A DNA stretch of 63,893 bases, counting the filler, from Dugesia japonica (taxonomy: Eukaryota): NCBI GenBank assembly GCA_001938525.1. It is 5 parts of 5 records of this genome, joined end to end, with 100 filler letters (N's around TTAATTAATTAA, not from the genome) between each part and the next. Parts side by side here need not be neighbours in the genome. Positions count along the whole stretch, not along the records: positions 1 to 13,992 come from MQRL01635669.1; 4 more parts are not named here. One strand, given 5' to 3'. Every line of letters starts with the position of its first letter. Within the stretch, counting starts at the first letter, position 1. This document shows positions 1 to 63,893 of the stretch, piece after piece. The notes under the pieces were generated by a model. That model was not told where the DNA came from, made no database searches, and saw nothing but the letters and a program-made list of their open reading frames with translations. A program made the translations under genes and the position numbers.

Positions 1-922
1 TTTAATAATACTGTCATTTGCTGCTCTTAATCTCTCATTTGTCATTTCAATTTTTACATCCATCATATTTTTAATTATTTTACCACCAATAACATTTACT
101 CTAGCTCCTGTATCCAATAAACAATCTATCCACATCTGATTAAATTTTATTTTTAAACTAGGTTTTCCTTACATAATGTTATAAACAAATTATGTTTCTT
201 CCTTCATTTCATCTATTGTCATTATATTTTTTTTTAATTTTTAAATGACCATTCCAGTTATCAAAATTTTCTAAAATCTCATAATTTTCCTCAAATATCT
301 CATCACTATTTCTTNNNNNNNNNNNNNNNNNNNNNNNNNNNNNNNNNNNNNNNNNNNNNNNNNNNNNNNNNNNNNNNNNNNNNNNNNNNNNATTTTCGCT
401 TATTGTCCATACAAACATTTCTACAAGGCTTATTTATTTTATCAATATTTAAGTTATTATTTTTTATCATAAAATTTCCTTTGCCAAAATAATTCATTTT
501 AATTAATATGTTACGGCAAAAATGACTATCATTAAACATTACATCATGATCTAAATCATTACTTTTAGTCACAACATTTCTATTATCAAAATAATTATTT
601 TTAATTAAATCCCTATTATTAAAGTTATTAAAATTTTTATCATTATTTAAATCAATATCCTTAATCATCAAATTTTCATTATCAAAATATATAATTTTAT
701 TTAATTTATTATTAATATTATTGTTATCAAATTTACTTATATAATACGTATTATCAATACACCTATTATAATATGAATAATTTATGTCAACGTAAATCCC
801 ACCTTTTATTACATGGCTCCGATCATCTCTTCGCATAGTCTTTTGGGTAATTTGATCTGAATGTATCTTCTTGATTATCCGAGAAATCTCCATCTACAAC
901 TACTACTCGGCTTTGTCTATTG

Positions 923-1888
923 TTATCCACTGAATTCTTGTACTCTTAAAAATGAATTTCGCGGATACTTACCATAATCTTCATTTCTGTTTCTATTTTC
1001 TCTGTTCGCACAAAAGTTATATGGATTATCATTTTTATTATTTTCTCGTTGAATTCTTGTATTGGATCTATTTCTGAATTGATGTCTTTGAAATTCGGTT
1101 TTGAAATAACACAGTTTTTCCAAATGGCCTGATCGATGACAATTATTGCATTTGACTTTATGACAATTTCTTCGGATATGTCCTTCTTCATTGCAAGCAT
1201 AGCATCTTAAATTTGGTACCATTCTACATTGTCGAGAAAAATGACCTTCAAAACCCGCATGTCCAACATATTATTTTCTTAGGGATTTGATGTTCCCTCA
1301 CTTGAGCGGGTTTCATACTTTTGTTTTGATATTCTCTAAATTTCTTCTCACCTCTGGCCACCTCCGCAAATGTAGCTCGCCTTATTGGTGCATTTTCATC
1401 ATCCATCATAATATTATTCATCTTTTTAATTATTTTTTCAATTTCTGGCATATCTGTTGTTTCTCTCATTTTTATTTCTTTCTGAATTTCTTTGTAATCA
1501 ACGGAATGAATTAAAACAATACTTTGTTAGTTCATTTTTGTCCCATTTGTGTCGCAATAATTTTTCCGACATACGATTTACATCTTCAAAANNNNNNNNN
1601 NNNNNNNNNNNNNNNNNNNNNNNNNNNNNNNNNNNNNNNNNNNNNNNNNNNNNNNNNNNNNNNNNNNNNNNNNNNNNNNNNNNNNNNNNNNNNNNNNNNN
1701 NNAACTGCTTCATAAATTGGAATCAATTCTCTGTTGATCATTGTTTTGATGATTAATCCTCTTGAATTTTCTTCAACATTTGTGATGTCGAAAAATCTCC
1801 GGCAATCTAAAATGAAGGTTTCTAGATCCATTCTTCCACCATATAAATCTGGTACCAGTCTGTTAATTAGAGCCTGTGTGGTCACCAT
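923..1888 (-). pseudogene. gag: gag (frameshifted, partly in N gap)
   Basis: ORF pieces 1586-1888, 1248-1469 and 923-1222 give an N-terminal domain plus zinc knuckles. Confidence 0.8.
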
Positions 1889-1969
1889 GTTAGGTTAAGA
1901 TACAACACCAATCTATTATAAATATTTATTAGATATCAAAATATATTCTGAATCCCTTCTGATTCGCTG

Positions 1970-2004
<35 letters not shown>

Positions 2005-2136
2005 TACATATCAAATCTCAACTTATGATTTCATTTATCATAGCTTAAATTATGATAATAATTTCTGTTTCTTATTATTACATAAGATGGAATATTATTT
2101 ATCTTTCGAAGAGTTTACGAAGCGAATAATGTGACA
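1888..2136 (-). repeat. putative 5' LTR (TGTCAC...TAACA), followed by PBS-like TGGTGACC (8-nt match to tRNA-Trp 3' end)
   Basis: TG/CA termini, internal AATAAA and (TA)n, TGG directly after the terminal CA; no second LTR in the window to confirm. Confidence 0.55.
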
Positions 2137-2199
2137 CAAATATAAATATATATATTATTTAAATTAATTAGTTAATTAATCATACCCTTAATAGCCTTG

Positions 2200-3039
2200 A
2201 AATTTTGACGGATTGCTTTTTCTCATGAACAATTGTATGTTACGTGTTCTAGAGTCGGCAAACCAAGCAATCTTGAAATCTACCAAAATTATTTCTTGTG
2301 TTTTCATTGGAGAAGATACTCAAATTCTGTTACCTGACTTCGTATTATTAGACAAACCTTTTGAATTAAAAAAGTATTGGAATTTGATTGGTTAACTTTA
2401 AAATCTATACAACTTCTTTTCTGATCTACCCATGGTCTTCTGGTTTGAATTTTTGAAATTTCTAATATTTTTCTCAACTATAATTTTCTTTACTGATAAT
2501 TTTTTTCTTAATTGTAAGCCTTATTTTTTCGATAATTTTGTATAAATTAAATTACTTTTTATAATAAATTATTTTAATTTAAATGATTTATTCTATTTAA
2601 CAAAATAAATTATTTTTCTTAATTTATTAATTGGTTTGCCGACTTTCGTTTTTAAATTGAATTTTAATTTAATTCCGCCGTTTTCTTTTAATAATTAATT
2701 CTTTTTAAACTATTTTCTTCTTCAATTATTATTTTAATTTGACTTTCTTTGTTTCGCCAACGGAATTAATCGCTTGGTTCTTACTTGTCACTTTTTTTGT
2801 CTTTTCTGTATGTTCATAGTTTCTGTCGTTTCTTTTCTTTCATTTACTAAGTTATTCCTTTTATTTCCAGATTGTTTTAGTTATGTCAAAGGTTTTATTT
2901 CCTTCTCATTTCTTTTCAACTAATTTTTTCCGATCCTCTATCAGTTAGATTTTTTATTTCTCTTTTTTATATCCTATTTTCAATTTCTGTCTTAGTCATC
3001 CCCATTATGATTTCTTATACTAAGTGTTTCACCCCAACA
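2200..3039 (-). mobile_element. LTR fragment of the TGTTGGGG-terminus family
   Basis: Ends GTGTTTCACCCCAACA on +, like the ends at 13571, 59034 and 62086; same strand-biased composition; left boundary approximate. Confidence 0.5.
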
Positions 3040-3434
3040 TAATTTATGATAATTATAGTTAAATAAACTTTTACACATTTGTTGAATTACTAGACTTTTG
3101 ATGTTAGCTATATTAATTCTTGCATATCCAACTTTTTTTGCTTTGTTGTTTAAAATAAATTCTTCTGGGGATGGTACCTAGTAACCACAGAAATTTGTGA
3201 TGTCTTCTCCTACATCACGATCCCCCATTCCCGAGCTCAGTGAGCTTATGCTGTATCTCGTCTTGACAGAAAGTTCATTGTTGAAATTGGCTCTTATTGA
3301 TGCTCTAATTTGAAACGAAAAACAACTCTGAACTCAATATACATTTATTCGATCACTGGTCATGGTGACCCGAAAATTGTTTCTTCTGTTATGGTTTATT
3401 CTTGTGCTGTGCCATTCTGGATATGATATTTTCT

Positions 3435-3707
3435 TCAGAGGGTACGGTTATTCCCTAGAACTACGGACTCTCGATCGGCGTAATCCTTGATAATTTCCGC
3501 CATCATCCGATTGTTAGCTTTAAGTATGAGTTCCTTTCGTCGATTCACACTCAATCGTTCTCGTAATACTGCCGATTTCCTTTTAGTGTAACTGATGGTA
3601 TCCTTCAATTCTTTTATTTCTTTCCGCAATTTTTTTGTTTTAGCTCGAAGTTTTTGCTGCTCCACCAATAACTCTTCCGGTTCTGGTCTCGCTATTCTGG
3701 TAGACAT
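3435..3707 (-). CDS. small basic coiled-coil protein near the end of the large retroelement
   Basis: intact 90-aa ATG ORF with heptad pattern (LVEQQKLRAKTKKLRKEIKELKDTI). Confidence 0.5.
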   Translation of the reverse strand: MSTRIARPEPEELLVEQQKLRAKTKKLRKEIKELKDTISYTKRKSAVLRERLSVNRRKELILKANNRMMAEIIKDYADRESVVLGNNRTL

Positions 3708-5714
3708 TCTTTAATTCACAAATAGTTTATTGAAGGCAATTTTAATACAGCTAATTATTTAATTAAAACGCTGAAATATTCATATAACTTTACTCTTTAG
3801 TTAGTGTAAATTCACGTACATAAATTTCATCTTATTTATGTCCGAACTATTTATAAGAAAATTCTTATTCCAATTAATTTACAAGCTATAAAATATATTG
3901 TTGTATATTACACATAAGTAAATGATGTTTCATTGCTATACGGTAGACGCTTCTCCTTCCAATGGATCCAATTGTGCGACTAGAGATGACATCGTTTGTT
4001 CAATGTGACTGCTCAGTCGTTTCCCTGCTTAAACATGCAACAATATTTTCATTTCGTACACCTTGCCGTGTTCGTTTATAGTCGTTGGGGTTTGCATATG
4101 ACTTGAAACTGGATATAATATATATTTGCCACATAACATAGATATTGTTATAAAAGTGAACAAGGAGTTAGAATTCCGCTGTTAAAACTTAGTACCTTAT
4201 TGTTCTCAGGGATTTCTACTTCCTCTTTCATTATGCGTGTTGTCATTATTTGGCTGGATTTTGAGTAGCGGCAATCATTTTAAATGTTTATTTAACGTTT
4301 CTATCAAAACAATTATCATTATCAAGTAAAACACCAAAATATCGTGAACAAAATTTTAAACCGTAAGATGAGAAGCAACTCTTTATTGAAACAAACAAAA
4401 ATTAATTTTAACCCAAAATTTTATATAATCGAAACCAAGTAAATAACTATTCAAAGTATCATCAAGCTAATAATAATGAAATAATAATAATTAAATAAAA
4501 TTATCAACAGATATAAATTGGTTTTTTTAGAAATAAGATTATCAACACTCATAAAATTATATCTTAATCGAACTGAAATAATCCTTCTAAACAAATCTTC
4601 CTATTTCAGAACCCATAATTTATCGTTATATTATCAGTTCATTAAAACAAAATATCTTATGCCTTAGACATTATACTCGAAACCTTATATCCAAAAAATA
4701 AAAATTCCTTTTCGATAGGAAATATTCGATTTAATATTTTTCATTTAGTCTGTTATCATTCCGTGCATCAATGCCATATAATCATTCCAAAACATTAACT
4801 ATTAAATTTGATATAAAATTAAAATCAAAGAACTGCATAGAGAATGTATGAAATCATGTAAGTCTCGTACTAAAATCCATTAATAAAAATAAATATAATT
4901 AATCAATGCCAATTATAATATGATATTAAATAAGATTATCCTTAAAATAACTCCAATAAATTTAATCATACATTGTCTATAATATTAAATCATATAAAAA
5001 AATTATTAATTTAAATAGAATCAATATCAAAATAAAATTATAATAAACTAATGTAAAAATCAAAATGTCAATAAAAATTAAGTAAATTCAACAATTTAAT
5101 TAATATGAAAGCACTACTATTACGTTTACCATAAATTACATATTAAGAATAAAACATTTCTTGCGACCATTGATAAATTAATGCATAGAAAAATCAGAGG
5201 GCTCCTTGATCATCACCAGCAGCGATTTTTATTTAATTTGTGATTTTAATACTTGTTGCGAGTCATCAGATCGTTTAGTAATTCTATCATTTCTCTTTTT
5301 GCTCTAATTGTTGAACTATCGGACATTCAGCTTTTCCATTTTTATCCATCATGACTTTATTATAAAAGTGCTAGTTTCGTCCAAATAATCTCTCTTTAAT
5401 AATTCTGCGTTTCTTTCGATTCCAGTACTCTTGTATTCTCTCTCAACGTGCATTAACAGCTTTATATTTCTCGTAAATTTGAACTGATTCATCTTCTTTT
5501 TATCATTTTGAATTTTTTATGTCACCCTGATGACCTTTGTTGTTATAAATAAATAATATTATCAATATAAATATTTAGATATTATTACCAATATTATCTT
5601 ATTCCATAAAACAACTATAAATATGATATATTTTGTATATTAATACTCCTAAAATTCAACTTTGTCATAATCAATAATAATAAATATACATAATACCCGA
5701 TAACAATGAATATA

Positions 5715-5773
<59 letters not shown>
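5715..5773 (+). repeat. (AAT)n microsatellite
   Basis: direct reading; runs into N gap. Confidence 0.95.
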
Positions 5774-6443
5774 NNNNNNNNNNNNNNNNNNNNNNNNNNN
5801 NNNNNNNNNNNNNNNNNNNNNNNNNNNNNNNNNNNNNNNNNNNNNNNNNNNNNNNNNNNNNNNNNNNNNNNNNNNNNNNNNNNNNNNNNNNNNNNNNNNN
5901 NNNNNNNNNNNNNNNNNNNNNNNNNNNNNNNNNNNNNNNNNNNNNNNNNNNNNNNNAAATAAATTAGAATATTTCAACTAAATTATTTGTACTTTTGTTT
6001 TAATTAGATTATATTTCTTTGATAATAATAGAAATTCGTTGCCTATTTTTTTACTATAATAATTCTTTGATAATATTACCAAACACTCTTAATATATTAT
6101 AAATAATAAATAAAAATAATATTCTTATATCTTTCTAATATATATTACTTTCATTCGTATTTTCATCATTTTAATATATTAATACTTATTATATTATTTA
6201 TTATATTTATTTATTTACTTATATTATTCATATATTATAAATAAATTATATATTTCTTTTTCCGCTCATTAATTGTCCATTTATTATTTCAATCTTTTGT
6301 TCTGTTAGATCAATTTCGTTTCCATTTCGTTTCCAATTTATTATTTTATTAGTTTTATTTCTATTATTTAACCATGACATTATTTCTGGTTTCTCTCCAA
6401 TCTTTTTCTTATTCCTTTCGATAAATAATTTCTTACTTTTAAC

Positions 6444-7865
6444 TCAGTTATTATTTATGGGTCTTTCTGAATCAAAATGATTAAGTTGGATTGGTTCGCC
6501 GGGACGGCTCCTTGGCGGCAACATAACTGGAATGGGTGTACTTTTGAGTTTCTCGTATCTACTCTTCCATTTTCCCTACTCATTAGTCAGCTTGACATTT
6601 TCAATAATTAGGTTCTCATTTTCTTCTTTGATTTCTTGTTTCTCCTGGTTTAATCGTTTGTTTTCCTGAATCAGGTATTTGTTGCTGTTCTCCAAGTTTT
6701 GGTTTGTGATCATTGTTTCCTCTTGACTTAACGTTTTTGGATGAATTTCTGATTCTTCATTTCGGTTTATCTAGGTTTTATGCTGAATTACCGCGTTAAA
6801 TTCTCCTTTGTTAGTTGTACTGGCATTTGTACTGCTGCTAATATTTCTCGTTGTTATTGTTTTGAATTTCATAGCTTCTCGACCTCGTGTCGTTTTTGGT
6901 TTACTTGTCGACCTCATCATCGTTGTTGGTTTTTACTCTTGTTGTGATTTCCGGAGTACTTAATATTCTCTTTGTTGACTTCTTAATTCCTTTTGTGGTT
7001 TTATCTGGTGTTAGCTCCCATACTATTATACAATCTTCTTCAAATCATATCCCATACCTCAAGTGTATTTTGCGTTTTAATTCTCGTTGGTTGTCGTCCC
7101 ATTTATATTCTAATAATAAATCACCGTTTGTCCAATCTTTAAGGGATAAATAATGTCCAATTCTAATATTATGTTTCCTTCTCGTAGCACTGATAGGTCC
7201 ACAAACTTTCCTGCCTAATTTATCTGGATTCCGAGCGCACTTCTTCTGTTGTAAGATATATCGCCTCGTTTTGCTTCAAACTTCCGCCCTCGTTGTGTCC
7301 AGAGTACATCATAGACACTTTCTGGTAAGAATCTCCATATGTGTGACATATACGATACTTGCTTCTTGGCAAAATATTTCTCATTTCTACCCCATTTTAG
7401 TTTTTTGCAATCTCGTATTGAGTATAAAATATGGAATAATTTTTTGTAATATATACTGAATATGTTTCTCACTTCAAACATTCCCGAATCTTTGTGTTAA
7501 CTTGACATTCATGTCTCCTCTCGATATAGATGTCCATGTATTCCTTTGTATTGAATTAATCGCATTTATTGTGGATTTTCTCCTGTTATCTCGAGATTCA
7601 GTTGCCAAGATTCTTTGAATATTTTCACTGTCATTGCATAGCCTTTGACTTGTATACCGGATTGTACGCACGTAAACCGAGCTCCAAATTTGGTTTCTGT
7701 ATAATGACCTCCTTATGTCATAACTCGTCTCAATCCCTTTATTTTTATTGTCTGAATTTTGACCTCAAATTTCGTTATGTATACTCGACGTTCTGTTTGT
7801 ACATCTTTTTAACAATACCATTCCTCTCCATTTACTGTGCGTATCATTATCACAATTATTAACAT
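6444..7865 (-). pseudogene. degenerate secreted/env-like protein with Thr/Ser-rich region
   Basis: MLIIVIMIRTVNGEEWYC leader; frame continues through isolated TAA stops; later TITTRNISSSTNASTT with N-x-S sequons; end approximate. Confidence 0.45.
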
Positions 7866-7918
7866 GTATATTCATGGATTTCATGGAATCAGCATTTGAC
7901 TTACTCTTTTGGAGGTTT

Positions 7919-8155
7919 TCATTTCGATTTCTTTTCGCATATCATCTTTTCTCTTTTTGAACCAACCGTAACCAAAATTTTTGAAACTGTTATCGATGCT
8001 ATTATTGCTGCTGACAGGATCATTGTCCAATATCTCTTCTCTTCAGTTTTGATTCGATTTATTATTGTTGTTGGATCGGTTATTCGAGTTCTTTCACCTC
8101 GGATTACTTTCATTATTACTACTGTCAATAATAGGTATAACCATTCATTCATCAT
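7919..8155 (-). CDS. small membrane protein (signal peptide plus TM helix, basic tail)
   Basis: MMNEWLYLLLTVVIMKVIRG leader; WTMILSAAIIASITVSKILVTVG hydrophobic segment; KREK tail. Confidence 0.5.
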   Translation of the reverse strand: MMNEWLYLLLTVVIMKVIRGERTRITDPTTIINRIKTEEKRYWTMILSAAIIASITVSKILVTVGSKREKMICEKKSK

Positions 8156-8243
8156 CTTGAACGTTTATTTTTACTCCACTTATCGATATCATAGTCTCAT
8201 TAAGTTCATATAATTTCGTTTCCTGAATTCCAATCCTTGTGGG

Positions 8244-8480
8244 CTATACCGTTGCTACTATTGCTTTTATACACATTGTTAATATTATTACTGGTATTGA
8301 TGCGATACATGTCCACGCAATTTTCTCCCATTGTCTTCCAAGTGACGGCTTTTTAACCAATATTACTGCCTTCTTTTCGTTCTCGTAAATTGGCTCGATT
8401 ATATCCGTTGTTATTTTTTTGGAAATCTCCTCATCATTTATCACTAGTATTTCTGGTAACAGAATATTTTGTCGTATCAT
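8244..8480 (-). CDS. small protein with C-terminal hydrophobic segment
   Basis: 78 aa, intact; C-terminal IAWTCIASIPVIILTMCIKAIVATV. Confidence 0.5.
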   Translation of the reverse strand: MIRQNILLPEILVINDEEISKKITTDIIEPIYENEKKAVILVKKPSLGRQWEKIAWTCIASIPVIILTMCIKAIVATV

Positions 8481-8686
8481 TTCCTCTTCTTCCGTTTCCT
8501 CGAGTTCTTCGCACTATTTTTCAATTTCTTTTTGTTTCCAAACTTTATACCTTTCTTCATTTTGCCGATTCTGTTGTAAATCCTGGTAGATTCCCTACCA
8601 CGGTAGCGACAGTCCTTCGGGATCCTCTTCGCAAATCTTGATAATGTATCTTTCCTCTTCCGTATCGTAATCGGTTTCTGTGTCAC
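8477..8686 (-). CDS. highly basic small ORF (K/R-rich), retroelement accessory; true start uncertain
   Basis: 69 aa, ends KNSRKRKKRK; stop overlaps the next ATG (ATGA). Confidence 0.4.
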   Translation of the reverse strand: MTQKPITIRKRKDTLSRFAKRIPKDCRYRGRESTRIYNRIGKMKKGIKFGNKKKLKNSAKNSRKRKKRK

Positions 8687-9007
8687 TCCATGTCATCTCA
8701 AATCAGTTTGATCCGTCGTTCCAGGTTTTAATCAAATCTGCTCTATCCATTTGAAAGGTTTCAAGCCATTCTGGTTATTAACAAAACGTTAATAGACGTT
8801 TCTCCTTAACGCTATCACAATCGTCATCCTCCGATTTTATTTCTACGCCTATATCACATCGCTTCTGCGCTTGTTGCTTTTTATTTTTATTTATTGGCCT
8901 TTTTCTCTTTCGTCTTTTGCCCTTTGCTACTGTCTTGAGTCATGGATACCTTCTTTATGATCGCTATCCTCTTTATTTTGTTCAGTTTCTAATTTCTTAA
9001 TTAACTC

Positions 9008-9235
9008 TTAACACTCCATTTTTATTGTTTGTAGAAAAAGTAGTGATCCATCTAGATTTTCAACTTCTGTGAACGTCTCGAATTGTCTCCACATTGCCAT
9101 GATTTTCTGTCCGTCTTCCTTTGACGTGTTCAGCTTCTTAACTTTTGTATCTGTATCTTCTATGAAATTCATCAGATCATATCCTGCGAACATGTTCTGC
9201 TTCATCTCTTGCTTCTGGTTTGTTTTATTTTCCAT
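9008..9235 (-). CDS. retroelement accessory ORF, unknown function
   Basis: 75-aa ATG ORF within the same-strand cassette. Confidence 0.4.
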   Translation of the reverse strand: MENKTNQKQEMKQNMFAGYDLMNFIEDTDTKVKKLNTSKEDGQKIMAMWRQFETFTEVENLDGSLLFLQTIKMEC

Positions 9236-9451
9236 CTTTGGTTGAATACAGTCTTTTTCAATGCTGTTTTTTGTCTTTTTAGTGCGTCGAATACTTCTTT
9301 GCTTCGTATCTTCTCCTCAGCTGCGGTTTCTTTGTTTCATAATCTTTTTTCATTGTTTTTCATATACTCATTCATAATTAATGACAGCAGATCACCCCTC
9401 CTTTTGAAAAAGCGACGTCGAGGCTACCACTTGATACGATAAAAGTTGCTC

Positions 9452-10950
9452 CTACATTTTCCGTTGTACCATTATTTTATGTAGTTCATTAACTGTTTTC
9501 TCCAATTGATGTCTCATTATCTCTGCACATGCTAAACATAACCTCTGAAAGACTGTCTTTAGTATTGGTAATTCGATTACATCATTCTTTGCTTTACATC
9601 TGAGACATCCTTGATTGTCTTGCGCCGTATGGTTTCTCAACCAGCTTCTCTTTCGTGTTATTATAATTAAGAAGTCTTTAACCTCGATCTCTGTCTTCTG
9701 GAAACATTTATTACATAAATTCTCTAAGTCTTCCGCCACAATCGAACATTTAGTTGGTTTCTTCGATACACATCGATTACACTTCTTGGCTTTTGGTTGC
9801 TCTTGATTTACATCTATAATATCCCATATTTTCTCTTCAGCTTCTCATAATTGTAGACCCATTAAATTATACACTTTAAACATACGTACTTTAATTTATC
9901 TTCAGTAATTATTATTTTGGTTTCCATTTGATCCTTGTTACAATATTTGCATCTAACTTCGCCTTGAGTTTGGTTATTTGCTAGTTCTCGTCTCCTTTGT
10001 TTCACTTTTATCCATGATGCCTGAATTTCTTTTTGTAAGTCGATTTGTCAACTTTCACATAACGTTTTTGTAGTTAACATGTCAATTGGGCATTTCGTAG
10101 GTCTGGAACTTTTACAATTTCCTTCCAGGTTCCACGCAATTGTGCTGCCTTATTTTGATCCATCTCAACCCGATTTGGTTTATTAAATATCCATCTTTCT
10201 TGTTGTTTCATGGTAATTCTCTGTGAAATTTGTAAGCATAGTTTACACAATGATTTCCAGTTATCTGCCGCTCCGTGTCCTTTTATTCCATATTGTTCAC
10301 ATCTTGGATTATCGCATTGTCGATCCTCTTGAATTATTCCTTTTTCCACTGAATGATAATATTTATTAAGTATATCTCGTCTGTTTTCAATCATATTTAA
10401 ATTTTTATTTAGTTGATATTTTCTCAAGATCTCCTTAGCGGTTAGTTCAATATTTATTCTTATTGGTTTAGCTGTTGATAAGCCTGCTAAATGATTGTAT
10501 ATACATCTAACCTCACTTCTCATTATTCGTCTCGCATTTGTCATACAATTATTACATCATTGTTTGTATTTCTTTTTCGACACGTTTAATTTTAATACTA
10601 CTTCCATACATTGTATACAGGCTGCTCTTTCGATATCAGTTTTCTCTCTCTACACTTGTAATTACATTCGATTAATCTCTCTGTCTACACGTACGATTTA
10701 TCTTGTGTTACTCGTAAGCATTGTTAACACATTTGTAACAATTGACTTTTGATCAAAGGTACTGTTTCCGGGCTCGTTACTTTACATATTTTACACTGAT
10801 TACTTTCTTCGCTCGATTCCTTTCTTGTGATTTCTGTTATTGGTTTTGCTGTTATCATTATCACACGATGTCTTGATCTGATAGGATATCTCTCTTCTTT
10901 ATCCGTATTGTCCAATTTAAATCGAACTCGTTTTATTTTATTCATTTCTG
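9452..10950 (-). pseudogene. CxxC-repeat (putative multi zinc-finger) extension downstream of integrase
   Basis: CKIC, CYKC, CIQC, CNNC, CKLC, CKYC, CLKC, CNRC, CNKC, CLRC and CLAC read across frameshifted pieces. Confidence 0.6.
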
Positions 10951-12512
10951 GTTCCGCTTCCACTATGTTTTCCTTGTCTATCTCTATCTCTTTGGCTGCT
11001 AATTTACATCTAGACACATGTACGATACTTGGTTTTTTAATGGCTTTCCTAATTCTTTTAATTTCAAATTTGTCGCCGTTCTTTCTAGCACTACAAAAGG
11101 TCCTTTATTTGGTCTCTTTAATTTATCACTTTTTCCAATATCGATTGTATGTGTGTTTACCAACACTAGATCTCATTTCTTAAATGCATGGGCTTCCGTT
11201 TTACGATCATATAATTCTTTGTAACTCTTCTAACTAAATCTTGTACGTGCTTCTGCCAAGTTCCACATCTCTCGCATTCGCTCCTTCATGCCGGTTACAT
11301 AATCATCTTTATTCATGTACTTTGAAATTGGTGGTTGATATTCTAAATCGATAGGCATATTGCATTCTCGTCCATACATTAAACTGAATAATGCTGCTCT
11401 TGTAGTTGAATGTACTCCCATCCTATACGCAAATAAACATAAATTTAGATGTTTGTTCCATTCTCTTTGATCTCTTGAGGCGTAACTCAATAGCATTCTT
11501 ATCAAAGTTTGATTGAATCTTTCTAACAATCCGTAGATTTGTGGATAATATGCCGATGTCCGTAATTTGTAAATATTGAAGAAACTCGTAACCTCTTTCA
11601 TCAATTCGCTTATAAAATTCTTTCCTGGGTCCGTTAAGATTTTCTTTGGATTCTGTAGCGCCTAAATACTTTGTCGACAAACACTTTTGCGATTGTCACT
11701 AACTTTTTATCTCCTAACGCAAATGCTTCTGGAAACTTTGATAGATAATCTACCACTGTTAGTATGTATATTTACCACTGTCTGTATATCGCTTTTATAT
11801 CAATTGGTGCTGCTGGCACTAGAATTGGTTGTAATTTAACTTTGAATTCGTTTATTTTTGAATATTGTCTACCCCACTTCTTTAGATGCTGTTTCCTGCC
11901 TTTATTACACTAAACTTTACTCAGATCATAGTGTGTTAGATTATCTAGAATTATCTTAATCTCTTCATCTTCATCTTGATCCTTTTTCAGACCTTTAACA
12001 TTTTTATTCTCAGTATAATATCACACATAATGTATATTAATTACCTCATTATCTTGTATTTTGGTTTCCACTTTTTCTTCTGGTTCGTCTACGAATCTTG
12101 CTCTTGACATGTAATCTGCATTTTGATTTGCTTAAACCGATTTGTATTTCATCTAAGGTGCATATTCTTGTAGTTTCATGGCCCATCTCGCCATTTGATT
12201 TACCTGTAACGGTTTCTGTCCGATCAGTGTAAGTGGTTGATGATCCGTGAAAAGCACTAATTCATGTCCGAGTATCTTCTTCGTCTAACTGGCTTAATAC
12301 TGCTCCCATTGCATATCCACTTGCACCTGTTGCCAATATAAATGGTTTCTTAAAATCAGGTTGCCACAATATCGGCGCGACTATTAATAATTTTCGTATG
12401 ATCTCGAATGTCCTTTGATGTTCATCAGTCCATATAAATTTTACATCCTGACGTACTAAGGATTAAATTGGTTTGACTATCGCCGCAAATTCTTTAATAA
12501 ATTTTCTGTAAT
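10950..12512 (-). pseudogene. pol: pol fragment: RT thumb, RNase H, integrase, GPY/F domain
   Basis: KEFAAIVKP; ATGASGYAMGAVLSQ; TDHQPL; ADYMSR; DYLSKFPEAFAL; LTDPGKNF; YYPQIYGLLERFNQTL; KGPFVV; VHVSRCK; many stops and frameshifts. Confidence 0.9.
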
Positions 12513-13992
12513 TTTCAGTTTCGTGTCTAAGTTGCCTTATCTATTAATAATGGGTCTAATGGGACTCGTTTACGCAGCTCTAAAATATCGTTCACCAATT
12601 TATTTTCTCGGTCATGAGTTTAAATGATTATATAAGCAAATGAATCTAGCTGCGCATTCCAGGCACGCTCTTGTGAGTGTGAAAGTCCGACCTCCTCTCG
12701 GTTTTCCTTACAAAGTTTCTTATACACTCTATTTTTTGACGTTTTAGCTGTTACCTTCGCCTCCAAATTTCGTTTGGGCAGGCGATAGAGGTTCCATGTT
12801 ATCTTATTCTCCTCGCTCTTGACGCAGAGTTTCTTGTTGGATACAGCAGACCTCAAGCGCAAAGAGTTCACTAAATAAAAAATAACGAGAAATTGACGAT
12901 TGTTTGGTCTGATTCTTTCTCAATTATTTATGCTTATTTAAGAGGCGTAAGATTTAAATACTATATTAGGGTTTCTTTTAATGTTTTTTGATTGACTTTG
13001 AGCTTTTCAAATTTAAATTTTCTATCGTTTATTTTTAGTAACCACCTCATTTTTATTTCTTTGTTTTACGTCTTTTTTCTGACCTCTCATTGGTCCAATC
13101 TTTACGACCCTTTTTGGTTTTTCTGAAGGTATAACATTTTTAATTTTATCAAAATTGAATTTCTCTCGTTTTAAATTGTTCAGAATTTTTTATCCCATCG
13201 TTTTTTTATCGTACTGAGCAAAGTTACTTGCTTTTTCTTTTTTTTCGTTAATTGACCTTTAATTTTTTGTACTAATTAAAATTTTTCTTTATTCTTCTTA
13301 ATTCATTTTTGTTAAAATAAAATTATTTTAATTTAATTCTTTAATATGTCTTAATAATAATTGACTATATTCTTTCTTCTTTTTATTAGTTTTATTATTT
13401 TTTTCATTCGTTCTTAATTATTTCTACTTTATTAATTTTTAATTATTTCTAATTTCATTATTTGTAAAATAGCTTTTCTGAGTCAACTTTAACTGAATTT
13501 GTTGATTAATGGGCCCTCTGTTTGGGGTCCTTTCTTTATTATCTCTTCTTTCTAGGTGTTCCACCCCAACAAAATGAAAAGCAAACAAATTATCCACATT
13601 AATAAAAAATTCCTTATTTTTATAGTTTCTTATAATAAAGACACTTTTGTGACATTAAAAGAACTCGTATAATTTACTAAGATATACTCATAGTTATTGA
13701 AATTCGAAATAACTTTTTTTGAATAATACTAATTAACGTTATATTTTATATTTAATAAATATTTTAACCACTTAGTTGTTATTGAAATATGATAAAGGAC
13801 AACGATATTGTAACTCTCATAATTAACTTATCAAGAGCAACACCATACAAAATTTCATGAAATTCAATCAAGTTAAAGTTGTAATCGTAATCGATTATTT
13901 TACAAAAGTTTAATGTAAATATTATTTTATAATATAATTAATTGTTCCGTATTATTTATTAGTGTTACTAAACAATTAATTACGTAATTTAC

Positions 13993-14092
13993 NNNNNNNN
14001 NNNNNNNNNNNNNNNNNNNNNNNNNNNNNNNNNNNNTTAATTAATTAANNNNNNNNNNNNNNNNNNNNNNNNNNNNNNNNNNNNNNNNNNNN
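13993..14092. other. artificial contig-joining spacer N44-TTAATTAATTAA-N44
   Basis: exactly 100 nt; stop codons in all six frames; four identical copies in the window. Confidence 0.95.
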
Positions 14093-14329
14093 ATATTAAT
14101 TAAATATAGTAATTAGTTGTCCTAATACGAATTTGAAAGAAACTTTTAAAAATTTTTAGTTCAAAAAAAGTTAATTTTATAATTTTATGTGAAATTATTT
14201 CATTTTTGAATGATTTTTAAAAAAGAAATTTATAAAAAATAACATTTATTTAAAAAAATATAAATTGTAAATAAAAAAACATAAAATAAAATCTTTAAAA
14301 ATTTTCAAAAAAAAATCACTGTTCAGAGA

Positions 14330-15930
14330 ATACTAGTAGAAAGTGACGACGATATCGAACATGAAGGAGATGTATTAGCTCCAGAATCTGACCATGACTA
14401 ACAATGTGAAGCAAACATATCTGAAATCATTATTGATGAAACAGAAGAATCTCAAGATAGTGAAGACGATATACCTCTTAGTAAACTACGTTTAAAATTA
14501 AACAAAAACAAGCAGTTCTCTACGCGAAAACTGGAAAATTTACTTATGTCAGAAGAAAAAATAATATTGAGATCTCACAGCTGAATTGAAAGAATTAGAT
14601 TCTCCTTACAGTTTGTTCAGATTCTTTCTGACAGAAAAAATTGTGAGTAAAATTGTCTCCGAGTCTATTTTGTACTTAACACCAAAAAGTCTCTAAAGAA
14701 GAATATCTAGCCACAGATGAACAAAGAATCCCTACAAAAACTCGTTCTACAATCAAACAATACAATCCAAAAAACTCTCATAAATGTGAATACAAATCAA
14801 TTGTCCTTAGTGGTGTAAGCGTATTTTCACATGATTATGAAATTTTTGAAGGAGGTCAGAGTAATAAAATATCTGGTATTTTTTCTGACTTAGGCATGAG
14901 CTCCAATGTAGTACTTCGAGTGACAGAGTCAAATTGGCCAAGACATTCCAATTATAAGTTATTTTTTGATAATTGGTTCAATAGTGTTCATTACAAATTT
15001 ATCTAACAAAGCAGGGTTTAGTTACCTCTTGAAATCATTAGAATAAATAGGATGAGGAATTTTAATATGTCCAAGGAATCGGAAATGAAAAAGAATGGAA
15101 TTTTCTAGCTATGCTAGAAAAAGTGTTCACCATTGATGATATCAAAATATCTGTAATATCTTGGTATGATAATAAAGTAGTGAACATGATGTCTACATTT
15201 GTTGGAAATACTCCAATAGTTTCTCAAAAAAGATTAAATCTATGTAATGTTTCCATTTATAAATGCGGTAAGGGTTTATAATAAATATACTTGAGGTGTA
15301 GACCTTCTCAATTCCATGCTAGGATATCACCTAATATTTCGATCAAGATTAGACCAAAAATGTGGTTTATTCGTATATTTTTTCATTTCTTGAATTTGAT
15401 GGTGGTGAATGCCTGGATTTTATACAGAAAAAATGGCAGCACTTTGGTGAATTAGAGTTGGCCGAATTTAAAATGGTCATTGCTGAATGTTTATGCAAGG
15501 TGAATAAAGCTCCCGTGATTCTTTCAAAAATAAGAGGTCGACCAACACTTGATCATATTTCAGTGAATGTATCCAGAAGAGACCATCATCTGACTTTCCA
15601 ATGGAGAAAGTTCAAACAGACGGTTATCATCATCTGCCCATATGGTACAAAGAAAAGCAAAGGTGCAAATATCTTTGTGATGGTAAAAGTTTCATTAAAT
15701 GTTCAAAGTGTGGTGTCTTTTTATGTATGAACAAAGACCGAAAAGGTTTCATACCGTATAAATCTTAAGGAATAAAATGCATATTGTGCCATATATGGCA
15801 CAGGTTATAAAGATCAACGTTTTTCAAAGAAAATCAATAAATACTTTATAAACCTTGTTTATGTTCTTATTATAACTAATTTTATTCTAAAATTTTTTTC
15901 TTGAAGAAAAAAAAATTATACAGTAAGGAT
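14330..15930 (+). mobile_element. piggyBac-like transposon, degenerate transposase and right end
   Basis: FDNWFNS, WYDNKVVNMMST, YNKY..GVDLL, Cys-rich C-terminus; subterminal palindrome TGTGCCATATATGGCACA (15785-15802); ends before TTAA 15931-15934. Confidence 0.85.
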
Positions 15931-16720
15931 TTAACATTAGGACATTATGAACGTATAAGATCTTTATCTCTGCATGCCCAACATTTTCATACTCAGAAAG
16001 TCTGAACATTGGGTTCATAATTTCTTCTTATAGAATTTCCAATATTTCTTCAATATATTTTGGAATCGATTTTCTGCTTATAATTTTTACTTTGATTTAA
16101 ATTTCTATTGAATCTTGGTTTATTAAATGTATTATTTGAATTTGGAATTTCACACGCTACTATTGGCTATGTCGTTTTTTGCTTCAATGTTGATATTTCA
16201 TATTTTGGTTTCATTTCTTTTTCAATCCATCAATTTTGATTATAATTTCTTTCATTTTTTCAACATCTTCTGTTTCGCATTTTAATTTCTTTTATAACTT
16301 CTTTATTATCCATTGAATTCTATAAAAGGAATTTGACTAGTTTTCTTTTCGTTAACTGGAGACGCAGAATATTATCTGTTAATTTGTCAACTTTTGAAAA
16401 ATTTGAAATTAAAGATTCATTAAGTCTTCGATATTTCAAGGCATTAATTAAGTCCTTACCAAGAGTTACAGGCTCTGAAAATGTTTCTCTATATCTTGTT
16501 TTAAAATCTTCAATTTTTGTTTCANNNNNNNNNNNNNNNNNNNNNNNNNNNNNNNNNNNNNNNNNNNNNNNNNNNNNNNNNNNNNNNNNNNNAATTTCAA
16601 AAAATCAATTTGCTTCTCGGACGATTTCTTCAATGTTTCATCCAATATCGAAAATCTCGAGTGTTTGAATTCACAAGTTTAAGATTGGTATGATAGCTAT
16701 GTTAGACTTAGAAATAGAGT
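15931..16720 (-). pseudogene. gag: gypsy gag remnant
   Basis: NIEEIVREAN.FFEI resembles the N-terminus of the gag at 1888; decayed knuckle CWACRDKDLIRS*CPNV. Confidence 0.6.
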
Positions 16721-17580
16721 TACGCATAAAATATATTTATTCAATAAAAATGACACTGTAACAAATATATATAATCCCCTATTATCAGATACATATATCA
16801 ATTTACAATTTGAAAGGTCAATATAGNNNNNNNNNNNNNNNNNNNNNNNNNNNNNNNNNNNNNNNNNNNNNNNNNNNNNNNNNNNNNNNNNNNNNNNNNN
16901 NNNNNNNNNNNNNNNNNNNNNNNNNNNNNNNNNNNNNNNNNNNNNNNNNNNNNNNNNNNNNNNNNNNNNNNNNNNNNNNNNNNNNNNNNNNNNNNNNNNN
17001 NNNNNNNNNNNNNNNNNNNNNNNNNNNNNNNNNNNNNNNNNNNNNNNNNNNNNNNNNNNNNNNNNNNNNNNNNNNNNNNNNNNNNNNNNNNNNNNNNNNN
17101 NNNNNNNNNNNNNNNNNNNNNNNNNNNNNNNNNNNNNNNNNNNNNNNNNNNNNNNNNNNNNNNNNNNNNNNNNNNNNNNNNNNNNNNNNNNNNNNNNNNN
17201 NNNNNNNNNNNNNNNNNNNNNNNNNNNNNNNNNNNNNNNNNNNNNNNNNNNNNNNNNNNNNNNNNNNNNNNNNNNNNNNNNNNNNNNNNNNNNNNNNNNN
17301 NNNTATTATTATAGTAGAGGAATTTATATTTATTATTAATATATAATTTGGATTTCAATCGTTCTAATTAAGTTCAATATTAATCAAGTATCATAGATTC
17401 TCTGAATATGGATATATTCATAAAATAAATTTAATAAAATAAATCAAATGTGAAATTATTTTAAAACTATGAATAACAAAATTTCCATTTGGCAGTCAAA
17501 TTCAATAATGAAAATTCTACTACTAATTTTGAATTTATATAATAAAAAATTTTAGCAAAGTAAACTTTTTCTGAACATAC

Positions 17581-17799
17581 TTTTTTTTCAAAAAACATTT
17601 GATTTCTTTGATGTCCCAAAATTATAGATTTTTCACGTCTTTTCAATTCCATTTCTTCTTTATGAAGAGCATGAGTTGATCGAATTTCATTAATTAGTTG
17701 AATCCGTTTTTCTTTACCTTCATACATCATAACTTGTATCGCTCGGCCTTTTATTAATTGTTTGAAAAATGTAATTGCTAATTCTACATCAGCATCTTG
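17581..17799 (-). CDS. CFAP91: CFAP91 (MAATS1) exon
   Basis: AG/GT-bounded 219 nt: QDADVELAITFFKQLIKGRAIQVMMYEGKEKRIQLINEIRSTHALHKEE..., resembling human CFAP91 [29 protein letters not shown] (recalled). Confidence 0.9.
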
Positions 17800-20488
17800 C
17801 TATTTGTAATTAAAAATAAATTGAAAATTTTTTTTATTAATTTTTAAAAAAAATTGTTTTTATTTGGTAAAATAAAATAGAATTTATAACAAAATTATTA
17901 GAATATATATTTGCTGAATTCCAAATTAAAATTATTGTTAGTTCTGTCAGAGATGTTCGCTGAACAATTCAAAAGACAAATTTAATTACATAATTTATTA
18001 AATTTTTAACAAAAAGTTATTTTAATTATTTTGCTTATTTAAACAAAAGTTAATATTAATACAGAGCAAATACAATTTGAAAAATCAATTCCAATTTTCA
18101 TTAATAAAATTTTATATCGAGAATAAAATCCATTTTAAAATATTGCAATATAATTTGTTTATTGAAAATTCTTAATAACTGAAATCGATTTATATTAATT
18201 TAAGTGCAATAACTTTTTTTAAATTATAATTATTGATTGACAAGTAAAACGTTTTTAACAATAAGAAGAGAAATCATAAGTTTTCATAATGAACATAATC
18301 AATGTGAAATTTGAAAAAAAGCTAAAATTAATTTTGCACAAAAAGTATTAAAATTAATTTAAATTAATTAATTAATTTTAAAATAATTAATGTAATTGAA
18401 TTAATTAAAATGAATTTATTTTAAGATTTATAATTAATAAATAAATAGAAGTGTTTATGAAAAAGAACTTTATTTACCTCCTTGTTAGTTATTAGAATTA
18501 TTGACAAAAATATTCACCTTTTAATTTAGTTATAAATTTTAAATTCATTATATTTTATTGAATTTTAATTAATTTTCAAATTAATTATAAATTGTGTGAT
18601 GTTATTTTGATATTTCATGTGCATTTTTACAGTCTTTGAGAACTTTTCTTTCATTATGATCGATATTTTCTTTGATTCTTGTTCAGGGAGATTTTGCATG
18701 TTTCATTAATAACATTCTTATTACATTTATTTTTACTTTCTAAATTAAATCTGGTTACTACTAAAGGTTTGTCTTGATTTCTAAAATTGTGTATTAAACG
18801 GTTCTTATGTTTTCAATATTATTCTTTATTGTGTGGTCTTATAAGAAGAATGTTTAGACCTAGGGTAAGGTTAACACTGCAAGTATGGTTTTAGATAGGT
18901 CGACCGAAGTTGTTAACGAAAAAGATTTGATAAATAAATAAATTAATTTTATGTAATAAATTTAAAAAATTTAATTGAAAATATTTTGTTAAATATTAAA
19001 TTTTGTAAAATGATTATTTTTTTTAAATTTATTGCTATTTTGAATATTTTAAAATAACTTCGGTCAGAATTAAATAAAAAGGTTAGCTAGTTTTAAAAAT
19101 TTTTTTAAAAAAACAAATTGATAGTTTGTGTTTTTTGGTTGTTGTCTTGAATAAATCTTAGAATGAAAGGTGTTCCTTTTTTTAATGCAAAGATGAATGT
19201 AGCAGATTCATCTAACAAACACATTAACGAAAATGTGTGAAATTACAAGTTTTCATATTGAAAATAAACGTTCTTTGGAAGATTTTACTAAACACCAAAT
19301 TAGAGAAATCAATGCTTTTAAAGTACACAACAGTGCGGTGATTTTTACGTTCATGAAAAATATTGCGTTTACGATTGTATGCTTGTCAAATATTTGGTTT
19401 GTTTAATTTCTTTTTAATTTTCATTTTAAAGAATAAAATTCGTTTGCTAGAACTGATTTTTTAAAATTTTTTATTCAAAAATATCAATGTTAAGAAAAGA
19501 TAAATCTGTTTAAAGAATAATTTTTTAAGATTGAAAAATTTTAATATTAATATTAAAACGTGGAAATTTAAAGAAACGTTTAAATATGGGAGAATTTTTA
19601 AGAGGGATTAAATTTATAAAAATACATCTAAACATTGATATTGTGAGATTTTTATTGTGATATCAAAACAAAAGATGATGGACTGTTTTCCAATTGTTAA
19701 TTTGTTTTGAAAGATTGCTACCTGGAATTCACGTGATTATTCGTAAAATTTTTTGGTAATTATTTTTGTAATTTTACTTTCTGTAGTTTTCGTAATTATT
19801 TCGTAATATAATTTTTAGAGATTATTAGAAGAACATTTTTGTAATTCGATTTATTAATTGCACATTTTTATTTTGTAAAATGGTTTTATAATTTGGAATT
19901 TGAAAATAATAATTTGGGAAATATTTATTGTTGATTTATTGAATAAATATTTGGAATCGGTCAGATTGTTTCTAATTACTTATCATTATCTCAAAAGAAA
20001 ATTATGTTGATTCCGAGATATGTATGCCTCACAATCAAATTGAACTATTTTTGTAGTATGATAACTTATTTATGTATTATGAGAACCTAAATTTACTGTC
20101 TATCCATAAGATTGCTACTGTTTCAATTTTTAAAACCAAATAATAAAAAATAATATGGTTATATAAATGGATAAATGTTAGGTTGTAATAGACAAGTAAA
20201 ACAAAATTTTACTTGTAAAATAACTCAGTACCTTCGAAGTCTCAATTTTAAAGATATGTTTTGACATTATTCAATTTAAATGAAAGGTACAACAGAAAAA
20301 CAACTGAAGTAATGCAATAATATAAAACCTGGATGATTGTTGAGAACTTTAATCTTTTGTATCATTTTTAATTATGACAAAGTACAAAGAATAAAATATA
20401 CAATGAACTGTTTAAAAATTTTAACGAATTATGCCGCCAATATTTGTTTATAAGCATTCAATATTTCAGCGAATAGAAACCACTAAAC

Positions 20489-20840
20489 CATGGTGTCAAA
20501 CTCGCGGTCATCAACGATCATTTTTGCGGCCCGGCCAATATATCGCACACAATAATATATAATAAAATAACAAACCAATGCAAAATAAAAATAGGATAGG
20601 TAGAATTCACTCAAAATTTTCTTAATTATACTCGTTTTTTTGCCATTATTAAACAAATGTGTACACTTATTTTGAAAATACCACCATTAGGTAACTACGG
20701 TAGTTAAGCATGAATAATATCTAAAATACGTCAAATTTAGATAACTGATTTTTACTCTAGGGCTTAGAGTTACAGTATTAGTGCGGTTCACGAATCTGTT
20801 CTAATGCGGCCCAAGAGATCATTTGAGTTTGAGACTCCTG
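20489..20840. mobile_element. hAT (Charlie-type) MITE
   Basis: TIRs CATGGTGTCAAAC / GTTTGAGACTCCTG; perfect 8-bp TSD CACTAAAC; GCGGCCC subterminal motifs. Confidence 0.9.
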
Positions 20841-20935
20841 CACTAAACACATGACGAACAAAGCAAAACAAAATGAAATTTCTAATTTATAATGTTCAAA
20901 TACTATAAAACGTTAAATAAAACAATTAATTTTAC

Positions 20936-21055
20936 TGATATTTGAAAATCCATCGTCGGTGTTGGAGGTCGAGTTATTATTTTTTCATTTTTCGTCAAAA
21001 ACTTTAACGGTTTCATTTTTTCAGCTAGCATTACTTGATTTTTCGTTGTTAAATA
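20936..21055 (-). CDS. CFAP91: CFAP91 exon
   Basis: 120 nt, phase 0/0: YLTTKNQVMLAEKMKPLKFLTKNEKIITRPPTPTMDFQIS. Confidence 0.85.
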
Positions 21056-21112
21056 CTACAAATTACAAAATAAATATTACTCGAAAAAAACTATCAAATT
21101 AAAAAGAATAAC

Positions 21113-21252
21113 TTTATAAAGTTCTGTCAATTCTTCTTCCAGTCTAAATTTCTTATTTTTATATCCATCATTTGTATAATTTTTCACCCGAGGTATTTTG
21201 ATATGTGGTGTCAAAACAAAAGGTGGTAGACTGTTTTCCAAATCGCATAAAC
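21113..21252 (-). CDS. CFAP91: CFAP91 exon
   Basis: 140 nt, phase 1/0: GLCDLENSLPPFVLTPHIKIPRVKNYTNDGYKNKKFRLEEELTELYK; 57-nt GT-AG intron to the next exon. Confidence 0.85.
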
Positions 21253-21945
21253 CTATAGGAGAAAAGAAACTGATTTAATATAGTTTTGTAGGAATATGAT
21301 TGTTAGTTTTATTANNNNNNNNNNNNNNNNNNNNNNNNNNNNNNNNNNNNNNNNNNNNNNNNNNNNNNNNNNNNNNNNNNNNNNNNNNNNNNNNNNNNNN
21401 NNNNNNNNNNNNNNNNNNNNNNNNNNNNNNNNNNNNNTAAATTTAAACAAATTTATTATATTTATTACAAATATATTTTACAAATATTTCGAATTTACAT
21501 TTTAAAAATTTGAACTAATAAATATTGATTTAATAAAAACATTATTGAATTAAATTTTAAAATTACCTAACAATGGTATTTTATGAATAGAGAACTAACA
21601 AGGAATAATAAAGTTACGTAATGTTTTATAAATTCAATAGTAACTTATTATGGATTTGATTGTCAATGAATTCACGCTCATTAAGTTTTACTGTTTGTTT
21701 TTTAATTATTTCAAATGGTTTTTTTTCTTATTTTATTTTTTTTATTTATTTATTTTATTTATTTATTTTTCTTATTTTAGGCTTAAAATTTTCAATGAAA
21801 TTTGAAAATTATATTTAGAAATATCAAACAAATTTAATATGAAAATTTCCTCTAATAACATTTTGTTGATGACATAAAATTGAACATACAAAAAAATATA
21901 AATAAATAATGAAAGCATTCATTTAGAATTGATTGATATTAAAAC

Positions 21946-22218
21946 TGTGATATTTAATACCTATATTTGTATAATTTTTAAAATCTAAATATCGCAATTT
22001 TAAGAATACAATTCACACACTCCTTTGCAGTTGTCAAGTGGATTGTTGGTGTTGTCGATGAATATTGTAGATACCCTGTGCGCTGAAATTCTTTGAACGA
22101 ATTTCCAGCAGGAATGTTTGGTTAGATGTTTCGACACATCAACTTTCGAAATGTTTGCCAATAGAATGCAATCTACACTTTTGCTTTATTTGTAATTTTA
22201 TTTACTTACCTTTTTACA
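21946..22218 (-). mobile_element. possible solo LTR
   Basis: TGT...ACA termini and an internal TTCAGCG motif as in other LTRs; no TSD found. Confidence 0.3.
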
Positions 22219-22605
22219 TTTTCCTTTGTGTATTTATATTTTTTTCAGTGGTAATCCGATATTTTTATTGGTTGAATTAATTTTCAAATTAATTAAATTT
22301 GTAATAAATTAATTTAATTTATTGAAAATCATTTTATTTTCCCATAAATTCCATCATCGAACGATTAATCTATTTAATATTTCGGCTATTATTGGAATTA
22401 ATTGCGAGTAATTCATATTGTTTGAAAAAATTAAATCAATTCAAATCAAATATTTTTATTTCTCCACAATTGCTTTTCTTTTTAATATACATCGATAATA
22501 ATTGTTGTGAATTATTTTTATTTGATTTACGTTGCTGATTTTGGTGATAGTCCGGTAGTTCTGTAATGTTAATGTTGTTTACATTTGACTGGATTCTGTT
22601 CCAAA

Positions 22606-22606
<1 letters not shown>

Positions 22607-22672
<66 letters not shown>
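22607..22672 (+). repeat. (ATT)n microsatellite
   Basis: direct reading. Confidence 0.95.
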
Positions 22673-23296
22673 NNNNNNNNNNNNNNNNNNNNNNNNNNNN
22701 NNNNNNNNNNNNNNNNNNNNNNNNNNNNNNNNNNNNNNNNNNNNNNNNNNNNNNNNNNNNNNNNNNNNNNNNNNNNNNNNNNNNNNNNNNNNNNNNNNNN
22801 NNNNNNNNNNNNNNNNNNNNNNNNNNNNNNNNNNNNNNNNNNNNNNNNNNNNNNNNNNNNNNNNNNNNNNNNNNNNNNNNNNNNNNNNNNNNNNNNNNNN
22901 NNNNNNNTTACATGGAAGTTATTTATTCTCTGTGACTGTAATAAACAGTCCTTAATTTACTTGGATATCAGCGAATCAGTCTTCTTGCTGCGCCAGTGGC
23001 TCTTATCGTATGAGTGTAGGCGTGAAGCACTTTGGTTTAGATCCATTGTATTGTTGGAGTTGTCGAAACTCTAGGTTGAAAAAATTAAAATAAAATAACT
23101 ATTTTTTTGCTTAATTTTTATTTATACGAAGGACATAGATAAAAAGAAACATTTATAGCAAGTTCCTCAATATGATGCAAAATTATCACTTGAACCATTT
23201 AATAAATGTCTACAGTTAAATATTTAACATATGTCAATAAAATCAAAAATAATATTAGGCAGAAAATCATAGTTATTTATTATTATTTATTATTTA

Positions 23297-23337
<41 letters not shown>

Positions 23338-23507
23338 NNNNNNNNNNNNNNNNNNNNNNNNNNNNNNNNNNNNNNNNNNNNNNNNNNNNNNNNNNNNNNN
23401 NNNNNNNNNNNNNNNNNNNNNNNNNNNNNNNNNNNNNNNNNNNNNNNNNNNNNNNNNNNNNNNNNNNNNNNNNNNNNNNNNNNNNNNNNNNNNNNNNNNN
23501 NNNNNNT

Positions 23508-23650
23508 CTGAGATCCCTTGTCTATGAATTGTCCTATTCTAGCTAAAGGTGCCCAAGTAGTTGAAATTGGATTACTATATTCTTCAATTAAACTTTTCCC
23601 AGAATTTTGATCTTTTAAATTTCTGCGAGATTTCAATAATTTTCTTAGCG
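23508..23650 (-). CDS. CFAP91: CFAP91 exon (3' end lost in N gap)
   Basis: TTTAG acceptor, then LRKLLKSRRNLKDQNSGKSLIEEYSNPISTTWAPLARIGQFIDKGSQ, resembling human [20 protein letters not shown] (recalled). Confidence 0.8.
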
Positions 23651-23729
23651 CTAAAGTAATATGAAAAGTAAACATTTCATTAATTAATTATTTATGTAAA
23701 TAATAAATTTATGAATAAGAAAAATTTGT

Positions 23730-25600
23730 AATTTTTAAAATTTAATGTTAAATACGCACATAAGGACATCACAAAGGAGGTCCCGTTGGCGAAAGGTTTC
23801 TGTAATGCATCAGAGAACACAAGATCACAGGAAGAAGCGGTTTTAAGGAAATTGACTAAAGTAACTGAAATAAAAGATATGTTGATGCTATTGGATCGAA
23901 AAGAAAAGAACAAGAAAAATATAAATTTCTTGAGAAATTATACTAGAGAAGTGAAAAAAGAGTATCAGAAATCAATACAATAGAACAAGTGAGGATTAAA
24001 TCAGGAAATTGAATGTTAGGATTTTCATAAGAAAAACCATGTGAGAGTAAAATGTTCTGTTGGAGAGACGAGAGAATGTTGGACTTGTTGTAGCAGGGGA
24101 CACCTTAGAAGGAATTGCCCAGTAAAAATGGGAAGTGAGATGTTTTGGTTGCGGATAATTAGGTGACATGCGACGCGGATGTAAGAAATTGAAATGCTTT
24201 AAATGTGAATAGCCGAGAAATAGAGCTGAGGATTGTTAGATATCTGGGGCAGAGGTGGTACAGTGTCTTCATATCCATCTACTAGGGGTTAACAAGCCAG
24301 ACATTGGAAGATAACAAAGGAATCTATAAAATTATTTTAATAGGATAGAGGTAGATGGAGAAGACGGTCAAAAACATGAGGAAATGGAGGAAAGCGGGTC
24401 GGAGATGAGATATCCAAACGAGGTAGAACTCTATGAAAAGAGAAGTTGATGGGAGTTGGTTATTAAATTAACAAAGTGGAAAATTTTCTCGTGTTGTGGA
24501 GAAATGGGAGAACAGTTAAAAAATGCTTTTTTATTTTTAAAGAGGGAAAGTTCCAAGAGAATCAGGAAGTAGAATTGGTTGGGGTATTAACGGGTGGACT
24601 GCATGAAAATATTTTGTTTGACAGATTAAAAGTTATAGCGAGCGTAACGGTACTAATTCATGGATTGGAAGTTGATTGTCTGTTGAATACAAGAGCTTAA
24701 ATGAGTGTGCTGGACGAGAAATATTTAAAGAACTGGTTTCTTTGGAGACCAATTAGAAAAGATAATGGTGCGTAAATAGTAACAGTTTTATCATAAGAGG
24801 TAAGGCGCGTCTGAAGATGCAGTTGAGAGCGATGATTAAACCAGTGTAATTTGAAGTGGTAGAAATTGCATTTCCAGATATCGTGGCATATATATTTTGA
24901 ATATGTATGAATTTTGGATTTGACGATATTTAGAACTAATAGAAAAGAATATTGGAGTAGATATGGTACATAACATCGTAGCCAAATTCGGTAAAGAAGT
25001 GTAAACAGGTGAAAGATGGGAGAGAGTATTACACACGATTGAGGTGAGAAGTGATAAAGAATATCAGAAAATATGTAACAATCAGAGAAATGTTGGTGTA
25101 TATTTTGAACAAAGAAAAGAAAGATATGCATTTGTGTTTAGACTTTACAAAATTGAATATAGCCACGGAAAGACCGAGAATTCCCATTGTCTAACACAGA
25201 GGAGACGTTAGATGCGTTCTAAAGATTTGGGTGATACTAATTATCAATTAAGTTTAAAAATGAGTCACAAGAAAAGACTGCGTTTTCTATGAATATTGTT
25301 TGACACACATGTATAGGCATTGAGTACTTTCCAAGAATTATGGTGAAAGTAATTGGCAACTTAGAGTGATTAATTGTTACTTAAACGACAGTTTAATATT
25401 TTCGAACAACAAAAAACAGCATTGTAAGATTGTGGATAAGATTCTGGGGTGAATATTGAAAATGGAGATGAGGATCAACCCAACAAAATGTGAATTTTTT
25501 ATGGGAGAAATTAAACTTTTGGGGCTCGCATCAGTGCGAAAGAATTGCAGACGAATTCAGGGAAGGTAGAGACCATTAAATGTTTTGAAAAAACAAGTTA
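23730..25600 (+). mobile_element. degenerate Ty3/gypsy gag-pro-RT remnant
   Basis: CWTCCSRGHLRRNCP and further decayed knuckles; VDCLLNTRA (decayed DTGA); CLDFTKLN; YLNDSLIF. Confidence 0.8.
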
Positions 25601-25723
25601 TATGAACAAGATTATGTGAACAAGATATGAAGAATTGATAACAGTTATTGTAATATTATTTCTAATTTATATAATTTCTACAATTTTTATTATTTTATAA
25701 CTACTTACCACCATGATTTAAAG

Positions 25724-27659
25724 CAGTGTCTGTCAAACTTTTTCTTCGCGCGGCACACTTTTTTTAAAAAATTTTCCCGGCACAGTATAATAAAATATCA
25801 TTTTTGTTAGTTTTTACTCTGAAAAGTCAAACCCAAAAAACTTCCTAATTAAAACGGTTTTTTTAATAATTTTTATAATATTTATAGCTTCATAGATATC
25901 ACACAAATTTATTTAATAAAATATAAATCTAATGAGAATGGTGGGCCTGTTTTTCTTTGCAAATTGTTTCTTTACGAGGCTGAATACTTGAGTAGCAAAC
26001 TCGTATTTCTTCATCAAGTTTTCGTAACCGTTCACGCTTTTTTGATTTTATTTCTGTAAGCACAGAAAATCCTAATTCGCATTGATATGATGGACCAAAT
26101 GAAAGCAATTTTTTTATAGCATTGTTGCTTAATACAAGATACTGATCATAAAGCGAAATCCAAAATGCAGACAATTCCAGCTCTTCAAACGATCGTTTCA
26201 AAACCAAATCATTTTTCAAATCAATTAATTGCTCTTGCTGAGAGCAAGCCAAAGTAGATCCCTTGAAATCAGTGAAAGGTTTTTTTTACCCATTCAATTT
26301 CTTTTGTATCAAGTATCGGAAAATATTTTTTCAATGAGTCTGATAGATTTTGAATTGTTTTCTTTATTTACGGCAAGATTCTTAATTTTTGAGCTGATCC
26401 ATTGACGCCAGGAAAACTATATAGCTTCATATTTTGAACAGCTATCTTCCAAAACTGCAATCTTTTCTTGAAAGACTTCAATTTCCCCGTAATTGCAATA
26501 ATGTTTTCACTTTTACTTTGAATGCTCGTGTTCAAATGATTCAATTTCTCAAAAATATCGTTAAGAAATGTTATTTTTACCCACCAAATATTATCATGAA
26601 GAAAATTTAAATCCGTTGTGTACGTTTCAAAAAATGAAATAATTTCAGCTTTCAAGGCAATCAACCGAGAAAATACCTTTCCTTTCGATAACCAACGAAC
26701 TTCAGTGTGGTAAAGCAGACATTTAAAATCCGAATCCATCGAATCGCACAAAGATGAAACAATTCTAGACCGCAATGCACTTGATTTGATGTAATTAACA
26801 ACTTTTATCATATTATCCATCGCTTCTAAAAGCTTTCCAGATAAAGATTTTGAAACAAATACTTCACGATGAATCATGCAATGTACAATTTTTATTTGTG
26901 AATTTTGCGGCAAAAAATGATCGATAAATCCTTTATCTCGGCATTGTATTGATAGAGCGCCATCTGTGCATACACTCACACAATTATTGACCAAAATGAA
27001 AAAATCTTCACCGGTAGTTCTCTCTTTTAATTCACAACAGTAAAAAAAAATTTCGTGATTATCTTGACACCTCTAACAACGTGTAAAATCTATATCAGCT
27101 GGTATTTTTGTTACTTATATCAGTGACTTCATCAACTTGCAATGCTCAAATTTTCTCTAATTCATCGGCTGTATTTGTGAACTTGGTTTTAACTTGAAAT
27201 TCAATATCATTGGGCATGTCTTCAATTTTTCGTTGAATTGTATTACTTGAAAGAGGAATGTTTTTGATTTTATCAATTGCTTCACGACCAATATTCATAT
27301 ATTTCATAGCAATTATCATAGCAGGCATTATAATTCCTTCAGCATCAGAATGTGGTTTTTTCTTTTGAGCTAATAACTGGGCAATAGCTTGTTATTTGTG
27401 ATTTTTTTTTACTTCATTTTTTTAATATATTTTGTTGTTGCAATCTCATTTTCTCAAAATATTCCTTTGGTTTGTCTCTGTATTGCTGATGGTTAGTAGG
27501 GTAAGTGACGCTGGAGTTTGCTAGGAACAATCGATTCGTTCGATAAAGATTTTAAGCATATCATGCAAAACGGTAAAGAACTATTATTATCAGATGAAAT
27601 AAAGCCATATTTTACGTATTCTGCATCGTATTTTCGCTTCAATGTATTTCTAGCTTTGT
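25724..27659 (-). mobile_element. hAT Charlie/Buster-type (SCAND3/ZBED5-like) transposon with disrupted transposase
   Basis: TIR CAGTGTCTGTCAAAC; IPLSSNTIQRKI; VCTDGA; HCMIHRE; HTEVRWLSKG; CELGFS; truncated by contig spacer. Confidence 0.93.
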
Positions 27660-27759
27660 NNNNNNNNNNNNNNNNNNNNNNNNNNNNNNNNNNNNNNNNN
27701 NNNTTAATTAATTAANNNNNNNNNNNNNNNNNNNNNNNNNNNNNNNNNNNNNNNNNNNN
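27660..27759. other. artificial contig-joining spacer
   Basis: N44-TTAATTAATTAA-N44. Confidence 0.95.
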
Positions 27760-27810
27760 ATCAATGGTTATGTCCAACAATTATTCTCGCAATAATTGCA
27801 ATTGTAAAAT
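27760..27810 (+). repeat. 3' end of the Penelope-type terminal repeat family
   Basis: ATCAATGGTTATGTCCAACAATTATTCTCGCAATAATTGCAATTGTAAAAT matches 33939-33989 and the reverse complement at 41648-41680. Confidence 0.75.
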
Positions 27811-27885
27811 TATTATTATTTATTTATTTATTTTAAAATATAATCCGTTGATATTTTAAATTTAACTTTATTTTTATAATTTCAG

Positions 27886-28026
27886 TCTTTGCATTATCGA
27901 ATGTCTGACGATGATATTCGACAAAAGCTGTACATAATATCATTGCAAGATAATCTAACTGCAATCCAGTCGTATAAAGATCAGTTAATGTTGAATAATA
28001 ACGGTCCGGAATTAGGCAAAGATGAA
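27886..28026 (+). CDS. TLN: talin exon (start of rod R1)
   Basis: TTTCAG/GT boundaries, phase 0; ...QDNLTAIQSYKDQLMLNNNGPELGKDE joins ASQQW (cf. talin LPPLGQDAASKAW). Confidence 0.75.
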
Positions 28027-29550
28027 GTAAACACATATTATAGTTTTAATAATTTTTGTATTTTGTTTTCAGTTAATCATTTTATATCTTTCCATTTACT
28101 AATAATTCAATTTACTATTTAATTGAATCACTAGTTAATATTTAAGTAATTTACAAATTCGGGCATAAATAATTAGTTCAAAGTTTGCCGGAAAACAAAA
28201 TAAATTAAAATAAACGGCGCCAAAATATTGATAAACTAAGTATAAAAATATGGTGTTTCGAATGATTAATTTGATAGATTTTTCCCAGGGTTTATTCCAA
28301 AACTAATCTGGTTTCTTTTAACGCTTCAATTATCAAGAATACATTTCAAAAAATATATATTTTCTTATCTATTAAAAACAAATAATGTCATCATTATTAT
28401 AATGTCAATTATTTCATTGCTTTGTTATATGGAATCAATTATATTCCAAATTCAATTAAATATTTTATTTGGAAATTAAATCTAATTTTAAAAATTGATT
28501 TTAAATATTGACTTATTTATAGTAAAAAAATGTAATCAAAATAATTACAATAATTGACTAATATGTTTTAAATGATTTTTATTGTTATTGGGTAAAAATA
28601 TCTCATGTCAAAATATAAAACAAGATAAATTTTTTAAAATTATACAAGTTTATTTTGATAGAATCAAATAAAAATATACGGATTAATTTCACTAATCAAA
28701 ATTGATAATTTATGTGAGTATACTATGAGCAACTAAAAATTAATATTGAAAATATAGTTATTTCTATTGGAGAGAATAAAATACTACTTATTTAGATGTT
28801 AAAATATTTTTTTAATGTTTCAAAATGAAGGTTTTTTGCAAATTAGCAAATCTTTTATATTTTCCTTAACAATTACACTTCCTTTTTTGATTGAATTGTA
28901 ACTGAATTGAATTTATTTATTTATTAAAATAATAGATTTAAAAATGAACCAACCAACAAAGAATCTTTCAAGAAAAGATTTCTTTATTAAATTATAGTTA
29001 TTATNNNNNNNNNNNNNNNNNNNNNNNNNNNNNNNNNNNNNNNNNNNNNNNNNNNNNNNNNNNNNNNNNNNNNNNNNNNNNNNNNNNNNNNNNNNNNNNN
29101 NNNNNNNNNNNNNNNNNNNNNNNNNNNNNNNNNNNNNNNNNNNNNNNNNNNNNNNNNNNNNNNNNNNNNNNNNNNNNNNNNNNNNNNNNNNATTTGGCAT
29201 TTAGACTTTTAAAAACTTTATTTTGAACAAGTTAAGTGATATTTTTTCTTTTTGTTTACGAATTTCCAAAATTGGGTATTTTGTTTTAATTCTACTTATT
29301 ATATATTCGAAAAATATGAAAATAATTAAGTTTATATTAGATAAAATAATAATAATAATAAAATCAATTAAATTAAAATAAAAGCCAATTTTTACAGAAA
29401 AAAACCGCAATTATTATGAGCAATCTAATATATTATATAATATATCATGATGTAATATATTTCATTTCATGTTCGATTTAATTTCTTTAACAATATCCAT
29501 GATTTTTTATGATGAATTATCAATTCTATTTTTATTATGTATGGTTTTAG

Positions 29551-29901
29551 GCAAGTCAACAATGGATTTATGTTAACATTGAAAACAGTCGTCAACGTAT
29601 GGCTGACGAAATTGGAGCAATGAACGCAGCAGTTGCTCAAGTTCTTCGATCTGCACAAGGCTTAGCAACTATTGAAGAGAGTGAAGAGGAAGAAATGAAT
29701 GAAGAAATGATAGCTAAAATGCAAAATTCATTCAGTTTAATAACAGTCCATTTACCCAGTTTGATGGAAGAAATAAAAACCGCTGCGTACTATCAAGATC
29801 AATTAATTGATGAAGATGCATCTGGAGAAGACCTAATAGCTGCTGCCAAGCGTTTAGCGGACGCCTTTACTAATTTAATCAAAGCTGCATATCCTCTTGA
29901 A
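29551..29901 (+). CDS. TLN: talin exon (rod R1)
   Basis: ASQQWIYVNIENSRQRMADEIGAMNAAVAQV...SGEDLIAAAKRLADAFTNLIKAAYPLE; AG/GT boundaries. Confidence 0.9.
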
Positions 29902-29954
29902 GTTAGTTCTTTTTTTAGAAAAATCATTTAATAAACATACAAAATTAACATATA

Positions 29955-30077
29955 AAATTAAAGCTTCGATCAAAATTTTTGTTCTTTTTCATTGATATTT
30001 GATAATTCAATTGAATTGTTATCAAATATCAATAAAAAAAAGAAAAATTGTGATCGAAGCTTTTATTTTAAATGAAT
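29955..30077. repeat. fold-back copy of the Penelope-type terminal repeat, ribozyme core deleted
   Basis: inverted arms AAAGCTTCGATCAAAATTTTTG...ATTGATATTTGATAA / TTATCAAATATCAAT...GATCGAAGCTTT. Confidence 0.7.
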
Positions 30078-30941
30078 NNNNNNNNNNNNNNNNNNNNNNN
30101 NNNNNNNNNNNNNNNNNNNNNNNNNNNNNNNNNNNNNNNNNNNNNNNNNNNNNNNNNNNNNNNNNNNNNNNNNNNNNNNNNNNNNNNNNNNNNNNNNNNN
30201 NNTATATTTCATTATAAGTTATTATTTTAGTCAATTTTAGTTTAATTTTACCTAATTATATTATCGTTATATATTATAATTATATTATACGTAATTAATT
30301 ATATTATAATTGTCATTATATCAATCTGAAATAATAATTAAAATTCTTCAAATTTAGCAGCATAGAATTATATTTTTAATAAAATCCAATACATCATTAG
30401 TAACAGTTGTTTCTTCGTAGATTTATAATATATGGTAAATTTAGTTAACAGAAGTATTTTGACATATGTTTTAAACCTAATCAAATAAAATAAAAATATC
30501 AATTAAAACATTCAATATTTATTTTATTTTTTTAATAAATCATAACCACATTATGAATTTTGCTATAGGGTGGATATTAAATAATCAAAAATTTGACAAC
30601 TTAATTAAAAATCATTATCTTTCTGAACAGTAACACCGTTAATCAGAAACACAAGAATCTTTTACAGTGGAAAACATGAACATGGAAAATTTTATTNNNN
30701 NNNNNNNNNNNNNNNNNNNNNNNNNNNNNNNNNNNNNNNNNNNNNNNNNNNNNNNNNNNNNNNNNNNNNNNNNNNNNNNNNNNNNNNNNNNNNNNNNNNN
30801 NNNNNNNNNNNNNNNNNNNNNNNNNNNNNNNNNNNNNNNNNNNNNNNNNNNNNNNNNNNNNNNNNNNNNNNNNNNNNNNNNNNNNNNNNNNNNNNNNNNN
30901 NNNNNNNNNNNNNNNNNNNNNNNNNNNNNNNNAAAATTAAG

Positions 30942-31283
30942 GATCAGAAGCGATCATTAAACAGAAAAGATATATTTGATGCTGCTAATGTGGTTGGTGA
31001 AGCTAGTAGTGATTTATTGCAACAAATCACAGAACAAGAAAACATTCAAATGGAATTGAAGAATGGTCGCCCGTATTCAATTATTATGTTAACAGAAGAA
31101 GAACAGTTGTACCAAGAAGAATTATTACGATTAGCGAAATGTGTAGCTAATGAAACAACAAATCTTATTAAACAAGTCAAAGTTATTGCAGTTGAAGCTG
31201 AAAACCCAAATGAACAAAAGAAAGTAGTTATGGCTGCAACTGAAACTGGATTAGCAATTAGTCAATTAATTGCTACGACAAAA
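30942..31283 (+). CDS. TLN: talin exon (R1-R2); acceptor may be 30948
   Basis: RKDIFDAANVVGEASSDLLQQI...LLRLAKCVANET...AISQLIATTK. Confidence 0.9.
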
Positions 31284-31335
31284 GTATTATGAAAAGTTTT
31301 GTATATTTAATATATAACATGTTTAAAATTAATAG

Positions 31336-31545
31336 ATAGTAGCACCAACAATTGAACAATCAGTTTGTCAAGAACAATTAATATTTTCTATTGAAGACGT
31401 CAGTAAAGCAATTCAAGTAGTTGTTGAAAATTCTAACAAAGCTACTCAATCTGAAGAATTGCAAAGTCTGACTACTTCGGCAGCAAATCAGGTTCAAGAA
31501 GCTTTGGATACTTTAATGAAACATCTTAGAAAAGATTATGACAAG
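31336..31545 (+). CDS. TLN: talin exon (R2)
   Basis: after a 52-nt intron; IVAPTIEQSVCQEQL matches talin VVAPTISSPVCQEQL. Confidence 0.92.
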
Positions 31546-31786
31546 GTAACTAATTATGTTGATAATTTATTATCATGTAATTATTACAATATTTTAAAGT
31601 TGTATCTTAAGTTATTTTACATTTCAAATTGTATACAAATAAGTTTTATAATTTTGAATTGCAAAAAAATTAAATATAACATTTTATATCATTTAAGTTT
31701 TCACTGCATAAAGCTGAAATACAAGTTTTTTAAGTTGATTCTTTTCAAAATATCATTTTTTTTATAATGTTATAATAATTTTAACT

Positions 31787-32690
31787 AGGGTTGCCAATAT
31801 TAACGATTAATCGATCAGAATTTTTAGCGGCTAATTATTATCATGATAATGATGAAATTTCAATTATTTATTTGGTTGGTTAATTATTTACTGACTTTAT
31901 AAAGATATATTAATACACCCATAAGCTTCTCGCTTTAACGGCCAACTTTAACCTTTAAATGCATGATGTACCATATATGCTACATCATGCATATAAGATT
32001 AGTAATATAAAGAGAGACCGTACAGCGAGGTATGGGTGTATTTAGTTTCATCGGAAATTATACATTTTTATTATTTTATACTGTTAAAAATGGCTGAAAA
32101 GAAGATCAGCTATTATAAACACGTTAATGGGAAGTTGCGTAACCATTTTGGTTTTAAAGTAGACGATAATAATGAAGTTATTGATGGTGAGAAGATTTAC
32201 TGTAGTATCTGTGATAAAGTCTTGGACTTTGTTGAATATGTTGCTATCGAAGAGTGTGGGCGGGAAAACTTGAAACTGAAAGCAAATATTATTAAGCCAA
32301 TTTGTATTGAGGCGAGACAATATTACAAACAGTATTGTCCATTGGATTGTTAGTTAAGTATTCTAATCTTCAACAGATAATTTTATTATAATTACGCGTC
32401 GCACTTCAGAATGATGAATAAAATTGCCGACAAACTATTGACAGCATTATTCATAGAACGTTTCAAGAAAAAAGTTTTAAATTGAAAGTGTAGATCAGCA
32501 AAGCCAGTGAAATTTCAATTACTAGTGATTTTTAGTCCTCTCTCTGAAATGAGTCCTTTTGTGGTGTAGCAGTGCAGTAGAGTGACAGCGATTGCTCACT
32601 AAAATCTTTTACATTGGACTGTTGGAGTAACCGAACGTCACTTTGCAGAAAACATTGCTGAAATCTACACAAACCTGTTGGTAGTTATCG
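31787..32690 (+). mobile_element. hAT (ZBED1-like) remnant with BED finger
   Basis: TAGGGTTGCC end; MAEKK...HFGFK...IYCSICDK; later ERHFAENIAE; right boundary approximate. Confidence 0.6.
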
Positions 32691-33794
32691 CGCGTTATTT
32701 TTGAAGTAGTATAGGGTTGTGGGTAGTTGATGGATTTTGGTGGGCAATGGCTTGTTGGAAAGGTGATGTGATGGGGAGTATGATTGTGTAAGAGTGGTAG
32801 TAAATTGAGGAATTTTTAATCGATAATTTGATTCGTAAATTTTTGTAAGTAGCATGATGAGGTTAAAAAAAATTTCCTTCCGGTGTAAAGATAAATTTCC
32901 TTCCTTACCTTATGGGTGTAAAGATAATTAATTATTGTGTTAGGTTAAACCATTGAATCATACAGTGTGTAGATGTGTGGATCAAAAAAAGGAAAAAATA
33001 TCTGTTGAGATGCCTTTGAGATTATTGCAAAATTAATATGATTAAATTAAAAAAAAGTTTTGGCGAAACGTAANNNNNNNNNNNNNNNNNNNTATGACTA
33101 ATTTGTCAAAGTTTAAGTAATCAAATAAGTACTTTAATAAATTGATAATTTAAGACCTTACTATTTGTTTGTTATTTATATTATAAATTTTATAATTTTA
33201 TAATATAACATTGTATACAATTTATATAATTTATTTTAATTTTTTAAAAATATTTTGAAATATTTTTAAAAAATATTAGGAAAAAGGGCACAATAAATAT
33301 AATTGTTGGTTAATGTCAATATATAGATATAGAATATTTTGTAAAATATACAATTATTAAATTAGTTATTATTTTTTTTATCATGCCTAATCAAACTGCA
33401 GAATACAATAGGCATAATTTACTTTTTATTTCGTTTTCATATTTTGAAGTTGTAAAATATATAATAAAGATACTACAGAAATACTAAAGGAAATCTATTT
33501 ATAAAAATATAAAAATTATTAATTACTAATTTTAATCATAAATTACAATTACTATTATTTTCCATAAAATTGTAAGAAAAGATTAATTGCATATCCAAAT
33601 TTTTTAAAATGTCAGTATTGATTTCATTTGAAAATTTAGAATAAGAAAATAATGTCCATTTTAAACTGAAATAACTCAAATAAGACATATACTCTTTATT
33701 AAATAGTTTTAATCATTATTTATAAGATATATAATTGTCTTCATTTAAAATAAAAGCTTCGATCAAAATTTGTTTTTTTNNNNNNNNNNNNNTT

Positions 33795-33829
33795 AATTCT
33801 GTATTTCGACTTAGTCTTCTTCAGGAATT
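33795..33829 (-). ncRNA. minimal hammerhead ribozyme motif, inverted twin
   Basis: exact reverse complement of 33837-33871. Confidence 0.65.
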
Positions 33830-33836
33830 GACTTTC

Positions 33837-33871
33837 AATTCCTGAAGAAGACTAAGTCGAAATACAGAATT
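33837..33871 (+). ncRNA. minimal type I hammerhead ribozyme motif (cleavage site variant CA instead of UH)
   Basis: AATTC-CTGAAGA-A-GAC TAA GTC-GAAA-TACA-GAATT. Confidence 0.7.
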
Positions 33872-33994
33872 AAGCTCAAAATACCATAAAAACAAATTTT
33901 TGATCGAAGCTTTTATTTTAAGTGAATTCAGAAAAACGATCAATTGTTACGCCCAACAATTATTCTCGCAATAATTGCAATTGTAAAATATAAT

Positions 33995-35134
33995 TGTCTG
34001 TATTAATTTTGTGTTTGTATTAATATTTCGAAAAATTCTGTCATTTCAATTGAAGATTTCAAACATGGAATAAAACCAAATGTGTGCCATTTATCTTTAT
34101 GAGTGTAAACTGGGCCACAAAGCTGCAGAAGAAAGTCGAAATGTCAACTGTGCATTCAACCAGGGTTCGATAAATGAGCGCTCGATATAGAGATAATTCT
34201 AAAGTTTTAGAGATGGATTGAGAGCCTGGAAGATGTAGAAGATCGTGCACCTCTAGCTTCCAAGGATAATGAAAAATCGAAAGACTTGGGTAAGGCAGGT
34301 CCCCGAGCTAATATTCGACGCATTACCCAAAAGTTAAATGTCAATCATGTAGCAATTCTGAATCAATTCAAACAATTGGGCAAGGGGAAGAACCTTGATA
34401 AATAGGTACAACATGACTTAAGTGAAAAACAAAAAGTCAGCGTTTTGAAGTATGCTCGTTGCTTTTTCTCTGGAATATCTACAACCCTTCCATCGAGTGG
34501 ATAGTGACATGCGATGAATAGTTGGTATTATATATATGGTATTAACATGACAAAACTCCTCAAAAATTGCCAAAACCCAAACTTCATCCAAATAAGGTTA
34601 TGGTAAGCGTTTGGTGGTATTCGAGAGGCATTATCCAGTATAACTTTTTGTCTCCCAGTGAAACTATTACAGCTGACAGATACTGTAAAAAGATCGAAGA
34701 TATGTATAAAAAGTTACAACATCTTCATCCGCTTTTGCTTAACAGAAAACGTCTATTTGCTCTCCATGATAATGCCCGGCTAGATACTGCACAAATAAGA
34801 CGGTTACATGACTTGGGCTACGAAATTTTTCCTCATCCTCCACAGTTGTCGGATCTCTCCCCTACTAACTAATATATTTTTAAACATCTTGCTATTTTCC
34901 TTGACGAAAAAATCTTTAAAAACCAAGGTTCTGACAAAAATGCTTTCTGTGACTTTATTGAATCCAGTGCAGAGGATTTATATACTACTGGAATGTGAGT
35001 GCTTGTTTCCTGTTGGCAATCATGTGTTGATTGTAATGGTTGCTATTTTATTTAATAAAGTTTAATTATCTTTGAGTTATTTAAGTTTGAAATTTTTAAA
35101 GTCCAAAACGGACATTATTGTCTTACTGGCCTAA
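33995..35134 (+). mobile_element. mariner transposon, disrupted transposase
   Basis: IVTCDE; PKPKLHPNKVMVSVWW; LHDNAR; HPPQLSDLSPTN; right TIR ending GGCCTAA + TA. Confidence 0.92.
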
Positions 35135-35479
35135 TATTTTAAATATTAAAAAAGTTTTAACTGTGAAAATATTTAAAAATTTTAAAATAAATAAGATAAA
35201 ACTTTTAAAATAAATAAGATAAAACTTTCAAAATAAATATTTTAGTAAAAAATTAATAAAGATATTAAAAGTTCTAAATATAAAAAAATTAAGTGAAATA
35301 CAAAGAATAAACTTAAAATTGATAAAATTAATTTTAAAATAACATCGAAATTAATTAGTTTTAAAATGGAATTTTTTAAAAGTTTTTTTATGAAGAAATT
35401 ATGAAAAGAAAAAGTGGAATCTCAAATTTTTGGGCTTATTTCATTTGTTTGAAAAAACCATAAATATTTCATGATTTAA

Positions 35480-36471
35480 AAACTCTTTTTAGTTTAACGG
35501 TAAGTGTTTTAGACTTATTCAAAAAATTGCATTTGGTGACATTTAAAATGGAAGGCAGAAAAGAACATTTTAGGGACATAATGGTTTTTTTTGGAAGAGT
35601 GAAAACGCTTCTCAGACCCATAAAAATAAATGCTTTATGTACGCTGAGAGTGCTATGGATGTTACAGCATATCATAAGTAGTTCAGAAATTTTCACTTGA
35701 TAAATTTTAATCTAATCGATTGTGAGTAGGATATATTTCTAATAATTAAATAATGATTTGACCCGTATGTATGTTGCGATTGATGTGACCGTATGTATGT
35801 TGAGATTGATGTGACCTGTATGGAGATTGGTAATTATATAATATATTTCTCGAATCATTACATCACTTATATTCCNCATATTTAAGAATGCAATTGGTGT
35901 GTAATTGCCACTTTAGTCTATATATAGTCTATATCTAAGGAAGGCAAAGCTATGCATTTAATGTGATTGCCAGGGAATAATTTCTTATGATCATTTGCCT
36001 AAAAACCAAACTATTAATTCGGAAAAGTACCGTTCACAACTAAGCAATTTAAATTAAGCAATATACTAGAAGTGACCTTAACTAGCAAACAGAAAGGATA
36101 TTGTGTTTTAAAGCAATGTTAAACCATACTTGTCTTTGGCCATCCGGCAGAAACTTCTACAACTGGACTGGGATGTTTTAGTCTATCCACCGTACTCACC
36201 AGATCTTGCGCTCTCTAACTATTATTTATTTAGATCGCTTGAAAACAGTTTATGTGATAAGAACTTTTCTTGCTTGGTATATTTGAAGTCACTTGAATCA
36301 GCCCCTCGGTCTGAAACCTTAGAGATTTTATGAGTACGATTATAAGCTACTAGACAGATGGAGAAATATCATCCAATACAGGGCTAATATTGATGAAATG
36401 TAATTTATTTTAAATAAAATTATATTTTAATTTTATTTATAAAAAACGAACGAACTTATGCACAGACCTAA
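35480..36471 (+). mobile_element. second mariner remnant, internally deleted
   Basis: MEGRKEHFR N-terminus at 35548; YPPYSPDLALSNYYLFRSL; right TIR ending GACCTAA + TA. Confidence 0.85.
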
Positions 36472-36806
36472 TATAATATACTTGGTTATCTAAATAACAA
36501 AACAATTGTATTTTTAATTTATAATTAAGATTTTGAATTGATTAATTTGTAATATATTCATGTATATCTGTATTTAATGTTATTATTTTATAATTAATTT
36601 ATATTTCGTTATATATTAATAGTATTTAATGATTGTTTCTTTACAAATGAGTTATTTAATAAAACTATTTTTATAATTTTGTTTCGTATGAAATTTTCTG
36701 ATTTTGTTTTTTTATATGAAAATTACAATTTATTATTAATATAAATTTTTATAGACTTTACTTGGAAGTCATAAATTTCTTTTATATATAATATTCCATT
36801 TTCCAG

Positions 36807-37049
36807 AATGATAAATTAGATCATTTCCTTTTGGCATATGAAGATATTCAAGCAGTCGATGATAACGAAGATCCTAATAAACTCATTGCAGCTGCAAGAA
36901 GACTAGCTCAAGCTACTGCAGCTATGATTTCAGAAATTCAGTTAAAAGCTGTAAATGAAGAGTATAAAACTGCAGATGAACGAGATAAGCTGCTTAATGC
37001 AGCCAAACAGTTAGCTGAAGCTACTTCCTCTTTGATAGATTGTGCAAAA
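36807..37049 (+). CDS. TLN: talin exon (R3)
   Basis: LIAAARRLAQATAAMISEI...KLLNAAKQLAEATSSLIDCAK; TTCCAG acceptor. Confidence 0.92.
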
Positions 37050-51502: not shown

Positions 51503-51602
51503 NNNNNNNNNNNNNNNNNNNNNNNNNNNNNNNNNNNNNNNNNNNNTTAATTAATTAANNNNNNNNNNNNNNNNNNNNNNNNNNNNNNNNNNNNNNNNNN
51601 NN
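51503..51602. other. artificial contig-joining spacer
   Basis: N44-TTAATTAATTAA-N44. Confidence 0.95.

Positions 51603-51670
<68 letters not shown>
51603..51670 (+). repeat. (ATT)n microsatellite
   Basis: direct reading. Confidence 0.95.
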
Positions 51671-52259
51671 CTTCGTGGAATTTAATATAGATACTCAAAA
51701 AGCGTAATTCTGTCGATTAATTCCTAATACAAAACAAAGAATTGAAAACTAATTCTATGGATTCCGCAATTTTAGTCTATTATGATGACTCACTAACGAT
51801 GACACATTGATTCTGTTAACCTTCGTTTCCATAGTTATATTGATTTTTGCTAGTATGTAATTGCATTTGAATTAGAAAAATTCATTTTTTAAACAATTAT
51901 TCATTTTATTTAATGTTTTACAATGCTTTAGTAATATTTAATTATTTCGTAAATCACTACATTTATGAATAATTAATTTTTTTCAAGTTGTTTAAAATTT
52001 GTTTATTTTTTTTAAATGAAAGAAAAATGAGTAAAACTTATTTACAAAAAATCAATATGAGAAAAAGTTGACATAAATACGATATTCGCAAATCTACAAG
52101 TGTTTTATGTGAAAATCATAAAATACGTAATTTCCATTTCGTTGTTGAAATAAAAAATTAATAAAATAAATATCATGAATAGATTTTCTTTTTAGTAAGC
52201 GTATTGCAAATGTATTATCACATTACAATATTTTTATCTATAAGGTTTTATAAAACAAT

Positions 52260-52870
52260 TATGGTTTTTGAAAAAATTCACCCTTAACGATAAAAATGAT
52301 AGAATATATCCAAATTTTCAAAAAATGGGTCACACGATGATAGATTGTCCAATAAAAGAAAAGGTAGAGTGTCAGACTTGTATGGAACACATAAAACAGG
52401 TATTGCCCAGATAAAAGAACGACAACATGTTTTAGTTGTTGGGAAAAGGTCATATTAGAAGATTATGTCAAGAAATTCGGTGTAAGAACTGCTATAGTAA
52501 TGGTTATGGAACCGAGAGATAGTTGAACTATAGAAGAATGACAGAAAATAAAGGACCAACAGAATACAGATATAATCAGATAGACAAAATCGAGAATGAA
52601 GATGAAAGACAATCATAAGTAAAAACAGATGAAGCCAAGCCTTAACCAAACAACAGGGTTCCACCAGTAGAAGAGTTGTTTGAAACCATTTACTAATGGA
52701 AAGTTGATAGGATATATTCTCAGAAGGCCTAAAAGTAAAATAATGTAAGAAGAGTAAATGATAAGGTTTCCAGATTTCTAAAGAGAAATAAGTTTGATGA
52801 AATAGAAAGAATTAGATAGATACAGGCCCTAAAATTGATGAAGTCACGAAGATCTTTTGACCATGGATTA
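52260..52870 (+). pseudogene. gag: gypsy gag/protease remnant
   Basis: CPDKRTTTCFSCWE..GHIRRLCQEIRCKNC knuckles; IDTGP. Confidence 0.65.
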
Positions 52871-52901
52871 TAAGATATAGTTTAAATATTCTAAAACTAC
52901 T

Positions 52902-53300
52902 ACCATGTTTTCCTGCTATAAGCGCGGCTTATTAGAGAAAAAAGTTTTTTTCTTGAAAAAAACAGATCAATTAGTGGGGTGCGGCTAATTAATGGAACTA
53001 TCTTATATAGATATTTTATAAAAAATACGGGGTTTTAATTTATTATAAATTTAGTAAAAATGGGGAAAACATAACAATTTGTATCAATAATTAAATCAGT
53101 ACACTTATATAAAATTAAAAAATGACAAACAAGCAGATATATTTATTCATAAACCTTCTTTACATGAATAAACTCATTTATAAACTATAAATTTATTAAG
53201 AAATTACTCAGCAATCATCATTAAATAGTTTAAATTCCTCCGTCAAGACGTCGTTTAGATCTAATTGAAGGTATTCATTATATTCTTTGAAATGTGTTTT
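52902..53300. mobile_element. pogo/Tigger-type remnant
   Basis: TACCATGTTTTCCTGCTATAAGCGCGGC...GGGTGCGGCT end; right boundary approximate. Confidence 0.4.
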
Positions 53301-54299
53301 TGTGGCAAAAATGCTGAGAAATAAAGTTAATGAATGATTCTAGATCTTGAAAAATATTAAATTTTATTTTTTTTAATAAAAAAATAAGCGTTATTTTGTT
53401 TGATTGTTTAATAAGTTATTACTGAATTTTTTGAGGATATGAAAATAACCTCTAATCCCACCAGTTTCAGAAATGTTTGTACCGAAATATTGAGCTTTCG
53501 AACTTAAACTGGTTAAATTTTTGTTAAGGAAACTTCATAAACCCATCTACAATCAGGTGAGACAACAAAAATTGGGATTTTATAGGTTATTGATGGTTTT
53601 ACAAGATCTCGGAAATTTTTTGTGTATTTAAAGGATGATAAAATACATTTATATATTTATCAATTTAACGCTAAGATGCAGTGTTGTAGATGCTTCAATA
53701 TATAACTAAGATAAGATTGTTTATTATGGCTTGTAGCTAATTTGGAGTTGGCATAAGCTCACCGGTTACATTTTCAATTACCCTTACAGTAGAACACTCA
53801 GATCCAATAGACCTGGCTCTTGTTACGGATGTTTCCATATTATACTCCTTGATTTTTAATTACAACAAACCAAGCTGAAAAAATCAATTGCAATTGCAAT
53901 GATTGGATAAGCAGTCAGAACTCACTAAGTAAACAAATATTCATACATGTCTCTATTTCAGTAGAGTCAGAATTACCATGAGTACATTTTTTAGCAGCAT
54001 TTCATTTCACAAACAGAAATTTTTAAATCTAAATTTTGATGCGACTTTTCAACTAATAATTTTGACTTTATTTTAGAAATATTCTGTTTTCCATGAGTGA
54101 GAGTTGATAATGATGTTGAGGTAGATTATTGTATCCAAAATAATAATACTGAGACTGTGAGCTTTGTTTCTAATAATATATTAGGTTTGTAAACAGATAT
54201 TATTTAATGGAATATTAATTGTAACTACAAAATAAATTAACTAATTGAATTGACTAATAATGCGTGATATTTTATGTTATACAAAATGTTGCAATCCAG

Positions 54300-54900
54300 G
54301 TACAGCTCTAAATGATAAATGAAGTAAGCATTGCTTTGGGGTGCTTTATCATTTAAGTTCAAAATATTACTGGATCCGTAATATTTTCAAGACAAAAATG
54401 TGAAAAATAGATATTTTTTACGAATTAATTCTCATCTGAAATCCAATAGATCTTTAAAATCCCGAATCATATTTTTTTTATCTTCTTAATGCCATGCGAA
54501 GCCTCGACTGGAATACTTCTTTAAACGTCTTCAAATATTTCACTACCAACTCATCTTCTATCCATCAAGTTACCAACCGTTCCTGCACTTTTTCTTGGAT
54601 ATCCGCTTAACGTCAAAATACATTTCACATTTCGATATGAATCTTTCAATGTCGTCATGTCTTCTGAAAATCTCAGAAATTGTTAAGACCGTAATACTAT
54701 CAGTATTTACCGCTGCCACCATATTATAAGCAGAGCATACGTACCCATTCATAATTTTGTAATATTTATACCAAAATAAAATTTAATAATTAATCTGCAA
54801 ATTTCTAATAAATCCCACTCGAGTTATATTTGATTGTCTATTTGGCTGAAATAAATAAATATAACAAAAATCTACTTCTTCCAATTTCAAGTTATTAATT
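54300..54900 (-). mobile_element. gypsy LTR end, PBS and gag N-terminus remnant
   Basis: PBS TGGTGGCAGCGGT at 54721-54709 (complementary to tRNA-Leu 3' end); DDIERFISKCEMYFDV resembles the gag at 1888. Confidence 0.65.
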
Positions 54901-55038
54901 GATTAAATCTATTTCCTTAAAAAATTAATTAATTTAATATTAAAATTAAAATTTATAAATCAATAAAATTGTAATAAAATATAGAGAATTTTGGAACAAA
55001 GATCTGTTGTCGTTTTGAATCAATCAAGAAGTCAATAT

Positions 55039-55070
55039 TTTCCTGAAGAAGACTTTTGTCGAAATTTGAA
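55039..55070 (+). ncRNA. degenerate minimal hammerhead motif in a diverged Penelope-type repeat
   Basis: TTC-CTGAAGA-A-GAC TTTT GTC-GAAA-TTT-GAA, followed by the family-like ATCGAGCTTTT. Confidence 0.55.
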
Positions 55071-55299
55071 TGTCTTTAAAAATAGATTTTATTTTTATCG
55101 AGCTTTTTCTTTATTTTAATGAAATTATAAGTTTCTATTTATTTTTATTAATTCTCCAAAACTTTAAATATTTAAACAAACTACAATGACAATAATGACA
55201 ATAATGATAATAATAATGATAATAATAATGATAATAATAATAGTAATGATAATGATTATGATTTGTTACGAAATACTATATTAAAAATGTAACATCAGT

Positions 55300-56470
55300 T
55301 AATGGTGCTCGGCTGTTCACTGAATAATTCTGGAAAGATTCCAGAATTTCATGTGCTTTAAATTAAAGACAATTAAATAATTCTTTTACAAATNATCACT
55401 TAAATCTGTAATTNACTTTTTAAGACAAAATCTATAGCTTTTCTAGCATTTAGATGAAACTATTCCATTTTGTTTTACAGTCTAGTATAAGACAATATTA
55501 TTTACCAAATTTACTAACTGGATATTTCTGTAAAATATCATTTTTCTTTGGTGACCGTCGAAATGTTTTGATTATTTTTCTAAACTTTTTCATAATTTTC
55601 CATAATTCTGTATAAGTAATATAATATCCTCCTAACCGAGCATCATGTTCAATAGGAAATTCATCATCATTTCCAGAATACTCCGCATCATTTTCATCAT
55701 CAGTAAATGAATTGTTTTCAAAATCCGAATTTAGAGAAAATAATTCTTCTTAAAAATGATTTTCATCTTCGATTGTTGTTGCTTTATAAATTACGCTGAT
55801 AACAGCAAATTTCATTTCATGAACAAAACACAATGGTTGGAAAGCAGGAACCAGTTTACCTACTTTTCCATTACTGCAGCACCATCGTTTGTCAAACATA
55901 AAATATTTCTTTCAAAGAACAAAGCAAATTCTGTCAGCAATTTTTGCAAAAACTCAATGCATTTCATTGCCGACAGACTCTCATTAATCTGCACTAGACC
56001 TACGTTCCCATATTTCAATTTCGAATGAATATTAATATTCTGATATCGGCAATTTCGCATTGATATTCATTTCTCGAATGTGATACTGAAACCCTTTCCA
56101 GAAACTTTACACTCTGCAATTTCTTAAATCAATAAGGTTTTGAGACTTTTACAATAATCAATAATAGTTTATTTTTATGTATTTCTTGTGATTTTTGCAC
56201 GCGGCTTAGATTTGTCGATTTACATTTGATGTCTACTCCTCAAACTAGAAAAAGGCTTGTTTCCTTTTAAAATATTTGTATTGTGCATTGTTTCAATGAG
56301 TGTGGAGCCTGCATGTGGATCCACCAGCAATTTTAATAATTCTAGAACACGTTTTCAATTTTGCATAACAAACTTTATATTTTTTAAGATAGTAGAACCA
56401 AATTGAATTGTTATATTAGCCTTTATGATGTTTCACAAATTTCAGATTTTCTTTCATGGCAGATTTGTAT
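55300..56470 (-). mobile_element. decayed hAT (Ac/ZBED-like) transposase
   Basis: ILCLTNDGAAVMEK, BED-like N-terminus, acidic insertion, many stops. Confidence 0.65.
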
Positions 56471-56545
56471 CAGTATTAAAATACTAACAAATATGAATAA
56501 ATTAACATTATCAAATTACGGATTTAATTAAATAATCATTAAATT

Positions 56546-57082
56546 TGTTGGGGTACCACGTAACCAGCTCGATCACAATTGATGTTGTAGAATAAGATCT
56601 AGTGTCTCAAATCAATATCTTTGGAATAGAGCCGGTGACTCGCAACTCGTAGTTCGAGTGTATAGCTCGTGTTTCTTTGGTTCGGGTACATTTTTTGAAA
56701 ACACTCGCTTTGGTTCATTGCGATACCATCACTAAGCTTACAAGTTACTAAACCAATTTAACATTTGTCAAGGACTCTATGATCTTTATCGCTGTCCATC
56801 ACCTTCCCGTTAGTCGCTTATAGATTCATTCTGTGTTTTGGTTATCCATGTTTGAACCCCTCCCTTTATGATCAATATCCTTAAAGATACTACTTTGAGT
56901 TGCCCGTCAGAATAACTAATTACTCGAAACACTATCAACCTGCTCGTTTAATGATCTTTAAACTCGACAGAAAGATTTATTATCATCCGCGCTACTATAC
57001 TCATTAATGCTATCATTATTCGTATTCGATAATCCGCACATTACCCCATATTTGGAATAGGGTAACCATTGTCGCCACAACA
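56546..57082. mobile_element. short or deleted solo LTR of the TGTTGGGG family
   Basis: TGTTGGGG...CCACAACA inverted termini; TSD not evident. Confidence 0.55.
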
Positions 57083-57362
57083 TTTTTAAAAAATAAATTA
57101 TTATTAATCATCATTATACATTAGGATATATAATTAACAAATTCAAAAAATCATGATTACGAGTAATTATTCATTAATGACTATCGATTGCGAAAACAAT
57201 ACTTAGTTTAGAAAGTGTATTAACATTTACGGTTACATTATGATTACTTTTATCGTTGAAAAATAAAGATTCATTTAACTAGAAAGTTATATAGCTGGTT
57301 AATACAAATTTTGATTACATAATCCAATATGTTACATAATTACTTACGTGAATTGGGTATTT

Positions 57363-58278
57363 CAAGTGTTGCCAACCTTTTTCGTATTTCGCCCCACTAA
57401 AAAATATTATTTAACTTTCGCACCCCCATTAAAAAAACATTATTTTATGGCATGCAATTTATGGTAAAAGATATTAAATAGGTTAAAAAATGGCAAATCA
57501 AACAAAATTATTAAAAATTTAAACATAAAATGAAATCATATTTAATGACTTTTTTGTTCTTGTTTTATTCATTTTTCGAATCTTGGATTTTTTTTTGCTA
57601 AATGCAATTCTCAGATCTGATTGTGTATTCAGGCGATTTCTATGCTTCGTTTTTATTGATAGAAGGGAACTACATCCAAATTCGCAAAAGTAAGTTGTGA
57701 CAAATGGAATAAGGAGAGATAGTGGTTTCTTTCTAATCTTTGGGTACAAATTTAAAGTTGAACACCAAAAATCTTCAACAGTTTCATTTTCGAATTTTAT
57801 TTTGAGATGACGATTAGCCCTCAAATCAACTATTTCATCTTTCAAATGGTCATCATCTGACATTCTTTCCAAATTGTACAAAAAATGGTTTATAATCCAT
57901 TCTTCGGAAGATTTTAACTCTCAACAAAAGAAATATCCATCAAACGACTTTGATAGCATTTCTAAATTATTTATAATCTCTTTGTGAACCATAAGAATTA
58001 AAGTTCCAGAAAAATTTCATAAAGTAATAGAAAATTTGAAAAATTACCAACCTCAATTCTCCGAACCCAAAGATTTAATTTTTCTTTGAAAGCAATTTAA
58101 ATATTAAACTAAGTAAATTTAAATTTAATAATTAAATTACGTAAAATGATAATTCAAATATGTAATGAAATTTATTTTGTCATTAGTTGAGTAAAACAAA
58201 ATATTTTTTAAAAATTGATTATTGTTAATTTTATTTCGTACCCCCAAAGGGTGCGTGCAACCTGGTTTGGAACCCCTG
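57363..58278 (-). mobile_element. internally deleted hAT (Charlie/Buster) element
   Basis: TIRs CAAGTGTTGCCAACC / GGTTTGGAACCCCTG; TSD GGGTATTT / GGGTATTG; PFVTTYFCEFGCS...KTKHRNRL. Confidence 0.9.
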
Positions 58279-58289
58279 GGGTATTGGCT

Positions 58290-59034
58290 ATTTTTCATAT
58301 TGGCTATTTTTTTGGAATTCCGAAACTCATCGAATCCAATTGACTGTCCTTAAAACCCCTGTAACTTTCTTCCTGATAGAGCTACGAAATGAAATTTCTA
58401 CAATCTATACATTTTTTCCAACCATAATTTTCTTAATTGCTAATTTATTTTTACTAGAAATACCTCTTTTTCTTCTGTTTTAACTTTCATGAATTTACAT
58501 CTGTTTAATAATATCTCATTTAGTTTGAATGATTTTTCTTATTTTGATAAATTATTAATAAAAAATTTTCTTTAAGGGGATTTATTTATTAATTTTCATT
58601 ATATTCTTTCATTTTAAGCCAAATATTAAAATTATTTTGTCCTTCTGTCTTTCAAATAATTCATTTTATTTATTTTATTTATTTTTCTGTGGCTAATTGT
58701 TTATTTAATTTAGCATTTTTATTCCTATTAGTAAATGATTTAACCCCTTCGTTACTTGCAGCTTTTTCGCATTCTCTTTCCTATCTTGTTATATGTCTTT
58801 AGTTGCGCTGTTATTTTTCCTAGATATTTCTTCTTCACAGTAATAAAAGGTTATTGGTTATTATTTGTTTACTTTAGCCTCTTATTTAGTTTCTTCATAT
58901 CTAGTCATTTATCTGGCAAACTTTGGGCCTTTAAGGCCTTGAACTCTTTACTTCTTTTGCCAATATTTTCTTGCACGATTCCTGCCCCACCGATCGCTTA
59001 TATGGTTTTTTTTATCGAGTATTCTACCCCAACA
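58290..59034 (-). mobile_element. LTR fragment of the TGTTGGGG family
   Basis: ends TATTCTACCCCAACA on +; left boundary approximate. Confidence 0.45.
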
Positions 59035-59645
59035 AATTTTAAAATATAAAATTACCTAGTTAATTTATTTTTTATTTCTATAAATTTAAATTTCCAACAC
59101 CAAAAGTTAAANNNNNNNNNNNNNNNNNNNNNATAAATAATTAAATTGTTCTTATTAATCTTATTATTCTTGTATTAAAATATGCAAAATTCGTATTGCA
59201 AAAAAATTTAAATACAATACAATACACAAGAATAAATATTGCAATAACTAAATACATAGAAATAGTGAGATACATACAATTTAAATAGAAAAACACTAAA
59301 ATTATTAATTTAACTTAGTTTTAATTTTTTATTTCATTTAAATATTTAAAATAGTATTTAACAAGAATTAATTTTTGTTTAAACACTGAAAACCTGTATT
59401 CAAATCAATCAATACCGATGTAAATTAGGCGGTATATTGGTATTGTATTCCCTAATCATAGCTAACGGCTGAGTCACCATAGAATTGGTATAGTTCACTC
59501 ATATCTTTTGTTGCTTTAACAATAAAACAAGTCGTTAATGCTTTTATTCATCATCGGTTTGATTCCTGCATTCGCAAAATAAGATTAATTTACAAAAATA
59601 TTTTGTCATGCAATTATATTACTACCAAATATATATGAATATTAT

Positions 59646-62086
59646 TGTTGGGATTCCAACCTAGTTGTTTGAAGAAAATTACGGCTGGGGGAAAAATCAG
59701 CCCTCGGGGGATCCCTCGAAGAATTTACCTAAAGTCCCTATTTAGGTATTCAGTGTAGAGCTGTTGACTCTCAAGCCTACTTGGAGTTCAAGCTCATACA
59801 CCTTTTGTTCTGGTTCATTGTTTCCCAATTTAAATCAAACTAATCAAGATATTAACCATAGATTACTAAGAAAATTTATTTTGTTCAAACAATTTTAATT
59901 ACATAAAATTTAGAGCCTCAGGATCAAGCCACTGGTCTGGCTCGTCATTCGAAAAGTCGAATGCGGCCTCGTTATCATCGCTATTTCACCTGACCCATGT
60001 TTCTAATTCCAGGAGGGGGGAGGTCGGCGATGTATCTTTTCAAAAAATCGATTTTATGAACGAGGATTTGCTTTACTCGATTTGCGAGCTCGTCCTGTTT
60101 TTTATTTACTATTTCTAATTTCTTAATGAGTCAGTTTAGCTGTGTCAGGTGGCGTAGTAGTGACCGCTCGCATCGTTTAGAGAAATGTTGCTCCAATAAA
60201 AACTTCTGAATAATTTTGTGACAGCGGCGTAAACTATTTGGAAACCTTATTCTTGACACTAAACAAAAATAAACAATTTATTTAACAGGCATAAAAAGAG
60301 CATAAAAAGGCCAAAACTAATAATTAAAATTATCAAATTAAGATTAAGAGGGTAATTCTACTAAATTTTATTTCTAAATAAATTCTGGTTCGTTTTACAA
60401 CAGATGGCCGAAACCGTGTCAAGAACGAGGGGTCTGCGTCGCTTTATCGATCATGAGCGGTGACAAAGGTATGTGTTTACACATCTCCACCAAATCAGTG
60501 ATCAGTTTATTTTCATGGTCATGGAGAGACCGGATAATGTCGGCGAACGATTCGAGCTGGTGCTTCCAGAGGCGCTCTTGGGAGTGTAAAGCTTCTGCTT
60601 CCAGCCTACATTCGTGGCATTGGGCCTTGTAACGACTAACCTTGGCCTGAGCAGTAGCGATTTCTGTTTCCCATCTTTTCTTGGTTAACCGATACAAATC
60701 CTAGGACATGTCTATGTCCTCACTATTCTCACGGATCTTTTTTGTGGGAGCGATGGAGCGATTGCGTAGACCACTCACTGCACAGCAAAAAAAGGAATGA
60801 TTATCATGGTTGATAGAACAATCAAAGACTACTAGTAGATTAACAACATAATCTGACAAAAGTTAGAACTATATGAATCGTTGCGATAATTTACCTGATA
60901 AATAAAATAAATGGGAACTTAACATCTGAAGAAGAGAGAAAGGAATATGAATTACAACCACAGTAAATTTCTTTTTAAAACACTAAATGAGATAATTATC
61001 GTAATGGGATTGTCCGTTTGTCAGACCAATCTTCATTCTGAGGTCATGTTGGTCGTGATCGCTGAAATGGTTTTCATATTAAAAATTAATTATCCCTATA
61101 AAAACTGGGTTATGTCTCAAGGGTTTAATTAAAATGAGATAAAAGGATTAATCATTGTTATTTTCTATTTATTAGTCATATGGCATTCTACCATTTGAAG
61201 ATTCAAATAAATGATTTTTCTTGTTTGATAATCCTACTGTGGCTTTATTTCAGTGGAAAACATGTCTCGGAAATCTATATACTACGACTGGGAGCACAAA
61301 CAACTCTATCTAATCGATGAACATTAATTGATAGCATAGTTAATGGAGAATATCTAGAAATTCATAGTTTACTAATTGGACATTTATTATATATGACACG
61401 CAAAATTATCAATATTACAACTAGATGATAGAACAATCATACTTACTGATTTTTAATGCTGGATACTGCAACGGTAAGATTTGTTGTAACTAATTCCAAT
61501 AACTTCTTTTCTTTTGATCGATTAAAATACCACGGTTTGTAACCACAATATTCCTTTTTAAACAGCACGCTATTAAATTCAATAGATAACTACTGTGATA
61601 GTAGACAGAAATTTTTTTTTAGAGGGTAATTTCATCTAAAATTCGGGGAGTTTTATACCTTTTCTAATTTATCTTCTTAGGGGCTTCCCAGTTTTTCCTG
61701 CCCCGATGATTTTGGACAATCCACAGAAAAGTTATCCGTCTTTTACTGATTTTCGATGTAATTAATTTCTTTTTTCTGAAATAATTAATTAATTTTTCTT
61801 TCTTAATTTCTGGTTTTGATTTTGATAATAATTTAATTTATTTGAATATTCTGGTGGCTTCTTTAAAATTATGTTTAATTTTCCGTTATTTTGCCAATAG
61901 CTTTTAATATTTTCTTTATATTTTCCAATTTTTTTCGATCTTATTTTGGTTATTTATTCGTGATTTGTTTCCAAAATTGGATTGATTATTAATTAACCTC
62001 TTTGTGTTATATTATTTCTCTCCTTGATGGCTGATGTTTGGGTCCCTGTTTATATTTTCTTCTTGAACGGGTGTTTCACCCCAACA
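59646..62086 (-). mobile_element. 2441-bp solo LTR-like element of the TGTTGGGG family
   Basis: TGTTGGG...CCCCAACA termini; 4-bp TSD TTAT both sides; right end resembles the 13500-13571 end of the pol-bearing element. Confidence 0.75.
60419..60925 (-). pseudogene. spliced coiled-coil ORF inside the solo LTR (exons 60925-60895 and 60777-60419; one internal TAG)
   Basis: 117-nt GT-AG intron with pyrimidine tract joins an ATG exon in frame to the 92-aa ORF. Confidence 0.45.
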
Positions 62087-63893
62087 TTATTTAAATAACT
62101 TGTGATTAATAATTATGTTAAGTAAATTTGTATTTCAATTTAGTTTTTGAAAATATTGCAGAATTTATTCCACAATTCAATAAATACAATTTCTGTTATT
62201 TGGGATTTATTTTTTGTTGCATACTTTGTATTTTTAACATTAATTTTTATATTAAACTGTGATTTGTTTATATTTAAATTATGTATAAATAAATAAATAA
62301 TTTGTATAAATAAAATCAAATATTTTCTAATTAATTATTGTTTAATTAATATTAATTATTTAGTATGTCATTCATTTATTTAATTCAAAAGCACCGTTTT
62401 AATTTACGCATTGGAACGTATTTTATTTTATTCCGCTCCTGTTAGTATCTTTACTGTTAGAATTTAAACTTATAATGTAAAATAAAGGCCATTTATAATT
62501 TATTAATTTCTTTGCTAGCATAAAGTGAATATTACTACAAAATTTTAATGGCTAATTTTAATTATAATACCACTATTTATATCAATTCTAGAGGGTATGC
62601 ATATTGTGATATCAAAACTTTTCTAAAAAAACTGTTCATTTGCTAATAAAACAGAATGATACTAATGACGTACCGAAATGCTAGATACGTAATTTCTTCA
62701 TATTATATCTGATAAATTTAGTTCATAACTTGACATTCAACAATTATAATAGAACTTTCAAAACATATTAATTGCTATTTACAATATTTTAATAATTTAT
62801 ATATATATATATATACATGTGTGTGTGTGTTGTTTTGAAACAGATTGAATCACGGTTATATTAATTATCTGACAGTTAAAAATAAATATATAAATTTAAT
62901 TGAGATAATGTTATGTATTGCTTTTGTTTATATTATCACGGAACACAGTCTGGAAAGCGCTGATATATAGGATAGCTTTAATTTAACGATCCAAACACTT
63001 AATTTTGTGTTTATTTTTTTTTGATTTTCTGTCATAAATATTTCGAAAATTAATTTGGTATATAACAATTCATTAAAAAATAGTAATCTATAAGTTAGAA
63101 AATAATCTTCATTAAATCAAGATATTCTTTTAAATTTTTATAATATTTCTTAACAAAAACTAGCAAAATTTTCAAAATAAACCATTTAAATATTCATTTT
63201 CCTATAATCATTATTATTTAAGATTCATTATTTAGAATTTTCATTTGTGATCTACAAAATATTAACATGTTGGTGGACAATTGCGTCCATAGACGTCAAC
63301 ACGAAGTTCACAATATGACATGACGACAATAGCCGTCCAAAATGAAACGGTCGTTTTCAGACACTACTGCTATAGCAGCAGAAATGTGCATTTACAGACG
63401 TACTGTAACAAGCCTAGTGCCACATTTGCAAAAGTTGTTGTTTGAATTTATTTTACTTTTTCTAGTGACCATCAATGCTTTTAAAGGAAATTAAAATTTT
63501 CAATATTAAAATGTAATAAAATGTTTATTATTTGTAGATAGAGATAACCAATTTGCTACAAAATTAATGTTTACATTAAATAATTGTTAAGTAGCACTGA
63601 AGTTACGTATAATCAAATTAATGTAACAATAATACTGATTAATCCAACTTTATGCATGACTTGCTTTTGAAAATTCGCGTAAAGCTTACACTAAAAACGC
63701 AAGCATTAAAAAATCGATAATTAAAATAAGCCTAATAATTTTTTGAAAAGCTTTTTTAGCAATTTTAATTTATTAGACAATATCAAATGGAGTACCGGGA
63801 GTCTTATGATAAAGAGATTGATTTCGTAAGACTGTAAAGTTTTGTTTTACACCGTACTTGTTAAATAAATTTATTACCACAATTTGATCGACT

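Follow-up and report, generated by a model that had tools for sequence, protein, structure and literature searches.

Remnants of likely three or four accessory genes behind pol in a decayed Ty3/gypsy element of Dugesia japonica

The window analysed here, a stretch of 63,893 nucleotides from the Dugesia japonica assembly GCA_001938525.1, carries on its minus strand a decayed pol fragment (12510-10997). The fragment comprises the RT/RNase H junction, RNase H, an integrase core and a GPY/F-like end, and is interrupted by nine stops in 488 codons and by three frame changes. RNase H (12462-12160; Pfam RT_RNaseH and RT_RNaseH_2, the latter at E 1.9e-15) lies upstream of integrase (about 11900-11000) on one strand, as is the order in Ty3/gypsy elements. 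The sole match of pol in the PDB was Ty3-G Gag-Pol (E 2e-4), and SH3_Tf2-1 matched the integrase end weakly (Pfam, E 0.07). A protein search with the integrase gave one match among 50 candidates: P0003, on a 1.3-kb contig, is 51% identical over 206 amino acids and aligns through the GPY/F end module. The copy in the window is dead. It begins abruptly at about 12510, where it has been rearranged, and is without gag, protease and reverse transcriptase. As the window also holds no long direct repeats or paired LTRs, the 'large' element of the sequence-only reading is not borne out.

Behind the integrase, pol continues into an extension (11040-9452) with 12 CxxC or Cx4C motifs, in about six pairs, that terminates at the stop codon 9454-9452. 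In the alignment to P0003 the extension is continuous with the integrase end. Its break load is 2.2 per 100 codons, and none of 100 shuffles did as well. Judged by its motifs, pol likely ended in an array that binds zinc. No homologue was found in Pfam, a large protein set, metagenome contigs or the Atlas: the 160-codon Cys-pair frame yielded none from 149 candidates in the large protein collection, and its best Atlas score, 0.82, lies under the level of a lead.

What follows the pol stop? The minus strand from 9450 to 6444 is former coding sequence. The break load of this cassette is 2.3-3.0 per 100 codons, compared with 2.3 in RNase H-integrase and 5.0-6.4 in non-coding controls, and the presumed frames contain 1.0-2.6 stops per 100 codons against 1.8 in pol. 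In minimum-break cost, 9450-8160 and 7865-6444 beat 99-100 of 100 dinucleotide shuffles; 9400-9008 taken by itself is matched by 17 of 100 and so lacks significance. Codon-position composition clearly selects the presumed frame in 8500-8246, 8155-7921, 7865-7500 and 7173-6935 and fails to select it in 9240-9010, 8775-8500, 7500-7175 and 6700-6446. The placement of the cassette 3' of integrase on the common strand, as first proposed, is confirmed.

Closest to pol are charged coding pieces in three successive frames (9375-8778), likely one or two broken genes. They consist of 9375-9241, a 75-aa ORF at 9235-9008 that extends to about 8932, and a K/R-rich stretch at 8939-8778. The 75-aa ORF had been recognized before and is present as described; in its frame, six of the eight between-copy differences listed for 9050-9100 fall at third codon positions (P 0.02). 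The K/R-rich piece had also been called an ORF, but it contains no Met and hence no start codon. The next gene (8750-8244, about 170 codons, likely one gene with three stops) would encode an acidic protein with a C-terminal membrane helix; 8775-8246 reads in a single frame throughout, with a codon-position posterior of 1.0. The 78-aa ORF with a C-terminal helix noted earlier is indeed open (8480-8244, 15-residue hydropathy 2.47), but is likely the end of this longer gene. Positions 8271 and 8169 show a TATA-like and a poly(A)-like word, respectively, but both are frequent in sequence of this composition.

A second 78-codon ORF, at 8155-7919, is intact, and here the earlier description stands: it is unbroken and has two hydrophobic segments. 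These are a leader and a predicted TM helix, separated by 22 polar residues and followed by a basic tail; the codon-position posterior is again 1.0. The ORF resembles the sORF2/FAST-like proteins of MDG1-group and other insect Metaviridae, which are also short same-strand ORFs of env-less gypsy elements (63-107 aa); they combine a short ectodomain with one predicted TM helix and a basic patch behind it. In the part of that report available (bioRxiv 10.1101/2025.03.14.642691), the screen calls for 60-210 aa, an ectodomain of 10-50 aa, a single TM with the N-terminus outside, an N-myristoylation motif MGxxxS/T and at least three K/R in the 15 residues past the TM, and 7 of the 22 lepidopteran consensus sequences have such a gene 3' of pol. 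The Dugesia ORF falls within the size and ectodomain limits and has six K/R in 13 residues of its tail. Unlike the proteins so described, it lacks MGxxxS/T, does not start with Met-Gly, and carries a second, N-terminal hydrophobic segment resembling a cleavable leader, so that it would be single-pass only if that segment were cleaved. Two or three further accessory genes also likely accompany it, and the likeness is one of size and predicted layout. No usable match was found in Pfam, PHROG or the Atlas.

Farthest from pol lies a broken gene of about 470 codons (7865-6444) with a short hydrophobic leader, a globular part of about 300 residues, an S/T-rich linker and a coiled-coil-like end. Its S/T content is 28-32% at codons 301-380 and 5-18% elsewhere. 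The break load is 2.3 per 100 codons, equalled by none of 100 shuffles; read in one frame, the gene has 16 internal stops in 471 codons. The frame shifts near 7173 and at about 6930, both places where other copies have indels, and from 7173 to about 6933 the frame first assigned has seven stops in 80 codons against one in the neighbouring frame. The leader, S/T-rich stretch and coding origin claimed for this decayed ORF hold, but its single frame does not. The N-sequons pointed out in it are not enriched (three seen, 4.0 in shuffles), and one falls in the part outside the coding frame. The stops near 7715 in this gene and near 8705 in the acidic gene both occur where other copies differ (P 0.09), nearly all of them reading differently at each. 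An alternative near-open frame at 7863-7500 (one stop against 5.3 expected, P 0.011) was rejected as the coding one on codon-position composition; integrase shows a similar side-frame gap.

Could the long gene be a highly diverged envelope fusion protein? Its position 3' of pol, its leader, its length and its coiled-coil-like end would suit an env, and errantivirus env genes of the F- or gB-type are likewise leader-bearing genes of several hundred codons in gypsy elements. We nevertheless consider this very improbable. No membrane anchor is apparent in the three minus frames of 7865-6250, where the highest 19-residue hydropathy values are 1.2, 0.9 and 0.9. The gene has no furin site (RxK/RR), of which decay of roughly 10% could have erased a single one. 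Its presumed frames hold four Cys (3+1+0) instead of a cysteine-bridge set, and Pfam and the PDB gave no match. Moreover, flatworm errantiviruses, as far as the available part of PMC13524379 describes them, are arranged gag-env-pol, with a gB-type env between gag and pol. The earlier judgement that the cassette is unlike known env is upheld on these points.

How many genes did the cassette hold? Likely three or four. If breaks accumulate as in pol, 75-78 consecutive codons have a chance of just 16-17% of remaining open, and decay is therefore expected to leave short open pieces. The series of at least five packed ORFs initially counted does contain several coding pieces, yet decay has inflated the count, as with the K/R piece and the probable gene end at 8480-8244. 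Decay could go further: the pieces might be remnants of one or two very long frames, the tail of a Burro-style polyprotein, with the small ORFs and leaders as by-products. The pol break rate, which predicts short open pieces, and the Met-less K/R stretch would agree with this, and Burro unites many domains in one polyprotein (PMC6431247, in part). The pol frame, however, is shut by five stops within 9454-9319, the intact 78-aa ORF and the long gene each start with Met and a hydrophobic leader in different frames, and steps in read depth coincide with gene ends. Very long frames are accordingly unlikely. The alike endings of the two leaders, which had been remarked upon, carry little information: 57 of 1922 random pairs from the region reach the same DNA similarity, in a test made post hoc.

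The source of 6444-9450 is a multi-copy Ty3/gypsy family. In run X6 all 30 bins had depth, and 1149 of 1395 contigs were less than 95% alike, so that diverged copies cover the entire cassette. Three stretches of the window's own copy, of 495, 487 and 481 bases, were also recovered, with 0, 1 and 0 differences respectively. Of the 906 between-copy differences, 40 were listed. Synonymous ones make up 7 of 19 in the cassette; the N part of the long gene has 0 among 6, and pol together with the Cys array 3 among 21. Because so few are synonymous in the latter two regions, the listed differences mostly reflect decay of the window's copy. Raw RNA reads from two runs numbered 5 and 53 on the stretch, all but one less than 95% alike and most overlapping only partly. 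The RNA nature of run X17 is a guess and its depth profile mirrors that of a DNA-like run, so that it is of no use as evidence of expression.

Depth is uneven along the cassette. Past 8265 the mean summed depth drops from 921 to 189 in X6 and from 103 to 5 in X17, and across the bin boundary itself from 1088 to 72 (about 15-fold) and from 92 to 0. Because of this drop, the distal genes may occur in a minority of copies. The drop, together with the rearranged 5' end of the copy, could also mean that 8265-6444 belongs to a repeat of its own, less common than the element, or to a captured host gene, and adjoins the element in few places. We hold this to be improbable. A contig diverged by 19% covers 7873-8312 in another copy, with at least 47 bases on each side of 8265, and so links the tail-anchor gene, the 78-aa gene and the leader region of the long gene there. 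Strand and break load are the same as in pol, and no intron-like or terminal-repeat boundary is seen at 8265. Among the contigs listed, none spans pol and cassette in another copy.

Searches for relatives of the cassette were negative within their scope. The long gene found no homologue from 1583 candidates in a set of 5.8 billion proteins, and its N-terminal 230 codons no true homologue among 1.84 billion representatives. One apparent match to this N part, P0004 (E 5e-4), was rejected as a four-fold tandem-repeat translation with 28 residues matched. For the 8750-8244 gene and the 75-aa and 78-aa ORFs the searches covered only Pfam, PHROGs (8480-8244 not on its own) and viral contigs (P0002), with the Atlas added for 8155-7919. 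Pfam and PHROG returned only coiled-coil or compositional matches under the cut-off, and the viral contigs scanned contained no relative. Metagenome contigs yielded 54 loci whose integrases are distantly related (25-46% identity); a tblastn comparison at E 1 matched none of them to 6444-11000. Two single-sequence folds with a mean pLDDT of 33, too low for use, both suggest long beta strands at residues 30-130 or so; Foldseek with the first, equally uninformative, gave nothing at E 0.001. The family is not described in the literature covered, although repeat libraries of the Repbase type, or the first Burro publication and its supplementary data, may already contain it.

We favour, with somewhat better than even confidence, a decayed multi-copy Ty3/gypsy element whose Cys-array pol is followed by likely three or four non-env accessory genes, with products that would have entered membranes and the secretory pathway. 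What is observed is that the DNA is coding in origin, repeated, placed behind pol and broken, and that it encodes hydrophobic segments; the identities of the genes we infer. The gene at 9375-8780 would encode a charged soluble protein, 8750-8244 an acidic tail-anchored membrane protein, 8155-7919 a type I membrane protein of 78 aa with a basic tail, and 7865-6444 a secreted protein with an S/T linker and a coiled coil. Since the genes follow the pol stop, their proteins would be translated from RNAs that are spliced or begin internally. The first reading of the locus is thus partly confirmed in its observations and partly supported in its interpretation: a multi-protein membrane/secreted module persists as several genes with membrane or secretion features, but not as five separate ORFs. 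Cell-to-cell transfer or host manipulation, which it proposed, may be functions of such a cassette. By analogy, and with rather less than even confidence, the small membrane protein might act like the FAST/sORF2 class in drawing membranes together so that capsids pass directly from cell to cell; the secreted protein might then be its partner at the cell surface or modulate the host.

Gypsy elements with additional genes 3' of pol are on record, as a rule with one such gene per family. In bdelloid rotifer LTR retrotransposons they are non-env ORF3s, among them coiled-coil proteins and small TM proteins in which env homology could not be detected, as here; in the available part of PMC5408684 they are one per family and several are enzymes (GDSL, DEDDy), whereas the Dugesia element likely has three or four genes, none assigned to a family, behind a Cys-pair extension of pol. 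Burro/GYPSM1 is likewise a gypsy element with many extra domains and accessory ORFs in an AT-rich animal genome. Its BIR, ankyrin, BCL2 and MATH domains and env-like region, however, lie in a giant polyprotein upstream of protease (PMC6431247, in part), and none of these was matched in the Dugesia copy, whose 5' part is missing. If the favoured explanation is true, the element would add several membrane or secreted orphan genes, plus a pol tail resembling zinc fingers, to the known means by which retrotransposons lacking env may pass between cells or influence the host, and would be a source of protein families missing from current libraries. The value of this copy is limited, as it is dead and offers no functional handle.

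A G-rich polypurine tract (9405-9395), followed by TG at 9394-9393, lies 46 bases past the stop that ends pol. It is a probable plus-strand primer, and would mark the start of a 3' LTR unless it is an internal tract. Because of this tract, we put the chance that a very long 3' LTR (at least 3 kb, starting at 9394) has the cassette as its U3 part at about even or a little lower; the genes would then be LTR-borne and present twice per full element. The combination of tract and TG is unique on both strands of the 64-kb window, and summed depth shows a downward step close to 9490. Burro elements are more than 30 kb long and their internal regions reach up to 25 kb, sizes that imply LTRs of several kb in planarians (PMC6431247, in part). 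Against this, the pattern was set post hoc and 8.4% of Markov simulations of the 6-kb region yield such a tract somewhere; the bases after TG differ from the general LTR start consensus (PMC3601003) at two of seven positions; and read depth is below that of pol, not above. A second copy, an LTR end and a target-site repeat were all not found in the window.

An LTR location would refine the non-env accessory-gene explanation, with which it is compatible. Retroviral genes in or overlapping U3 are exemplified by MMTV sag, HIV nef and foamy bel, one or two genes in vertebrate retroviruses. If the LTR starts at 9394, the Dugesia cassette would share their LTR-borne position but differ in comprising several genes in a gypsy element, and each solo LTR would scatter them genome-wide. 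Taken whole, the picture is quite unlikely: an animal Ty3/gypsy lineage whose 3' LTR, at least 3 kb long, encloses three or four non-env membrane and secretion genes, among them one for a leader-bearing FAST-like fusogen and one for a secreted protein of an undescribed family, and which spreads between cells by means of them. The polypurine tract and the Cys-pair array at the end of pol are both additions to the sequence-only reading.

The window is about 25% G+C and holds many gaps and ATT runs. On its minus strand, 12510-11000 is part of a Ty3/gypsy element and encodes the RT/RNase H junction followed by RNase H and integrase. The copy starts abruptly at about 12510; gag, protease and RT are absent, and no paired LTRs were found within the window. 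After a frame change near 11040, integrase continues into 12 CxxC/Cx4C motifs, likely a zinc-binding array, and ends at a stop at 9454-9452.

What lies 3' of pol? A sequence-only reading had described at least five packed ORFs here, overlooking the Cys array (11040-9452) and a G-rich purine tract (9405-9395). All five can be located on the minus strand: a 75-aa ORF (9235-9008), a K/R-rich stretch of 53 codons from stop to stop (8939-8778), a 78-aa ORF with a tail helix (8480-8244), another with a leader and second helix (8155-7919), and a long frame of 471 codons with 16 internal stops (7865-6444). We scored decay as the cheapest path over three frames, a stop costing 1 and a frame change 2. 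Break cost per 100 codons was 2.34 in RNase H-integrase, 2.18 in the post-integrase stretch, 3.02 in 9450-8160 and 2.32 in 7865-6444, against 4.99-6.42 in four control stretches. Shuffles did equally well or better in 0, 0, 1 and 0 of 100 cases, respectively; the controls gave 31, 6, 86 and 39. Given these low costs, the cassette is coding-derived and has decayed about as much as pol. The plus strand is also cheap in places (break costs 11 and 12 across the two parts of the cassette), a frequent effect on the strand facing coding DNA of such composition. Stop densities imply per-site change of roughly 6-16%, with wide intervals.

The number of genes is a separate question. Short open pieces are expected, because at the break rate of pol (11 in about 470 codons) a run of 75-78 codons stays unbroken 16-17% of the time. 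The K/R stretch has no Met. By codon-position composition, a weak model that missed the presumed frame in four of the shorter segments, 8775-8246 is one frame (posterior 1.0). It has a Met at 8750 and then three stops, and nearly all other copies differ at the stop near 8705; the tail-helix ORF is therefore likely the end of an acidic protein of about 170 codons. The unbroken ORF at 8155-7919 has its own frame (posterior 1.0); its product would start with a hydrophobic leader, pass through 22 polar residues into another hydrophobic helix and end in a 13-residue tail with 6 K/R. The long gene follows the frame first read at 7865-7500 (posterior 1.0) and past about 6930. At 7173-6933 that frame is interrupted by 7 stops over 80 codons, versus 1 in the neighbouring frame, and other copies carry indels at the same two places: 7173 (one contig, 149/242 depth) and 6930-6932 (one contig). 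We conclude that the cassette probably comprises three or four genes, fewer than the five or more first described. Side frames at 7863-7500 and 7496-7175 (minus) have fewer stops than codon shuffles (P 0.011 and 0.0004) and may contain an overlapping ORF.

Other copies were sought by aligning four sequencing runs to 6430-12540 at 80% likeness. In X6, a DNA-like run, 1395 contigs aligned (1149 of them less than 95% alike) and all 30 of 30 bins had depth. Three X6 contigs of depth 8-11 differ from the window at 0, 1 and 0 places, so the breaks beneath them are genomic and not assembly errors. Mean summed depth (not to be read as copy number) was 4790 over pol, 3392 over the Cys array, 921 over 8266-9489 and 189 over 6430-8265; in X17, possibly an RNA run, it was 349, 215, 103 and 5. 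A contig 19% diverged covers 7873-8312, crossing the depth step at 8265, and further contigs, at 15-19% divergence, lie over 7303-7739 and 8299-8768. In no other copy does a listed piece join pol to the cassette. Among the 40 differing places listed, of 906, synonymous changes in presumed frames make up 7/19 in the cassette (2 fall in stops), 0/6 in the long gene's N-terminal part and 3/21 in pol plus the Cys array; these cannot yield dN/dS, since the studied copy's own decay dominates them. The one local signal is the 75-aa frame, where 6/8 listed differences are at third positions (P 0.02). The analysis as a whole shows that this gypsy family is repeated and that the DNA behind its pol was once coding, with three signals for membrane insertion or secretion predicted there.

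The tract at 9405-9395, 46 bases past the stop, is the window's sole G-rich purine tract followed by TG. At this position it looks like a 3' polypurine tract; if it is one, the cassette would be enclosed in a 3' LTR 3 kb or longer. However, the pattern was set after the site was seen (simulating the 6-kb region yields one somewhere in 8.4% of cases), no LTR end was found, and at 2/7 positions the bases past TG disagree with the LTR start consensus of PMC3601003. Overall, the cassette is a genuine, though decayed, accessory region with several genes in a gypsy family, and it has no known relatives.

Five exact TGTTGGGGT words in the window, at 3039, 13571, 59034 and 62086 (minus) and 56546 (plus), fit the general LTR start consensus; they likely belong to other families, as ends of 5' LTRs or of solo LTRs. 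Coiled-coil-like ORFs at 12548-12919, adjoining the cut end of the studied pol, and 60419-60700 (both minus) are related (48% identity over 82 aa, E 1e-25). Upstream of each, at a distance of 0.7-1.4 kb, are a TGTTGGGGT start and an A-rich run, so that another family whose LTR carries a gene is possible. A basic coiled-coil ORF of 91 unbroken codons (3435-3710, minus), with compositional Pfam matches only, lies directly upstream of the LTR-like start at 3039.

The cassette holds no recognisable env. As the sequence-only reading held, it is unlike known env: the long gene has four Cys and no furin-type site, and no segment in any minus frame of 7865-6250 exceeds 1.2 hydropathy over 19 residues. 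Two features from that reading do not stand up. The long-gene frame as first read has 3 sequons where shuffles give 4.0, and the likeness between the two leaders is equalled at the DNA level by 57/1922 random pairs; small residues generally precede a signal-peptide cleavage site.

No homologue was found for the long gene (Pfam, PHROG, PDB, large protein collections, viral contigs), the 8155-7919 ORF (Pfam, PHROG, Atlas), the 8960-8160 frame (Pfam, PHROG, viral contigs) or the Cys array (Pfam, protein collection, metagenome contigs, Atlas). A single representative-set match to the long gene was rejected as a tandem-repeat artefact. Two predicted folds (pLDDT 33) were unusable, as were fold searches. 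Because eukaryotic transposon genes are sparse in these collections, missing homologues are weak evidence of novelty; integrase itself found one relative among 50 candidates.

How might the cassette have worked? Its genes would be expressed from RNAs that are spliced or start internally, a mode reported for the ORF3s of rotifers (PMC5408684). No subgenomic RNA was seen in 6% of X9 or 25% of X10, where raw RNA reads are nearly absent (5 and 53, all but one less than 95% alike). The proteins would then enter the secretory pathway. The sORF2/FAST proteins are proposed (bioRxiv 10.1101/2025.03.14.642691) to let env-less MDG1-group elements pass from cell to cell. Against that study's screen, the 8155-7919 ORF has the size and basic patch but lacks the myristoylation signal, so we do not class it as a member, although by analogy its protein may act likewise. 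We consider a cell-to-cell role less likely than not; alternatively, the protein may modulate the host or give structural help when particles are released. Burro elements carry extra domains and an env-like region in a giant polyprotein, upstream of protease (PMC6431247), and flatworm errantiviruses have gag-env-pol order with a gB-type env (PMC13524379). Neither layout matches the one here, although this copy lacks its 5' part. In the literature searched, which includes PMC8532177 and PMC11410931 but not repeat libraries or the original Burro paper, no description of this gypsy family was found.

Other elements share the window. At 1-1894 (minus), a gypsy-like element runs off the left end, with a gag recognised by its zinc knuckles (Pfam E 2.4e-7) and a weak protease match (E 0.0016). 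Decayed DNA transposases lie at 14680-15768 (plus; DDE_Tnp_1_7, piggyBac-like, E 4.8e-7) and 34546-34872 (plus; Transposase_1, mariner-like, E 3.7e-19). By eye, two further frames (25929-27072 and 57519-57920) resemble hAT transposases, but Pfam gave no match for them at E 0.01. A host talin gene contributes exons over 29551-38387 (plus; Talin_middle, E 2.2e-12, and other talin domains), which marks the host as an animal. Short palindromic repeats of 187 bases (33740-33926) and 126 bases (29949-30074), with related ends elsewhere in the window, are likely miniature inverted-repeat elements.

Follow-up and report, generated by a model that had tools for sequence, protein, structure and literature searches.

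Element A, a 2441-bp insertion in the window (the whole 63,893-nt stretch of very AT-rich Dugesia japonica DNA analyzed here; Table 1), probably represents the solo LTR of a Ty3/Gypsy-type retrotransposon, and within it lies a sequence, exon 2, which by comparison of two copies is a real coding exon under purifying selection. The explanation that we favor, by a modest lean, is that this selected exon, probably together with a second, is carried inside the LTR and would be spliced into accessory messages by an intact element. The copy at hand is dead, with stop codons in both exon 2 and a further candidate, exon 3. In LTR retrotransposons, the LTRs are regarded as non-coding, and annotation pipelines search for additional ORFs solely in the sequence that they enclose.

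Table 1. Positions in the window of element A, its parts, and the related elements B and D.
Feature	Position	Strand	Remarks
Element A, solo LTR-type insertion, 2441 bp	59646..62086	-	7-bp inverted ends; no gag/pol, no internal direct repeat
Left TTAT, copy of 4-bp target-site duplication	59642..59645	.	Empty-site joints skip 2441+4 bases
Right TTAT, copy of 4-bp target-site duplication	62087..62090	.	Direct sequence reading
A-rich 5' part, inferred start of U3	61500..62086	-	First bases resemble starts of B, C and D
Candidate upstream splice donor GTAAGT	61441..61446	-	Weak exon side; from motif list
Top-scoring splice acceptor of element A	60926..60943	-	Directly before ATG; score 15.8, rank 1
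Exon 1, 31-nt ATG micro-exon	60895..60925	-	Phase-1 donor CAG/GTAAAT at end; likely internal; no counterpart in B
Predicted GT-AG intron, 117 nt	60778..60894	-	39 codons, 2 in-frame stops; no junction read seen
Exon 2, 359 nt, 118 codons	60419..60777	-	Internal stop 60703-60701; purifying selection; predicted long helix
Exon 3, basic, predicted helical	59981..60258	-	Phase-1 acceptor at 60259; one internal stop; likely alternative last exon
Acidic, aromatic stretch, neighboring frame	59901..59980	-	Beyond frame break near 60010-60020; possibly old end of exon 3
Inferred R/U5 end	59646..59880	-	AATAAA at 59880; donor-like TAG/GTAAAT at 59728
Element B, 5' part, LTR-type start like that of A	12515..13571	-	Acceptor at 12871; exon-2 homologue 12870-12515, 2 internal stops
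Element B, pol remnant: RT connection, RNase H, integrase	11060..12519	-	Directly behind exon-2 homologue
Element D, second solo LTR of A's superfamily	56546-59034		Same ends as A, AATT duplication, 3' motif common with A

Termini and target site of element A

The insertion has TG...CA ends with a short inverted repeat, as LTRs do: TGTTGGG at 59646 is matched by CCCAACA at 62086, and in the X9 contigs a related sequence begins aligning exactly at 59646. A target-site duplication of 4-6 bp together with an empty site is a second mark of LTR insertion, and both are present. The TTAT duplication is 4 bp only (the 5-mers differ), and joints skipping 2445 bases, i.e., 2441 + 4, were found at least in the DNA runs X1 and X3, in two RNA reads of X12, and in X8 (for the first comparison of runs, among the 15 joints listed of 49). 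Among TGTTGGG...CCCAACA pairs no more than 15 kb apart in the window, matching 4-bp flanks are found in two of five. Six-frame reading and self-comparison revealed no gag, pol, or internal direct repeat in element A, and neither a paired LTR nor a primer site nor a polypurine tract was found for its family in the window. An earlier note on this DNA had proposed these coordinates, the inverted termini, and the TTAT duplication, and the coordinates are exact; its description of a solo-LTR-type insertion is likewise supported by the termini, the duplication, the empty sites, and the absence of gag and pol.

Element A inserted into a target (59600-59645 and 62087-62175) that is itself repetitive host DNA, of which many copies lack the insertion. 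Across 59400-62126, single-copy contigs of X1 and X3 depart from the window sequence by about 2-3%, in element and flank alike, and vary in length within the predicted intron and near 61091; they probably represent a second allele of this locus. Scans of public contigs yielded no loci related to element A, and there are no Rfam matches within 56000-63893.

Linkage to a Gypsy-type pol

A related LTR joined to pol, in the order RT, RNase H, integrase, is supplied by element B. Its exon-2 homologue lies 702 bases from the LTR-type start, and directly behind the stop of the exon come the RT connection, RNase H (Pfam RT_RNaseH_2, E 8e-16), and integrase; the nearest named match of this pol region is a 1537-aa gag-pol protein. 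The RT core has been deleted, the gag region is also missing, and no 3' LTR was found before the gap at 5956. The simplest reading would be that a deletion joined the 5' LTR of B to its pol, which would place the exon inside the LTR; B could also be two neighbors fused by deletion, and we infer a common origin for the LTR part and pol across the deletion junction. Behind the integrase, within 5957-13571, about 5 kb of disrupted coding sequence contains cysteine pairs, several transmembrane or hydrophobic segments, and a terminal coiled coil; this extension is env-like by position only and had no Pfam match above cut-off.

In the 700 nt upstream of its exon, element B has neither a strong donor nor an ATG micro-exon, which points to a donor outside U3. 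Element B is decayed, and may just have lost its exon 1.

Another possibility, to which we attach very little weight, is that element A is not an LTR at all, being either a non-autonomous DNA transposon of Ginger-like type or a doubly deleted element whose ORFs were formerly internal. Ginger-like transposons have TG...CA ends, make 4-bp duplications, carry long inverted repeats at their termini, and encode a transposase of the integrase type. The 4-bp duplication would suit such an element, as would the lack of any paired copy of A in the window; however, the inverted ends of A are just 7 bp long and A contains no transposase. In element B, moreover, no pol lies upstream of the start, no LTR end separates the start from the exon, and the two lead on to RNase H and integrase. 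Element D, with ends identical to those of A, a 4-bp duplication, and a common 3' motif, also speaks for the LTR assignment.

Coding status of exon 2

Exon 2 of element A and its homologue in B are 46.6% identical over 116 ungapped codons (E 2e-27), with identities of 0.60, 0.72, and 0.35 at the three codon positions. Over 113 codons, pS is 0.82 and pN 0.34 (Fisher p 8e-14; silent sites are near-saturated), a dN/dS-type comparison that indicates purifying selection. The exon frame has one stop in A and two in B, vs. 8-20 in each of the other five frames, both copies together. Homology begins at a pyrimidine-AG/TG acceptor, in the same phase in both copies and the best-ranked acceptor in B, and finishes at the stop codon; identity drops to 32% upstream of the acceptor and to 17% downstream of the aligned exon. 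ORF length was rejected as coding evidence: it was matched in 28 of 300 shuffles.

The internal TAG of exon 2 looks particular to the element A copy, because most related contig depth carries another letter in that codon (about 1275 of 1330 in X1, from 13 contigs, and 1074 of 1117 in X3, from 16 contigs); element B is open at the aligned codon. Summed contig depth, which is not the same as copy number, is 1577-2399 for DNA in two exon-2 bins vs. 7-19 across 60772-61555. In the exon-2 bin lying between the two deep ones (60576-60673), related depth is just 31-47, so that low related depth in element A is no proof of non-conservation.

A start codon can be supplied by a spliced leader. A model in which such a leader is spliced straight onto exon 2 was rejected: the first triplet past the acceptor is a stop in both A and B.

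Splice signals and exon layout

On the coding strand of element A, the top three acceptors are those at 60926, 60259, and 60778, and the donor at 60894 is joint best. Element A has four strong acceptors, where 1000 local shuffles average 0.74, and none of these shuffles produced the layout acceptor-exon-donor-acceptor; both figures are optimistic, since the splice scoring is ad hoc and cut-offs were chosen after the scores were known. The exon geometry of the earlier note (a 31-nt ATG exon, a 117-nt GT-AG intron, a 359-nt exon, and about 129 codons with one TAG) is borne out by the coordinates, exons 1 and 2 together giving 129 codons plus a stop. That gene model omitted the top acceptor of the element, however, and its placing of the ATG exon first is not supported: this exon has its own acceptor at 60926, and element B has no counterpart of it. 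Because so strong an acceptor directly precedes it, the ATG exon is probably internal and would need an exon upstream.

The decayed helical ORF previously noticed further downstream is also present. It opens at an acceptor (60259/60258) and closes at 59981, with the neighboring frame running on to about 59900; it has one internal stop and is predicted to be helical. Since it opens at an acceptor with the phase of exon 2 (60778 and 60259 are both phase 1), the arrangement suggests that exons 2 and 3 may be alternative last exons for one donor. Exon 3, of which there is a single copy, is probably a second coding exon in the LTR. The acidic, aromatic stretch beyond it is covered by many related contigs (bin 59890-59987), and a family-conserved segment lies at about 59683-59780 within the inferred R/U5 end.

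It is also conceivable, if quite improbable in our estimate, that exon 2 is a real LTR-borne exon but owes nothing to exon 1 or the 117-nt intron, both being incidental features: the 60778 acceptor would be fed straight from a distant donor in a leader or gag region, or the “intron” would be the decayed front of a single unspliced ORF. The homology between A and B begins only at the acceptor, the length of the intron is a multiple of three (exons 1 and 2 thus share a frame even unspliced, through 39 codons with two stops), and just one allelic contig per DNA run differs across exon 1 and the intron, all of which would agree with this; the phase and joint-best rank of donor 60894 would not, nor would the failure of any of the 1000 shuffles, under the ad hoc scores, to reproduce the full layout.

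A motif of about 13 bases in the predicted intron (60806-60819, approximate) recurs past the 61446 donor (61426-61439), by chance or possibly through an old duplication. Similarity among the A-rich LTR starts (A vs. B, C, and D) beyond the terminal motif, and at the far end of B, was set aside as being within the range of shuffled sequence, except between C and D.

Transcripts and a possible local promoter

Among eight runs, out of 24 listed, no read or contig spans a junction for any element A intron, the RNA coverage being too thin to count against splicing; at the same minimal coverage, neither pile-ups of transcript starts or ends nor any sign of expression from this copy was seen. The raw RNA runs X12, X15, and X11 (10-14 million records each) gave 52, 11, and 10 aligned reads, nearly all of them partial. 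Contigs from X8 and X9, which are RNA only by guess, cover exon 2 and are absent from 60792-61231, but this is no proof of splicing because DNA conservation follows the same pattern.

Could the LTR nevertheless be a self-contained gene? In such a gene, a promoter in the A-rich first 600 nt would drive a transcript with an untranslated first exon, spliced from donor 61446 to acceptor 60926, through the ATG exon, and on to either exon 2 or exon 3; any intact solo LTR would thereby be able to produce the proteins, much as the U3 promoter P2 of MMTV drives Sag. We regard this as a doubtful reading that still merits attention. All the required signals occur in order inside element A, contigs of X8 and X9 closely matching the locus cover 61329-61787, and a U3-internal promoter has its precedent in MMTV, as described in the available part of PMC9412291. 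Element B, however, lacks exon 1 and a strong donor, the X9 contig across 61446 is unspliced (it may be DNA), and promoter and start site in element A are only putative. The earlier suggestion that each solo LTR deposits an expressible cassette is not supported: its ATG exon has an acceptor of its own and no B counterpart, the promoter is putative, and the eight runs showed no junction. Rather unlikely, too, is the boldest version, in which the LTR of an invertebrate Gypsy lineage has taken up an alternatively spliced accessory gene of several exons, promoter included, that encodes two orphan coiled-coil regulators. If an own promoter did exist, the many solo LTRs of the genome would amount to scattered genes, open to expression, through which the family or the host could be regulated, and one of the regulators, with a basic head and an acidic tail, would be transcription-factor-like.

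Predicted use of the exons

Returning to the explanation favored at the outset, recombination between two LTRs would have left element A. Its exons, which would sit in U3, would in an intact element be read from the 3' LTR on RNA whose transcription starts in the 5' LTR: a donor close to the element's 5' end would be joined to the U3 acceptors, in the A subfamily by way of the ATG micro-exon, and one phase-1 donor using either exon 2 or exon 3 would yield two small proteins. Reading of the U3 exons from the 3' LTR through a 5' donor is favored because element B keeps the acceptor without a local donor. The sibling LTRs C and D, which have no homologous exon, argue against it. A solo copy would be silent unless a host transcript were spliced into it; whatever the promoter, each solo LTR scatters strong acceptors and a coding exon, and can trap host transcripts.

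Properties of the predicted proteins

The model of the exon 2 protein, built from two sequences, is a single 75-residue helix (residues 27-101) with pLDDT above 90 and pTM 0.42, and 0.65 of heptad a/d positions are hydrophobic; the coiled-coil product first suggested for this locus is thus upheld as helical and coiled-coil-like.

The exon 2 protein has no credible homologue in any library searched. A word-indexed protein collection gave no candidate of near length, comparison of the two-copy alignment with longer proteins confirmed none of 1259 candidates, and in the Atlas only generic coiled-coil clusters were found, with recognition below threshold. Pfam matches were to coiled coils alone, all under cut-off. 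The sole match among 1.84 billion representatives was a protein of 14 tandem units, each 25% identical, dismissed as an artefact; the best PDB sequence matches (E 0.16 for exon 2, 0.47 for exon 3) were taken as chance. The exon 2 model matched none of the viral folds, and contig scans confirmed none of 106 viral and none of 229 metagenome candidates. Five viral matches to the terminal 17-mer of element A have nothing else in common with it. No described viral accessory protein is significantly homologous to the exon products in Pfam, in PDB sequences, or, for the exon 2 model, among viral folds.

By analogy with CERV and Rev, the likeliest role of the exon products, though less probable than not, would be that of oligomers regulating the element's own transcription or the export of its RNA.

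Comparison with known systems

Retroviral LTRs can carry genes: HIV nef and foamy-virus bel2 overlap U3. Like these and MMTV Sag/Naf, whose ORF lies in U3, element A has protein-coding sequence within an LTR, and in exon 2 this sequence is under selection. Unlike MMTV Sag, HIV nef, and bel2, which belong to Retroviridae, the linked pol is Gypsy-type, the genome is invertebrate-like, and two alternative exons are likely; Pfam, PDB sequences, and viral folds revealed no resemblance to them in sequence or fold. Element A works like the Sag/Nef layout, yet is no member of those families. Sag itself can be driven by the promoter of either LTR, according to the available part of PMC9412291.

A closer functional parallel may be CERV of the Ty3/Gypsy element Cer1 of C. 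elegans, a spliced, lineage-restricted product on which the export of unspliced RNA depends; it has a leucine-zipper-like motif, and an acceptor stands before its initiator ATG (PMC10309623, as far as the available text goes). Element A resembles it in having a Gypsy accessory product (here predicted) that is helical or zipper-like and lineage-restricted, with an acceptor before the ATG. In the same partial source, however, CERV is a 517-aa protein from gag-region exons, and the Cer1 LTRs are about 490 bp; the exons of A lie in a 2.4-kb LTR, no homology with CERV is seen, and the likeness of function is by analogy only.

The planarian giants Burro and GYPSM1 have internal accessory domains and an env between gag and pol; LTR-borne exons are unmentioned in the available part of a review of these elements (PMC6431247). 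An AT-rich animal genome, accessory ORFs, and (in element B) a long extra coding region are common to these and the present elements, as far as the same text allows comparison; the env of Burro/GYPSM1 lies between gag and pol, in contrast to the transmembrane-rich extension of B, which follows integrase. None of the MATH, BIR, BCL2, and ankyrin domains of the Burro/GYPSM1 polyprotein was found in the scanned broken pieces of B, which itself lacks the gag region. In plants, extra ORFs of LTR retrotransposons (Ogre, Retand, Grande, and env-like) are conserved and some are expressed via splicing; in the accessible text of PMC7264820, they are assigned to internal sequence, for the most part behind pol and ahead of the 3' LTR, and are never described within an LTR, whereas the exons of element A are inside one.

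In the literature searched, part of it in partial text and with the primary Burro paper, supplements, and repeat libraries outside its scope, no description turned up of a coding exon carried by the LTR of an invertebrate Gypsy element; such an exon may already be annotated in the primary Burro paper or in repeat libraries. If the present reading is correct, an acceptor-led, selected exon in a Gypsy-type LTR extends the Sag/Nef layout to an invertebrate retrotransposon, and adds a protein family missing from all the libraries searched.

Other elements in the window

Element C (1-3039) has an LTR-type start at 3039 like that of D; next come a gag containing zinc knuckles (Pfam E 2e-7) and, at the edge of the window, a stretch resembling a protease. 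Just outside this start, an intact 91-codon coiled-coil ORF (3435-3710), unrelated to exon 2, is possibly another LTR-borne ORF, C having inserted into its element. Element D is interrupted at about 57360-58240 by an inserted hAT transposase fragment (Pfam E 0.016) similar to 26025-26237. An LTR-like relic, E (48640-50960), shares its 3' motif with D and its middle part with C and D.

The N gaps around the TTAATTAATTAA spacer at 14037-14048 and 51547-51558 are an assembly joining mark, not biology. Further segments at 14680-15730, 25929-27391, 34546-35065, and 51235-51546 we take to be piggyBac, hAT, mariner, and GIY-YIG endonuclease fragments, from the way they read. A talin gene with several exons lies on the + strand at 29551-38387, with transposon fragments in its introns.
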